Shown: piece after piece, positions 1 through 64,000 of the stretch
Position numbering within the stretch: position 1 is the first letter of the stretch
Layout: the number at the start of each line of letters is the position of its first letter
Assembly: GCA_009103225.1 (NCBI GenBank)
Contig: RHPI01002112.1
Span: 156,150-220,149, forward strand
From: Chlorokybus atmophyticus
Taxonomy: Eukaryota; Plantae; Mesostigma and Chlorokybus algae
DNA: 64,000 nt
Direction: 5' to 3'
The notes under the pieces: generated by a model
The model's database searches: none
The model's input: the letters and a program-made list of their open reading frames with translations, nothing else
What the model was told of the DNA's origin: nothing
Translations under genes and position numbers: made by a program

Positions 1-85
1 CCCCCCCTCCGGCTTCTTGATTGAGCTTAGCTCATGCTTCAGCCTCATTCCACTCGTGGAACTTGAACTAACAGTCGACTGTCAG

Positions 86-2291
86 GTGACAAGGGTGCGG
101 AGCGCTCTGGCGTTTGCGACGCACGCGTTCTTTCGCGAGCGTGGGTTTGTGTGGGTGGCGACGCCCATCATCACCGGCTCCGACTGCGAGGGTGCTGGTG
201 AGCGCTTCCTTGTCACCACTCTGGTGAGCGACTCAAAGGGTGTGGCGATGGCCAGGCACCCGGTAGTCACATTCCTGTTTCTTTGCATATGCCAGAAGCA
301 CTTTTGAACCTGTTGCAGTGAGCCACTCCAAAGTGGTTGATGTCTTTGCTAGGTACCTGAGGGCACAGAGGGCCAGGGCGTGAAAGCCTCGGACATACCC
401 ACAACCGACAAAGGCATCCTGGACTTCTCAAAGGTTGATGCTGTGTACAGTATGTACAGTATGTGGCTGTCGCGAGATTGTGGCATTGGCAACTCTTTTG
501 TCTCACTTGTTGACCAGATTTTCCCGGAATGTTGCAGGATTTCTTTGGGAAGGGCGCGTATCTCACTGTATCAGGGCAGCTGAACGCTGAGATCTATGCT
601 ACCGCACTAAGTGATGTAAGCAGTATTGCTCTGACGTAAGCAGTTGCCTCACACGCATTTGCAAGGCGTGCATTCACAACGTGCTTTTAAATCAAACTGC
701 GTGTGTGCGCCATGGGTCTCGCAGGTGTACACTTTCGGTCCCACTTTCCGCGCTGAGAACTCGCAGACTTCGCGCCATCTTGCTGAGTTCTGGGTGAGTG
801 TATGTTTCGTGCTCAAGATTAGACACAACGCCATATGCAATAGCAATGGCGTCTGACGGAAGGGTTTGCAATGCTTTCGTCTGATGTACAATTTGCACTC
901 CTCTTGCTCAATGCGCAGATGATTGAACCAGAGCTGGCTTTTGCAAACCTTGCAGATGACATGGAGTGTGCAGAGTCGTACCTGCGCTACACGGTAAGTC
1001 CTTGGAAGCTTTTCATTGTGGTTAATGCTTGACAACATCTGCATTATACCAAAACCATACAGTTCATGGGGCGTAGCTTGACCGCAGGCGCTTTTTCTAT
1101 GTTTGTGTGTGTACTTCGTGTGCATGTGCTCATGGATGGTTTGTTTCCTCAGCTAAGGTACGTGCTGGACAACTGCAAAGAAGACATGGCCTTCTTCGAC
1201 TCCTTTGTTGAGAAAGGTCTCATTGAGCGGTTGGAGGTGCGTTGAGTAAAAGCTCTGTGCTGCACGGATCACATCGAAGAAAACCTCACTACAGGTAGTA
1301 ACCCCTTCTGCCGTGTGGGTTTTGTTTCTGCCAGCACAGGCGGTTGCGAACAACAAGTTTGGCCACATCACATACACGGAAGCTGTGGAGTTGCTGAAGA
1401 AAGTGAAGACCAAGTTTGAGTTTCCAGTAAGCACACCTGGCTGTGGTGCAGCCATTAGTGCTTAACTCATGCCATCGTGTTAATATACATCATGTTGGAC
1501 AACTACCTAGCCCTCAATGTGAGCACCTTCAGACACAGTTGTTGACAGGTTGAATGGGGTAGGGACTTGCAAAGCGAGCACGAGCGATACATCACGGAGA
1601 AGATCTTTGAGGGCAGGCCTGTTGTCGTGACGGATTATCCGAAGGTGACCTTTGCGGCAGCAGTATTGTCAGTTGGGTTGCTGTATGTGACTACTGCTGA
1701 CACAATCGCACATATGTAGGATATCAAGGCGTTCTACATGCGCGTAAACGAAGATAACAGGACAGTTGCAGCCATGGACGTCCTTGTACCACGGGCAAGT
1801 GACTCGCATACTTTCTATGTTGGTTGGCATTCCTGTAGTGCTGACGTAGTGTCCATCAGGTTGGGGAGTTGATTGGTGGAAGTCAACGCGAGGAGCGCTA
1901 TGACGTAAGCTGAAGCCAGCCTTGAACTGCTCGCTGTGGGTGTTCTATCTTGTGCCTACTTGCATAAGGCCTTAGGTGGTTGTGTGTGTTGTGTTGCGCT
2001 CAGGTGTTGAAGGCACGCATAAGGGAGATGGGGCTGGATGAAGCACCTTACTGGTGGTACCTGGACCTGCGCCGTTATGGCACAGGTAGGGCTGTATGTG
2101 GTTAGCACCATCTTGTACGCCAATCTGACTTGTCTATCTGTCTCATTGTGGTATTGTGGTGCTGTATTGTTGCAGTCCCGCATGCCGGTTTTGGGCTGGG
2201 TTTTGAGCGCCTTGTTCAGTTTGTTACGGGCACAGAGAACATTCGGGACGTCATCCCATTCCCAAGGTTCCCGGGCTCTGTGGACTTCTAA
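86..2291 (+). CDS. asnS: Asparaginyl-tRNA synthetase, 3' part (about 12 exons; 5' end lies outside the window)
   Basis: Spliced exons give [62 protein letters not shown] (class II motif 2), [23 protein letters not shown] and [15 protein letters not shown] (motif 3), ending [12 protein letters not shown] at 2289-2291. Confidence 0.96.
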
Positions 2292-2989
2292 CGGACCACT
2301 TTCGCTTCATTTAGACTAAATGAGCTCAGTATGTGTTTCCCTTGCTGTGGGTACTGTGCGGTTGTATCTAAACTTATGAGGGTGCTGGATTCTATTGCAG
2401 TTGCCCTGGACTACAGCATATGTTTGCAATCATGTCGTTGCAACTGTATACGTCCGGCTTGCCAAAGTCTTGGGAGCAATGACCACACTCTACTACTGTA
2501 CACAATGGCACACGAGTGAGTAGTGGCTGACCGCCTTGGAGCAGAGGTGCAGAAGGAGGCTTCTGCATATGCAACACTTTGTGACGTTGCAGGCGAGCCC
2601 CGCTCAGCACATAACTGACAGGGGGGCAATAGCATTAGGTGTAGAAGGTAGGCAGCGTGCAAGCCCTGGGTAGCCCGGCGGTTTTGTATGCAGCATGCAG
2701 GTGAGTGTGGTGTATTGCATATTTTATGCATGCGCAAGGTGTTCTGCATTTCCTGTACAGCCACCTTACTAAATGATGTGGTCAATGTGCCTGTACAAAT
2801 TGTAGGAAACCAGCAGGGGAAACTTAGTAAATGGCAGGCAGTGACTGGAACTGCTTATACTAGGAATGGTAGTATGACACAAAACTATACAGATACCACA
2901 GCACAAGAGTCGCTGTGATAAGTACACGTATACAAACCTAGGTACATCACAATCATGTACACTACTAAGTTAGCAGCAGTTGCGCATCA

Positions 2990-4123
2990 TTACAATTGAA
3001 AGATGCTGGATGTGGATTGCGAGCGAGGCACCATCGACACCCGGCGCCTGCGCCACACCACAGTCCCCGAAGCTGCTGCCACACCCAACATAACACCCTG
3101 TGCGCGCATAATGAAGCTTAACAATTAGGCGGGTGGAGGATACAGACAGGCTGCTAGTGATCCACCTCATTTCACGACACTGAGTGCACAATGACTCAAT
3201 GCACAAAACCATGGGGTATCTGATCAATGTAATCCACCTCATAACTAATAGCATGACTGAACCTCCTCACCTCAAATTGCCAAAAGGAGAAGCGTTCTCG
3301 TTGGGGTGGCCGACAGCTTTGAAACGTGTCAAACGGCTCGGCATGCGCAGTTGCCTGACGTTCAACATGTCACACAAACACGCAGTATGAGCTTCGGTGC
3401 ATTGAGACTCTCTCGCTCACCAACAGTACGACAGTCTCACGTCGTTGTCATCCTGTATCAAGCGCCGATCGCCCTCGCCCGCATCACTGTCGTTCTCCTT
3501 CTCAGCCTTCGCGTCATCCTTGGGTGGCTTCACGGCGCCGCCCACATCCACGACAACACACCGCAGGGCCTCCTTGTAACCCGTGCGGAAGCAATGCGAA
3601 TCCTGCGCACACCAACACTGTGCCGGCAACAACAACTTGGCATTTCACAGCAAAATACTAGTATACCCACTTCAACCACCGCTGTGTGGTGTGTACAAGT
3701 ACCACACACAGTGATGCCTGCATGCATCACAGTGTGTGGTAGTTAAAGTAACTTACAATCTGACTGCATGCACAATATAAAAGCACCAATATTGCATCAC
3801 GCACGACCGTGACTGTAGTCGCAGCATGTGAGGGATGTGTAGCAGATGTGCAACGCAAGCTTACATGTTCGTCTTCAGCGCATGGCATGCAAGGACCCGT
3901 CACATTACAGTCGATCTTCTCAGCAGTCAGCTCCACCAGCTTTCTGTGTGACCTACCACATGCACATGCACATGCACGCGCACTAGAGATTAGAGTTTTG
4001 TCGGATGGCTTGCACAGTTGCCAAACACACTAAGCCAATACCAGCCTTATTTCACCTGTTGTCTGCTGCTGCGCTTCGGACGAACACCAGACAGCAGGCC
4101 AACAACAGCACAAACGCCCGCAT
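2990..4123 (-). CDS. JTB: JTB-like (jumping translocation breakpoint family) single-pass membrane protein, 5 exons
   Basis: Signal peptide MRAFVLLLACCLVFVRSAAA, then Cys-rich CNVTGPCMPC..DSHCFRTGYKEALRC, then SCRPPQRERFSFWQFE, then TM segment GVMLGVAAASGTVVW and RRRR. This matches the JTB pattern C..C..C..TGY.E..C / SC..FWKFEG-TM. All junctions are GT-AG and in phase. Confidence 0.7.
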
Positions 4124-4859
4124 TCCTAGTACTTCAGCCAACAACGAAGCAGCACTCAGTCATTGTATGTTGTCAACAAACACACAAGGACGCAGGAGCC
4201 ACACGTCAGTAGCGGTGCATTTTGCTCAAGATTGCAACCTTACTTGCACATGTGGCAGCCAGCTGGTACCGCTCCGCCTACATCAACAGCAACTGCAAAC
4301 GCTTCAAGGAGATCGGAAGCAACCTGCAGGATCCCTCCGTCTCCACCACCAATCCGGCCACACCTACACCGCCGCCGCCCTGCCAGCTGGCATTAGGGCT
4401 GACATAGGGGTGTCTAAGGAACTTCCAGATGAAACTTCCCGAAAGTAAGTCTACACGGAAGGACAGCGTGGAAGTCCTCCAAGCGATGGCAGCCAATCCT
4501 TTTTCCGCAGTCACCCGCGGTTAAGGGTGTTAACAAACCGCCCCGTAACGAGTAACCAGGACAGAGTGTGGTGCAGCGCTTTACGCGGCGTCACTTTGCA
4601 CGCCGCGAACCGTCGTTCGACGCCTGTTCGATTAACTAGGCAATCTTATCACTGCGTTGTTAACCCGGACCAGCGGTTACGGCGCGCGTGCTGACGCGCC
4701 AGGACGTGCCGCGGCCCATCGCACGCCGGCGGCCTCCACGCACCGAGCCCAAAACAAAAACACCCCAAAGGCCCTGTTTCATGAGCACCAATGGTAGAGA
4801 CTTAGTTATGCATGGCACCGCTAAAGGGCGTTTTACGGGCAGTGTGATGCCTCAAGAGG

Positions 4860-5235
4860 ATCCTTTTTGGCCCAGAACTGTACCTCATCTCTCAACAATC
4901 ATGAGAGCGCAAGTCATTGAGAGGGAAAAACTCAACTGGGGCTAACAGTTTCAATGAGACACTGATCTAGGTCGGTTGAACTCAGTTATGTTTGGGCCCG
5001 TCGCCGTGGGACGCGCAGGCCGCAAAGCGAGCAAAAAACGGGGGGGGAAAATTAAGCTAGGGAAACTGCAGCATAAGACGGCGATTAGCCGTGATCAAAC
5101 GGCTGCATACGCCGTGTGTTTGGGCTCAACAATGTCAGAAGACCGGTAGAGCAGCCGACTTGTGTGTTTGTCGGCCAGGTGTTTTTTGGGCCTTAAGCAG
5201 TGCTTTGCAGATAAACTTCGTCCAAAACCCTAGCA
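4860..5235. promoter_or_regulatory. Divergent promoter region between the JTB-like and sigma genes, with a telo-box and site II-like motifs
   Basis: AAAACCCTAG at ~5224-5233, and TGGGCC/GGCCCA motifs at ~4869, ~4993 and ~5188, in GC-rich DNA between two head-to-head genes. Confidence 0.4.
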
Positions 5236-5359
5236 AGCTGGCGGCGGCGGCGGTGGTGTACGTACGGGTGTAGGCGGCGGTGAGCGGGGTCTCCGCCGTG
5301 CCCCGGGTCGCACTCCCTCCCAAGGTGGTTACTAGCTTCTGCTGCGTTGGTTGGGGGCG

Positions 5360-7891
5360 ATGGCGGCCATGGCGTCGGCTGCTACAGCGACTGCCACGGC
5401 GGCATTCGCCGGCCCGGCGGCGGTGGCCCGGCGTTGGTCTGGAGCAAACCCTCGCGAGCAAGGTCGGTGGAGCTTCTGTTATAGATTTGTATGCATTGAC
5501 CATCTGCTGCTTCTGTAGTTTCTTTGCTCCGCTCGACGTGCAGAAGCAGCCCAGTGGTTGATGTCTCATGTGCAGCGCTTTGGTTACGGCCACCTGCTGT
5601 CAGTTTAGGGTGATGGCCTTCTTGCATATTATCCTTATCCTCGGTCGAGTTGCGATTGACCGCAATTGAGGCCTGCCGGGGCAGCGTCTCCGTTCAAGAA
5701 GCGTGCTTAGCTAACAGCATCGCCAGGTCAACCGTGGCGCTACTTTGCATAGCAAGCACCTACTCATAGTAGCGCAGTTGACCTTTAGCTGTGGCCTTTA
5801 CGGGGTCTTATTTGCTAGATAGGAGAGAGTTCCTTGTGCACATTACAGATCTCATTGCCTACTGCACGTTCAGTCATCAGGCTGTTGGAGCAACCTCCTT
5901 TATGCATTTACCTCCTTCACCAATTCAACTGCTGGGACAGTATCACACTCCCTGCTGACACAGTTTTATATCGCAGGTCTAGCGCTAGGCGCCTGGCATG
6001 ATTCCGCCCCAGCATTTACATTCTTTGGCACCCGCAAGCACAGGTAAGCTCATGAATGCAATTTGGCTGGAGGTTCATGAGTATATGCCGGTCTATCTGC
6101 TCATGCTGTGCGTTCAATCAGGTCGACATTGACCACCAGATCTACCACCCCGTCCTGCATACAAGCCAATGCCGCCCCAGGAGAAACAGCCAGTGCACTG
6201 GACAGGTCTTCTCTTTTATTTGATACAACTGAGGTGCCAACCAACTCCTCACCTTCAGACGTGTCCGTTGACGAGATTGCCGCAATGGCCAGGCGAGCTG
6301 CAGAGGTATTCTAATCCCAATGTCCTGCTGGTTCAGTCTTCCACAGAGTGCACACACATTGCTAGCTATGCAGGGCAGGATGGAAATTGATGGTTGTGGA
6401 TGTCTGCTGTGGCGTTGCACAGGTCTCGTGATAGGTGGATGAAAGGTGTGGTAGTCTAGCTGGTGTATGGTGACTCACCACAAGTTGTGGCTGTCGCAGG
6501 CGGCAATTCTTGCATGTGCGGAGCTGGAGGAGCTGTCCTTGGATATGGACGACTTGTCCAACAGCGAGCTGTACCCATCGGACACGGACAGGGCTTTGCT
6601 TGCTGAAGCTCAGCAAATAAGACGCCGAGAGAGGCGGCAGCAAAGGGCAGCAGCACGGTCCGCTAAGGCGAAGGCGTCATCACCAACTGCGTTTGATGCT
6701 GAAACAATAGAAGCAAACACTATGGCTTACGGTGTTGAGCTCGCCCCGGCTCATTCAGGGCGGACTGAGGAGGATGGGGACAGCCAAGTGGCGTTGGCCG
6801 AGCCTCGCATGACGAGTTCTCGTGAGCGTCGCAGGCTGGCTCGCTCGGAGGCGGGCGCAGCAAGCTCGTCTCTTGGCTCTGCGGTTGAGGATGGTCCCAC
6901 CAAGCGGTCTAAGAATCGAGTGCGGGAGCCCTCCTTTAGGGAGGCCAGCAACGACTCGGTGCGCGTTTATCTCAGGGAGATTGGTCAGACGCGGTTGCTC
7001 ACAGCAGAAGAGGAGATTGAACTCTCGCGGGAGATCCAGGCATGGTTGAAGCTGGAGCGTGCCCGCGAGAAGCTGGAGGAGGTGTTGGGTCGGACGGCCA
7101 CTACCGAGGAGCTCTCTGCAAGTGTAAACCTGTCTGTTGCTGAAGTGGAGTACAAGCTGCGCCACGGCAAGGCGTGCAAGGACCGCATGGTGCAGGCTAA
7201 CCTTCGGCTTGTCGTGTCCATTGCCAAGAAGTATGTTAACAGGGGCCTCTCCTTTCAAGACCTCATCCAGGAGGGCAGCATGGGTTTGATCAAGGGCGCT
7301 GAGAAATTTGATTTTAGCAAGGGTTTCAAGTTCTCCACCTACGCGCATTGGTGGATTAGGCAGGCAGTCACCCGTGCCATTGCAGACCAGTCGAGGACTA
7401 TCAGGTTGCCAGTGCATTTGTTTGAGATCATGTCGCGCATCAAGAAGACCAGCAAAGCAATTGCTGATGAGACGGGCCGCCCCGCGCGTGACGAGGATGT
7501 TGCCAGCCACCTCAACATCACAGTAGACAAGCTGCAGGCCATCTACACAGCCTCCAAGCTCCCGCTCTCTCTGGATGCACCTGTCTTTACAGATGAGAAA
7601 GCCACTCTGGAAGACATGATTGAGGCGGATGTTGAGGAGCCCCAAGAGAAGGCGGCGCGGGAGTTGCTGAAAGAGGACTTGGAGAACGTGCTGAACACGT
7701 TGAACCCTCGTGAGCGGGACGTACTGAGGCTACGTTATGGTCTTGCTGATGGGCGTGTTAGGACACTGGAGGAGATTGGCAATGTCTTCAAGGTTACGCG
7801 CGAGCGTATCCGCCAGATTGAAGCGAAAGCGTTGCGCAAGTTGAGGCAGCCTAGCAGGAACAGTATTCTTAGGGAGTACTTGGAGACATAG
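5360..7891 (+). CDS. rpoD: Nuclear-encoded plastid RNA polymerase sigma-70 factor (group 1-like)
   Basis: Region 1.2 DSVRVYLREIG, region 2 NLRLVVSIAKKY..DLIQEG..EKFD..GFKFSTYAHWWIRQA, region 4 RTLEEIG..VTRERIRQIEAKALRKLR. Ala/Ser/Thr-rich transit-peptide-like N-terminus. Proposed exons 5360-5462, ~5978-6043, ~6121-6306, 6500-7891; the 5' exons are less certain. Confidence 0.95.
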
Positions 7892-10800
7892 TCAGGGCTG
7901 TGCTTGGTTTAGCGATTATTGTATGATGTCGACTTGTGTAAATTGGGGATGTGCCAGGTTTGGTTGCAACGGACCTTAGCGATCAACAAACGCTGCTGCA
8001 TGATGATAGCTACTATACCAGTTGTGCATATGGAGAGCCTGTTCGTAATTGGCAGTTGTCTTCTACTGGATGGTGTCACACATAGTCGTGGTACTGCTGA
8101 GAGCCGCAAGCAAACCATAGTGCACAATATGCGTATGTAGGCTACATGATGTAGCCAGGCAGTGCGGAGTAGCTTGAGACAGCTGTAAGTTGCAGCCAAG
8201 GTTAAGTGGACAACAAGCAATGAGACTGGCCCAGGCCCCTAAGCTGTTCAACAGCAACAACCAGCACCACATGAATACAAAGTATAAAGATAAGCATGGG
8301 TGGTCATCACTACTCGCATGCTAGCGAATAGGTGACAAGCCGCCACACAGTAGCAGAAGAACCCGCTAGACACGGAAAGAAGTGTAGGCAGCGCTAATTG
8401 TGGCGCGAGGTTCTGTAATACTCTGTTGAGTTGCAAACCAACTGGTGTTTACGAGATGGCACACCGCTACTGATTTGGCACGCGGATTTCACAATTGTAT
8501 AGCATTCACTGACTCAGCAACAAAGTATGCACTACTGTGTTATTTGCATGTAATAAAAATCTAGGTCCTATATTGAACCCTACCAACAGCACGCATAGAT
8601 AAGTACACACTGACTCAAATGCTTGTTATTGCAAGGGGGCATTGCGGGGGGAGCATGAGGCTATCTTATGTGCAATGATTGTAATGCCAAACCAGAGACT
8701 CTAGACAAACTATGTATTGCAATCGTAATTGTGCATAAAAATAGCTTGTAATGCGCTTGTGATTACTGAGCAATCGACAACAATTGTGACACTTGCGGAT
8801 GTCTCCAACTTTGAGATGCTTGCAATAATACTCGACATAACAGAGAAGAACACAAGTGTGCATGTTGGCTTGCATTGACACCGTTGAAGATTAGTTCACG
8901 GTAGGTTAGTGATGTTAGTGTGCAAGCTTGAATGCGGGTGGTAGACGTGTGACAATGGGCTGTGCATAATCTCACGACAAGTTGTTTAAACACTTGCTAG
9001 CAGGAAACGGCATCGATAGTTTTTGCCGACTTTTTAAAGTGAAGCATGCATTTGTTTTATTCATGCCATTGATCACAAGTGGGAAATATGAGGTATTTTT
9101 GTGCATGCAAGTCCACCAACTTGGTTGAACTCAATGCCATAAAGCTCATAACATCATGCTCACAAACAAGCACAAATACTGAATACTGTGCTTATTTATG
9201 CATATGTGCGACATATATGTGGGTTCGTCAGGCAGTCAGTCACTCAGTTTTGCCTATGTACACCAACACGCCAGATGCTTGATACAAGATGTTAAGGGTT
9301 GTGCACCATGTAAAGTCTTCATCACATTTTAATGCGGCACGAACATATTTCCCACATCGCGAACCGTATCTGAAACAGCACCACCGTCGCCGGTGATGCC
9401 CCTTCAATCCTCTACCCCAACACCCACACCGCCTATGACAAGCCTTCAGCGGCATGGCCGCCACTGAGCAGAGAACTGAAAGTGAGGTCACATCAATTTG
9501 ATATGTTCTTGTATATCAAGTGTATATCAAGAGTACACCTCTCGATAATTAATTCACAATTCGACATCGACCCTACAGATATAGGGTAGTTAGGAAATCT
9601 AGCGTGAGCCAATCACAGCTCAGATAAGGTACCTAACGAGATAGTGATCACATTTTATTAAATGTGATATTAAATAGGCTTGAATAAGCGGTTCAACACT
9701 CATTGGGACTTATTTCAGCTATGATAATGCATCATAGCCTCCAATGAGCGAGGAACCGTAGAAAAGAGATATAAATAAGCATTAGATACTTATTCATACA
9801 GAATGTGTTATTTAAGCAGCAATAATACCCCTATTATTATTGCTCCCGTTACAGTATCACACGTGAACTGTTCTACGAGGGCTTGAACATGAAGAGCAAG
9901 AAGACATTACATGAGCTAACTTACACGTGTACAGGGAAAACATTTATTGAGAAAACTTATGCGTTGTTGCCCATAGATACGCCGTTTTGTTTTTATTATT
10001 TGTTTGTTCTTTTGCTGCGTAAATTTTTAGCACCAAGAACATATGTTATGCTAGGCATACAACTTATTTTTTTTTCAGTTATATATAACAAGTGGTTGCG
10101 GTTGCATAAAGCAAACACGCAATCTAAGTGTCCCGTTAATATACCGGCAAGTGAAGAAATTGCATAAGCAAGAGTGACATGAAGGCATGCAGCATAAATC
10201 ATACATAGACACTGTTAAGCTTACGAGAAGAATGCATTTCGGTTTATGCATGAATAACAAAATGCGAGGGTTTAAGTAAAAGGTAGTTTGGTAGCAAGTG
10301 TCATCACTCCAGTGTATTGGCCATTAAACCACAATGACACGTAATTTTTAATGTAGCGACCAATAGTTGCTTCGCACATTCTACATGTTTGAAACAGCAA
10401 GATCCATCTACTTGATATACATGAAAATGACATTCCACCTAGTAGTAGCGTCATTAGTGATAGTCGTTCTTACTTCTAAACGCACCTTTAACTACTTAGA
10501 TTTAGACCCCCAAACGAAGGTAGTCATTATATAGGGTAAATTGTTTCACACCATGATGCATGGTCCATACCCATGTCTATCACTGCCACGTGTCAATTAC
10601 TTACCATGGCGCACATATAAAGGCTAAGTGACTATGAGTGCAGGCAAGTTATCACACAACAACATGTCAAGCATGCAACGCAACAACTTACGTTCACCAC
10701 CTGCTTCAACTACTACCTACCTACCTTCCCTGCGTGGGTAGGTGTGCACCGCAAGTTGAACACCCCTTGGCACCCCTTGGCAATGTAAGCGAGGGTGTAT

Positions 10801-11046
10801 GCAATGCAGGGGTCGATATTATCAACACAGTCTTGCACCAGTGATGAAGCGACCACACCTCCATCTCCAGACATCTACCCCTAGAAACTACCATGTCCAG
10901 CCATCTCTAACCAACTTGAATGTGTAAACTGCACAACCGGCGATTCACTGTAGTGAACGCAACCTCAACCTAACTGATGTCTGCATGATAATTATTCTGT
11001 TGCGGGCAGCAGCAAGCGGAATTTCAAGACCCACACTCATGATGCA

Positions 11047-14000
11047 CTATTCGCTTCTGAAGTCATCAGCCTCAGGAGACGAGTCGCCACACTCAGTGCG
11101 GCTGCCTCCGCGCAACCTGTAGTTCACAGCGGAAGGTGTATCGTCGTCATCATCATCATCCGTATCGTGCTGGCTGGACTGCTCTCTGCGTTCCTCAGAA
11201 CCTTCGTCATCAGACCCTAGATCGTGCTCGCGTTCGCGCCGATGCTCGTGTTCATGCTCTCTCAAGTGCTCGTGCTCATGGGGTGACGTCGGTGAGCCTG
11301 GAACTTGATATGCACTCAACGAACCGGGTGGCCGCCGCCTGCGTGTCGGCAAACTTCTTCGCGCTCGGCTGCTTGATGGTGCTGACGAGGGCTCATTGCC
11401 GGGCTGTGAGCGCTCTGGCCAGCCAGCACTTGATGTCGTGCCTGCCGCTCGGGCCTCGTACGAAGCAAGAGATCGTGTGCGCATGGGTGGCCTGTCTGAC
11501 TCCCTATGCAAGCAATGTATTCTGTGAGTTAAACTGAGCATTAAGATTGAAACCGAAAACAGCTGCTTGTTGTGGTTGTGACACTTACCCCTTTTCAGGT
11601 GGCGGCTCGCTTGCTGTAGCAAATGCAGAAGTCCCTGGCGTTGCACCTCCGAGCATAGCAGCAGCCTGGACACAATGCTGGTGTAAATACCAAGGAGGCT
11701 CACAGCTCAATGCAGCAATGCACCCATCGTAGTAGTTGGTCACAGGTTCAAACTGACAAACAGACAACCAATCAACATGTACCTGAGCTGCAAGTTTTGC
11801 CGCTTTTATGCGAGCGCGTCTTTCCCTTTCTCGCAGAGCTCGCCTGGCCTTTTCTTCCGGCGGCCGGGGGCGCGACACGTAACCGCCGGACTTCTTCCGC
11901 GCAGCATTTGACTTGATCTCTAACCTAGCTAGACCTGAAGACCGCAGGTGCTTGGCAACTGGGCTTGCACTGCTTCCGGGTTCTTCAGCCCCTGTACAGC
12001 ATGTGAGGATATGTTGTTGCCAACCCTCTCTGGACGTGCCACGGGAAACAAATGCAAATACTGATGGAAGGCTACCATGTACAGGGCTGAGGGCCATACC
12101 CGTGGTTTCATATACATCGCGCCTTGAACTAGCTGGCGCATCACGACCTGTTAGAACGTGCTGTCCACCAAGCATGACTTGTCAGTACAACGGCACACTT
12201 CTCTGTCACGTTGTTGCAAGAACAGCGCCAAATACCCGCTCCAACAACAGCAAGTACAGTATCCGCACCTTGAGTGGACCAGCAGGAGCCTCACCACGTT
12301 CATGCTCAGAGGCTTCAAGTAAACCAACCCGCTTCTTCAAAGGAAGCCATGTTGGTGTATTTGTTCGTTCCTGCGCCTCACAACACCATCAGGCAACTGC
12401 TATCATCATCAGCGGCAGCAACACGCTTTCAGATGTTTTCAGCACCCAGCAATATACCTCTGACGCCTGCTCGGCGCTAAAACCCTGCTCCATAAGATAC
12501 TCCTCCACGTTTCTGTTGAGGGATAAAGCTGTTATAACCGGGGAGCTCAGAGCTTGCAGGTCGTTGGAAACTACATCGGCTGACAGCGGCTTGCACTTGG
12601 AAAAGCTTGGTGCGGTTGGACGACTGAAATGTTAGCCATGCTTGTGGTGAGAAGCACACCGCTGCAGCACGCGCAGTCTGCACAAAGTGACACTTCTATA
12701 GCATATATTACCTCGGGCGCGCATCCCTATCCGGGCGTGGCGGTCGCGCTTCGCGGCTGGCCTCCGAGCGTGTCATGACTGCAAAAAGTGACAAACACAA
12801 ATACATTGAGCATCAGGAGCCATACAAACATTTCAAGATGTCACAAAGCAGCTGCAAGACCTGATGGATGTGGTGAAGCACTGCGATTAACACGCTCCTC
12901 CACTCCGGTTGCTGCGCGTACTAGAGCTGCGATCGTGGACCTCACCTTCAGCTCATCTGACACTGCAACAAAGCAGAGCTGTTTCCTGGCGTGCCTAACA
13001 ATCGTGCTGCTGTTGTTGTTGGCAACTTCGCGTATACCTGTTGATCGACCAACCAACCATGTACTTACCAGCAGCGGCACTCGTCGTTCTCAGCAGCCGC
13101 TGCAACCAAGGATCCGAGAACCCAAACGCCTGACACAAATGACTGTCAAGGCCGGCCCAACTGAAAGTATGCATGTAACCTAGCACATGCCATCTCCTGG
13201 ACGTGATACGGTACAACTCGCATGTCACCCAGTGACTCCGAGCAACCATACAAGGCACGGCCCCCAAGTTGCACAAACTGCAGTGCAACGCAACTTACTA
13301 CTGGTCCATTGACAATGTCCCGCAGATCGCGTGCAAGTGCCAGGCGAGCCCATGGTGAGCTAGGAGTCGTGCCAATGTATTCTTCTGTGTTTGGCCCTGA
13401 CACACGTACCTGAACCAAACAAACATGCTTCAAGTTGACCGATCGCAGATTGAGAACAAATAAATGGTTGCCAACTTACAATGAATGCGGGACCCTGCTC
13501 TCCAGCGCGAACCTCCATGTCGCACTCGAGGGGTTGGCCATCCTGTGTGTGCACTTTGCATATCGCTCTGCAAAGGGGAGGACCGAGACAACATCGTCAA
13601 CATTGGCAAGTAATAGTCAGTTGCATCTGTTAGAAGCGTAACAAGCATGATGGGAAGGCGCATGCACAGTAGTCTACTGACTAGATACCTGTATCCAATG
13701 GGGTACGGGACAGACGATTGCCCAGCCTGTGCAAGACAAGGACAGGGGTAAAAACCACTCTTACAGACATTGAGCGTGGTAGTAATCTGAGTGATTTGAA
13801 TAGTCCAAACGACAAGCGCAACAGTGTGTTGAGACTCAAAAGTGCTCGAACAAGACCTTTGCATTAACTCTAGCAGGCTTTCTAGCTAGAACATGTACAC
13901 AACTCCCACCTTGAAGAAGTAGGCATCGGCAAACGGTCCTCGGTACATCCTGCCGAGGTCCCATACCGCGGTCTGACAGGAGCGCAACGAGAACGGCAGA

Positions 14001-14119
14001 GTGATGGTGGAGGGTGATGCAGCTGAGCGTTGTATGCTTGGGCGTTCCTGCTGCTCGGGTAACGCTTGCAGTGACCCGGCTTGGCCGATGTCAAGAGCGT
14101 CCGCTTCGATCATCGCCAT
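11047..14119 (-). CDS. FY-rich (FYRN + FYRC) domain protein with basic and acidic low-complexity C-terminus, about 13 exons
   Basis: In-phase exon chain: DLGRMYRGPFADAYFFK-AGQSSVPYPIGYRAICKV..CDMEVRAGEQGPAFI (FYRN) - VRVSGPNTEEYIGTTPSSPWARL..NGPVAFGFSDPWLQRLL (FYRC), continuing to RERERRARIK and HEHEH/DDDDD tracts. The start codon is uncertain. Confidence 0.72.
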
Positions 14120-16334
14120 TTGACTGCCGCATGGCCTGAAGCCATGATCAGCAACCACTGTAAGCAACTAAAGACAGCAGATCACCATCACCTTCGAGGC
14201 AACCACATCCAACCTGTGGGTATTGCCATGTCTCAGTCTGACGAGCAACCTGCTGTCGTGATGGCAGGGCGCTCTATCAGACTGGTCCTTTGAACGACCT
14301 GCCCTCCAGCTTCCGAAATTGTCTCCGAGTGCATGCCAAGGCACCAAGCATGCGCTGCGCCAGATCCAGCCACCTAGAAGCTAGCACCCGCACCAGGTCT
14401 GCCGCTGCTAGTGAGCGTGCTGCTTCACATCAACCGCTTGCCACTGTTGAGTCCGGGGTGCCCCCCACTTGCGCGGAGCAATGGTAGAGAAAACGCCTGT
14501 AGTGTGCTTGTAATGTGCTCACAGCCTTTCAGTCTCCACAGCTGGCCGCTGCAACATGTGCAAGCAGTAGATTCAGATGGTTGGTTCATGCGTGACCTAT
14601 GCGAAGCACGCTAGCGTTCCTAAGCGCAGGACTTGGTGAGATGCATACACGCAACTCACGCAGCATAGCATAACACGGCAGCAACACACGGCGCACCGCG
14701 ATGCTGAAGTGCGCCATTCTAAACCAATCATATCGCAAGCTCCTGTGAGGTGCATGCTGTACATGTACGACCTTAAGCACTGACACGTAACACACTAAAC
14801 CCCGACGCTTTGGAGGGCCTACCTAAGTCAACCACAGTGTAGAACAGGCAGTCCTCGTGTCATGCCACGGAGCGTGCCGCCGTCGCCCGAGCCTCCACGA
14901 TGTGCACTGTGTGCTCGTTCAAGCTGCCAGCATCGCGAAAAAGCATGCTCCTCAGCCGGCCAGCATAGCGGCCATGGCTGCGCTGCGTGGTGATGGCGGG
15001 AAGGGGAAGGGTCATGCAGCGGAGCACCGCCCGTGCAAGGTGTCGAAAGCCCCTCAACCCAACTATATAACAGATTGCCAGTCCTCAAACAGAGATCCTA
15101 AGCCACTTGGCCACAAGCTCCTGCCGCACGCAACAAGGCAGGAATCACTGCCGGGAGGAAATCAAGCGAACTCATGCTCCACCGTTGCCGTGCAGCGAGT
15201 GGCGCATGCTCACGCAGAGTTTTCACTAACAACCAGCTGACTGACAGTGAGATGGATTTTTACCTGTGCAACGCCGCTGGCATGCTTGAACATGAAACTC
15301 AGAAAGCAGTATGGGCCATGCATGCAGAGCAGCTGCGAAGGTTAAGGTGCTCAGTGCCCAAACAAGGGAGGTGGATCCCCATGCACAAACTAGACCGGGC
15401 AAGCTGTTAACGCACCTGGCAGCTTCTCAGCACCCCAAGCCACGCACAATTCTCCCGGCCACAACCACCCCGTCGCCGCCCTCGCCACCGTGGTGGTCGC
15501 CAACCTCCTGCCTGCCTGCCTGCCTGCAAGCCGCCAACGCCGACGAATGCACTCGCTGAGCCCGTCGACGGATTGCCCCCAGCACAGCCCCCAAGTGACA
15601 CGGCCACAAAATCAGATCGTCCGACCAGACAGACGTCCGAGAGAGAGCGAGACCTTTGTTGCTGATTGAGAAACCCTTAATGAACGGGAAACTTTCCTGT
15701 TCATTGCCGCGAGGGCAGCATTGGGTTGTCCTTTATTTCCGAGCCCTTCCGGGCCTACCGGTAACTGCGAGACCCCGGCATCAAGGCATGTTGCTTAGTA
15801 TGATACACCCTTATACACACAATTAAAGGCCAAGGTTGATAGACCTCGTAAGGCGTGTCTTATTATGTATATCGCTATATGAATTAAACGTGAAAGTGGT
15901 GATGAAGGTGGCGAAATGTAGTAGAACGAACAATCTTGTTAAACGTTGTTATATCGTAGCAATATGTTATTTGCAGTATTAAATATCATAATCAATGACG
16001 CATGTTGCACAATTTGCGGATGTACATGGCATTTATTTACACACATGTACACACATGTACATTCATGTACACACACATGTACACATGTGCATATGCTTGG
16101 CTTGAAAATGTGAATACTAATGCTTAAAAGTGTTTCATATCCTCTTAAAGTTTCGCAATGCTCAATTTTGTCATATAATGCGCGACAATGTATACTTAAT
16201 GATTTGATTATGTTGATTGTTTTGGTTTGATACATCCCTTTTTAGCCACAAGCTCAATGTTGAAAATGACGACTCGTCTGAAAGCGTTGGAATAAATTTT
16301 AAAAACCATTGATTGTTTGCAAACACATATACAT

Positions 16335-16470
16335 GTGGGGGTGGGGGTGGGGGCGTGGGGGNNNNNNNNNNNNNNNNNNNNNNNNNNNNNNNNNNNNNNN
16401 NNNNNNNNNNNNNNNNNNNNNNNNNNNNNNNNNNNNNNGGTGGGGGCGTGGGGGTGGGGGGGGAGGGGAG
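16335..16470 (+). repeat. G-tract (G-quadruplex-like) repeat flanking an assembly gap
   Basis: GGGGGTGGGGGTGGGGGCGTGGGGG-N [28 protein letters not shown]. Confidence 0.7.
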
Positions 16471-19400
16471 GACATTGTTTCCGCCTCGTTTAGAAAGACG
16501 TACAAGTTTTTAAGCGTTGCGAGAAGCTTATGCTGACCAATTGTCGAACTTTCTTACTATAATTGCAATGTAACATATAATATTTCTTGCATTTTTAACA
16601 GAATGAATTGTTTACTATAAGTGCACAATCAACAATGCCTCGTCATCATTACATTAAGCAATCTCATTGGTTCATGGTTGATACAATACTAGTGAGTGAA
16701 GTTTTACATTATGCTCGCACGCTGCAAAGACCATGCCTTTACCATTAAAACTTAAGTCAATCGCATATGTACAACATGCGTACGTGTTTGCGTAACATTA
16801 TAATGAGTACAGCAAGATATAAATAAAAATTAATGAATATCATCAATCTTATTTTATTGACGTTTTTACTTATTCAAATTAATAATTGAATCATATATTT
16901 AAGTTTGACACAAATACAAGATTTTCAATATAAGCAATTGTATTAAGCTACTCTCTTACAAAGCATATTGATGATTGCGTTATACATGGCGTATTAAAGT
17001 TGATGCGTGAACCATAGTATATGCGATAATATTCACTTAATTGATTCGCCACACTGCTCAACCATGCGGATGCATTTGCGCACAACAACGACCTGGGAAG
17101 CTGTTCCTTAATGAACAACAACTTAAACAATAATATCACATAATAACAAGTCTTATAAGAAAGTAACAAATACATATGCAATCACATGTTGCGCATTTTG
17201 CTGGCATAATTTGAATATGGTGCCACTCTGAAGTTATTAGGTTAAAAGTTCAACTTGGGCTCATGTGACATGATCATGACATGGAATCTGTGACGGTTGA
17301 GGCATTCCGGCTGACAAGAGAAGCATGTGCAACTTGGATAAACACCTTCGGTAAACCCCTGAATACCTTGAAGATATCCAAGCCGTTAGGCTTAACACCA
17401 TACGCGGGGCTGCATTGTGGCAGAGGATCGACGATCTCGTGCCACGGTGGCAGCTTGATCTTTTTGTGTGTCTTTTTGTCCAACCTCTAAGCACGACCGT
17501 TGTTCTCTCCGCTTGCCGCGCCACCGTGGCGCCGTTTCGACTGAAACGGATTTGTCTGCTGGTCTCGCGTGGCCCAAATCGATCACTTTGCCACGAATGC
17601 GAAGGCTCAATACAGGCATACGCCGACACTCGCCACACGTTGATGTGGCACCAACTTCTAGCAAAGGGGCCCTGGTCACAATTTGCCAGGGTCTATGTTT
17701 AATATATTTATGGCGGGGCCCGGACAAAGCAGATACACACATCATAGACATCAACAAGCCATATGCAAACTATATCCATCATATGTCCACCCATGCAGAC
17801 ATTCATCCTTTGTTAACGGTTCATAGCCATACACACAACCAAACATGACAAATCAGACATACATGCGACTTCATGAAGCATCGGCGACTATAGCATACTG
17901 TTGGTCCACTATGCCCTTGCAGCTGCCTGCCCTTGACATTACACGCACATAGAGCACTAGCCATAGCATAGAGCCCCGGGGGTTGGTAATAGTTTTCTGG
18001 TCAGCTCTTGTCTTGCTGCTTGCTGCTGACTGCCTGCTTGCTGTGCGCTATCGCTTGTTGTTCGTCGCTAGCTATTAAGGTGCACTTTGTGTGTGTAAGC
18101 ATGCTGTGCAAATTGACGCATACCTTATACTTGCATGGCTTTTTTTGCTTATGAGTGTATAAGTGCATGATGCATATCATAAGCTGTATAGATCCAAAGC
18201 CATATCGAGGCCAATAACCACGTGCGGCGCAGCAGGTCTTAGCACGCACAGGTGCGCATGTACCCGACATGCCAACAACCCAACCCCCCTCCNNNNNNNN
18301 NNNNNNNNNNNNNNNNNNNNNNNNNNNNNNNNNNNNNNNNNNNNNNNNNNNNNNNNNNNNNNNNNNNNNNNNNNNNNNNNNNNNNNNNNNNNNNNNNNNN
18401 NNNNCCCCCCCCCCCCCCCCCCCCTTCCCCCGTTTACCGACATGTATATAACATGTTGCCTGTCTAACAATCATATGTGGGTGGCAATAACTTTTTAGTA
18501 TCAACTATTCAATCATATGTAAGTATGCACCAAGCATGGATTGTATGATTACATGCATGCATCAACCACGTTAATCCACATATACATGCGTCAGTAAGGT
18601 ATGATAATATATATCCAATCAATTAAGAGAGATATATCGCTCGTATTTATCAAGACATGTGGCTCTTTCGTACGGCAGCGACTTTTGCTGCCATAGCCGC
18701 ATGGTTGACCCGCTATGTTACAATCATAACGCATACAGTTTATGAGTAGCACGAGGGAGTCAGATTGTTATTATGGAGATCATGGTCGGCATTAACGCTA
18801 CCAACGGAGTTGCATACAATGTGGTTATGCTTAATGCTAAGGGGCTAATCATGCGGTATTGAATGTGCAAGTGAGTATGTGTCATAGCTCTCACGTGTAC
18901 GTGTTGTGTATCAATCCAATATTGTGGCATGGAACCAAAATTGAGTGAGTGCAAGGTTGTAGTGAAATTCGTGATGTGCTGACCCCGCACCCCCTCAGCG
19001 GCTACCGCTCAAAACCATTGCTATATATACACCCTCTCCTACAACATCTTCATATGTACATAGTCTATACCAAATTCCGCCAACCCCTGCCACGGCAATT
19101 GCCAATGCCAACACCATGCACATAGGCTCGCGAAGAACGAAGTGTTAACATTGCCGCCTTTTTATACGACCACGATATGATTATACTCTACAATCTGTAC
19201 ACCCAGAGCCTTGAGCTGCAAGTGGTGATCGTTCAACAGTGTTGCCTACTGTTGCACAACTGCCTCCTGTTTATGCATGTTTATGCCACATGTTTATCAA
19301 TGCATGCACACGTGTGTTCATTGGTGCATTTGATTATTGTTGGTTATTCAATGTGTATCACTTACATACAGATGTACATAGGCTTTCCGGTGATATTGAT

Positions 19401-20449
19401 GCCGTTATACCGTTGTACATGCGGTGTACATTAAATGCAAGGCCGTGATAACAACTTGCATAGGCTTACCGAACATTCAAGAGCAGGACGCACACACAAT
19501 GCACACCAGCAACAGCATGCTTAGCAACGCACCAGGGGGGCACGTCAATTACACCGGCCAGGGCTTGGTTATGATATGTGCACTATCTAAGCGTTTGAGG
19601 CGAGGGAGCGGGGTAGATAGCAGCAAGGCAGGGCAGAGAAGGGGCAAACGCTCAAGACAAGCAAGACAGCAAACCTGTGCGCACAGGTGCCAGGGCAGGC
19701 CTTGTTTACAAAAGATGCAAGCTGCATCACGCGCATGCACAGCACACATGTGTCTTCAAAGGGTGACAGCCACAGCCACAGCAGCAGCAAGGCGGTGGAT
19801 GCATGCGTGTAGCGCTTTGTGCTGCTCTATCTTACACTGCGATGGCGCTGTGGGCAAGTGATGGTGACATTTTGCTGCATGCTTGTATGTCTAACGGGGT
19901 GTGAGTAGCAGTGTAGGTAGGTAGCAATGCGGATTTGGGTTGGCCCGATGGTGAACACGAGCAAATCATCTTTAATATCGTGCAGGTGCATGCTGCTTGC
20001 ATATGAGCGTGCTTGACCTTATGCATAAGCGCGATGCATGCGCAGTCCTGCACCGCATTGCTTGTACACGGCTTGATGGTCGACTGATTAATGCTAGTGT
20101 GCTGACTGCAGGTGTGTGGATATTGGGTGTTGTGGCTAGGAAACATGATCGCAGCACCACATGACAGGCACAGAGCAACCTGAAACTTATCAAGCTTACC
20201 AAGCACACAATGTCTGGTAGTCTTTGCACCCAACACTTACACCATGCGACAGTCAGCTCTGCAGACCACTCAGGACGTTGCTTTGAGACAGCACGGCTAG
20301 CTTACCATGAGCTATGAGGCAAGCAGCATGGCAGTGTGACTCCGACATTGGCTAGAATGCATGTACGAAGTTACAATATATGCATGACCTACGCGCCCAA
20401 CAAAGCAAACTGCTGCCAAGTCGAGCACAAAACTAGCAACGCACACTGC

Positions 20450-23400
20450 TCACTTCCTCTCCTCCCGTGCGCCTCTTGTCCAGCGGTCAGGCTCTTCTCT
20501 GCGCCTCTCATCTGGTTGCTCTGAGCGTGGACCAGAGCGCGACCAACGGTCTGCGCCGCCATCGTCGCGTCGCGCAACCGGTGGGCGATAAGCACCTTCG
20601 CGAGGTGGTGGTGGTGGTGGCGGTGGCGGACCATCGCGGCGACCCCAGCGTTCCTCACGATCAGCTTCGCGAGGCGGAGTTGTGTCTCTGCCTCGACGAT
20701 CATCTCGCAATGGTGGGGCGCGCTCGCCAACTGGCGGGCGATAACCACCATCTCGCTCAGCAGGGGAACGATCAACAGGGAGCCGATAGGCACCGTCCCT
20801 ATCACGGACTTGTGCTACGGTCTCTGCTGAAGGGCGCTCAAACCTCGGCCGTTCAGCTGGTCTGTCGCGGTCCTGGCCAGCACGCGCAACGGAAGGTGCA
20901 TAGCGCGCAGGAGGCTCCTCACGGGGTGGACCGCTTCGAGTCCAGCGATCAGTTGTGTCAGCTACTGAAGCAGCCGGGCGCACCTCGCGCAGTAGACGCT
21001 CCCGCTCTGCTGCCTTCTGTCGCTCAATCTCCTCCTCCTTCTCCCGCTGGATACGAGCGAGCTCATCAAGCTTCCGCTGATGCTCTTCTGCCTCGCGCTT
21101 ACGAGTCTCCTCCTCTGCAGCAGTGATGCAGCATGAGCAAGGAATAAACACGTCATTGGAGCTACAACCTGGGAGATCCTAACATGCACTGCTCGTGCGC
21201 GAGAAAGACTTTACCAGCAGCCTGGCGGGCCTCCTCTGCCTCGCGCTCTGCTTGCATCCGCTCAAGTTCCATGCGACGGAAGTACTCCATCTTCCGCCTC
21301 CTCTCACGATCCTGCTGGCGCATGGCCCGCAGCTCTGCGAGCTCCTCAAGGCGCGCCAGACGCATCTGCTCAAACTCGTCCGCGCGGCGAGTCATCACTT
21401 GCCGCTGGAAAGTCACCTGTACATTTCATGCAGTGAAGTGTGACGCAAAGTTGACGACTCCAAAGGACACCCACCAAAAGCTGAATGCTCAACTTGCATA
21501 CCTGGTCCTGAACCATAATCGACAGCCTCTTCTTCTCCAAGATATCCACTTCCCAATGAGCCCTGTGTTGCTCTGCATACTCCTGTAGTACACAGCACAC
21601 ACCATCAGTCACATACTGCGGAGTATAATAAGGGTCACTTCCAATGATAGTTTCCACCTTCTGTCTCTCCTGATGATACTGCTGGTCATCAACCAACTTC
21701 TGCTCGTAGGCTGCCTGAAGCAAGGGGCGCTCCTCCTCGCGCTTGGCACGCTCCACATAATCCAAGGTGCGAGCCAGCTTCTGGAGCTTGCGCTCCATTT
21801 CCTGGCGCTCCTTGATCTGTTCACTGAGAGCCTCTTCCATGAGAGCACGTTTGTCCAGCTTGACATCGGTCTGCAACACCCATCTCAGTCACACAAGACG
21901 CCAAATGACCATGTGCATGTGCAAAGACAGTCACCGTAAGCATACCGCTTCACCAGCTCGGCCCTTGCCCTTCTTGCCCTTGCGCTTTTCTGCTGCTTCC
22001 AGCAAAGCCCGAGCTTCTTCCAACTCCTGCTCCTCGATCTGCATGCGGATGCGCTCCTCCTCGCGCCGGGCAGCTTCACTAGCCAAACGCTTGGCTTCAG
22101 CTTCTTCAGTTTGCCGCTGCTGATGCAGCTTGCGTAGCTCTTCTTCACGCTCCTGGGCAATCCCAAGACAACAGCAAATCAGTCAGCCGCATCTTACGCT
22201 AGCCACAACCTAAACAACCGGACTAAGGAACTAACCGTTTCCAGCATCAGCCGCTCCTGCTCCTCCTTGCGTTTCTCAATAAGGACTTTCCTGGCCAAGA
22301 TGTTTTTGTGTTCCTTTGGAGCAAGTGCCACTGCCTGGGCAATCGCTTCCTTCCTGATTGCCTCCTTGTCAGTGACACCGTCAGGATACATCATGCTGAC
22401 CGCCTTGTTGAGCCGCTTGGCCAGCACAGTGATATGGTTGCGAATCTTATCATTCTCCAGGACCTGAGAGACAACACCTCAGTTTTCAGCCCTGACATGT
22501 CTGGCAACACAGACATGTACACATGCTTGTTGCGGACAACTGACCTGGGCACCGAGATACACTGTCTGGTTCTGATGGCTAATACGAAGCTGTAGAAAAT
22601 TGTAGTTCATGGCATCCACGACCATCTTCTCAACAGCAACAAAGTCGCAGAACGGAATCATCTTGGCAAGGTGAGAAATCTTCATTGTTTGATACACTTG
22701 CGTCACCTGCACGTGCACGGTTAGCTCACAACCCCAAGTGGACTGCCAAAGTAACAAGAGGTGCCACAATGCGGAAACCAGCTTCGCAGCTTACCTGCTG
22801 CAGCAAGCGCAGAATGGCGAGCTTTTCCATAGCTGGCACATACTGAGCCAGTGACAAATCTGTGATTGGGCATGCAGCGGACAAGGCCTCGCTGATCTCT
22901 GGCAGCTTTGCGAGAAGGGGCTGGGCTTTTGTGCAAAGCGCCAGAGGCTGGAAGTCATTCTCTACCAATTGGTACAGGTCTTTGATTTCGGGTGGTACAT
23001 GAGCCATGATGCCCTTAGCATTCTGTCAAGCAGCAATGTAACCACAAGTTTACAACACTTGCGACAACATATGTTGTGCAAATGAGAGCTACTTACCAGC
23101 TCGGCGAGAAGTGCAGATCTAGAGAGCTGCAAAAACACAAACAAACGTGAGCCATCAGAGCAAGAGCTGCCCAAGCTACAAGCCACACATGAACAACGAG
23201 AAGGGGCTGTATTACCACTTCACGCGCATCACGCTTTGGGTCTAGACTGAATCCCAGGAGATTGGCCATCCGCAAATTCCTGTCCTTCTCCATCTCCAGC
23301 TCAAAATGATGAGCATTGTGCTTGCGATCATATGGCGGAACAGCCAATGTAGCCAGAAGAACAGATGAAGCCATCCTGGTCAGGCACAACCACTGTCGGT

Positions 23401-25236
23401 GACTGCAGCAAGCATAGAATTTCATTCAACAACAGCGGCATGTAGCTTGTAGCTTACATCTGCAGATCCTTCTGGGTAAGGTTCTTGTTATAAGTCTTGG
23501 ACAAATTGTACAACTTATACCATGCATACGCATGGTACAAGTAGTTCTCGGACACCCAGAACACCTTAGTGAGCTTCGCATAATAGGTTGCCATCATCTG
23601 CGGTTTGGGAGCCTTCTTGGCATACCCAAGTAACCCATGGATGTCCTCGACAGAGCGGAACGCCTCTTGCCACAGCTCAAGATCTGTCGCCACCTTAAGC
23701 TGCTCAAACCTGGTCTCCAGGTATAGCTGCAATGTCTCTGGCAGTGTGAGGTCCGGACGATCGCGCTGATCGCGATACTTATTCAGGTTCGTCAAGTGGT
23801 TCCGAAGGATCTCACAAAGTCGTCGGAACTCTGTGTTACGCTTGTACTGCAAGCAAAACTGGAAAGCCCGATGTGCAGTCATCTGCATGATACACCATAA
23901 GCAAGGGCACTCCAAGAGTAGACCACAACGGCAATGTACTCAGACGCAGCACGTACCGCATACAGTGTCTCCAGTTTGGAATTGTTGCGGAGAATCTCAA
24001 GAACAGTGCGGTATGTCTCCCACAAAAACTTGAACCATGGTGTGACCAACTCGCGATCAGCTCGATCCTTATCCTTCTCGGCACTGACAAAGCTGAGCAT
24101 GATATCCTCAGGGCTGTGATCCTCCTCCAAGTCTTCCACATCCACTGTAACAGTGTGCGCCGCTGCTTGTGCTGCCTCTGCACGCTCTGTGGACAGCTTC
24201 AAGAAGTACTTGATGACCTCTTCCAGGGAACTGACATTGACCTGAACACATGCAAACACCAACGGTGACCATATGTCCGGGCACAACAGGGTGAAAATGC
24301 ACAAACAATGCAGGTTAACCCCACCTGCTGACAAACTATGCGGTACTGAATGAGGCCGTCCTTTGCGTAGCGTCCCTTGCGCATATCGACGCAAAGATCA
24401 ATGTACTTGAACATGATGCGTTCAAGTGTCTTCTGCCATGTTCGATGCCGCTTGGACGTAATGACGTCATGGAGTGCCTGCAGTGCCGCCTGCTTCTGGC
24501 CCACATGCATAAGCTCTGCAAGCCAGCCAAGTGTTAGCGCATGTTGCAAATGGGCGCATAAACTGCTTTGGCACCGCAATGTTACTTTGATGTTATTGTA
24601 CGTGACCAGCACCGAAGCTCAACTGGTACAAGGAAAGCAAGTAAACATGCAAGTGTGGGTTCAATGTCTGACGACGCATGTGTGCTGCGTGTACTGCAAA
24701 ACATTGCTCAACAATAGCAATTGCAGCTTAGGAGGTGAAGCCGCGCTAGCCTGGGACCAACATGTCACAAACCATGACTCTGCCTGCTGATAACGTTGGC
24801 GCATACAGTATAATAATATGCGTTAAAGATCCCGGGTGTAACTTACCATACAATCATGCATGGCAAGTTAACCCGTCATCACCATCCGTCATCACCAGTT
24901 GATGAGTAGGTATGCACCGAAACTTTAAACAAAGACGCACCCCAATTATTATTCTGCTGTAGATCCAACTTGTCACGAGATGCACAGACTACTGTTTGAC
25001 ATGTACCCAACATCACAGGTCACCGCCTCCACGACACCAACGCACCCCCGCAACTGCTACGCATGCATTAAACTTCTTGTCTCCATCGTGACAGTATAGC
25101 ACAAGCATGCAAGCAGTGGAAGGATTGCCACACGGCAACATCCTCCCCAAGCAAGATCCGGCCAGCAACCATCACCTTCTGCACGCTTGAGCGCATTTTC
25201 AGGCTTGGCAAACGTGGAGCTTGCAAAGCGCGACAT
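20450..25236 (-). CDS. EIF3A: Eukaryotic translation initiation factor 3 subunit A, multi-exon
   Basis: [125 protein letters not shown] region, coiled coil and R/D/P-rich tail. Confidence 0.97.
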
Positions 25237-25439
25237 GTTGAAACCCGCAAGGCAGGAAACTTGGACAACGGCCGCACTGACTCTGCCACCTCCACCGTCA
25301 CGGCCACCGCCGCCGCCGCCGCCACCGCGGCCGCTGCGGGCAAAGAGGGCAACAGTGGTACCCTAATCGCCATACAATCTTGCGGCGCGACTGACGGGCG
25401 CCGTCCGATCTGCTGCGGGCCAGCTTACCGGATGCCCGC

Positions 25440-25560
25440 CCGTGCTTGTTAGCACGGTTACCGCAGCGTGCGCTCCCGTGCCAAACCCTAAAAAGCGCAG
25501 AACCCTAATAAGCAACCTACTAGTCTGCTACATTGCTAACTTTTAGGTTGGATGAGGTTG
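25440..25560. promoter_or_regulatory. Bidirectional promoter (eIF3a / NASP) with telo-boxes
   Basis: AAACCCTAA at ~25482 and AACCCTAA at ~25500, plus TTTTAGG, in the ~400 bp between two divergent ATGs (25236 and 25637). Confidence 0.5.
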
Positions 25561-25636
25561 AGACTTCGTCAGTTTTAGCGGGAAACGCATTCAAATCATT
25601 TGATGCACTTGCAGCAAAAGCAGCAGCGGCGTCGGT

Positions 25637-28162
25637 ATGGCGCAGGAGTTCGTGGAGGAGGAAGCGGCGGTGGCCTCAAAGGAGGGCAAGAACGAGGCCA
25701 ATGGTGACGCCAGTAGCCATGCAGAGAAAGCCGCCGCGCCGCCTTCTCCCGTCGAGCTGGCCAAGGAGCAGTACGACCAGGGGGTGAAGTGCCTCAGGAA
25801 GGGAGAGAATGAGCAGGCCATTGACCTTCTTGGCAAAGCGCTTGAGATCTTGTAAGTCCGCTTTGTATCTGCGAAGCATGCCATCTTCCGATTTAATATT
25901 GTAGCAACAAAGTGTGCTTGATGTGTACGCAATGCTGCCGCCTGTGCGCAATGCTGCCGCCTGGTCCGTCCCACAAGCAGCCATGACGTTCTCACGCAAT
26001 GTGTGCCTCTTTGCCAGGATTTGTTTCTACTGAAATTGAGTGTACTGCTAACTCTAATGTGAATACAACTGAGTAATCGACTTAGCGCCATGTGTACGCA
26101 ACTCAGTGCATCATGTGTGGAATAATTGTACTTGCTGCCGCCTGGTCCGTGACACATGCAGCCATGACGTTTTCACGCCATGTGTGCCGAACAAGGTGGT
26201 CTTTGCCAGGAATCTTACTGTTCAATTGCATGTACTGCTGACTCTGATGTGTACACAACTGAATAGTCGACTTAGCACCTTGTATATGCAACTCACTGTA
26301 ATATGTGTGGCAGCGTGACGCACTATGGTGAGTTAGCGGCAGAATGCGCCCCTTTCTACTATCGGTACGGAGGCGCGCTGTTCTACAAGGCTCAGGCAGA
26401 GAGCGACGTGTTTGGCGAGAAGGCGCAGGCGTTAGCCAAGCAGAAAGACGCTGAAGACGAGGAGGAGGACGTGGAAGAAGAGGCAGTAGCAGGTACTTGC
26501 ATGTTTTGAACCCTTATGTCAGTTGCTAGGGTGCTTCTTGGCGTGCACACACATTGCAATAGCGCTCCTGTTGTAAATCTTCTTGTGTACCGCTGTTGTT
26601 GTCACAAGCATCGGTTGAGTATCTATGACAGGTTGTTCCAACGTGTGTTGTACGGGTACATAGTCTCACAGTGCAGTGGCAACAGATGCAGAGCAGCCCA
26701 CAGGCAATGGGCAAGACAAGGGGAAAGGTGCTGAAGAAGAAGGAGAAGAAGACATCCTGCCACAAGAGGATGCCAGCGATGATATGGAGTTGGCATGGCA
26801 GACGTTAGAAACGGCGCGGCTAATATACTCCAAACAGCCGGCACGCAGTGTCGACGAGGCGGAGGTCATCTCTTTGTTGGGCGAAATCAGCGCCGAGCGC
26901 GGTAAGTCAAACAAATGTCTATGGCGTTGTTTTTTCCACATATCACAAAGCACACTTCATGAGACATATGCTATTTTTACAGCTTCATACCGAATGTAGC
27001 ATTGTTACGTTGTTGCAGAGGATTTTGAGACTGCGCTTGCGGACTACAAGCATGCACAGACGCTGTACGCGCAGCTATTACAGAATGACGATCGGCGGCT
27101 AGCAGAGATGTACGCGTGTATTGTGGTTATTGCTTCCGGGCTACGCAGCTTGGTGGCGTGCTTCCCGCAACCACTTGTGCAATGTGATGCGATCAACCCC
27201 ACCCAGCTGACATATGCATGCCCAAGGTTCAATGACACCCAACTTTTGTAACATTCACGTGGCTGCTGTTCTGCAGTTTCTTCAAGATGCTGCTGGCACA
27301 CGAACAGCGCAAGGAGTATCATCAAGCCTTGCAAATGTGTCAACATGCGAGCGCAGTCTTTCGCAGAAGGATAGACAGGTTGCGAAGCCAGCTGTTGGCT
27401 GACCAGTCTGCAACAGCGTCTTCAACCTCTCCTAGTGAGGTAAGCTCACCCCGGGCAAGCTGCGTACGCACATGTTTGTATACATGTACTTAGTGCCTTG
27501 CATTGGCAACAGGTGAATCGCGAAGAAGTTAAGAAGGAGATACAAGATCTTGAAGAGGTCTTGGAAGACATCACCCTGAAGGTATGAACAGTTTAATGCT
27601 GCCTTGCAAACAATTCGTAGGTCATGCATGTAGGGTCTATGTTCTTTGCAGATGACCAAACTTTTCCAGCACTCACAGTAGTGGTGCAGTCACCGGTTTC
27701 AGCTCCTTCTCTGACAACAATTGCTGTTGAGCTATGGCAAGGCTGTGTGCAGTTATTTCTTGCATGTGATGGGACTTTGTTGCTCGGCTTATTCCATGAC
27801 CTGCCTGCTTTCGCTTTTGTCAACAGGAGAGTGAGCTCAAGCAAATGCCTGCTATCCTCAATGCTGTTGAGAACGGCACAGAGCCCCCCAATGGTCACAA
27901 GCACGACAGTGCAGTGGTGCAAACCGGCTTTGACAAGCCTGCCAATACAACCGGCGGCACCACTACCGTGTGCGACCTCGGCGTTGTTGGGCGAGGCACC
28001 AACCGCGTCACGTTGACGCCTGTAAACCAACCCGTGGACACTGTTGAAAAGAGGCGCGGTCTGCAGGACCTGCTTGGAGGTGGTGATGGCGCCAACGTGG
28101 AAGAGGCGGACCTACCTGCAAGTGATGATGCTAAACGGGCAAAGCTTGAGCACTTAAGCTAG
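25637..28162 (+). CDS. NASP: NASP / SHNi-TPR histone H3-H4 chaperone
   Basis: YGELAAECAPFYYRYGGALFYKAQAESDVFG, acidic insert, DDMELAWQTLETARLIY, LLGEISAEREDFETALADY, DRRLAE, plant-type C-terminal DLGVVGRG motif, KRAKL NLS. Confidence 0.9.
25952..26313 (+). repeat. Diverged ~180 bp tandem direct repeat in NASP intron 1
   Basis: TGCTGCCGCCTGGTCCGT..GCAGCCATGACGTT..CTTTGCCAGGA..TGTACTGCT.ACTCT.ATGTG..ACAACTGA..TCGACTTAGC..ATGTGTGG occurs at ~25952-26120 and again at ~26133-26310. Confidence 0.85.
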
Positions 28163-28795
28163 ATACGTGGTGAAGGCGTGCTTGTCAACGCCTCTTGCGG
28201 CTCGCGACAATCTCTGGCAGTGCGCATTATAAAGTGATGGCCTATTGGCAACCACAGTGTCATCGCCTTATTGTGCACAATTGGTCACAGTTGCATAAAA
28301 TTCAAATTTCTGGGCACTGTCTATGGCCACTCATCCAGCACAAACATGTTCGCCGTTGGCACGTATATTGATGCGCCAGTTTGTGGAGGTTGCGGTAAAG
28401 TTTTAGCAGGGGTGGCTAAGGCAGAAGCCCAGCAGGTATACCGTTTCTGATGCTGCTGAAACGTACATGTGCAAACAATGCGAGACACAACTTTGTCTGT
28501 CGCAGTTGGGTGAGTTGGATAGTTCTTGCTGGTAGGGTAGTGCATCATCTCCTTACACCTCATGTACAAACAATGCGCAACAGAATGTGTTACTAAGAAT
28601 TCTAAGAGTGCCAACAACCGGGCTCGGTCGTAGTGCTACTGCTACAACTGCTGCCGCGCCTTGCTTGCACACGTTCTGTCTCATCGTGCAGTCGAGCGAT
28701 AGCTCGACATTACTTCAACCACAATGGCACAGCAATTGGAGCTCAGCATGATAATTAGAATCATACAGATACACAAAGTACCCTCGACGTTCTGT

Positions 28796-28858
28796 TACGC
28801 ACGCACGCACGCACGCGCGCGCGCGCGCGCATTTGCGTGTATATATATATATATATAT
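28796..28858. repeat. Compound microsatellite (GCAC)n-(GC)n-(TA)n
   Basis: acgcacgcacgcacgcacgcgcgcgcgcgcgcgcatttgcgtgtatatatatatatatatatg. Confidence 0.9.
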
Positions 28859-30479
28859 GCTTATGTTACATATATTTGTATACATGTAGGTTATATATGT
28901 GTATATGGCAATGTCTACGCACGCATTTTTTCCGGTGTTGGTAGTTCCACTCATTGTTGCAATTACTATAGAGACACGAACACTTCATGCACGCTTTGCA
29001 TTGAGCTGTCTAGTACTTATTCATCCCTTTGCCCAAAGCAGTAAAACCAATATGCATTGACTTTGAGGCAGTTTTGATCCTGGGCATATGATAAATAGCT
29101 CGAACTTGGCTTTGCTATCATGAGTTTCGGGACCAACATTTCGTGTCCCTACATAACTTAGCAAAAGAGTTTGGTTGGTATGCCATAAATGAATGGGTAT
29201 TACCAACGAAAAGTCGACATATTGCGCATGCACACGTGTCAAGTTGCATTATCACTCATGCATATATTTAGCTATATAGCTATACGGGCAGTCAGCAAAT
29301 GCGCATATTACATGCTTGGACAAGCATGTAAGGTTGCATGTGTCCATATTGCATATTAACAAGCATATTTGCTACTGTTTGCTTCAGCATTCTGCACGTT
29401 TAGCCCGCCTATGTTTGCCCGCCTTGTATCTTTCAACCAGCATAGGATGTGCAAGCACATTGTGCCGTCATTCACATGAGGAAGCGTTAATGTTAGCATA
29501 CCATGGTCGTGCTATATCCCATATAGATCTTATAGGTTTCCCGTGGTACCACGTTGTGCCACAAGTCAACGCTCTGATATTTAATAATAATAAGTTGTAG
29601 CTTACAACAGATTTCACAAATTGTTGATTATGTGAAACATGGTCCCAACCACGTCTTTATAACAAAATATGTATGTATTTCTTGTTGGACGTGGCCTTTT
29701 GCAATTTTTGCAACACAGGTACCTTAACTTGTTAACAATAACACTTCATGTATTGCCGTTGTATTCAATTTATATGACATAGTACCGTATAGGTTACTTG
29801 TTAACAATGACTTGTTGTTCGGTTTCAACATGTCATTGTTACCGACTGTATATTTGTTTCTAGGTTCAACATTTGATTGCATACTGTCTGTGTGGTTTGC
29901 GACAACCAGCTATTTCACAGTATTAAACACTTCTGGCAGCGGGTGAAGAATCGCATACCTTGCCGTCTGAGTTCACAACTACCAATTTGTTTGGACCTTA
30001 TCCGGCAGCGCCATTTGGGTGTGGCGCTGGTTACATGCAGCAGGTGGCGCTGCAAAAGGAACAAATTGAGTTGCGTGAGAAATTAGTCAAAGCGCAAATG
30101 GTACGACAAAAGGGTGAGCTGTATTTCGATGGCATTCTTCTTTTTGCTCCTTCTCACGTATAATATGAGAAGGAATAAATTATGCGGCGGCGGTATATGT
30201 CATAAGCGCAAGTTGTCGTATGTCGGGGATTGTAAAGGTGCAAGCACACACCGCTGCTGGGTGCAAGTTGTGGCGTGCTAAAGTGCAGTGGGTGCAGGCG
30301 CAGGCTTGATCGCAGCTGAAAGATTGAAAAAGCTCAGTGACCTTAGCTCTCAGGTGATTGCAAGGAGTGGCGCTAGTAGATTGACGGACCTTAGAAAAAA
30401 CCTCAAATTAAAGGGCTGAGGATTTGTGGGGTATGAGTGCGTGGACTTTTCTAACGGAGTTGTATTTGATTAATCATTA

Positions 30480-31720
30480 TTATTTTTATAAAAGAGCCTC
30501 CATCAACTTGTTGAGACGTCACACAGTGTTGGCCCGGTGTGTATCATGCAAGTGCGTTGTGACATACGCAACTTCACGGCACGGCACGTGTAACAACAAT
30601 GAATACAATATTGTCTATGGCACAGTCGCAGAAAGTGATTCTGAATATGGATATCATAACGTGATCACGACATGCGGATGGGTCTGTGTGCATTCATATT
30701 GGCAATCGTCATCATTGTTGAAGTGATGTGCACATGCTATCGCTCTTGCACCATAGGCTGGAGATTGACTCACTGGTGGCACAATAGAAGACATCGCCCT
30801 CGTTCAGCTCGTTCTTGCGCACAAAAGGGTTCTGACGGCCAACAAGAGTCAGCTTTAGCTTGCCCTTTTAGGCAATGCCAGTTGACATATGGTTGGTTAG
30901 AAGTGTGGCAAACGCATAGCACCCTGTGAGCATTAGCGCTTCGAGTGCACACGCCCACGCACGCGCGCGCGTAAAGAAGACAGATGCGCGTGTACACGCA
31001 ATCAACTTTCTTGACCATCATGTAGTCAACAGGCAGGTCCGCTTTGGTTGAGGGCAGATGAGTCATGATGTTGCACGCTGCTTGCCATGACTGTCCTATT
31101 CTGTTGGCTTCGTGTCACCCAATCTCGCGCACACACAGTTTAGGCCACAGTTCGCAACCCCTGACAGCTTATCTTTTGCAATCAGACCATAGTTGTACTA
31201 AATGCTGCGCTTACAGATAGGTTAACCCTTTCTCACCATCAGCATGTGGTGACTTGCATGCTTATCAAAAGTGAAGCTTCGCGCATCGATGTCCTTCATA
31301 AGCTCTTTCGCCTACGGAGCACCAGGAGGACAACTACACACATATGCTTCCACACATACACAATGCACCCATGCAGCGTGCAACTGTGCACACACGTGCA
31401 CGCAGGTATAACAACAATGTCAAACACTGAAGACAGCATCAGCTGGTCTCTGCATCCTCTACATCCACCGAGCTCATGCCGTGTATGGACGCCTGCCCGC
31501 AACATGCATGCGCACAAAAGCTCTTAACGCCGCCCCAGCATGCAAGCTACGCGGATTTGCTGCACTATGCACAAGCACACATGCATCTTGCATGCCTTAG
31601 GTGATAGGATTTGGGGCAACGGGCAATCCTCATTGGGCCACGCAAGAACTACTGTCCAACTGAACGGCAAAGCTGCGGCGAAGCTCACCCCGATGCACAA
31701 ACATGCGCTTAAGGTGCGCT
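30480..31720 (-). pseudogene. Bicupin (vicilin/germin-like) pseudogene, copy 1, 5'-truncated and strongly decayed
   Basis: Clear nucleotide and peptide paralogy to 50478-53450: AKELMKDIDARSF, KADLPVDYMMVKK, GAMRLPHF*, GKLKLTLVGRQNPFVRKNELNEGDVF, THPHVVIT. Contains stops and frameshifts. Confidence 0.75.
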
Positions 31721-32089
31721 TGCTTTCGTTGCTCCGGCAACTCGCCTTGTATGATTTAAGCTTGGGTGTGTTCTTCTCGCTCATCACTGTCGTCCTGTAA
31801 GGTACACATATTACTCACGAATACATGTTGGTTGGGGGTTTTTACAATCCGTTTACTCGCAGCTTACACTATTTCATCACACAACTACTAGCTGTACTCC
31901 CAACCTTGCAGGTGATGAGTGCACTTTGAGAGAGAGCACAAATAGTTGCTTAGGCCTACAACATGGCTGAAACATTAAAATTTCACATCACGCCAGCGTA
32001 TGTTTTCGTCAAAGGCATTGCGCCAAGCAAAGGGTATCGCTACATTATGTGGGTGCATTCGCCACTTCATCGAGCATAGTGGGTTGACA

Positions 32090-32200
32090 GTGAAAGCCAC
32101 TCAACTGCTGGAGCTGAAGGATGGCAAAGCACGCCGCGCTTTTAGCAAAGAGCGGCAGGAGGAGCAATTGCATAAAGTCCTCGCAATTGCTGATGGTGAG
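32090..32200 (+). pseudogene. Pseudouridine synthase pseudogene, exon 2 remnant (left half of the split copy)
   Basis: DGKARRAFSKERQEEQLHKVLAIADG followed by GTGAG, versus intact GGKAARRAFSKERQEERLAKILAAAG followed by GTAAG at ~55853-55932. Confidence 0.85.
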
Positions 32201-32205
32201 TTGTT

Positions 32206-32307
32206 GCAAATCTTACGGGAATCGTTAGCAGGATGTGATTGCTGAATCCGAGCGTCGCAAATCTTACGGGAATCGTTAGCAGGATGTGATTGCTGAATCC
32301 GAGCGTC
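32206..32307 (+). repeat. 51-bp tandem duplication at the left junction of the large element
   Basis: GCAAATCTTACGGGAATCGTTAGCAGGATGTGATTGCTGAATCCGAGCGTC present twice (32206-32256 and 32257-32307). Confidence 0.95.
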
Positions 32308-33297
32308 ACAAATTTAAGTGGTGACTGATTAAGGACTGAGGGATTGACGGGTGCCTGAGCCTGCCTGCCGCTGCCTGAAATGTTACTTTAGGACTGTTGG
32401 GTTTGCCGTTGGCTTAAGTGGACTGACGCGGACGGCCGCGGGCCGAAAGTGGTTGTTAGTGGCACTGACCGGTCGAGAGTTGTCAACCAGCTACCCTTTG
32501 GTCGATGTGCACAGACGGCCGTTAGCTGGTAGTCACGAACAGCTGACAGCAATAGCCGGCAGTTCCTTTGCGGTTACACTGCTGTTGATATGTGACCCTT
32601 ACCGTTTGACAAAAGTTGGCAATTCTTGCCGTAAGCCAACATTAACATGCCATGCAGCTTGTACAACCCTTGGACTGATTGTTTGGTCTTGCAACTATAA
32701 GCCCACAATATATACAATGTACCGGCATTGGTGAGAGTATGTCCACTTGCAACTGGGCAGTCAACTTGCGCATGAAACTACCTACAACATGTTGAGAGTT
32801 ATTCCTACATACGATTAGCATCGACCCTCCACACATGAGTAGAAGGTCGTAAGAACGAGCACTAGGACGACGCCATCTTGCGAAATCCGGAGTCCGGACT
32901 TAGCAAGATGGCGTCGTCGGACCAGACTCTGGACTCCAAACTGCAGCCTCACTAGCTGCTTCGTATCTCCGCGTATACTTACTCATGTTAGGCGTGTGAG
33001 AGCTTATGGAAATCTCTGATTGAAACGAAGCAACGCAGCTTGAAGCGCGTCAAAAGGCTGAGTATAGCTTACGCAGTGCTTGCAAACGTAGACGTGTGTG
33101 TAACTGGCTGGTATAAGAAACCAGCGGACAACTTGTAATGGATGAATGTTGATGTGACTTGTGTATGCTCTGGTGGCGGTAGCTCTGTCTCTGTGCATCC
33201 ATGCTTGTCTCATCTACATGTGCATGCTATTCCTTCAACACAATATTGAGTCTAGCTGTCGCACTCATGCGCAGCTTGTCAACCCGTGGTGCCTGCC

Positions 33298-34177
33298 TCA
33301 GATCTCCTCCTCGACCCCCTCCTCCTGTTCCTCCTCCGACAAGTCTTCTGCTTCAACAACAAAGTCATCTTCTGCCTCGCTCGCTGACAATACAGCGGCT
33401 ACTTCGTCCTTCAATTTGATTGTCAGCACCTCGCCGTGCACGCGCATGCGCTTGATGGTCGCTTTGAGAGTGACCACCTGCATTTGGTGATGTTGTAAGA
33501 GTGGCGTGCTGCCAGAGGACTAGCCCATCAGCATACACATGCTTACCTCGACTTCCGCTTTGTTGCACTCCGCCAGGCAGACAGTCAGCCTGTCGTGCTG
33601 CTCTTGGTTCACTATGACAAACATGGCAATCTGCAAGCATACTGCTTAATTGCCGCTGAAAACATTGAACTAGGTCATGGATTACCCGCTCGTGGCACTC
33701 CGCAGCTTCTCTTTTGCAGCTTGTGAGCTCCCGCAAGTAGAAATAGGCTGTGCATTTGCGAAATTGATCATGCTGTTCATGTGCATGACACTGGAAGCAG
33801 TGCATGAGGGTGTGCATGTGGTATTGATAGTGTATATCACGTGCAAGATACTTGAGGCTGTGCATGTGCAAGATAAAAGAACCCTAGCATGTGGCATTGA
33901 CAGTGCATTGTAACCCACCTTGGTTATGCTAGTCTTGTTTTGTCCCTTCAATTATGTCGCCGTGGTCGCAGCTGCTGGTGGGTGAGATGTCCTTAGAGGC
34001 AGTATTGTGGTGTGCCTTTGCCCACTCAGAGGGGGAGCCCTGTAAGATATCGCCCGAGTCACTGTCGTCATTTGCTGTGCCCTTAGTAGGCATGGTAGGG
34101 TTTGACACCAAGGACACCCCACCGGCACCTTGCCCGCCCTGTGCGAACATGGTCTTCATCCCGGACCTCGACCACAA
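33298..34177 (-). CDS. Orphan spliced cargo gene of the transposon (coiled-coil/acidic C-terminus), function unknown
   Basis: Exons with GT-AG borders: ..SCDHGDII / AYFYLRELTSCKREAAECHER / IAMFVIVNQEQHDRLTVCLAECNKAEVE / VVTLKATIKRMRVHGEVLTIKL..EEEQEEGVEEEI*. No family recognised. Confidence 0.5.
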
Positions 34178-34750
34178 CGCCCACTACGCCACTGGCAGCC
34201 GCTAACGACCCACCAAACGCCACATACCCTCGGCATCACCGCCTGTAAGGGCATAGCTTGGCGGAGCCATCAATGGTGTTTTCAAGCGCAGGGACTGCCA
34301 TTGCCACTGTACAAAGGTACTATTGAATTGGTATCTTTTGGCAAAGGCACTTTCGTACCATTGAAACGTTTCAAATTATTTATGCAGACTCACCCCACCC
34401 TGGGCGTGTAATGGCTCGATCGTATTATAGTAATGGTACGACGGACCCGTTACGCCAGTGAATGGCGGCCAAGTTTCCCGCCTCTGGCATGCAAGGGTAG
34501 CGGCGGCGGTGGGGGCGGCGGCGGTGGCGGTGCGTGTTGCTGGATATGATGATGCAGGTTACATTGGCTACACCTGTGTCGACGTCAGTAATGAGCTATG
34601 GGAGTCCTTTGTTCGTATTGCCACATGTGCTTCGCCACACGCAGCTCGGTCTACATGCACATTGTTAGCAGCATGGTGTGCAAGCAAATCAAGCTATATG
34701 TCGACCAGCGTCCATTACAGTAAGATGCGGGTCATGTTGAACTGGGGAGT

Positions 34751-37690
34751 TTGATCCAGGATGCGCACATGCTTGATGCTGAAGGACCCCTCCAGGAGAT
34801 TCACGCACATCAGCAACATGAGGAGGAGGAAGTGAACGAGGGCTTTCGATGTGTGCGTGTGCCTGAGAAACCTGTGGCACGCCAACATGGAAGTGGAGGC
34901 GCCCCTTCGCACGCGTCGGAATCCATGTGGTATGGCTCGGAGCATGCTCTTGCAGTGGCATTCGAGCTGTGCAACAACAGCCAAGGCCTGTCGGCCTCCG
35001 ACATGGGGCGGATCATCAAGTGCATCCAAAAAAAAAAAAACAACAATGCACACTTCCTGACGGAAGAGCTCCAGTGGGAGACCGGTGTGCATGTGGCCAG
35101 CTACCTCCGGACCACAATTGCTTTCTCTCAGTCTGAGGTGTGTTCATGGTGTGCGGTGCATGTGCTTCAACCATTACACATATGTCACATATGCACATGC
35201 GAGTGTGCTGCCGTATCAGAAGACGTAATAAATTAGGTGACGGCTAATCTGCGCAAGCCTGGAGACCCTGAGGATCAGAACATCAGCGTCACACATATGC
35301 CTGCCAAGGTTTGTAAAATGCAGTATCTGATGCAATATCTATGCAGTATGTAATCTGAGGCTAGCATGCCTATTAATGCTCTTGGTCAGAGCAGGTATAG
35401 CTTGCGCGGTTGTATGGCAATCCACATGCCGCTAATGGCTTCAATCTCCAGCACAGTGGAGACGAGCACAACTTTGGCCATCCTTCCACGGGCGATTGGT
35501 GGAAGGATGTGGAGGTGGATTTGAGGAGAGAGGTGGGGAAAGCGTCCTACTTGGCGCCTGCCATTCTGTACAATGACAAGACCACGCTGGATTGCGCGGG
35601 CAAGCGCTCTGGCTACCCTCTGATGGCATTGCTTGCCAACTACAGTTGGGACATGTATGCTAGCAACATGGGGGTTGTGATAGCGCTTCCGCCCTGGTTT
35701 ACGCAGTGGCCGGGCATCCCATTTGGGCTGAGCTCTTAATTAAAAACACATGAGATTTTTCATGACGCTTTGAGTGTTAGGGGATGTAAAGCGGGCGAGC
35801 TGGGAACGCGCTTGCCAACTACATCAGCGACTTGCAGGTAGTGGGCATGCATGGTTGTAAACGGATGCAGCCTGCCGGCAAACAGTGCATGGAGGATGTT
35901 GTCAGTGGAGCATCTGAGTTTCTCGTGTTGCAGGAGACTGCCACACTCGCACACACTATGTCGGGCAACTAAACACGAAATCCTTGCAATGTTTGTCTCG
36001 TCACCAAATCAGATCTGTTGGAGATGGATGAGGATCGGGAATTGAGAACCAAGGCTTTCTACACACCAGTAATACGTCAGCTGCGGGCGGACCTTCATAG
36101 CGGTGTTAAGAATGCACGCCAGTCAGCCAAGGCTTTCATACAGCAGCACTCCATGCATGTCGAGGAGGTACTGGTCAAGTTATCAGCATTCGCGAGGATG
36201 AATGGCTTTTCGTGTAATCAGGCAATGTGGTTTGGCAACAGAATGCACAGTGGGGTTGGCGACAATCGCGGGTGCCGGGAGCTGAGTACTACTCTCGTCT
36301 TGCCCCTGACGCAATGCATGTGCTGGGAAGCATTGACCACATGCATGCTGCTGTGTACCACGCTGCGAAAGAACGAATGAGTCCATCCACGAGACAGGAT
36401 CTGCAGGCCAGGCACGTCTTTGTTGTTGCTTTTGTGTTAAACACAATAGCCAACGACACGTGCTCACAAGCAGATGAAGATGAAGCATGCAAGGCGACTT
36501 TACGGGTTTCCCACTTTAAGGCACCCACAAGCACAGTAGAGTTTTTCCTGTCCAACCACTCCTTTCAAATGGTGGAGAAAGTGGCGGTGCTGCACACGCT
36601 GCCAGTCCTTGCAGACGGTTTGCTGCTCGACATTAAGGGCAACGATTTCTTCACCGTGACTGCCGTATCGCTTGCCCAGTGGAACAAGAAGTTGTTCAAG
36701 GCGCATGAACACACAAGAGAGACCCTGACCACAGCCGACAACGAGCTGGTTGCCTTTAAATTTGTAGTGTTGCATCCGATACTGTCGTCATATTCTGTCT
36801 CCCACAGAATTCAGGTTGGAAGATTGAGAAGATGCATCAGCTTACTCATTTTAGGCCGGCAATTCTCAGCAATGGACACTTATATTGGTTCAGCGCCAAC
36901 CGCATGGAGCAGGCGCACGCCTAAAGTATAAAAAAGTGGGCGCGTGGTGGCAACAACCGGGACTACCAGGCGCGTATTCTGAAGGCATGGAGCTATGCGG
37001 CATATGTGAGAGAGGATGGCATGGTCGTGAATCCCGAGATGCGCTCGGTCATGGCACAGGCGCGGCAGCAGTGCTGTAATGGAGAAAACGAACAAGTTGC
37101 TACAGATGGATGTGCTGACAAGGAGGGAGTTCAGCCCGTACTGCAGCGGTTCTGCGCGTAGCCGCCAAGTCGCCATGATGACTCCATTCGCTGACAAGCT
37201 GCCTGCCACCCTGGACAGCTGGTTGAGGAGGGAACATTTGGAGTTGGCCGATGAGTGGCGTGCTGTTCGCGTGGTGAACGGAGGCGCAGCGGTGTACATG
37301 ACATCCGGAGTCAACATGGCACGCGCAACTGGGATGTTCCATGGGCGGCCTGGGTTCTCAACACTTGATTTGGAAGGTGATGAGGACGGTGTGAACATGA
37401 CGTGGTGGGCTCAGGCACTCCTTTTTTTGCGCGTGGTGGTGTGGGGTGGTAGCGGCAAGCGCGTGTGGAAGGAGGTCGTGTTTGTCCGCTGGTACACGAA
37501 GCTGGATATAACGAGCGACGCAAAGTGCATTGCTCTGGAATGGGAAAAGCGTCGAGGGGGTACACATCTCGATATCGTGACTCTGGAGCAAGTAAAAGGC
37601 ATTGTCCAACTGCTCCCCATGTTTGACAAGGACAGCGCCCGTAAATCAGAGGGCAAGTATTGGGTGAGCGTTCACTGCACTACTACGTGA
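34751..37690 (+). pseudogene. Plavaka-like transposase (RNase H-fold), spliced, disrupted by stops and frameshifts
   Basis: HPSTGDWWKDVE..YLAPAILYNDKTTLDCAGKRSGYPLMALLAN matches the Plavaka GDWW..PIILxSDKT..YP.Y...GN core. Also LAPDAMHVLG (DxxH), HTRETLTTADNELVAFK, WKIEKMHQLTHF..NGHL..ANRMEQAH and a C-terminal RATGMFHGR..AQALLFL..FVRWY..IVTLEQVKGIVQLLPMF domain. In-frame TAG at 35398 and TAA at 36922. Confidence 0.78.
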
Positions 37691-37899
37691 CACATGTACT
37701 TGTCTCACTACTCTGAGTTTGGAGCATATTAGTCAGTTACGCATTGATAATCGTATGCTAAGACTTTTGCATGTGGACGTGTACAATACCGGGCAGCTGT
37801 CATTGCACAACTGTCACCACAATCGAATGTTGAATGCAACATTCAACAATCAGCCAGCTGTGTGCCAGTAAGCATCAATACAATGCACCACACTTAAGC

Positions 37900-38825
37900 C
37901 TTATAATTCCATGACACAGGAGGGTAGTCACAACGCATATCCATTGTTTCAAGCATGAGACGCCCTATGCGCTCCGCCATTGCGGGAAGAATGCATTTGC
38001 TATGGTAACGGCCGAGGTTATCCATGACACTGCGAGCACTGTTTGTCATGCAGCAATGCCGCCCCTGGTGCTTGGAAGGCCATAGACCGGGTACATTTGC
38101 TGTGGCGCATTTGATGTCACAATTGTCTTCTTCGCGATAGCGGACAGCTGCGGCGATAGCATTCCAACCGCCTTGCCCGCGTGCGAGTAGCGTGCTGATG
38201 GGGTAGCTACTATTGGCTGTGTCTTAAATAGACGGTATTGGAAGGTTGATAGGCCAAACATCGTGCCACAAAGGGACAGATTGGGTCTGAATGAGGAAGC
38301 TGCTCCTGGCACATTCTCAATCACAAACTTGACCTGGCTTGCAAGCAGCAGATGTCGGATGAGCGGTATCATATCCTGGTGTCTCAAGAATGTGCCATGT
38401 GCCGCCCGTTAAGGTGCCGAAATAGCACCAGAATAGGCCTGACATGGTAAACTGGCCCATATGAGCTCGTACTTGCTCAGCTCTCCTGCACTCAGGGTGC
38501 ATACATTGCGGTGTATGAAGGGCAGCGGGCACTTAGAGGAGGAACTTATGGCCATCCCGTCAAAGCCTGCGCGATGTAGACCGACACTGGCACCGCCACC
38601 GCCGCAGAATAGGTCGAGTGCCCTTGATCTGCGTGTGCGTCCAAGCTTGTTGTCAAATGGCGTGTATGTGGTCAAGGCTGGCCGTGGTGCTGGCCATGGA
38701 CTAACAATAATGCCGTCCGGGCTTACTTTGCGACTGACATTCTCCCCTCCGGCGCGCAGAGCATGGCGTGCCCCGTCTGCTGATGTGTACGCGAATACGT
38801 CGTGCCCTTTGAAGTTGATGGAATA
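37900..38825 (-). pseudogene. DNA (cytosine-5) methyltransferase, Dcm/phage-like type, carried by the transposon
   Basis: Motif I ALDLFCGGGGASVGLHRAGF, motif IV LIWASLPCQAYS, motif VI FVIENVPGA, LCGTMFGL..YRLFK, and C-terminal SW..IANAFFP/MAERIG (motif X-like). In-frame stops at 38409 and 38046. Confidence 0.88.
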
Positions 38826-38912
38826 CTATACGGTGCTGCCTTGCAAAGCCATTTTCCGTTGCACCATGCATATATAATGCGTCCTCAATCTCGCACGCCA
38901 AGAAGCGGTGCT

Positions 38913-39055
38913 GACCTTACGCTTACTTGAATAATTCCACAACGCCCGCATACCATTCCCATCCAGCGGCCAATGCACCATGGCACTCGCACCGATCAGC
39001 TGCTCGCATCCCAAAATAACTGCGTTCCGCAGCCGATGCAATGCGCGGTCCAACG
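38913..39055 (-). CDS. Tudor-like exon spliced in phase to the methyltransferase exon
   Basis: LIGASAMVHWPLDG, then (in the adjacent frame) WYAGVVE, then YSSKRK joined to YSINFKGHD. Resembles the plant MSH6/PDS5-type Tudor pattern V.WP.D..WY.G.V..Y....Y.V.Y. It needs compensating 1-nt shifts. Confidence 0.45.
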
Positions 39056-39266
39056 ATCAATGGTCTGCATCCTCTACAGCAGCCAGGGGGTGAAACTGCT
39101 CACGCCCACACCGTGGACGACTGCTCTGAACGCGACAACAGCTTCAACATGCATGAAATAAGCATACGCCCAACATAACATGCAGTGATACGTCGCTGTC
39201 CACTCTGCCGAATTACCTCCACAGCATCCACCACCTGTCCACTAACCACATGTCCCGGTGTTGTCC

Positions 39267-39803
39267 ATGTAACGGGAAGGTACATTATATAATGACAAAT
39301 CGACGATAAAAGCATCAAGTCTTTTATGGTCGAGTGGGCTGTGACAGTGGTCATCGGAGCTTGAGACCCGGGTTTGATTCCTGCCTTGCACACGAATTCC
39401 GCGATCGTTGTTTCTCGATCCAATATCATCGTAAATGGTCACTTTATAAGTGCCATCATCGCTGCGTCGCGACTTGCCTAATGGCAGTCGCGCCGAACTG
39501 ACCAGTTCAGTCGGCGCGGCAGGGCGCGACCTGCCTATCGCGGCGACGCGACCTGTGGGGCCGGCAGCGGCGCGCTATGCGCGCGCTGACCGGTATTGGC
39601 TTAAATTAGCCGATCCTTGGGTGGTGGGGCCGGTGATCGACCCTAAATCAGACCCCCGAGATGATTCCCCAGCTGATGGGCGCCAGCTGCCGAGGACGTC
39701 AGCGTTCTTAAGTGGGGGGGGATGTAACGGGAAGGTACATCATATAACCACAAATCAACCATAAAAGCACCAAGTCTTTTGTGGTCGAGTGGGCTGTGAC
39801 AGT
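39267..39803. repeat. 82-bp direct repeat (39267-39348 and 39722-39803) flanking a 373-bp GC-rich, hairpin-rich insert
   Basis: ATGTAACGGGAAGGTACAT.ATATAA..ACAAATC.AC.ATAAAAGCA.CAAGTCTTTT.TGGTCGAGTGGGCTGTGACAGT occurs twice. Confidence 0.88.
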
Positions 39804-39959
39804 CCATGTGAAGAAGCGCATGGGTTCCCCTCGCTACTCGAAGCATGAGCGCGAGCACGATTCGCACATGCACTGCACGCAATGGAAAAACTCAGGTTCC
39901 TTGCACAGCACTTTGCCGAGGCGGCAGCCAAACACATCGACATTGTGTGTGGTGCGATG

Positions 39960-40546
39960 TCAGCAAGCAGCACTAAAACCGTGGCACATGGTGTGCACTC
40001 GCTGGCATTTAATCAAGTGTGCTCGCATTTGCTGCCTACGGCCATTGGCACATACGTACGCATTGCATTGTGGGCACACCAAGCATTGTCTCCTAGGTGA
40101 GGGGGATTCAACTGCTGCCGCCGACATCATGCAAAATATGAATCGGCACGGCTGCCCACAAACTGAGTAGGTCTTTTGGGTAAAGGCATCAATCTTGGGT
40201 TGCCAGCTTATGAACCCTAAATGAGTCACACTTTAAAAAGCACCACTGTACCATGGACGATATTACAATACCATGCATGGTACTACATCAACATGAATGG
40301 TACTCCATCCATTAATGTTCCTACAGTACAAGGATATTTGCATACTACTACGCTCGTAGAGTAATACAGTACTGTCACTCCATGGAACCCAGAGCGCTGT
40401 CCGAGGTTGTTGCTGTCAACCACGCTCTGAACCTGCAAGGTATGCAAGCTATGCATTGACTCATGCGCCGGGCAGTCATCATACACATGTACAGCCAATG
40501 CTTCCAACAACAGCAGATCTTGGGTGTACCATGCACCATGGTGCAA
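39960..40546 (-). pseudogene. Decayed cargo exons including a zinc-finger-like segment, possibly the N-terminus of the methyltransferase gene
   Basis: QCLVCPQCNAYVCANGRRQQMRAHLIKC at ~39990-40090; DLLLLEALAVHVYDDCPAHE..VQSVVDSNNLGQRSGFHG at ~40380-40520. Confidence 0.4.
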
Positions 40547-40611
40547 CTATAAATGTACCTACATGGTTTACAGGTGTTCAACACAAACCTACAATACATG
40601 CACAATTATCA

Positions 40612-43600
40612 TCAAGCTGGGGTCCAAATCACTGCCGACACATTGGCGTCTTGCAGCAGGCGTGGCGACCAAACCGGGTGAGGTTGCTTGCACATGGGAC
40701 ACGCTTGTAGCTCCTTTAATTTATTTGCCACGTGCTTCTGCTGGTATGTGATGCAGACATAGCACATTCCTTTCTTGCAACAGGGCGTCTCCCCATCCGC
40801 TGGGGGGGNNNNGAACTCTTCACTACGACAATTCAGCACGCGGGTGTGCAAGCTGCCTCTGCGACCAAACTATGTTATCGCGTTGCAGACGCAGCGACTC
40901 CCATTTGAATGGCGCAGCATAACGCTCCATTGCCTGCTCGATTACCCAACGCCCATCTGCTGCCATACACCACCCGCTGGTCTTGGTGGTTTCGTCCAGC
41001 AAGCGTTCATCCAGGCCCTCGACATGGCTGTCACTCCTTGTGTAATCGCCCGCATCGCCATCTTCTTCAAGCTTTCACAAAATCAGCTCGACGTGCCGTA
41101 TGACATACAACCACTGCCAGCCAAAGCATGCCAAGTACAGCTCGAATGGTTTTACTTGCCACCCAGTATGTTTGCTCAGGTAGTGGCACACATCTCGACC
41201 CGCATCAGTCGACATCAGCAAGTACCTCTGTTGCAGCAGGTCGAAGTTCTGCTTTGCGGATAGCTCTTGCACATTGCCGGGTTGCTGCGGCAGCAACAAC
41301 ACCATCATATCGAGGATGGCGAGGGGCAACGATGTACTAGGGATGGCCATGTTGTGTTTGGGTTCCAACCATGGCCAATCCTCGAGGTCTGCTTATACCG
41401 CACTCTCTGCGTTTGCTCCCACTTATTGCATACTTTCGTCACCCACGTAGAGGCATGCCGCATGCGGTGATGCAGCGCGTCTTGGGCATATTGTAGGGCG
41501 ATCAACTCCTTTGCACTGTGAGTCAGCCCCTCAAAGCGTCTGCGCATCGGTGCTTTGAGCTTAGGCAGCTCGTGCCGCACCAGTTGTCTCTCTGGACAAT
41601 GCTGAGCAGCCACATGACGCTGTAAACCCGCTTGTGCCTACTCAAGTACACAGTCAGCCCCAGTAAAGCTTTAAGGCGCTGTGCTATATTTAACTACATT
41701 GTAACGATGCCTCACCTTTGCTTTTTTAGTCCTGTCAGCGTCCCTTGTTCCAACAACCTTCTTTTTTTTTTTTTCTGGGTCAACCTGCACATTTTGGCAG
41801 GCGCTCTCCGTGGCACTGTCACTTAGAGGAGGTAAAGCGTTATCTTCTTGCTCCACGGCCTCGCACTTGTTGGTTGCCTCCCGTTCCTCCACGACCTCAT
41901 GTTGCTTCATGAGGTCGAGCATGAAGCCTTTATCTTTCAGCGCAGCTTTTATGACACCTCGATTAATCTCTTTACCAACAAGACAGGCTGAGATCAATGT
42001 GGCAAGCTTAGAGGGAGAGGGCGAGCTACCGCTGCTTTTTGATGCAGATGCCTCTGGATGGTCAGAGTGCGGTGGCAGTGAGTCTCCGCAGCAGAAAGGG
42101 AGGTTGCTGAATTGTTATTGCGAGCATGTGGCTGTGGTTGAGGGGAGGCAAGATGTGCAGAACAGTCGGCTACTTCTTGCCTAGCACGCAAAAGCAAGGC
42201 ATGAGGCGTTGGTGCAGCACCCAGACTCGCAGCCGGTGGTAGCGGGGCATTGGCAACGCCATTCCACCACTCTCTGATCAAGTCTGTTACCTCCGGTGGC
42301 ACTTTATGCATAGGCCACGACCGTTGTTCGGTGCTTGCAGGCTTAAGGAGCCAGCAGTGTGCTTTTGGCTCATTACGAGCAGTGTTGCCCAACACCTGGA
42401 TTGAGTTGGGGGCTTCCTTATTTGCAACCCAAACTGCACTGCGGGCCGTGGCACCCGCTCCCCATGCTCGCGCTGAACGATCACGTAGCCAATCAACAAG
42501 CCCAGCTTGTTGGCAAACATGGCCATCTGCAGGTGCTCCACGTATACGTCTTTTCTCCGCACGATCTGTCGCACCTTAGCCATGGCTATGTTAATGTTGC
42601 AATTGACATCAGCCAACATGGTCCCAGGCAGTTTGTCGTAATACTGCGCCATCTGTCCCGCGGCACTAGTGGCTCTGCAGAAGTCTAGGATTCTGCTCGC
42701 CACACCTGCATCGACAGCCTTAGCGGTGATTTTGCGGAGAGTGTCCCCCCTGCCGTCGTCGTCCATGGTATCCAGCATGGCCCAAAATCTGCTCGAGCTG
42801 GGGCACTTGTGGTCATCCAAGACACTTTGCGCGATGAATGGCCTGGCGCAAAACACAGAATGTTAGAAGCAGTTACCAGCCGTTGGCGCATTGAAGTGGT
42901 CCCATGAGGTGAGCTGGCCACCTACCATGACTGATGGCCGTATGCGGGTTGCGGCCAGCTCCTCAAATGACTCGCTGGCAGATGGTGACCCCTGCTGCAT
43001 GCGCATACAGCACTCAAATGGTGTGTCTAACTGTCGACGGCAAGAGTCACAGGAACTGATAAAGTACCTTAGCTTGGGGCAGATTGCCGGCTTCAACTTG
43101 CAGCGGGTGGGGTCAAGTAGGTGCAGAAGCCACATCGGTTGTTGCATTATGCTGTGGTCTCACCGGTTGCGGCAAGAAGGATTGTTGCCCCACAATTGCT
43201 GCTCGTGAAGGCGACAGCAGTGCATGAAGGACTGGTGCCGCGGAAGGTGGTTGCGCTCTGGTTGCGAGGGGAGCAGGTGCGGCAGGTGAGACCACTTGTG
43301 CATGCAGCAAGGGGGGCTGTATATAGGACCCAGGTTAAAATGGCTCGCAATGTTGCAAAGGATGAATATAAGCTTATGTAGTGCCTGACGCATTGTTACC
43401 AAGGCACAAGCATAAAAGACAGCGACTTACCTCAATGGCCCGTGGGCTGCATGAAGCAGGGGAAGCCATGGGGGCTGCCAAGGTGGTATTGGGTGCACTC
43501 TCCCCGCCACCCTCAATTGCAGACTCGCCACGGAACTCGTGCGCCATGGGCACAGGATGCGCCACTGCCCCAATGAACATGTCGCAATTCAACAGGCCAA

Positions 43601-44540
43601 CATGCATGTTAAACTGATGCCGCATTGCCGCCGCGCCCATCAGCAAGTGATTGAAGGACCAGTTGATGGGATTGAATCTAAGCTTGCATAAGAGCTTGAA
43701 CAGGACCTAGTGCACTGTGGTGCTGTCAACCAATCACATGTGGGTTAGCTGCATGCTTGCGACACTGCAATTGCAATAGTCAAATGCGTCACACCGTTAT
43801 CAGTTGGTTGCTTCGAACATTCACCTGCGGCATTGCTGGTTGATGCACTGCTGGCTAAATGCCGGACGATTGGCCACGCGCTCATGTGCTCACCCAGCCT
43901 ACTTCATTCGGCACGCGCGCGCGACTTTGCACGCTCAGGCACATCCTAGCATGCAAAGGTAGGCATGCATTGGAGGTGCATGCAGTCAACATGCACAACG
44001 AGACTGGCAACAACATACCGCCCTGCTCTGTGTATCTACTCTGGCTTCCCCAATGTTGGCTTGACTGTGGGGTGGGTATGGGTGAATAGTGGAGGCCTGC
44101 AGCCACGCTACAAATATCACATGGACTGCGCCCGGAAAAAATAAATCTCTTGCAAGGAAATGCATGTAATTGTTGAGCGTAACTATGCATTCCTTTGTAC
44201 TTGTTCCCACAATCGCAATTGGTCCCGCATGATTATGACAAGGGGCTCCAAGGATTGCAGCTCCTGTCATCCACTCCTTGTTGCAGAAAGCGAGCCACCA
44301 AGCAGCTCTCTATGTGAAGATGGTCCTTAATGGCTTGCCTGCTAGTTTGTCCAATGTTGGTGATGCATGTTGGACAGCTCCATTGCTAACGCCTGCCATG
44401 ATCCATGACGTGGCGCCCGGTATTAGCTTGCTTCGCTGCTTGAACTTTTACAATCACAACTTCTCGCAAGATGTGCCACGCAGCCGCCTCCTCCTCCTAC
44501 TCCTGGTCCTCCGCCTCCTAGTCGAACCCAGGTCCACTAT
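40612..44540 (-). pseudogene. Large multidomain cargo gene: zinc finger, Ulp1-like (C48) protease, OTU-like protease, RING finger; decayed
   Basis: WSCPTCITNIGQTSRQAIKDHLHIESC (~44290-44385). Ulp1-like NPINWSFNHLL..VGLLNCDMF, IFILCNIASHF and PQHNATT-(D)CGFCTYL, the last with a 1-nt shift (~43113-43690). OTU-like APTAGNCF*HSV and YVEHLQMAMFANKLGLLIGYVIV..LLVMSQKH (~42350-42890). RING TPCCKKGMCYVCI..ACPMCKQP (~40680-40800). Confidence 0.55.
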
Positions 44541-44990
44541 GCCTGACAATTGAGCCGTCATCGACCTGATGCCCCTGCGTGCCATCATCCGGCCATCGAT
44601 GAAGCTGTTTGGGTGAGTGCACGCTAACTCCCATTAGGGCTGGTCGAGCAATGCCTTTGTCGTACCATGGATGGTACGACAAAGCTATAGTACGCCAATG
44701 GCTGGGTTGGACGAGAGATGCCTCTGTCGTACCATTAATGTTACGCCCAAGCCATTGTTACCCTTGGTTGTACAAAGCATGGATGGTACAAATGCATAAG
44801 TCGTACCATTAACCATATGAGACGGACGCACTACAAGTGCGAATCTAGTGCGGGACACTAGACGTTCAAAACCGCCTCATTTTCATTTTCGCGCCTCGTA
44901 CATTTGGGCGGGCCACCTGGCGGCGGCAGCGTTGGATGCGGCAGCGCCACCATCAGCTAAGCAAGTGGCACCCGACAATCAGTTAGAGAG

Positions 44991-46833
44991 ATGCCTCGTA
45001 GTCCATCTGCAGGTGCACCTCGTCGTGGAGGTCGGCGCCATCAGTCCACATTGCCCCTAGTGTTCAACCAGGCAACCGTCGCCAACCAGCAGCAGCCACT
45101 CTTGGCCAACCAATCGCAGCACGACCCCGTGCTAATGCCCAGCCCATCACAACAACTCCACCTGACACCGCAGTGGCAAGGGCAAGCTAGAATGCATGCG
45201 TTCTTGATGCAATGTGCACGTCGCTTCTTGCTCAACTTCAAACTTTAATGCTTGCTTCTTTCATGACTAGCACAGTGACTCACTGCATGCCGTCTGGATA
45301 AACTATGCACGTTGTTCTCCTTGCTCAACCGTAAGGATTGCATCTTTCATGGCTGGCAGCATGAGTCGCGTGGTTATGCTTGCAGAGGGTTGATAGGAAC
45401 CCCCAACCCAAACGCATTTGGCCGTGACGTAGCAACCTCGGCGGTAAGCAACCCTTCCCCAAGCAAGTGAAGGATTGGCAACGAGGTAAGCACCGTGTAA
45501 CACTGTGACACTGTGTGTAACGGATTGTTCTTCTGTTGACAGCATTTGCAAGATGCCGTCGTCGAAATCATAAACGGCCACTGGGTAGAGAGCCACGTTT
45601 ATCCCAAGGAGGACACTATTGGTAACGTCATGTGTCAGGTGCTGTGAATGCTTCATAACCTCACCGCACCGTGACACTGACCAACCTGCCCGTGACATGT
45701 AGTTGGCTTCGACCATGACGACGAGGCCAATGCGGTCAACTTTCGTGAGGTGTATTGGACGGCGAAGGAGTGCCCCACTGGAGTGTCGCCTTGAAGAAAG
45801 CTATGCAGGTTCGGTCAAAGAATGTCACCAAGATTAAGCATGTCTTTGAGAAGGAGTACAAGTGGACACTGTTTAACAGCAACAAGTGCAAGTGAGTTGG
45901 GTCCCTCACCACCATGTCAACTATGCAACACTGCCTTCTTACTCAGCCTCCATACACACGTACGCATCTCGTCTGTTGTAATCGATTCAATCAGGCACAT
46001 CGACGCCCTAATGGACCCTGAAGCTCAAAAAGCTCAGATGCGCAACGCGCTCCAAAGTAAGTCACAGGCACTATTATAGCCTAGTGCAGGTCTAAACTTG
46101 AACTACCCATATCGTGATTAATGCCTTGTTGGTACGACTATCGCAGACAAGTCATGTCGGAAATTTGAGGTGACCGACAATGCAGACCTGGAGCGGAGGA
46201 GATATATTTATGATGGGGGCAATCCCATAATCTGGCAAATGATCGTGCAATGCTGGTCTTACGCCGTCACTACACCTGGTCGTCGGCAGCTGACAGTCAA
46301 CCACCTCACATACCTGTTGCTTACGGTGAGCACTCTGAACTCAATCACTAGCAATTCCGGAAAGCTGCAGCCCCACTACAGGCTTGCAGACGCGCTGCAG
46401 TGAATAGTGGCTTTCAATGCCACTAAGACATGCCCTGTAAACTACGCAGGTGGAGCGCATCCGTAAGGGCAAGGATGGAGACCCCCTCCTAGCTGCCAGC
46501 ATCGACACACATGATGAGTACCTCAGCGAAATCAACACCATGATCATGTCAATGAAGCGAGAAATGAGGCAACGGTACGCAGCCCTCCAGCCATTCACCC
46601 TTGTGAAACGCCGCACTACATCTTGTGTTGAATACCTGAAAGATCCTAATCGGCGCCGGCCAGAAGAGACGTCTGCTCGTGACCCGCTCGCTGAGGCAGA
46701 AGCGGCATTCGATTGGCTGGCGCAAACGTTTGAGGAGGAGGAAGAGCAAGCTCCGGTGCCTCCTCTACAGGCCCCAGCGCGTGATGCTTTATTCCATAAT
46801 GACGAGCAAAGCGTGGATGGAAAGGAGCTGTAG
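44991..46833 (+). pseudogene. Orphan spliced cargo gene near the right end of the transposon (possible TnpA-like accessory protein)
   Basis: Exons with splice borders: MPRSPSAGAPRRGG.., HLQDAVVEIINGHWVESHVYPKEDTIGNVMCQ, HIDALMDPEAQKAQMRNALQ, DKSCRKFEVTDNADLERRRYIYDGGNPIIWQMIVQCW, VERIRKGKDGD..DGKEL*. Some stops and shifts; no family recognised. Confidence 0.45.
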
Positions 46834-47298
46834 CGCAGTTAGTAGTTGAGCTGGTAGTGTACACAGCTGCAAGGCTCTTGTGACTTGGTGTTGTGCATCT
46901 AAAACCAGCTCAGTCAATTGTTATTATGCTCATGCCAAAACTTGCATCCTTATGATATACAACAGAACTGCAGGCATTTGAGTCACATAATCGAATCACA
47001 AGCGTTGGCAAGTGACTGATTGACACTGTACACATTTTAGGTACCTGTACAGCACAGGCACATAACAATGCTGGCAGTCAGTTACAGTCGCGTGTAGTCA
47101 TGCTATGCAAAAACATATGACGACAGTTAGGCATCACTCACCTTCAATTGCTTAAAGGATGCCTTAATTTATTGATAATTACCTAGTTGGTGCTTGTGAA
47201 TTAGGCGCAGTCGCTTGAGCTGGACTGGCGTGTAACCTGCAGATGCCTGTTACATAAGTTGACTCACCACACAAGTAAGAGTGATGTGTAATTTGCAA

Positions 47299-47470
47299 GT
47301 GCCTGCTAATTAGGTGTGGTCACCTGTTAATGGCTGATGTATAACTTACAGGTGCCCGTTAATTAGTTGTAGTCACCTGTCAAGGCCTGATAAGCAACTA
47401 CAGGCTGTCCGGTGCCTGCTAATTAATTACATAGTCACCTGTTAAGGCCTGATAAGCAACTACAGGTGCC
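47299..47470 (+). repeat. Three ~55-60 bp subterminal tandem repeats inside the right end of the transposon
   Basis: Unit GTGCCTGCTAATTA..GTCACCTGTTAAGGCCTGATAAGCAACTACAG, repeated three times with variation. Confidence 0.85.
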
Positions 47471-47548
47471 TGTCTAAATAAGTATCTTTAGGTGCACGGC
47501 CGTCGCCAATAGTTAGTCGGCCGGCAAGAGAAACATTTTGCGACGAAA

Positions 47549-48760
47549 TGCGTGTGGTGTTGAATTATGTTATCACTTTGCCTTATGACCTGAAGGAGAT
47601 GATCTTGGCGGTGTGAGTGATAGTCAATAGCAATGTGGCCATTCTGCCGCAAACAATGAATCCTCCTCACAAGAACAGGCAAGAGAGTCGAGACAACACC
47701 ACAAGTAATCTGTCTTGTGCACAATCGTGCTTGACGCTGTTGCACAAAACGTTGATTGCAGGCATGCCACACTGCAACTAACATTAACGGCTGCAGTCTC
47801 CCTGAGCACAAGCCCAACCGCCTGTACTTCTGTTTAAACAAATCCAAGGTTTACGTGCGCAAGCGCAGCACGAAGGAAGGTGTGTTGTTGATCTGTCCAC
47901 CTAGTGGCCGAAGCCTGGATGGAAAAGCATCCCTTTAGGCATGCATCCAAGGCTGTTCACAGCACGCAACACACGCTGTACAGTTGAGAAACTATTCTGT
48001 ACACACTGCACATGCTATTTAGGAACCAAACTGTGCTTGCAGGTTGGTAGGTCGGATGTGCAAACCAAGGCTTCCGAGGTGATGCATCCGGCTAGCGGCG
48101 TAACGAAAGATTGATGCCACATATGTTGACTGTGTTGAAGCTGATCATTAGCAAGCATGTTTATTGTGACTACCTTAGATGTGGGTGATTAGGTTGACGG
48201 TGCGCTTGCAAAGCCACTCAACATGGGCTAGTGGAACAGCACGCGCGCAGCGGCTCATATTGTAATTGAGGTAAAGCTGCTTGACAAGGTGTTTGCAATG
48301 TGTCCAAACTTTCATCCAAGAGTGCATTAATGAACTTGTATTTGTGCAAAATGGGCATTGTCATGGGCAGGTGGCTAATGGGCGCAATAGGGAGGTATTG
48401 CTAGCTGTTTAAAAATATCGTTTTTCAAGCGTCATGTTTAAGCGCAGGTGCATAAGAGGACATATCATTGCGCAAGCTGCTGTAAGGCTTTTAGCCCTAA
48501 TGTTACAATCTGTTTTATGCCTTGGATGCATTGCACAACCAGTGCAAGTCTTACATGTTAAAATTGCCACGCTGTTTGTTGTTGGGTATTGTGATGCAGT
48601 CCGGGGCAGTTCACCGTAATGCGCTCATGACGTGAGGTGAAGTCAATTTTCAACAAGGCAGCACATCCCAGCTTTGAGACCACTATCCGTCCCGACTGAA
48701 GCGCTTGTCATTACATGGAATGGTGCCTTTCACGTGCAGTGCACACAGCAGCTGCCGCTG
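47549..48760 (+). pseudogene. Pseudouridine synthase pseudogene, exons 3-8 remnant (right half), unprocessed duplicate
   Basis: Collinear with 55980-57300, introns retained: EMILAV*VIVNSNVAILPQTM, INGCSLPEHKPNRLYFCLNKSK, VGRSDVQT (catalytic GRLD altered), VDGAL, VANGRNREV, GQFT. Multiple deletions and stops. Confidence 0.9.
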
Positions 48761-49197
48761 GTGCATTAACAGCTGTGGTGAACTCTCCTATTGTGAAGTA
48801 ATATTGCCAATCCAGTAATGAGTTGTCTTTGCGTCTGCTCTTGTGCATTATTCGTTTGAATTGATGAGAGCCTGCGATATGCATAGAATAGCAGCTTGGC
48901 GTGGCTCTAAGATATGTAGATTTGTACCGCTCGCCCGTCCATCATGCAAAAGTTAGCACGCCCAGGTCCTCAGCGGTAATCTTCGTGGAGGGCTTTGCAG
49001 GGGGTGGGAATACTCATCCATCTCTACATGCGGGTGGATTACCAGTCTATGGATGGTTTGACTACTGGTATTGTACATTAATCTTCAAGACTATTCTACA
49101 CATGCATACACTGCTTTGGCGGTGAATGCAGGTGTATAATAGTCTTGGCACACATTCAATATGTTGAACACCAGCATGCATGCAAGGTTACCAATTA

Positions 49198-49319
49198 CAC
49201 ATACTTTGGTCAAGCAGCAGCCACCACCGGGCACCACTACTCCGTCTACGTTTGCATGCATGCTAGTGTAGACCGAGTAGTGGCACCCGGTGGTGGCTGC
49301 TGTTTGACCAAGGTATGTG
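49198..49319. other. Long imperfect inverted repeat (~52-bp stem, ~18-nt loop)
   Basis: CACATACTTTGGTCAAGCAGCAGCCACCACCGGGCACCACTACTCCGTCTAC (49198-49249) pairs with GTAGACCGAGTAGTGGCACCCGGTGGTGGCTGCTGTTTGACCAAGGTATGTG (49268-49319), with about 5 mismatches. Confidence 0.9.
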
Positions 49320-51184
49320 TGCAAGGCAGCCTGCGACCTAACCAATTACGTATCCCACCCTATTGTCACACATTTAACATGTGCGAGAACACTGTGCTTT
49401 GCTTGAGCATGTATGCACGTTGCTTGCCATTAAGTGCGGCCGCATCAGATAGCAGTACAAGTCATGTGCCCATGGGCCAGTGCTGGTTCTGTATACACGT
49501 GCAGCAATGTGTACAGGAAATCGCAGACGCTATCGTATGCACAACTGGTATATGCAAGGTGTCAATGCATGCATATGTGTTGTACATAATGCGTCAAGAA
49601 TGTGCACGCAATTGCATTTGTTCGCGTGCACACAAGCTTACTACATACGAGAGGACCACTACTATGTACATATTTAACGCGACCTCAAGCACCTGTGCAG
49701 CGAGAGAGGGTGAGAGCAATGCTGACGTTGGCAGTGCAAGGATTACCACGTGGGGAGGAGAGCAGGGTACAGGAGAGTGGGGGCGTAGAGTTGGTAAAAG
49801 CGGAGGGGAGCTCGAGTCGTACTATTGCTGCTGCTGTGATGGCCATGGTGTGACAACAAGGATTAACAACCCGCCCTGTGGGCAGGTAATTGGCTGTACT
49901 TGTATACATGCGTGACGCACGGGGCCGGTCGATAGTGTTGTTGGTTACGCAATAAGTAATTGATGTAGCGGTAACTGAAACTACGTACAGCTTGATGGTC
50001 GTGTACCTGCCTATCGCACAAAAGTAGAAGCCAGCAACTTAGTCTGCAAGAAACTGTCATGGTAATTGCATAACAATGGTTGTTGAACCCAGCACATTGT
50101 TGAGGGTTGACAAAACAACAGTGTGCATCAACTGAAAAGGTTGCTTCCGAAGCAACTGGCTGGTCATAATCAATGACCAGCGAGGTCAAAAGCATTGGGC
50201 AGAACATGAAGTACTGCTAGAGGCACTTACCAACGGACAAATTCTTTACAATGTTGAGTATACAGCACAAGCTTGGTTGTTTACTACAAAGCAGACATGC
50301 TTCCTAACCCCGCACAACCACCATCTGTGTTAACCGCCTGCCAATGGCGGCAAGCCAAGTTCATGCCATCGTCTCATACTAGCCCGAATCTACCCACTCA
50401 TCGTGAACGTCTTCATACTCCACGTCAGCCTCATGGATCCCGTACGGGTCGGGACTCTCCTTCTTGCACTTGGGATTTTACGAGAAGCCGCGCTGCTTCT
50501 CGCGGATGAATAGACGCTGCGCCTTGTCTTTGTCTACGCCAAACACAGCCGCGAGGTATGCTGCGCTTTTAATGAAACAGCCTTCAATATGTTGTCGGGA
50601 CATGTTTGTGTTGACGTGTATATTTGGAAGAATGTCTGCATGCCCAAGTGCTTATACACACATTATGCATTCCTTCTTACATCTTTTGTACACTGCTTGG
50701 CTTGGCATGTATACCTGAAAGGGATACCGTCTTATCTTCAGCACAGCCGTGGAAGCCAATGATCTCTGCCTTTTTATTGCATGGCGTGATGACGACATGT
50801 GGATGGCCCTGTACAAGCAGTGTGTGACGCAATTGCGTGCAAGCGTCATTGTTGCTGAAGCGATGTGCACTTGCTATACTCTCTGGTACCATAGACTGGA
50901 AAATAACTCACCGGTGGCACAATGAAGACATTGCCCTTTATCAGCTCCATGTTGCGCATAATATAGCCTTTCGGGTCGATAAGTGTCAGCTTCAGCTTGC
51001 CCTTTTAGACAATGCTGATTGACACCATGGTGAGATGCAAGTGCGGCAGGCGCATAGAGCCCTGTGCACAGCTTTGAGTTAAGCAGGCACGTACGCTCAC
51101 ATGCTTATATATATATACACATATTCATCTCAATCCCCCTTTCGTAATGACACATGCGCATGACACACTCATGCACATAAACAC

Positions 51185-52813
51185 CGTCGCAAATTGTTTC
51201 CCCTGCCGGCCGATGAAATATTGGCAACGGCCGTGTACGTGGACTGTCGTACCTCAGTCCACCTGTAATCTCGACACAGAGACCTAACTATAACGACCGT
51301 CACCATCAGTCGGCGGCCGTTTTTGTAATGGGACTGACCTAGACTGACAGGTACCTGTTAAATACCCATCAGTCAAGCAAAGGGGACTTGACCTAACTAA
51401 CCGGTACCCAACAGTTAGGTACCGGCGACTGTACCTCGAAGGTACCCAACTATCAGGTACATTTGGGGTACCTTATGGTACCTTATGGTACCTTCAAGGT
51501 ACCTGACGTCACTGTCCCCAATACCTATCAGGTACCATTCAGTCACGAGCAGGTACTGCATGTGATTGTCGTCAACTGTGAGTGACGGCGAGTCACAAAT
51601 ATATAATATAATACAATAACTTGACTGATTACAAATATATAATATGATGAATATATAATAACAGTAAACATTGTAACATGTTGCTACGCTACAATGTAAA
51701 CTACATTGAGCTACCACTACTACTACTACCACTACTACTACAACATTGAGCTACTACTATTACTACCCTATATACTCTACCCTTATACTTAGCCGCCGCT
51801 CCTCCACTCTCCACTCCTCCGCGCCGCCGCTCCTCCGCCGCCCTCGCCGCTCCTCCTCCGCTTGGCCTGGTCGGCAAGAAGGGCGTCAACACAACGGCAT
51901 CATACACACACAAAGAAACTCACCTACCATGCCGCCGCCGCCGCCGCCGCCGCCGCCGCTTGGCCTTGCCTGGCCTGGCCTGTAAGAAGGGCGGGTTGCG
52001 CTATTGCACTTAACGTAACGCCAGCATGCACATGCAACTCAACTACTATGTGTACACACATATACACAAACTCACCAACCGTGCCGCCACTGCCGCCGCC
52101 ACCACTGCCAACGCCACCGCCGCCCTCGCCGCCGCCGCCGCCGCACAAATGTCCTTGTAAATGAAGCCGTTCAGCGTTTGAAACGCAGCTTCGTTTCAAA
52201 CGCTCAACGTCTTCAAGTTCAATGGTACAGTCGTACCACCAAAATGGTACGACTGCACCGTGTACCATTAAATGATAAGTACCGTATAGGGAACTTTGAT
52301 GGGAATGTTGTACCATCGCAATGGTACTATTGCTCCATTAAGTGTGCCGAGTATAACTAACCGGACTGACAGGTACTCGCCGCCATCGCTCGTCCCTCTT
52401 AGGAGACTTAGTTGAGATTGAGTGGTCACTTTGTTGCCAATGTAGGTTAGTCGCCGCCGCGGCTTATGTACGGCCGACGGCCGGCCGCGGGTCAACCCGA
52501 CTCACCGGTATCGACCGCCGCCATTAGGGGCCTGAATATACACTTAATTGCCATTACAGGTAGGTCGCCGTTACGGAAGCAGTATGACCGGTGGTCGGCC
52601 ATCAACATATGTTGATGTCGCGTCATCGCCGGTAGGCAACAGTCCATTGTAATGTACGATCGGCGGTCGCCAATTGATTATTGTCCACAATACGCACCGG
52701 CAATTTATTCAGTCCCTTTGTGGCTCAAGTCGTTAGGTCCGTTAGGGTCAGATAGGGTCAGGCATCCAACAGTCCCTCCGTCTGTCGTCAGTCACTATGT
52801 AAAATTTGCAACG
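51185..52813 (-). mobile_element. 1.6 kb non-autonomous member of the same TIR family, inverted, in a bicupin intron
   Basis: Ends CGTCGCAAATT (51185) and AATTTGCAACG (52813), flanked by ACAC on both sides. The reverse complement of 51185-51237 aligns to 47496-47545; the reverse complement of ~52757-52813 aligns to ~32304-32360. The insertion is absent from the equivalent intron of bicupin copy 1. No credible ORF. Confidence 0.82.
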
Positions 52814-53064
52814 ACACACACACATATGTCCAACCTTTTTGACCATCATGTGGTCGACAATTAGGTCCGCTTTAATCGAGGGTGGGTGAGTCTTGGCGTT
52901 GCAGACGAGCAGCTCGCCATAGTCGTTCTGCTCTGGTGGTTTCATGCCGCCGATTGCATACGATTGGGTTGGACCCATAGTTGAGGCGAAAGGGCGACGA
53001 TATGCAGCTTGTCCTGAAACGCAATGCTAAATTTGTTGAGAATGTGGGGCTACCGTGTAGGTAA

Positions 53065-53096
53065 AAACCTTAACCTTAACCTTAACCTTAACCTTA
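53065..53096 (+). repeat. (AACCTT)5 telomere-like microsatellite in a bicupin intron
   Basis: aaccttaaccttaaccttaaccttaacctta. Confidence 0.85.
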
Positions 53097-55083
53097 CTTC
53101 TCACCATCTGCAGTGATGACTTGCACTCCTTATCAAACTTTAAGATGCGCGCATCAATGTCCTTCGTAAGCTCTTTTGCATGCAGCGCAATATAACATTA
53201 CACTACTAAGATGCACGCATACACGTGCACATGCGCATGTACATACACACATTTTCCAACAACAAGCAGCATTATAAACCCTCAGCCCGGTCTTTTACGT
53301 TCTTCAGGCTGATGTCGTATGCAGACGACAACACGTCCTCGCCGAAGCCCTTTCGAAGACGCTAGCCTCCATCATGTCAGTAGAATCGCTAACGAGCTTC
53401 CAACGTGGGGGTTCCTGGATGGAAGCGCCCTCCTTGGGCATTATACGCCTGCACGCAACATGCATGCAGGCGCCAAAAAAGTCGAGGCACGGGTCACCAT
53501 AATGCTGATAAAAAGAAAAGGGCTTGCAGACGGAAACTGCACTTCCGCGATGCACACGATCGTGCCCTTGCCTTTAATGGGGTTGTAGAGAGCATTGGCG
53601 TGGCTCGTAAGCACGATGACGGCGTCCTTGGCCTTCACCTTGGTGGCGTTCAGAGGCTTGCCGATTAAAGCACTCTTCCACATCAACTCTCCTGTATTGT
53701 TTGTGCAGAGACATGTGTCATGCACACTGGCATACATGCTAGTAAGCAACACGCAAACTTGCCTTCCTTGACAAAGCAGGCGTACGAGCCCTCGTCGTAG
53801 TAAGGCATGGTGGTGGCGCAAGACTCCAGCTCCATGGCGAAGATGCTGTAGCCCATCTATGCATGCCAAAGGCCTCAGCATTTTAGTGTTTTCATAAGAG
53901 TACGTGGCAATCACATGTGTGCCACCACGCAGGGTACAACACCCGCGTGTAATCAAATCTGCATTGTGTAACTACAACATCACCACTCCTTTTCACCTTC
54001 CCAGAGTCTAAAGCAGGCTATTGCGCTCCTTTCCACAAATGTGCTAGAACTTGCCAGCTTCCTCTTCGACAAGCGGCTTCATATCTTCGAAGCTATAGAC
54101 GTGCTCCTTCTCATCGTTGCTCAGAGGCTGAAAATATTTTTTGACTTGGTTTGCACAGCAAGCAAACCCCTTATATGGCATGCATGGGTGGCGCAAGTAT
54201 GGCAGATTTACCTAAATGCGTTGCTGCAAAGCCACAGAGAAGGAGAACAAAAATAGTGCAAGCAGAAGTGATGCCATCGCAGTTGCTGCTATGCTGCGAG
54301 CTATAGCTCACACAGTCGGACGCACACAAACGCGATGCAAGCAAGCCGATCTGAAGCGGTTGTTGCGTAAACTAACCAAGTTTCTGGTTTTTACACATGC
54401 CGTGCTTGTCTTTTACATCTAGCTGAAGTGTGTCTGCCTTTCGATACTTTAATGGGCTTTGAGTTAGGTGCGTCAGTTGCCACGTATGGCTTGGCCTTTT
54501 GGAGCGCTGCCATCACACTTAGCTCGCCAGTCTGTTACATGTTGACAGCTTGCGAGAAGCAGACCCACAACAGACTCAAAGTCTTTATGCAACAACTTGC
54601 TGCACCACACAGCTGCTGCTCTGAACAACGCTAGAAATTGCAGCAGTGTGTAACTGCTGCTCCACCACTTGTACCGACAGAGGTTGGCGCATGGCAAAAA
54701 GGCCAGGAGCTAACCAAGACGCGCAAACGAACACACATCAACGTTTAACAGGTTTAGAAGCACCACATGATGGGTCCTCACTTCACCGAGATTGATAATC
54801 CATCCATCAAAAGCAAAGCCTAGCAGCGGCAGTGAAGCTGAAAGCAGCCGATGCAAGCCTGGCAGACAAGCCTTGCAGTGGTACGTCACACATCCTGATG
54901 CCATTGGGGTGGAGTGCAAGCTGCTGGTGCGCTCAACCGCCGCCCAGCATCCAAGCTACCGTGCTTAGCTGCCGCACTGAGCGAGATTTGCACAGCTGAC
55001 ATGCAGCTTGCATGGCCCCGGTCAGAGGAAGCCTCGCTTACTGAGTGCCAGCAGCGGCTGGATTATGTCATAATTCATAAGTC

Positions 55084-57233
55084 ATGGCCGCCGTCGTCGC
55101 CGCCGCTGGCGTCGGGGTGGCTGCGGCCGGGGCGTCGGCGTCGCTGCGGCGGGGATGCTGCAGTGCCGCCTCCTCGGGGGTGGCCTCATGGACGGGGTTG
55201 AGGCGTCGGAGCGGGGGAGCAGGGGCGAGCGCGTGGCGGCGGGGGCTGCTTGGGTGGGAGCGACCACAGCAGCAGAGGCCCTGGAGGGCACCAACAGGCT
55301 TAGGGTTTGGGTCAGGATCAGGATTCACCAGCACTTCCGCCGCAGCAAGCTCGCCCGCAAAGGTTGCCCCGCGTGGGCCCCCAAAGGTGCGCTTGCTTTG
55401 TTTGCTCAGGCAATTGCCTCGTTTGCTTTTTAACCATTCATGTGTTGACACTAGTAAGGTTTTCCTTGTTAAAACGATCGGTCTGGTTACAGGTGTGCTC
55501 AATTCACACCCATCCCAACTACTAGCATGCATTGCTTTTTCCACACATACTACTCCACAAACAGGTGGTAGCAAGCTTTTTGCATACCAACAAGTTTTGT
55601 AATTCACACGGTTACTCATATGGCTCACATATCTTTTATTTTGTATCTCACAGCTGGTAGCCGTACTCATATGGTATGGACTGATGAGTGCATTCTGAGA
55701 GCAGATAGTCGCCCACAACGTGCTAAACTTTTGAGGCACCTCATCTCAGGGTGTCGTGCTGGTTTTTGTCCGAAACAAGTGTCGTGCCAGCATTACATTG
55801 CTGCACATGGCAAAGGGTATGAATTGAGTGCCATCCAACCGCTGGTGCTGCAGGGTGGCAAAGCAGCACGCCGCGCTTTTAGCAAAGAACGGCAGGAGGA
55901 GCGTTTGGCCAAAATCCTCGCGGCTGCCGGTGGTAAGTTGTTGCAAAGGAGTGCAGCAAAGGCAGGATGTGGTTGCTGAGTTGCGTGTTCGTGTCGCTGA
56001 TGTCATCACCTTTTGACAGTGGCCTCAAGGAGAGCAAGCGAGGAGATTATCTTTGCGGGGCGAGTGACAGTTAATGGCAGTGTCGTTACACTGCCACAAA
56101 CAATGGTGGACGCTCGCAAAGACAGGCAAGAGATCAGACATTAGACTTTTTCGGCTTGCGCACTTGTGTGCTTGACACTTTTGTACATAACAGTCATTGA
56201 ACGCTCGCCACAATGCAGCATATATGTGGACGGCCGCAGTCTCCCCAAGCGCGAGCCCGACCGTCTGTACTTCTGCTTAAACAAGCCCAAGGGTTACATT
56301 TGCACGAGCAGCACGAAAGAGGGCGGGAGCAGGCGCGTCGTTGATCTGTTTGACGAATGGCTTGATGTCTGGATGGAAAAGCACCCCGGAGGCATGCGCC
56401 CAAGGCTTTTTACAGTACGCACAGAACTATTGTACTGTATTGTATTGTACAACTGTTGTGGACACGCTGCTCAGGATAGATGACATGCGCTCGCAGGTCG
56501 GCAGGTTGGATGTGCAAACGACGGGTCTTCTGCTCGTGACCAACGACGGCGACTGGGCTCAGGAGGTGATGCATCCGTCCAGCGGCGTCACGAAGGAGTA
56601 CATTGCCACCACGGACGTGCCTCCTACGCGCCGCCAGCTCGCCACCATCGAACAAGGCTGCGAGGCAAGCAGGCAGCATTGTTCAGTACTTGGAAATCAG
56701 CAAGCAGCATTTTGTGACCTATCTTTCAATGGGTGATCAGGTTGACGGAGCGTTTGTGAAGCCAGTTTATGTTGGGCTCGTAGAACAGGACCCTCGCAGT
56801 GCTTCTCGTGTCGTGATTGAGGTAAAACTTGCTGATTGGGTGTCTGCAACCTGTTAACGCTTGCATCTGGGAGCACATTGTTGAACTTTTTGTGCATATT
56901 ACTGTGATGCGCAGGTGGCGGATGGGCGCAATAGAGAGGTCCGGCGGCTGATCGAGAATGCCGGCCTGCAAGCGATCAAGTTGAAGCGCACGCGCATAGG
57001 AGGACTGCGATTGTCACGCAAACTGCTGTAAGTCTTTTTGCCCACTCGTCTGAAGCCCTGGATGCCCTGCACAGCCAGTGTAAGTCTGGCATGTTCAATT
57101 GCCATGCTGTTTGATGTGTTGGGTTTGTTGATACAGTCCAGGGCAGTTCACCGCGATATACTCGCATGAGGTGAAGCAAGTGCTGAACAAGGCGGCACAG
57201 TCCAGCTTCGCTACCACTATTGTTCCCCATTGA
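55084..57233 (+). CDS. SVR1: RsuA/RluB-family rRNA pseudouridine synthase with S4 domain, probably plastid-targeted (SVR1-like), 8 exons
   Basis: Ala/Arg/Ser-rich transit-like leader; ERLAKILAAAGVASRRASEEIIFAGRVTVNG (S4); YFCLNKPKGYICT; VGRLDVQTTGLLLVTNDG (catalytic Asp); MHPSSGVTKEY; DGRNREVRRLIE..LKRTRIGGL. TGA at 57231-57233. The symbol comes from family resemblance only. Confidence 0.92.
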
Positions 57234-59095
57234 AGCGCTTCCTACAGTGTGGAACGGTGCCTTTCACACGTAACATACAGCAGCTGGCGCTGGTGATTAC
57301 CAGCAGTGGTGACCTTCCCGAACAAAGCGACTGCCAATGCGGTACTAAGTGGCTTGGCTTGGCTTGGCTCTTCTGCATCAATGGTATACGTCCTGGTTGC
57401 TTCTAAGGCCTGTGTTTGCACAGAATGGCAGCTTATCGTGGCCCATATGCATGTGGACGCCTCCGAAGCTGGCGGCTATTGCTCGGTACAATGCCAAGCC
57501 TTTCCAAGCGCAGCCATGTGGTACTAGTTTAATCATACTACTGATGCTCATATGTAGCATCAAATGCAGTGAACAATGTGTTCGGTCCCGTATGCACCCA
57601 CGTAGTTTCTTGATATGTTGCTGATTGCATCCAGTCGTAAGAAGCCGCATTTCTCTTAGCTGTGCACCAGCGTGCATGCCGCCATTACGAAGTAGCTGCA
57701 AGGTTGCGCTGCGCTTGGCATGAAGCAATTGCTATGTGTGCCTATCTGCGGTGGCTCGTTGCGCATCTGAGAAGGATGGTTGGTGTACTGCCAGTAGTTG
57801 CGACGCGCAGCTGCCGTCTTTGACATGCAATGTTCTATTAGGCACACAGTGCAGTAAGCTGTGGTGCACACAATTGTCATGTCAACTGACCCGCTTGTTA
57901 GAAGAGTAAAGGGTTGACACTGGTCACCACAAGTGCAGTCTCAAACATCAACACACTAATTCGGTACACAAGTGGTTGGAAGGTTGTTCCAAACAATGTA
58001 TGCCATTGGCGACCATGTTCTCGCTGTAATTTAGGGAGCAGCAATAGATCGCACAAAAACTGTCTTGTGTTTATACAACGGTTTCACATTCAGTCAGCAC
58101 TGTAAGCTAGTTAACTGCACAGTAAGCGCTGGCCATCACCATGACATAAAGCAAAAGAGTGCAAGATGTAGAAAAGCAAGCCACACACGCAAACAATAGC
58201 ACTAACAACAAGCGGGGNNNNNNNNNNNNNNNNNNNNNNNNNNNNNNNNNNNNNNNNNNNNNNNNNNNNNNNNNNNNNNNNNNNNNNNNNNNNNNNNNNN
58301 NNNNNNNNNNNNNNNNNNNNNNNNNNNNNNNNNNNNNNNNNNNNNNNNNNNNNNNNNNNNNNNNNNNNNNNNNNNNNNNNNNNNNNNNNNNNNNNNNNNN
58401 NNNNNNNNNNNNNNNNNNNNNNNNNNNNNNNNNNNNNNNNNNNNNNNNNNNNNNNNNNNNNNNNNNNNNNNNNNNNNNNNNNNNNNNNNNNNNNNNNNNN
58501 NNNNNNNNNNNNNNNNNNNNNNNNNNNNNNNNNNNNNNNNNNNNNNNNNNNNNNNNNNNNNNNNNNNNNNNNNNNNNNNNNNNNNNNNNNNNNNNNNNNN
58601 NNNNNNNNNNNNNNNNNNNNNNNNNNNNNNNNCTGCAGCAGCCGCTTTAGAGGAGGGGGGGGGGGACCAGTACTGGGACTGCCAACGCCTAGGACAACAA
58701 CTATGACAAAGACAGGTGGCTAGAGGCAGGCAGGCAGTGGGCATGAACGACCGGGTGGGATTACCTGTGCAGCAACCCTGACGTCAGGCTGGGTCCAAAA
58801 GCAGCAGTCCACGACGATGACATGATGGCATGCTGCATGCCACTGAACACAAAGCACTGCATACTTGCTCAATTGGCGCGAGAACAACAGCATTACTTCC
58901 ATGCTTGCAACATAGCTCAATGCCCACTAGCCAGGTAACATACCAGCTGCAAGCTCTTCACTCACGGCCAACTAATATTGGCAACAGTGGTTTACAGGTG
59001 TCCATGCTCACCAGCTGACAAAAGGACAGCTGTTACACCTAACAGTGGCTTATATATGTATATGCTGCAGTGTTGACACCGTAACTCTGCAGTTG

Positions 59096-61757
59096 TCAGC
59101 TCGACTTGCCAGCATTGCTATCGTGCGCAGCTGGTGCTGATGTCACCTTGGCGACAGGCGCAGGCTCTGTATTTGCTTTACTACCCCCATTGCTGTCTGC
59201 GCGCTTGTCCGCCACTTTGTCTTTCTCTACCTTATCACGAATGCGTCTATCTTTGTCCTTGTCTTTTTCCTTATCCTTGTCCTTGTTCTTGACTCTGCTC
59301 TCGCTTTTGTCTTTACCTTTGTCTCTGTCTCGCTCCCGGCCACGGTCTTTGCCTCTGTCTTTGCCTCTGTCTCTGTCCCGATCTCGATCCTTGTCCTTGC
59401 CTTTGTCCTTGTCCTTATCTCTGTCACCGCCGTCTCTGCTCCTGCTTCGGCTGCGCTCTCTGCTCTTACGCTTGCGGCGATCACGCTCGCGTGAGCGGCT
59501 TCTATCCCGATCTTTGTCTCTATCTCGGTGCCTGGAATCGGTCCTGTCTCTTGATCTTGACCTCGCCCTGCTTCTTCCAGAAACACCTAGTAACAATGGG
59601 TCCACATTATCCATTACTCACCTACAACAGACCATCACACCCATGCCAAAACTGCAAAAGCATAGTGTTGCATTGATGCAAGAAAGTCACATCAGTCAGA
59701 GCATAACACCATTAAATGCGTTGGCTTTGCGGTCTGCTTATGTTGTGACCAAGCAGGCAATCAACATCAGACCACATACCTGGATACACGCCACCCAACT
59801 GGCCGTAGCCAAATCCACTGCCCCAAGCTCCCAGGCCCCACTGGTAAGCCGCTGCTCCACTGAACACGGAGGGTGAAGCCGTGGCACCCATGGCATACGC
59901 TGCCGGATGTACGCTCAATGCAGCACCAACTGTCGAGGGTGTCACTACACGCGGAAAATTGCACCGGTTGCAAGCCATACGTCTCGCGAAGTTTAAATTG
60001 CCACAACTGTGGAAGCAACACGCGCGTCAGCTAACCATCAACCTTAACAGACGACATCAGCACCACATCAGCACCAGATGGCAACGTACTCGGAACATAA
60101 CCAGTCTCCCTCGCGCGGCTGCACATTGGGATTATTTGCCGCGAACACACCACCGCTGGGTGAATGATCTCCACGGCGCTCGCGGTCACGGTCACTGTCG
60201 TGGCGTGGGGAGTGGGCCTCCTGATCGGATCGTGATCTGAAGACACGAAATGTGCATGACTATTCTGCCCAACCATTGCTCACGCAGACAACATTGACTC
60301 ACGGGTTGAGCAATGCCAACAATGTCTGTGTTCAAAAGACACTACTGTGAGAATGGTAGTTACTGGGTAGCCCGAACAGCAAGTCAGGCTGCAATAAAGA
60401 CACAGCCAGCTGCTAAAGTACCTTGACTTGTCTCTGCCTGAGCGACGCCGGCTGCCGCCCATGGATGTGCTGGAGGGTGGCACATCCTCGCGCAGCAGGC
60501 GCTCGGGTGCTATCGACACCTCCAACCTGCTACCTTCATACTCGCAGCCTGCCATACGCGTTTCACAATTACACTCCACATGATATCCCGATACACTGCA
60601 TGAGAAATAATAGGGATGCAAGCATACATGCCACATACTGTGTTAAACACGCACCATTAAACCAACTGACCACTGCAGCTGCAAGGTGCGCATTCTCAAA
60701 TGTCACAGCGGCTTCTCGTCGTTGCCGAGCCTTGTCGAAATACACATCTACTGAAGGCTCGCCAGTACGCACATTGATCTGCACATCACAATGTTAACAG
60801 CCGACCACCGCTGGCATATGCACACCGCACTGCATGCTGAAGAAGCGAACGCATCCTTGGGAAGACGCACCTTGACAGGAACAACTTCCTGTACGGTGCT
60901 TGCTAGCTCATCAGCTGTGACGCTCTCAGGCAAGTTGGACACATACACAGTAGTAGCGCGTTCTGCAAGGACGCAAAGTTGATGAGCCTGAGTTGTACAG
61001 AGCTGTCGACACAGGAAATGCTAGTGATAGCTAGTGAGGTGCTTACGGTCGTTGAGCTCAGAGGCATCTGGATTGGCTGCGCCACTCGCCTTCTCCTCGT
61101 CACGTCGACTGGAGCCACACAGTAGGTGATGTCAATGGCACCGCACTGGCGCAAACGTGCACATACCCAATCCACTCCATGCGTGAAGTTAGTTTTTTAC
61201 GCTGCAAGCACACAGTGGTAGCGACTGGCTGTGTATTCACCAACTTGCATCTACTGGCTTATGCTTGTAACAAGCATGCAAAGCCGCTACATTAACGTTC
61301 TATCGACCACATGTGCAAAGGCCAGATCAGCAGGGCATGCGACTTGTTCCTCATCAAAACCTATCGTCCGGTCTGTTCCAACGCCAGCAATCAGTGCAGC
61401 GCATGGTACGACAGACATGTGATTATGACCCAATCTGGGGTCAGACACATGTGCAGTATACTTATGCAATCATGTCTAGTTTTGACAATAATAGCTTGCA
61501 TTCACAGCAGAGATAGCATATGACCATGCCTGTACGCATTGTGCACAGAGCAAAAGTACTATGATACACGACGCTGGGGAAATGCTACGCCTATTCAGTA
61601 CGACAGTTGTCATACACGCCCACCTTGCTCCTCTGCTGCTGGTGCGGCGAGGCAGCTCCCGCCTGCTGCGCCCCCGGTTGGGGCTCTCCCGCTCACCCTC
61701 CTCCACGCTCCCAGCACGGTCTGCAGCAGCCTTTCCCTCTCCGTCTCCTCTAGGCAT
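59096..61757 (-). CDS. TAF15: TAF15/FUS/EWS-like RNA-binding protein (RRM + RanBP2 zinc finger) with long RS/RD-rich tail
   Basis: TVYVSNLPESVT (RNP2); INVRTGEPSVDVYFDK..EAAVTFENAHLAAAVVSWFNG (FET-type RRM); NPNVQPREGDWLC..CGNLNFARRMACNRC (RanBP2 finger); RSRSRDRDKDRDR repeats. Confidence 0.75.
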
Positions 61758-62256
61758 CCCCAGCTATGGAGGGGAACACCACCCCGACCACCAACACCGC
61801 CGCGCTCGCCGTCGCCACTCACGCCGCCAACGCCTTCGCCAAGCTGCGGCACCTGCATGCTCCTCCAAGCAGTTAACCCTAACTCCCGCCCGACGTCATC
61901 TGAACTGGGAACCCGTAACGAAACATCAAACTCTAGTTTGATTGACGACTAGAACAGGCAGCTTCACTCTGTTAGCGACAGTTGAGCTAAGTTATGAGAA
62001 TCGGCAAGCTCAGGCGTAAAAGTTACGGTAAACCAGCCTACTCTGGTTGGATTCAGCACAGTGACCAAACCCTAAACCAAGGAGTGGCACTGTCGCTACG
62101 GGCGTTGGTGTTGTGGGCGGTGGCGACGGCAGTGTTGCGGAACACGGCGGAGCAGAGCGCCAGCTTTTCAAGTGGCGCCTGCTGCGTTTGAATAACAGTG
62201 CGGTGAATTAGGCTTCTGTGAGGGTTGCGGAGGGAGCTTGAAGCAAGTTTGCCGCC

Positions 62257-64000
62257 ATGGGGGATAGCCAGTACTCCTTCTCGCTCACCACCTTCAGGTC
62301 CGTTTGCATCAAAATTCGCGGATTCTAAGCATTGTGTTGTGCATGCAAGCAGTGTTGGATCTATTTGACGTTGTAAGGGCTTGGGTGCTGTGCCCGCCAT
62401 GCCCATGAAGCAACGGCGTTAGTCTACATCATGTTGCGTTTGTATTGCTGCTGCTGACATCAATGGAAGTTGTAATGCACTTGTAACGCACATAGCACTT
62501 GTGTACTCTCTTGAACTTGAAGAGGAAAATTTTCTTAAGTTGCACAATTGCCAAATAGCAGGCACAACTGCTGGCTATGCTTTGTGTGGCATCACTGTTG
62601 TCGTTGATTGTCAAAGTTTATGCTAGCAAGTAGGAGGTATTGGCCGACGTGCGATCGTTGCGGTCTCCAGGTCGTAAATGCTTATAGCAACCATGTCCAC
62701 CGGCATCCCTGCAGTGACGTTGCTGGTTGTTAGTTATGGAGCAGGGTGCAGTAGTGACAATTTGACGAACACATGCTGCTGTTGAAACCTATACATGTTG
62801 TTGCGTTTGGTGCATGTTCGTGCGTGTGCATGGTATGGAGCATGGTGCAGGTGATAAGTCCATGAACACATGCTGCTGTTGTGACCCATTTAGTATGTTG
62901 CATTTGGTGCATAGTCGTGCGTGCGCACAAGTGCCCGCGGCATCCCGTGTTTGTCCCAGTTGTTGTGCACGCCCTTAATCTCTGATGTGTCATGACAGTC
63001 CATCTGGAAAGTTGGGGCAGATCGAGTATGCGCTCAACGCAGTTGCGGCCGGACCCACGTCATTGGGCATCAAAGGTATATTGCATCAGTGTTTCTGCAC
63101 CCAGTCCTTGTGCCAACCGACTCAGTTGTTACGGTATGACTGCAACGCGTCTCTATGTTGCAGCAACCAACGGAGTCGTGATTGCTACAGAAAAGAAGCT
63201 GCCGTCTATCCTTGTTGACGAGAACACGGTATAGCTGATAAATACCTAGCAAACATGATATTCTTACGCCACAACAAAACATTAGTTGGTGCATGTCGTG
63301 TCAGGCAACACCAGTCGCTTTTTCCTCTGGTTCTTTTGACACATACTGTTGCTTCTTGCAGGTGAAAAAGATATCGCGTATTACAGAGAACATTGGCGTT
63401 GTGTACAGGTACTGCAGTTAGACAAGCCAAGTTGTACGCATGCCTGGGCTTGTAGATGACATGGGCTTTGGTCAGTGATGGGTAGTGGTGTGACTGTGAA
63501 TTATGTGTGATTGTGCAGTGGTATGGGCCCAGATTCAAGAGTTCTTGTCAGAAAAGCCAGGAAAACAGCGCAGCAGTATTTCCGGTTGTACCAGGTAGGT
63601 TGGATAGGTGGCACTGTCCCCTCCCCCCCCCCCCCCCCCNNNNNNNNNNNNNNNNNNNNNNNNNNNNNNNNNNNNNNNNNNNNNNNNNNNNNNNNNNNNN
63701 NNNNNNNNNNNNNNNNNNNNNNNNNNNNNNNNNNNNNNNNNNNNNNNNNNNNNNNNNNNNNNNNNNNNNNNNNNNNNNNNNNNNNNNNNNNNNNNNNNNN
63801 NNNNNNNNNNNNNNNNNNNNNNNNNNNNNNNNNNNNNNNNNNNNNNNNNNNNNNNNNNNNNNNNNNNNNNNNNNNNNNNNNNNNNNNNNNNNNNNCCTCC
63901 CCCCTTAAACCCTGTGATGTTGCGCTGGAGTTTTTAACCTATCTGTGGTCTTATCTCAGGAAGTAATGCCCATTGCACAACTTGTGCGAGAGATTGCCGC
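62257..64000 (+). CDS. PSMA2: 20S proteasome subunit alpha type-2, 5' part (runs off the window)
   Basis: MGDSQYSFSLTTFS/PSGKLGQIEYALNAVAAGPTSLGIK/ATNGVVIATEKKLPSILVDE/../GMGPDSRVLVRKARKTAQQYFRLYQ/EVMPIAQLVREIA. Telo-box AAACCCTAAA at ~62068. Confidence 0.96.

Follow-up and report, generated by a model that had tools for sequence, protein, structure and literature searches.

A 15.2-kb insertion (E1) in the 64,000-nucleotide stretch of DNA analysed here, referred to as the window, is very probably a degenerate, formerly autonomous cut-and-paste transposon, with a DDE transposase of the Plavaka lineage (CACTA/EnSpm-Mirage-Chapaev supergroup) and a phage-type methylase inside. It is accompanied by a much shorter relative, E2. 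The features of both elements and of the host site are collected in Table 1.

Table 1. Features of E1, E2 and the host site, with positions in the window
Feature	Position	Strand	Details	Basis
51-bp tandem duplication of host intron sequence	32203..32304	+	abuts E1 left end	repeat search
E1, whole element	32304..47545	+	15.2 kb, autonomous type but degenerate	flank match to paralogous empty site; termini common to E2
Left terminal inverted repeat	32304..32312	+	CGTCACAAA, 9 nt	
Transposase gene, multi-exon	34724..37690	+		Plavaka match on 35401-35736; coding-like codon periodicity
Transposase ORF pieces	34724-35233, 35401-35736, 35790-35969, 35973-36377, 36218-36928, 36925-37158, 37031-37687	+		
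In-frame TAA in transposase catalytic region	35970..35972	+	three codons before PCNVC (CxxC)	
Intronless phage-type C5 DNA-methyltransferase pseudogene	37897..38825	-		
Methylase modules	38412-38825; 38049-38408; frame of 37897-38223	-	motifs I and IV; ENV motif and QYRLF; weak C-terminal module	
In-frame TAA of methylase	38409..38411	-	between motif IV (LPCQ) and motif VI (ENV)	
20-bp GGTAC array	40249-40329		related to the 44637..44812 array	
Orphan ORF set	40615..42862	-	pieces 42290-42862, 41674-42114, 41078-41392, 40826-41074, 40615-40806	coding-like periodicity
Internal array	44637..44812	+	three 67-74-bp units around palindromic motif GTCGTACCAT / ATGGTACGAC	repeat search and TRF
Further orphan ORF pieces	45306..46830		45306-45800 (-), 46122-46400 (+), 46441-46830 (+)	
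Right subterminal direct repeats	47282..47473	+	53-62-bp units with GTGCCTG..TAATTA and TAGTCACCTGT motifs	repeat search and TRF
Right terminal inverted repeat	47537..47545	-	reverse complement CGTCGCAAA, 9 nt	
E2, non-autonomous relative	51185..52813	-	1.6 kb; opposite orientation to E1; both ends common with E1	
Paralogous empty site	55830..56323	+	uninterrupted exon-intron-exon of tandem paralog, pseudouridine synthase	

Comparison of the window with itself places the insertion in an intron of a pseudouridine-synthase gene, one member of a tandem pair of paralogs. The left flank (32096-32210) matches 55830-55947 at 81% and the right flank (47594-47880) matches 56041-56323 at 72%; when E1 is cut out in silico, the flanks become colinear with the uninterrupted intron of the second paralog (55.8-56.3 kb), which is recognizable as a pseudouridine synthase by Pfam (PF00849, 47.3 bits on 56281-56733). 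The empty site, at 55.9-56.0 kb, is paralogous, not allelic. An insertion of 15 kb interrupting a host intron had been described in an earlier note on this DNA, and both the coordinates and the interruption proved correct. Since the assembly has a 4-N gap at 40809-40812, the length given for E1 is a lower limit. Alignment to the paralog shows that the 51-bp duplication is of host origin; its second unit, at the left end of E1, opens with GTCGCAAAT, in which the element terminus is merged with host GTTGCAAAT. The window also encodes a nuclear plastid-type sigma-70 factor, which establishes a photosynthetic eukaryote as host, though nothing as narrow as the green alga named in the earlier note.

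The terminal inverted repeats, short as previously claimed, are imperfect and recur at both ends of E2; because all four termini read CGTYRCAAA, the boundaries first given for E1 are exact. The last 55 nt of E1 match the left end of E2 in reverse orientation at 84% identity (blastn-short E 3.4e-7; 84-86% over 51-55 nt), and the first ~63 nt match the reverse complement of the E2 right end at 71%. The only internal copy of the E1 terminus is one chance 8-mer within the methylase ORF. Subterminal repeats had also been reported and were found again: the two subterminal regions are asymmetric and hold direct repeats, with TRF detecting 53 bp x2.1 at 47282-47391 and 35-nt units continuing to 47466. 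Farther inside, 82-nt direct repeats occupy 39267-39348 and 39722-39803. The motif GTCGTACC has 12 occurrences in the window, where 0.92 would be expected, and nine of them are inside E1 or E2; it is family specific, spread over E1 (34.4, 44.7, and 46.1 kb) and found in E2 as well. The dinucleotides next to E1 are AG on one side and AA on the other, leaving no evident 2-3-bp target-site duplication, and those of E2 are AC/AC or ACAC/ACAC in a CA-rich context. For each element, six of eight flanking positions match, as an 8-bp duplication would allow (uncorrected P about 0.01 each), and the paralog alignment fails to tell duplication lengths apart. A duplication of 8 bp would be atypical for the Plavaka lineage.

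E2, which the earlier note had overlooked, lies 3.6 kb downstream of E1. It has no coding capacity and keeps none of the internal sequence of E1, and shares with it the GGTAC and GTCGTACC motifs. Within the window it is the locus that has both ends of E1, and these common ends identify it as a derivative left by E1's own family. No second full-length copy of E1 was found in any collection searched.

The spliced Plavaka transposase proposed from the first inspection was recovered as a multi-exon gene, one exon piece of which (35401-35736) matches PF18759 above the gathering score (28.4 bits, the cut-off being 26.3; E 1.2e-6; covering 81-148 of the 325 profile positions), the only one among 124 pieces scanned. 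The remaining pieces of the gene gave no PF18759 match, so that the Plavaka assignment comes from one exon only; they matched no other transposase family at E<=1 and had no relative among 1.8 billion representatives or in word-indexed searches. Downstream of the Plavaka-matching exon is a PCNVC (CxxC) motif, and a D.MH..G string is also visible. A CxxC motif is reportedly characteristic of CMC elements as a supergroup (Yuan & Wessler 2011). The ORF pieces flanking the TAA in the catalytic region share one frame, and this stop cannot be spliced out because there is no AG acceptor between it and the CxxC motif. The sigma-factor ORF of the host stops with TAG just where its C-terminus is expected, evidence against a reassigned TAG in the host (this bears on TAG; the in-frame stops of E1 are TAA). 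With its catalytic region broken in this way, the transposase of E1 reads as a pseudogene.

Of the claimed C5-methyltransferase, the presence stood and the role did not: what E1 contains is a phage-type pseudogene, not a eukaryotic epigenetic writer. PF00145 scored 21.1 bits, a little short of the 22 set as its cut-off, and a family-specific HMM made from 32 homologues matched two modules in the right order (E 1.7e-23 at positions 2-70 and 3.8e-15 at 79-149). Motifs I (DLFCGGGG), IV (LPCQ), and VI (IENVPG) are all present and in order, and identity to the 32 homologues is 43-56% over the N-terminal catalytic half. The methylase also matches phrog_363 (2.9e-12), tblastn with it returned 86 actinophage records, and the neighbourhoods of two homologues are phage-like, with packed small overlapping ORFs. 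Judged by sequence, its family is one of small (~210-240 aa) bacteriophage-type methylases and not a eukaryotic DNMT class, and the enzyme is of the restriction-evasion style. The other members of this family come from bacteriophages and from metagenomic contigs of phage-like character, and no related eukaryotic element carrying such a methylase was found in any collection searched.

The methylase adjoins the transposase tail-to-tail, about 200 bp from its 3' end, and codon periodicity in the region is weak. No in-phase GT..AG intron is possible around its TAA. The C-terminal AIPPAY module (2.1 bits only) is in another frame, about eight codons past the last in-frame homology, and there is therefore a frameshift. 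The conserved RHR (RHRLFE) has become QYR and PPCQ has become LPCQ, and a 66-residue in-frame N-terminal extension has no start codon. The in-frame TAA, the frameshift, and the altered conserved residues mark the methylase of E1 as a pseudogene; because of them and of the TAA in the transposase, this copy of the element would be dead. The earlier note had not remarked on the damage to either gene.

The rest of the proposed cargo, an Ulp1-like protease (PF02902), an OTU-like protease (PF02338), a RING, and a Tudor-like segment, was not recovered. The Pfam search covered 239 ORF pieces on both strands, with a lower profile sensitivity where genes are split into short exons. None of the four gave a match on the 124 stop-to-stop pieces of at least 62 aa (E<=0.01), on the 115 pieces of 38-61 aa (E<=0.05), or in targeted profile scans up to E 5. 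Peptidase_C48 was thus absent, and the sole Q..DCG-like string (44051-44071) is in a 76-aa piece without any match. A motif scan for OTU found neither D[GA].C nor G[DN]C, and the candidate string DDGILQ (45306-45800) is missing the catalytic Cys. The full RING regular expression does not occur and zf-RING did not match up to E 5; the Cys-rich piece at 40615-40806, probably the one that had been called RING, has CC..CxxC..CPxC only, and the 4-N gap cuts into it on the N-terminal side. There was no Tudor/Agenet/chromo-like match on 38829-39056(-) or 38412-38825(-). The 40615..42862 set has no family match and no homologues, its AF2 model is uninformative, and no PDB sequence matches were obtained for the orphan ORF pieces. 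Codon periodicity is compatible with the two divergent gene pairs noted before. The ~8 kb of E1 beyond transposase and methylase is, from its sequence, a series of orphan ORFs in which no protease, RING, or Tudor is demonstrable.

The full model of the earlier note, a functional toolkit of C5 writer, Tudor reader, Ulp1 and OTU proteases, and RING ligase, is thus very improbable. The CxxC..CPxC spacing and the Q..DCG-like string would fit it, and with short exons absent matches are no proof of absence; even so, the silence of all 239 pieces and of the targeted scans, the OTU-like string without its Cys, and the lack of profile, PDB-sequence, or fold support for a ubiquitin/SUMO toolkit with a histone-mark reader all speak against it. 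The suggested manipulation of host silencing fares no better, since transposase and methylase are both pseudogenes and nothing in the E1 copy would be capable of it now. It is also unlikely, if less so, that E1 is composite, a short Plavaka-like element enlarged by unrelated insertions such as endogenised viral DNA that brought in the methylase and the orphan ORFs. Large DNA viruses commonly encode phage-type methylases, the orphan ORFs take up about 8 kb, the 82-nt repeats are suggestive of one or more small nested insertions or duplications, and there is an assembly gap; on the other side, no viral hallmark or other TE domains and no internal copies of the termini were found in E1, and the occurrence of GTCGTACC across E1 and in E2 ties distant parts of the element to the family.

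The closest competitor, which we consider a real possibility though short of probable, accepts the transposon and regards the methylase as a one-off acquisition in a single copy (a transduplicated or horizontal fragment, or a nested insertion) that decayed without serving the element. Only one full-length copy was seen, E2 retained no internal sequence, the gene is intronless, weakly codon-periodic, and heavily decayed, and the collections searched hold no related eukaryotic element with such a methylase. However, its convergent position so near the transposase 3' end has the orderly look of a regular gene, it is flanked by neither terminal repeats nor a duplicated target, E1 contains no foreign TE protein domains, and the transposase is equally decayed, so that decay does not single out the methylase.

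If E1 is a decayed Plavaka transposon with its own methylase, as we favour, an intact transposase would bind the subterminal repeats, perhaps also the internal GTCGTACC arrays, before cutting the element out and inserting it elsewhere. Horizontal transfer from a phage or a bacterium would have supplied the methylase, which then travelled as cargo, and a functional version would have methylated a short site containing cytosine, either within the element or across the genome. More tentatively, intact members of the family may exist elsewhere in this genome or in those of relatives, with a phage-derived C5 methylase, gained by virus-to-eukaryote transfer, as conserved Plavaka cargo that marks the element's own DNA or the host genome, and the non-canonical termini together with a possible 8-bp duplication might define a new Plavaka sublineage. 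If true, this would be a cellular cut-and-paste transposon that writes 5mC itself.

The earlier premise of novelty is outdated, since algal Plavaka (PMC12636532, PMC13519894) and giant red-algal elements with accessory genes (bioRxiv 10.1101/2025.02.11.637652) have already been published; none of these descriptions includes a Plavaka element with a methylase of the C5, as opposed to N6, type. In the accessible text of the first two, EnSpm-Plavaka elements are reported from chlorophytes and streptophyte algae (Auxenochlorella, PMC12636532; a Spirogyra survey, PMC13519894), so neither the lineage of E1 nor its likely host group appears new; unlike E1, these elements come with no mention of methylase cargo there. 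Fungal Plavaka (Iyer et al. 2014; PlavakaA/B of Kojima 2025, PMC12730594) likewise move by cut and paste and can include a gene for DNA modification, TET/JBP, and PF18759, matched by the E1 transposase, is the Pfam family built from them. Their termini are TGT..ACA in PlavakaA and CATCA..TGATG in PlavakaB, with a general 5'-CA..TG-3' rule and 2-3-bp duplications (PMC12730594); the CGTYRCAAA termini of E1 match none of these, its cargo is a phage-type 5mC writer instead of a 5mC oxidase, and its host is photosynthetic. Precedent for Plavaka with accessory chromatin genes (bioRxiv 10.1101/2025.02.11.637652; PMC12730594) includes the giant elements of the red alga Bostrychia, which are 17-19 kb long, carry PAG1-3, and are degenerate in most copies. 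E1 resembles them in size (15 kb), algal host, internal arrays of inverted repeats, and a transposase joined by several accessory genes including a DNA methylase. Their methylase, however, is of the N6-adenine type (PF01555) fused to SET, next to a ParB-like/2OG-oxygenase gene, whereas that of E1 is of the C5 type and no PF01555, SET, ParB-like, or 2OG-oxygenase domain was detected in E1.

Dinoflagellates and charophytes also have mobile elements encoding their own C5 cytosine methyltransferase (de Mendoza et al. 2018, PMC5890265). Those are LINE, DIRS, and LTR retrotransposons, and their DNMT3-like or eukaryote-type enzymes show both conservation and expression; E1 is a DNA transposon with a broken, ~220-aa phage-type enzyme. 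DNMT-encoding DNA transposons had been noted only in marine viruses (PMC5890265, citing Bao & Jurka 2013). With the small C5 methylases of Streptomyces, Mycobacterium, and Arthrobacter phages (phrog_363), the E1 gene shares motif order and wording (LDLFCGGGG.., IWAS.PCQ, VIENV.G, LCG.MFGL...R.FE), and it differs from them in its location in a eukaryotic transposon, the 66-residue extension, QYR, LPCQ, the stop, and the frameshift. Unlike plant En/Spm (CACTA), E1 has no CACTA termini, no Transposase_21/24 match, and no visible 3-bp duplication; like it, E1 combines short terminal inverted repeats and asymmetric subterminal repeats with non-autonomous derivatives that share only its ends.

The 15.2-kb element E1 is best read as a dead cut-and-paste transposon of the Plavaka lineage that contains a phage-derived pseudogene for a C5 methylase; a non-autonomous sister, the 1.6-kb element E2, is nearby. 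An earlier note had described an insertion into a host intron, and comparison with the uninterrupted tandem paralog of this pseudouridine-synthase gene bears this out. The window comes from the draft nuclear assembly of a eukaryote and contains five N gaps, of which one (4 N at 40809-40812) is inside E1. In a self-comparison, the left flank of E1 (32096-32210) matched 55830-55947 at 81% identity and the right flank (47594-47880) matched 56041-56323 at 72%. The matching blocks of the paralog are only ~94 bp of intron apart, at 55.9-56.0 kb. When the paralog was globally aligned to the joined flanks, minus E1 and minus one unit of a 51-bp duplication, the two were colinear across the junction; with the flank matches, this means that a block of ~15.2 kb was inserted into an intron. 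The next exon of the paralog matches PseudoU_synth_2 (47.3 bits). Compared with the paralog, the exon beside E1 is missing ~13 residues around the conserved GRLD...TNDG stretch, so that the gene holding E1 is plausibly a pseudogene; the pseudogene status proposed before is therefore kept as probable.

The boundaries proposed earlier coincide exactly with the termini of E1. Its last 51 nt (47495-47545) recur reversed at 51185-51235 (86% identity, E 3.4e-7), and E2 was delimited from that match, its other end resembling the left end of E1. Identity is 84% over 55 nt where the right end of E1 is compared with the left end of E2, and 71% over 63 nt for the left end of E1 and the right end of E2; between the left and right ends of one element, it is limited to the first 9 nt. 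Each of the four termini has the sequence CGTYRCAAA. The short terminal inverted repeats (TIRs) claimed for E1 are thus 9 nt long, and both ends are also found on a second locus within the window. E2 has no coding capacity and, apart from its ends, the self-comparison found no long stretch in common with E1. The picture is that of an autonomous-type element and a non-autonomous derivative, both having short inverted termini and asymmetric subterminal regions.

Subterminal repeats had also been claimed, and E1 does have direct repeats of this kind at its right end. In the window, 12 copies of the octamer GTCGTACC are present where 0.92 are expected; 9 of them are within E1 or E2, frequently arranged as ATGGTACGAC palindromes, and they are candidate binding sites for an element-encoded protein. 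E2, 3.6 kb downstream of E1, is rich in GGTACC/GTCGTACC motifs and has CCG/CTA microsatellites inside, and between E2 and the paralog there are ~5 copies of the hexamer AACCTT (53061-53095). Within E1, two 82-nt direct repeats (91% identical), each with a hairpin, enclose ~370 bp of GC-rich sequence. When scanned for a SINE-like origin they gave no tRNA or Rfam match, and they may mark a small nested insertion or have arisen by duplication in place.

Positions of the main features in the window
Feature	Position	Strand	Remarks
E1	32304-47545		15.2-kb element
E2	51185-52813		opposite orientation to E1
Pseudouridine-synthase copy holding E1	31979-32242 + 47594-48111		tandem paralog of the next
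Uninterrupted pseudouridine-synthase copy	55572-56733		tandem paralog
Tandem duplication of host intron	32203-32304		51-bp unit
C5 methylase	38412-38825 + 38049-38408	minus	~200 bp from the transposase stop, convergent
82-nt direct repeats	39267-39348 + 39722-39803		inside E1
GTCGTACC sites	E1: 34435, 44659-44807, 46131; E2: 51246, 52230-52253		from the motif count
Three-unit GTCGTACC array	44637-44812		inside E1

With the termini so defined, AC/AC (or ACAC/ACAC, the context being CA-rich) flanks E2, and E1 has AG on one side and AA on the other. Both elements give 6/8 matches that would fit a duplication of 8 bp, with a 1-nt offset needed for E1; the chance of such a match is ~0.01 each, before correction for the lengths and offsets examined. 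Models of 0-, 2- and 8-bp duplications score alike in the alignment to the paralog. The 51-bp tandem duplication of the host intron lies directly left of E1, and its second unit opens with GTCGCAAAT, which combines the element terminus (GTC..) with a look-alike host site, GTTGCAAAT. This hybrid start suggests that the duplication arose after the insertion, by unequal exchange or slippage between the terminus and the look-alike site.

Both strands of E1 were cut into stop-to-stop ORF pieces, and the 124 pieces of at least 62 aa were scanned against Pfam, which returned just two families of interest, Plavaka and DNA_methylase. The Plavaka match, on 35401-35736, has E 1.2e-6 and 28.4 bits, above the cut-off of 26.3, and covers profile positions 81-148 of 325. 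Adjoining plus-strand pieces have a coding-like codon periodicity and contain a CxxC (PCNVC) and a D.MH..G string, which, reportedly after Yuan and Wessler in 2011, are expected downstream of the second catalytic Asp in the CMC supergroup (CACTA/EnSpm, Mirage and Chapaev transposons, the home of Plavaka). Protein homologue searches with 36218-36928 and 35401-35736 found no homologues, and 36218-36928 had no relative among 1.8 billion representatives searched exhaustively with HMMER; sampling of this transposase lineage is therefore poor, and a single exon carries the Plavaka assignment. Metagenome scans with the Plavaka exon and with a degenerate terminal DNA pattern found no further copies of the element. 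A 25-nt stretch recurs at 80% identity (35631-35655 and 35810-35834), encoding LANYSWDM and LANYISDL in consecutive pieces and different frames; a short segment of the decayed gene may have been duplicated internally.

The C5-methyltransferase claimed for the element is present, in a broken copy. Its first piece carries DLFCGGGG (motif I) and LPCQ (motif IV), and the second carries IENVPG. A database search retrieved 32 proteins of 189-240 aa and one compact architecture, 43-56% identical over the catalytic half, and an HMM built from them matched at E 1.7e-23 (positions 2-70) and 3.8e-15 (positions 79-149). The family is, from sequence comparison, of phage type: the methylase matches phrog_363 (2.9e-12), tblastn found it in 86 actinobacteriophage records, whose annotation calls it a ~238-aa DNA methyltransferase, and the neighbours of two metagenomic homologues are small, tightly packed ORFs. 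A scan of the methylase piece against viral contigs was blank. The ORF has a 66-residue upstream extension without a start codon. Its homology to a phage domain was rejected, since the Arthrobacter phage tblastn hits with 96% coverage read through a stop that, in those phages, separates an RHH gene from the methylase gene in the same frame. The copy reads QYRLFK where the family has a conserved RHRLFE. The C-terminal AIPPAY..IG module is weakly recognisable as ILPAMAERIG (2.1 bits, at the right profile position), ~8 codons past the last in-frame homology and in a different frame, which indicates a frameshift.

Both genes are also interrupted by a TAA, and two readings of these codons other than decay were considered and rejected. 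Were these codons part of introns, an in-phase GT..AG pair should enclose them, and there is none at either site. In the transposase, 35790-35969 and 35973-36377 are in one frame, split by a single TAA (35970-35972) three codons ahead of PCNVC, and there is no AG acceptor between the two, so this is a nonsense mutation and not an intron. In the methylase, the TAA at 38409-38411 is in frame and no in-phase intron is possible. A variant code with TAA and TAG reassigned is argued against, as far as TAG goes, by a host sigma-factor ORF that ends in TAG at the expected C-terminus. That ORF (6467-7891) is a single frame of 474 aa coding for a complete sigma-70-type factor (regions 1.2, 2, 3 and 4) and, judged by these regions, is the nuclear gene of a sigma factor for plastid RNA polymerase; within the window it is the one direct sign of a photosynthetic host. 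Both disabling stops are at sites where relatives tolerate variable residues. As disabling mutations they would be compatible with a C-to-T change of CAA codons, the sites being too few for a methylation-deamination signature.

The insertion, the Plavaka relation and the C5 methylase of the earlier note thus stand, but its ubiquitin/SUMO/reader toolkit is without support. With Pfam, neither the 124 pieces nor 115 further ones of 38-61 aa matched Peptidase_C48, OTU, RING or a Tudor-type domain, and targeted scans extending to E 5 found none either; the 115 shorter pieces gave 8 hits at E 0.004-0.04, roughly as many as chance would give. Motif scans gave one Q..DCG-like string and one CC..CxxC..CPxC stretch adjoining the 4-N gap, with neither an OTU Cys motif nor complete RING spacing, and searches of NCBIfam, PHROGs and PDB sequences returned nothing but the methylase. 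As the pieces were scanned unspliced, these negatives lower the Ulp1-like, OTU-like, RING and Tudor-like claims without excluding them. Single-sequence AlphaFold2 models of the two longest orphan pieces were unusable (pLDDT 27 and 34), and log-odds of codon usage, for which the window offers just a few host exons as a training set, were too weak for gene models. Codon periodicity, a guide only, is coding-like on the minus strand at 40.8-42.9 kb and on the plus strand at 46.1-46.8 kb, where orphan genes or their remains are likely. Outside the element, a long minus-strand ORF (59099-59617) consists almost entirely of Arg-Asp/Arg-Ser/Lys-Asp repeats and resembles an RS/RD-rich splicing-related protein; the Leu-Ser-rich ORF on the other strand is an artefact of composition.

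There is current interest in mobile elements that bring chromatin- or DNA-modifying enzymes of their own. We infer that the methylase came by horizontal transfer and would be cargo of the whole family, not of the E1 copy alone; it could have served to mark the element itself or to interfere with silencing by the host. If true, with a C5 methylase of phage ancestry in a Plavaka-type transposon, mobile elements would have acquired a 5mC writer independently once more, and there would be a clear case of phage-to-eukaryote gene flow via a transposon. The evidence is one dead copy, which is useful as a starting point for searching the whole genome rather than as a demonstrated system, and intact multi-copy relatives carrying the methylase would raise its interest.

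Plavaka transposases were first defined in basidiomycetes, adjoining TET/JBP genes, which are carried by fungal Plavaka and KDZ elements. Complete fungal Plavaka end in TGT..ACA or CATCA..TGATG and have duplications of 2-3 bp (PMC12730594), whereas the termini of E1 and E2 follow neither motif. The profile match supports Plavaka membership, the termini speak against it, and the flanks fit more than one duplication length, so E1 is filed as Plavaka-related, possibly as a distinct sublineage. In algae, a red-algal genome is dominated by giant Plavaka of 17-19 kb with three accessory genes, among them those for an N6-methylase/SET and a ParB-like/2OG-oxygenase protein, adjoining inverted-repeat arrays (bioRxiv 10.1101/2025.02.11.637652). 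EnSpm-Plavaka elements are reported from Auxenochlorella, a green alga (PMC12636532), and from across the chlorophytes and streptophytes (PMC13519894), and C5 methylases are known from retrotransposons and from DNA transposons of marine viruses (PMC5890265). The Plavaka lineage, an algal host as a possibility and epigenetic cargo as an idea therefore all have precedents; what is new is the phage-type C5 methylase in a Plavaka-type element, together with its unusual termini.

Follow-up and report, generated by a model that had tools for sequence, protein, structure and literature searches.

The window analysed here, a 64,000-nucleotide stretch of the Chlorokybus atmophyticus genome, contains a decayed C5 cytosine methyltransferase gene that lies between the ends of a Plavaka-like DNA transposon. 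Judged by sequence, the catalytic domain that it encodes is a member of a clade of compact C5 methylases of phage type known from giant viruses and algae. We consider it probable that the window holds a dead copy of a cargo gene of this transposon, and that better-preserved copies encode a Tudor-tethered de novo methylase.

Transposon structure and insertion site

The element, its genes other than the methylase gene, and a small relative are located as follows.

32304-47545, strand not assigned: whole Plavaka-like (CMCT-clade) DNA transposon, 15,242 nt, with the methylase gene inside
34724-37690, plus strand: decayed, probably spliced Plavaka-type transposase gene (Pfam PF18759)
40600-44550, minus strand: further decayed cargo gene or genes with Cys-rich stretches
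44990-46833, plus strand: further decayed cargo gene, no Pfam family found
51185-52813, strand not assigned: 1,629-nt non-coding relative sharing its end motif with the large transposon, in opposite orientation

The termini of the large element are 9-nt imperfect inverted repeats (8 of 9 positions matching), and no exact target-site duplication was found at them. Both ends align to those of the 1,629-nt relative, at which an AC repeat, uninformative as a target-site duplication, was seen. The end motif occurs seven times in the window, five of them at element ends or in a 51-nt duplication beside the left end. The flanks at 30.6-32.2 kb and 47.6-48.9 kb align to 50.7-57.5 kb, the equivalent of the pre-insertion site, which has about 60 nt where the copy with the large element has 15.3 kb. 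With ends and pre-insertion site thus defined, the statement of the first-pass annotation that the methylase is transposon-borne holds. The ends at 32304/47545 were preferred to a possible CACTA end at 32860 or 44850, which was rejected.

The host genes recognized by Pfam in the window, a sigma-70 factor, eIF3a in pieces and a pseudouridine synthase, lie in DNA of about 50% GC. This content is eukaryotic and probably that of a green alga. The element is inserted into a decayed duplicate of a host gene, which retains 63-77% identity to 50.7-57.5 kb. This reflects an old tandem duplication of the region with the pseudouridine synthase gene (PF00849), 30571-32245 plus 47594-48920 against 50692-57457, with the large transposon interrupting the first copy and the non-autonomous 1.6-kb element lying in the other.

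The transposase gene matches the Plavaka family PF18759 at 35401-35736 (E 1.2e-6, 28.4 bits, cut-off 26.3); in its translation a Cys-x2-Cys lies near 35985 and two paired His residues near 36335. From its resemblance, 37031-37690 is probably the C-terminal part of the same protein. The element thereby shows the transposase domain with C(2)C and His motifs by which Plavaka elements are defined in the available text of PMC12730594. The same text gives PlavakaA ends as TGT..ACA and PlavakaB ends as CATCA..TGATG, with a 2-3 nt duplication, whereas the window element starts with CGTC, finishes with GACG and lacks that combination of ends and duplication. Because its ends fit neither type, it is named here Plavaka-like and not PlavakaA or PlavakaB.

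One short palindrome-like repeat is clustered upstream of the element genes (34250-34460, 40240-40400 and 44650-44850), and these clusters are possibly shared promoter or transposase-binding sites. Strong hairpins are present at 32866-32918 (26-nt arms, 92%), 49197-49320 (62-nt arms, 87%) and 52155-52222 (34-nt arms, 82%).

For the remaining cargo on the minus strand (40600-44550), Pfam returned DUF3716 alone, at E 0.015 and under the cut-off. Its C-terminal Cys pattern may correspond to a RING-like finger, and a His-Trp stretch in the further cargo (40600-44550 and 44990-46833) may correspond to Ulp1-type proteases. A Pfam scan of whole frames with stops written as X gave no match, and it was insensitive, since even the Plavaka domain was missed. 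It could be argued that the block is a remnant of an endogenous giant virus later invaded by a transposon, as the closest relatives of the methylase include giant-virus genes. The block is however bounded by transposon ends with host genes on its flanks, its genes look spliced, and none of its 84 open frames matched a viral family in Pfam, so that we regard this origin as extremely improbable.

The methylase gene and its decay

The gene occupies the minus strand from about 40130 to 37894, the latter being the end of the methylase domain, and is divided as follows.

39802-40130, minus strand: likely first coding exon, Cys/His-rich and zinc-finger-like, with two stops
39268-39801, plus strand: TRIM-like mini-retrotransposon, 534 nt, inside the likely first exon of the methylase gene
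38916-39056, minus strand: 5' exon part of the putative Tudor, strands 1-2, with cage Trp at 38972-38970 and Tyr at 38952-38950
38841-38915, minus strand: predicted 75-nt phase-1 GT-AG intron, its acceptor altered in the window copy
38620-38840, minus strand: putative Tudor strands 3-4 and linker, with Phe at 38823-38821 and an acidic loop within 23 nt missing in the window
37894-38619, minus strand: compact C5 cytosine methyltransferase domain, motifs I-X in one exon, no MBD insert

The Dcm-like motifs reported by the first-pass annotation were recovered in a single minus-strand frame. Counted by hand from a three-frame translation, they lie at 38618-38592 (motif I), 38459-38430 (motif IV, catalytic Cys 38444-38442), 38321-38304 (motif VI) and 38273-38226 (motif VIII region). 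The window protein, searched with the first stop read as X, matches PF00145 (E 6e-5, 23.1 bits, cut-off 22), and it is of the compact phage type with a core of about 210 aa. The annotation had also described the domain as a single exon. Motifs I to X do share one exon, but this exon is not open, and motifs I, IV (with the catalytic Cys), VI, VIII and X follow in order only when read across two stops and one frameshift, namely TAA 38411-38409, TGA 38048-38046 (a Trp column in the alignments of relatives) and a 1-nt frameshift near 37993. The alignment shows the frame running past the TGA to about 37993, and a shift suspected near 38160 was dropped for this reason. In addition, motif II has lost two residues to a 6-nt deletion at 38557, and further upstream the frame is shifted by the loss of 1 nt at 38957 and closed by TAA at 38925 and again at 38919. 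With four stops in or before the methylase, together with the frameshifts, deletions and the TRIM insertion, the window copy is a pseudogene, and it has no open frame able to encode the enzyme. The fold predicted for the broken protein had a pLDDT of 51 and no PDB match at E<=0.001.

The gene probably starts about 1.1 kb further upstream than the Tudor segment, at about 40130, with the Cys/His-rich exon that is split by the TRIM; the frame of this exon continues past the TRIM into 39267, to about 39160. No Pfam match was obtained for 39802-40130. We infer that it is part of the methylase gene and that one or more introns lie between about 39160 and 39020. The TRIM has direct terminal repeats of about 80 nt (TG..CA), a primer-site-like stretch and a purine tract, is flanked by the 5-nt duplication GTCCA, and is CpG-rich in its interior (CG observed/expected 1.18 vs 0.78 for the window); Rfam gave a single chance-level match.

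A related version of the gene in public sequencing runs

Three of six public runs compared share a small part of the window's words. These runs (X1, X2 and X3) come from two studies, X2 and X3 being one sample, and over 33000-47500 all 30 bins are represented in each of them at about 90-95% identity, against only 2 bins in X5. In the methylase region they carry a version, here called the sister version, with about 92% identity to the window copy, from which the TRIM is missing (39262 joins 39802 in X2 and X3). Among the differences listed over 38385-39075, the same 39 substitutions occur in all three runs, along with three indels of +1, +23 and +6 nt; the 23-nt insert, behind 38820, appears as loose ends in X1 and is put in outright in X2 and X3. 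On one 2,521-nt X3 contig the 3' part of the transposase gene, the methylase and the Tudor segment are joined; one X3 contig differs from the window at 44 positions, of which the best 39 entered the comparison.

Across the codons compared, 38421-39050, the sister version is stop-free, both Tudor stops being sense codons and motifs I-IV being restored. The TAA at 38411-38409 lies outside the base-level comparison, which holds 39 of the 44 X3 differences, and so does the region 3' of 38385. Five sister changes (38627, 38552, 38531, 38507 and 38450) yield the commonest residue in the alignments of relatives. On this evidence better-preserved related copies exist, at least as read over 38421-39050. 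The search for an intact paralogue, proposed in the first-pass annotation, thus produced a stop-free stretch, though a fully intact copy was not shown.

Codon differences between window and sister comprise 9 synonymous and 19 non-synonymous changes, a ratio close to neutral and therefore evidence of decay and not of selection. The X1 differences are lopsided (A>G 239 and T>C 234 vs G>A 81 and C>T 90), as if cytosines had been lost from the window copy. Among the best-supported sites, C-to-T losses were not enriched at CG (5/27 vs 98/381 background), and no target motif emerges from the mutation spectrum of the window copy.

The dominant version reaches a depth of 74-152 in X1 and X2, vs 2.5-11 for diverged pieces, depth being distinct from copy number. 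This contrast suggests a young multi-copy family accompanied by old single copies. The same data could be explained if the version in the public runs were a single-copy domesticated host locus of related strains, given that contig depth is not copy number, that the runs were compared over 33000-47500 with the flanks outside, and that no second full copy is assembled. A domesticated locus is nevertheless very unlikely in view of the inverted ends, the insertion in a gene duplicate and the small relative with the same ends, and the depth contrast is what many young copies beside old single ones would be expected to give.

A predicted Tudor domain interrupted by a predicted intron

The first-pass annotation proposed that a Tudor-like exon joins the methylase in phase through a splice at 38913/38825. 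Both Tudor-like peptides were located, at 38978-38935, in different frames and with stops in the window copy; in the sister version they are in frame. The proposed junction turned out to be a product of decay, as the acceptor at 38825 is present only in the window, where 23 nt are missing. Compared with the window, all three runs are longer by 23 nt behind 38820 and by 1 nt behind 38957, and they differ at 38841, where their base completes a canonical AG acceptor, rich in pyrimidines and 75 nt away from the donor GT (38915). Removal of the predicted 38915-38841 intron would very probably bring a PDS5/MSH6-type Tudor into frame with the methylase. The predicted intron is stop-free and a multiple of three in length, and its retention would therefore keep the frame but break the barrel. 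Its start (38915-38905) resembles the start of the next exon (38840-38830), an 8-nt direct repeat 75 nt apart, which hints that the intron was gained by a small duplication or insertion.

The Tudor assignment rests on residue spacing and not on a profile or fold, and the broken fragments of 33-46 aa gave no match in Pfam or PDB. With the intron removed, the sister version presents W, Y, F, D and D at offsets 0, +7, +25, +27 and +29 (counted by hand). In the RDM15/PDS5C Tudor, which binds H3K4me1, the corresponding residues are W616, Y623, Y641, D643 and D645, at the same offsets of 0, +7, +25, +27 and +29 (PMC8184781, available text). The sister reading thus has the cage and acid spacing of PDS5/MSH6-type Tudors with Phe in place of the third Tyr. 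The H3R2 contacts of RDM15, E647 and Q654 according to the same text, lie at offsets +31 and +38, where the sister reading has Pro and Gly. As the cage, with three positions, and the acidic pair are conserved, we propose that this domain probably binds H3K4me1.

A barrel with another ligand should be weighed here, in which the methylase is active and the Tudor reads a different methyl-lysine or methyl-arginine, DNA or the transposase, for example in marking or protecting element ends during transposition. Tudor specificity is set by residues around the cage (PMC8184781, available text), the H3R2-contacting residues are not kept and no profile matches. Such a ligand nonetheless appears quite unlikely, since the two acidic residues that give RDM15 its monomethyl selectivity are found at their exact offsets, and H3K4me1 is the ligand that we prefer.

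MSH6-type Tudors predate Viridiplantae, as far as the accessible part of bioRxiv 2025.05.08.652912 describes them, and a host source of the domain therefore existed. No Tudor fusion was found among the longer methylase relatives, in six matches, which is weak evidence.

Origin of the enzyme and a clade with an inserted MBD

The window protein matches 1445 database proteins at E<=0.001, or 2355 cluster representatives, and 289 phage records, mainly from Mycobacterium, Streptomyces, Paenibacillus and Arthrobacter phages. A subgroup of relatives shares C-terminal motifs with it, and its C-terminal part scores best against this clade. We built a tree of 40 rows and 227 columns, consisting of the window, 7 MBD-type, 10 marine/giant-virus and 22 phage-like sequences. 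The rows were picked by the authors out of 289 proteins, insert columns were dropped, eukaryotic DNMTs were not included and the bootstrap had not fully settled. In this tree the window enzyme falls into an 18-row clade of giant-virus/algal methylases (support 100/98) as the sister of 7 canonical-MBD-type rows (94/77, a position that is not starred), on a long branch of 1.22-1.74. An earlier quick tree of 105 rows recovered this grouping too, at a lower support of 86.

Among others, the clade contains L081:9874-11076, a gene from the contig of a giant-virus MAG, and Chromochloris zofingiensis UNPLg00428 (P0151). The MBD family PF01429 is matched above the cut-off in P0008 and P0131, where the domain is inserted between motifs VIII and IX, and just below it in P0239. 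In marine members this site is likewise occupied by an insert, whose likeness to MBD is weak (HHalign probability 10%, E 0.003). The modelled P0008 (pLDDT 77) has a C5 methylase fold, and its best viral structure match is the Pithovirus C5 methylase (E 5e-16). The clade profile matches M.HaeIII at E 3e-9 and places the HaeIII/HhaI types far above DNMT1; against DNMT1/MET1 it aligns in motif I only, at E of at least 0.0014. No BAH, chromo or SNF2 domain, such as would mark a host DNMT1, CMT, DNMT3 or DNMT5, was found by Pfam, nor did the methylase-gene fragments give a Pfam match to PWWP.

The prokaryote/virus-type character suggested by the first-pass annotation is thus supported by the relatives, the phage records, the tree and the HaeIII/HhaI-type profile matches. 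Its view of a horizontal acquisition is upheld as to the foreign type of the enzyme, but the likely donor is the giant-virus/algal MBD-insert clade and not a bacterium directly.

Neither the window enzyme nor the sister version has an MBD or MBD-like insert. The distance from motif VIII to the C-terminal motif of the clade is 47 aa in the window vs 109-197 in the 13 clade members measured, and the X3 contig leaves no room for the insert (net +31 nt over 36731-39206, +30 of them in 38385-39075). The simplest reading of these sequences is a loss of the MBD and a gain of the Tudor, a histone reader likely having replaced a methyl-DNA reader. A giant virus, or viral DNA inserted in an algal genome, was probably the route by which the enzyme came; the MBD insert of the clade would have disappeared, and introns and a Tudor from the host would have been added.

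A further explanation is that the methylase of a virus and a Tudor exon of the host were captured as passenger cargo that has no role in transposition and is drifting. It draws on the only assembled copy being dead, on the near-neutral codon differences, and on reports that viral-type orphan DNMTs in eukaryotes are silent and strain-specific (Sarre et al., PMC12344493, available text). Against it, the dominant sister version keeps all inspected motifs and the cage spacing despite its long branch from viral relatives, and remodelling while the gene was expressed is implied by the in-frame intron and the missing insert. Drifting cargo is hence unlikely, and we favour a gene that is functional in intact copies.

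Several observations concern the relatives themselves. P0008, P0131, P0239, P0139, P0151 and the L081 gene, from a giant-virus MAG, marine contigs and an alga, have an MBD or MBD-like insert inside the variable region, and this clade is possibly a family of read-write enzymes. On a marine contig, L093:3593-5530, a second MBD match (E 5.7e-5) occurs in a frame near a clade methylase. Phage-type relatives include tandem double methylases (P0006, P0128, P0129 and P0242) and fusions to a family A DNA polymerase or a primase-polymerase (P0284-P0286).

A metagenome scan with the window protein gave 64 pattern matches, none of them confirmed. Viral scans with P0054 and P0239 gave no match and that with P0008 one ordinary phage-type locus. 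A metagenome pattern scan returned 12 loci, five of the methylase clade (one on the contig of L081) and seven of an unrelated bacterial protein, and no Plavaka or Tudor neighbours were seen among the frames inspected there. Prokaryote genomes and viral contigs gave no match in exact 24-nt scans, and a second degenerate viral pattern gave none either.

Comparison with known systems

DNA methyltransferases have been described in LINE, DIRS and Gypsy elements (SymbioLINE-Dnmt, SymbioDIRS-Dnmt3 and charophyte Gypsy-DNMT3; PMC5890265), and EpiLTRs combine a chromodomain, DAM and DNMT, also in a chlorophyte (bioRxiv 10.64898/2026.05.21.726589). As presented in the accessible parts of these sources, they resemble the window element in placing a C5 methylase on a nuclear mobile element, EpiLTRs adding a histone reader, and differ in their DNMT3-type, DNMT4-sister or orphan enzymes and in their chromodomains. 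The window element is by contrast cut-and-paste, with a compact phage/giant-virus enzyme encoded in a separate spliced gene with a putative Tudor.

Mariner-1_OLpv of the Organic Lake phycodnavirus is likewise a DNA transposon with a C5 methyltransferase, but one located inside a virus, paired with an EcoRII-like endonuclease in the manner of restriction-modification and described in the available text without a reader domain (PMC3627910). No endonuclease was found in the window element. Fungal Plavaka, EnSpm and KDZ transposons with TET/JBP genes belong to the same clade and also have 5mC-modifying cargo; theirs is an eraser whereas the window cargo is a writer, and the window ends differ from those of PlavakaA and PlavakaB (PMC12730594, available text).

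The Tudors of RDM15/PDS5C and MSH6 share the five K4me1-contact positions, identically spaced, with the predicted spliced sister; as far as these sources describe, they belong to host proteins that lack a methylase, and their H3R2 contacts are not kept in the sister (PMC8184781; bioRxiv 2025.05.08.652912 and 2022.05.28.493846). Viral-type orphan DNMTs are laterally acquired, one being close to the Pithovirus enzyme, and unlike the window gene they are, in the text available, generally without companion domains and not tied to DNA transposons (PMC12344493). ChloroDNMTs, which often carry a PWWP reader (PMC12344493, available text), are set beside the window enzyme by description only. Plavaka-flanked giant repeats occur in Amoebidium (PMC11244446), and readers fused to transposable element domains are known (bioRxiv 2021.11.30.470311), both as given in the accessible parts.

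Our searches of the open-access literature returned no nuclear DNA transposon carrying a C5 methylase fused to a Tudor, and no report of the MBD-insert methylase clade. Transposon-borne DNMTs with readers are thus already known from retrotransposons, and a nuclear cut-and-paste element with a putative Tudor fusion would be new. The bdelloid N4CMT, a host gene, is reportedly a prokaryote-type DNA methylase with a chromodomain, a 4mC enzyme used against transposons.

Proposed role and implications

Intact copies of the gene would produce a protein with zinc-finger-like, Tudor and methylase parts. The Tudor would dock on nucleosomes with H3K4me1, the methylase would write 5mC on nearby cytosines, those of the element included, and new insertions would be dampened or merged into gene-body methylation. 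H3K4me1 is a gene-body mark in plants (bioRxiv 2022.05.28.493846, available text). The single insertion seen lies in a gene duplicate, which fits landing in gene bodies and proves nothing. We tentatively suggest that the use to the element may be 5mC on itself and on gene-body landing sites, providing a tolerated, dampened chromatin state for a new insertion. It can be speculated further, with less than even confidence, that a cut-and-paste family built a DNMT3-like machine from a giant-virus methylase by dropping its MBD and fusing a host H3K4me1 Tudor, and that the donor clade is an undescribed read-write family.

If this is true, transposon-borne DNA methylases would extend from retroelements to a nuclear cut-and-paste element, and the route from a phage-type enzyme through a giant virus to an algal transposon would yield new chromatin-targeted methylases. 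The product would be a small writer-reader fusion aimed at a mark of active chromatin and not at heterochromatin. The question of why mobile elements carry methylases would then be testable through the methylation of young copies and their flanks.
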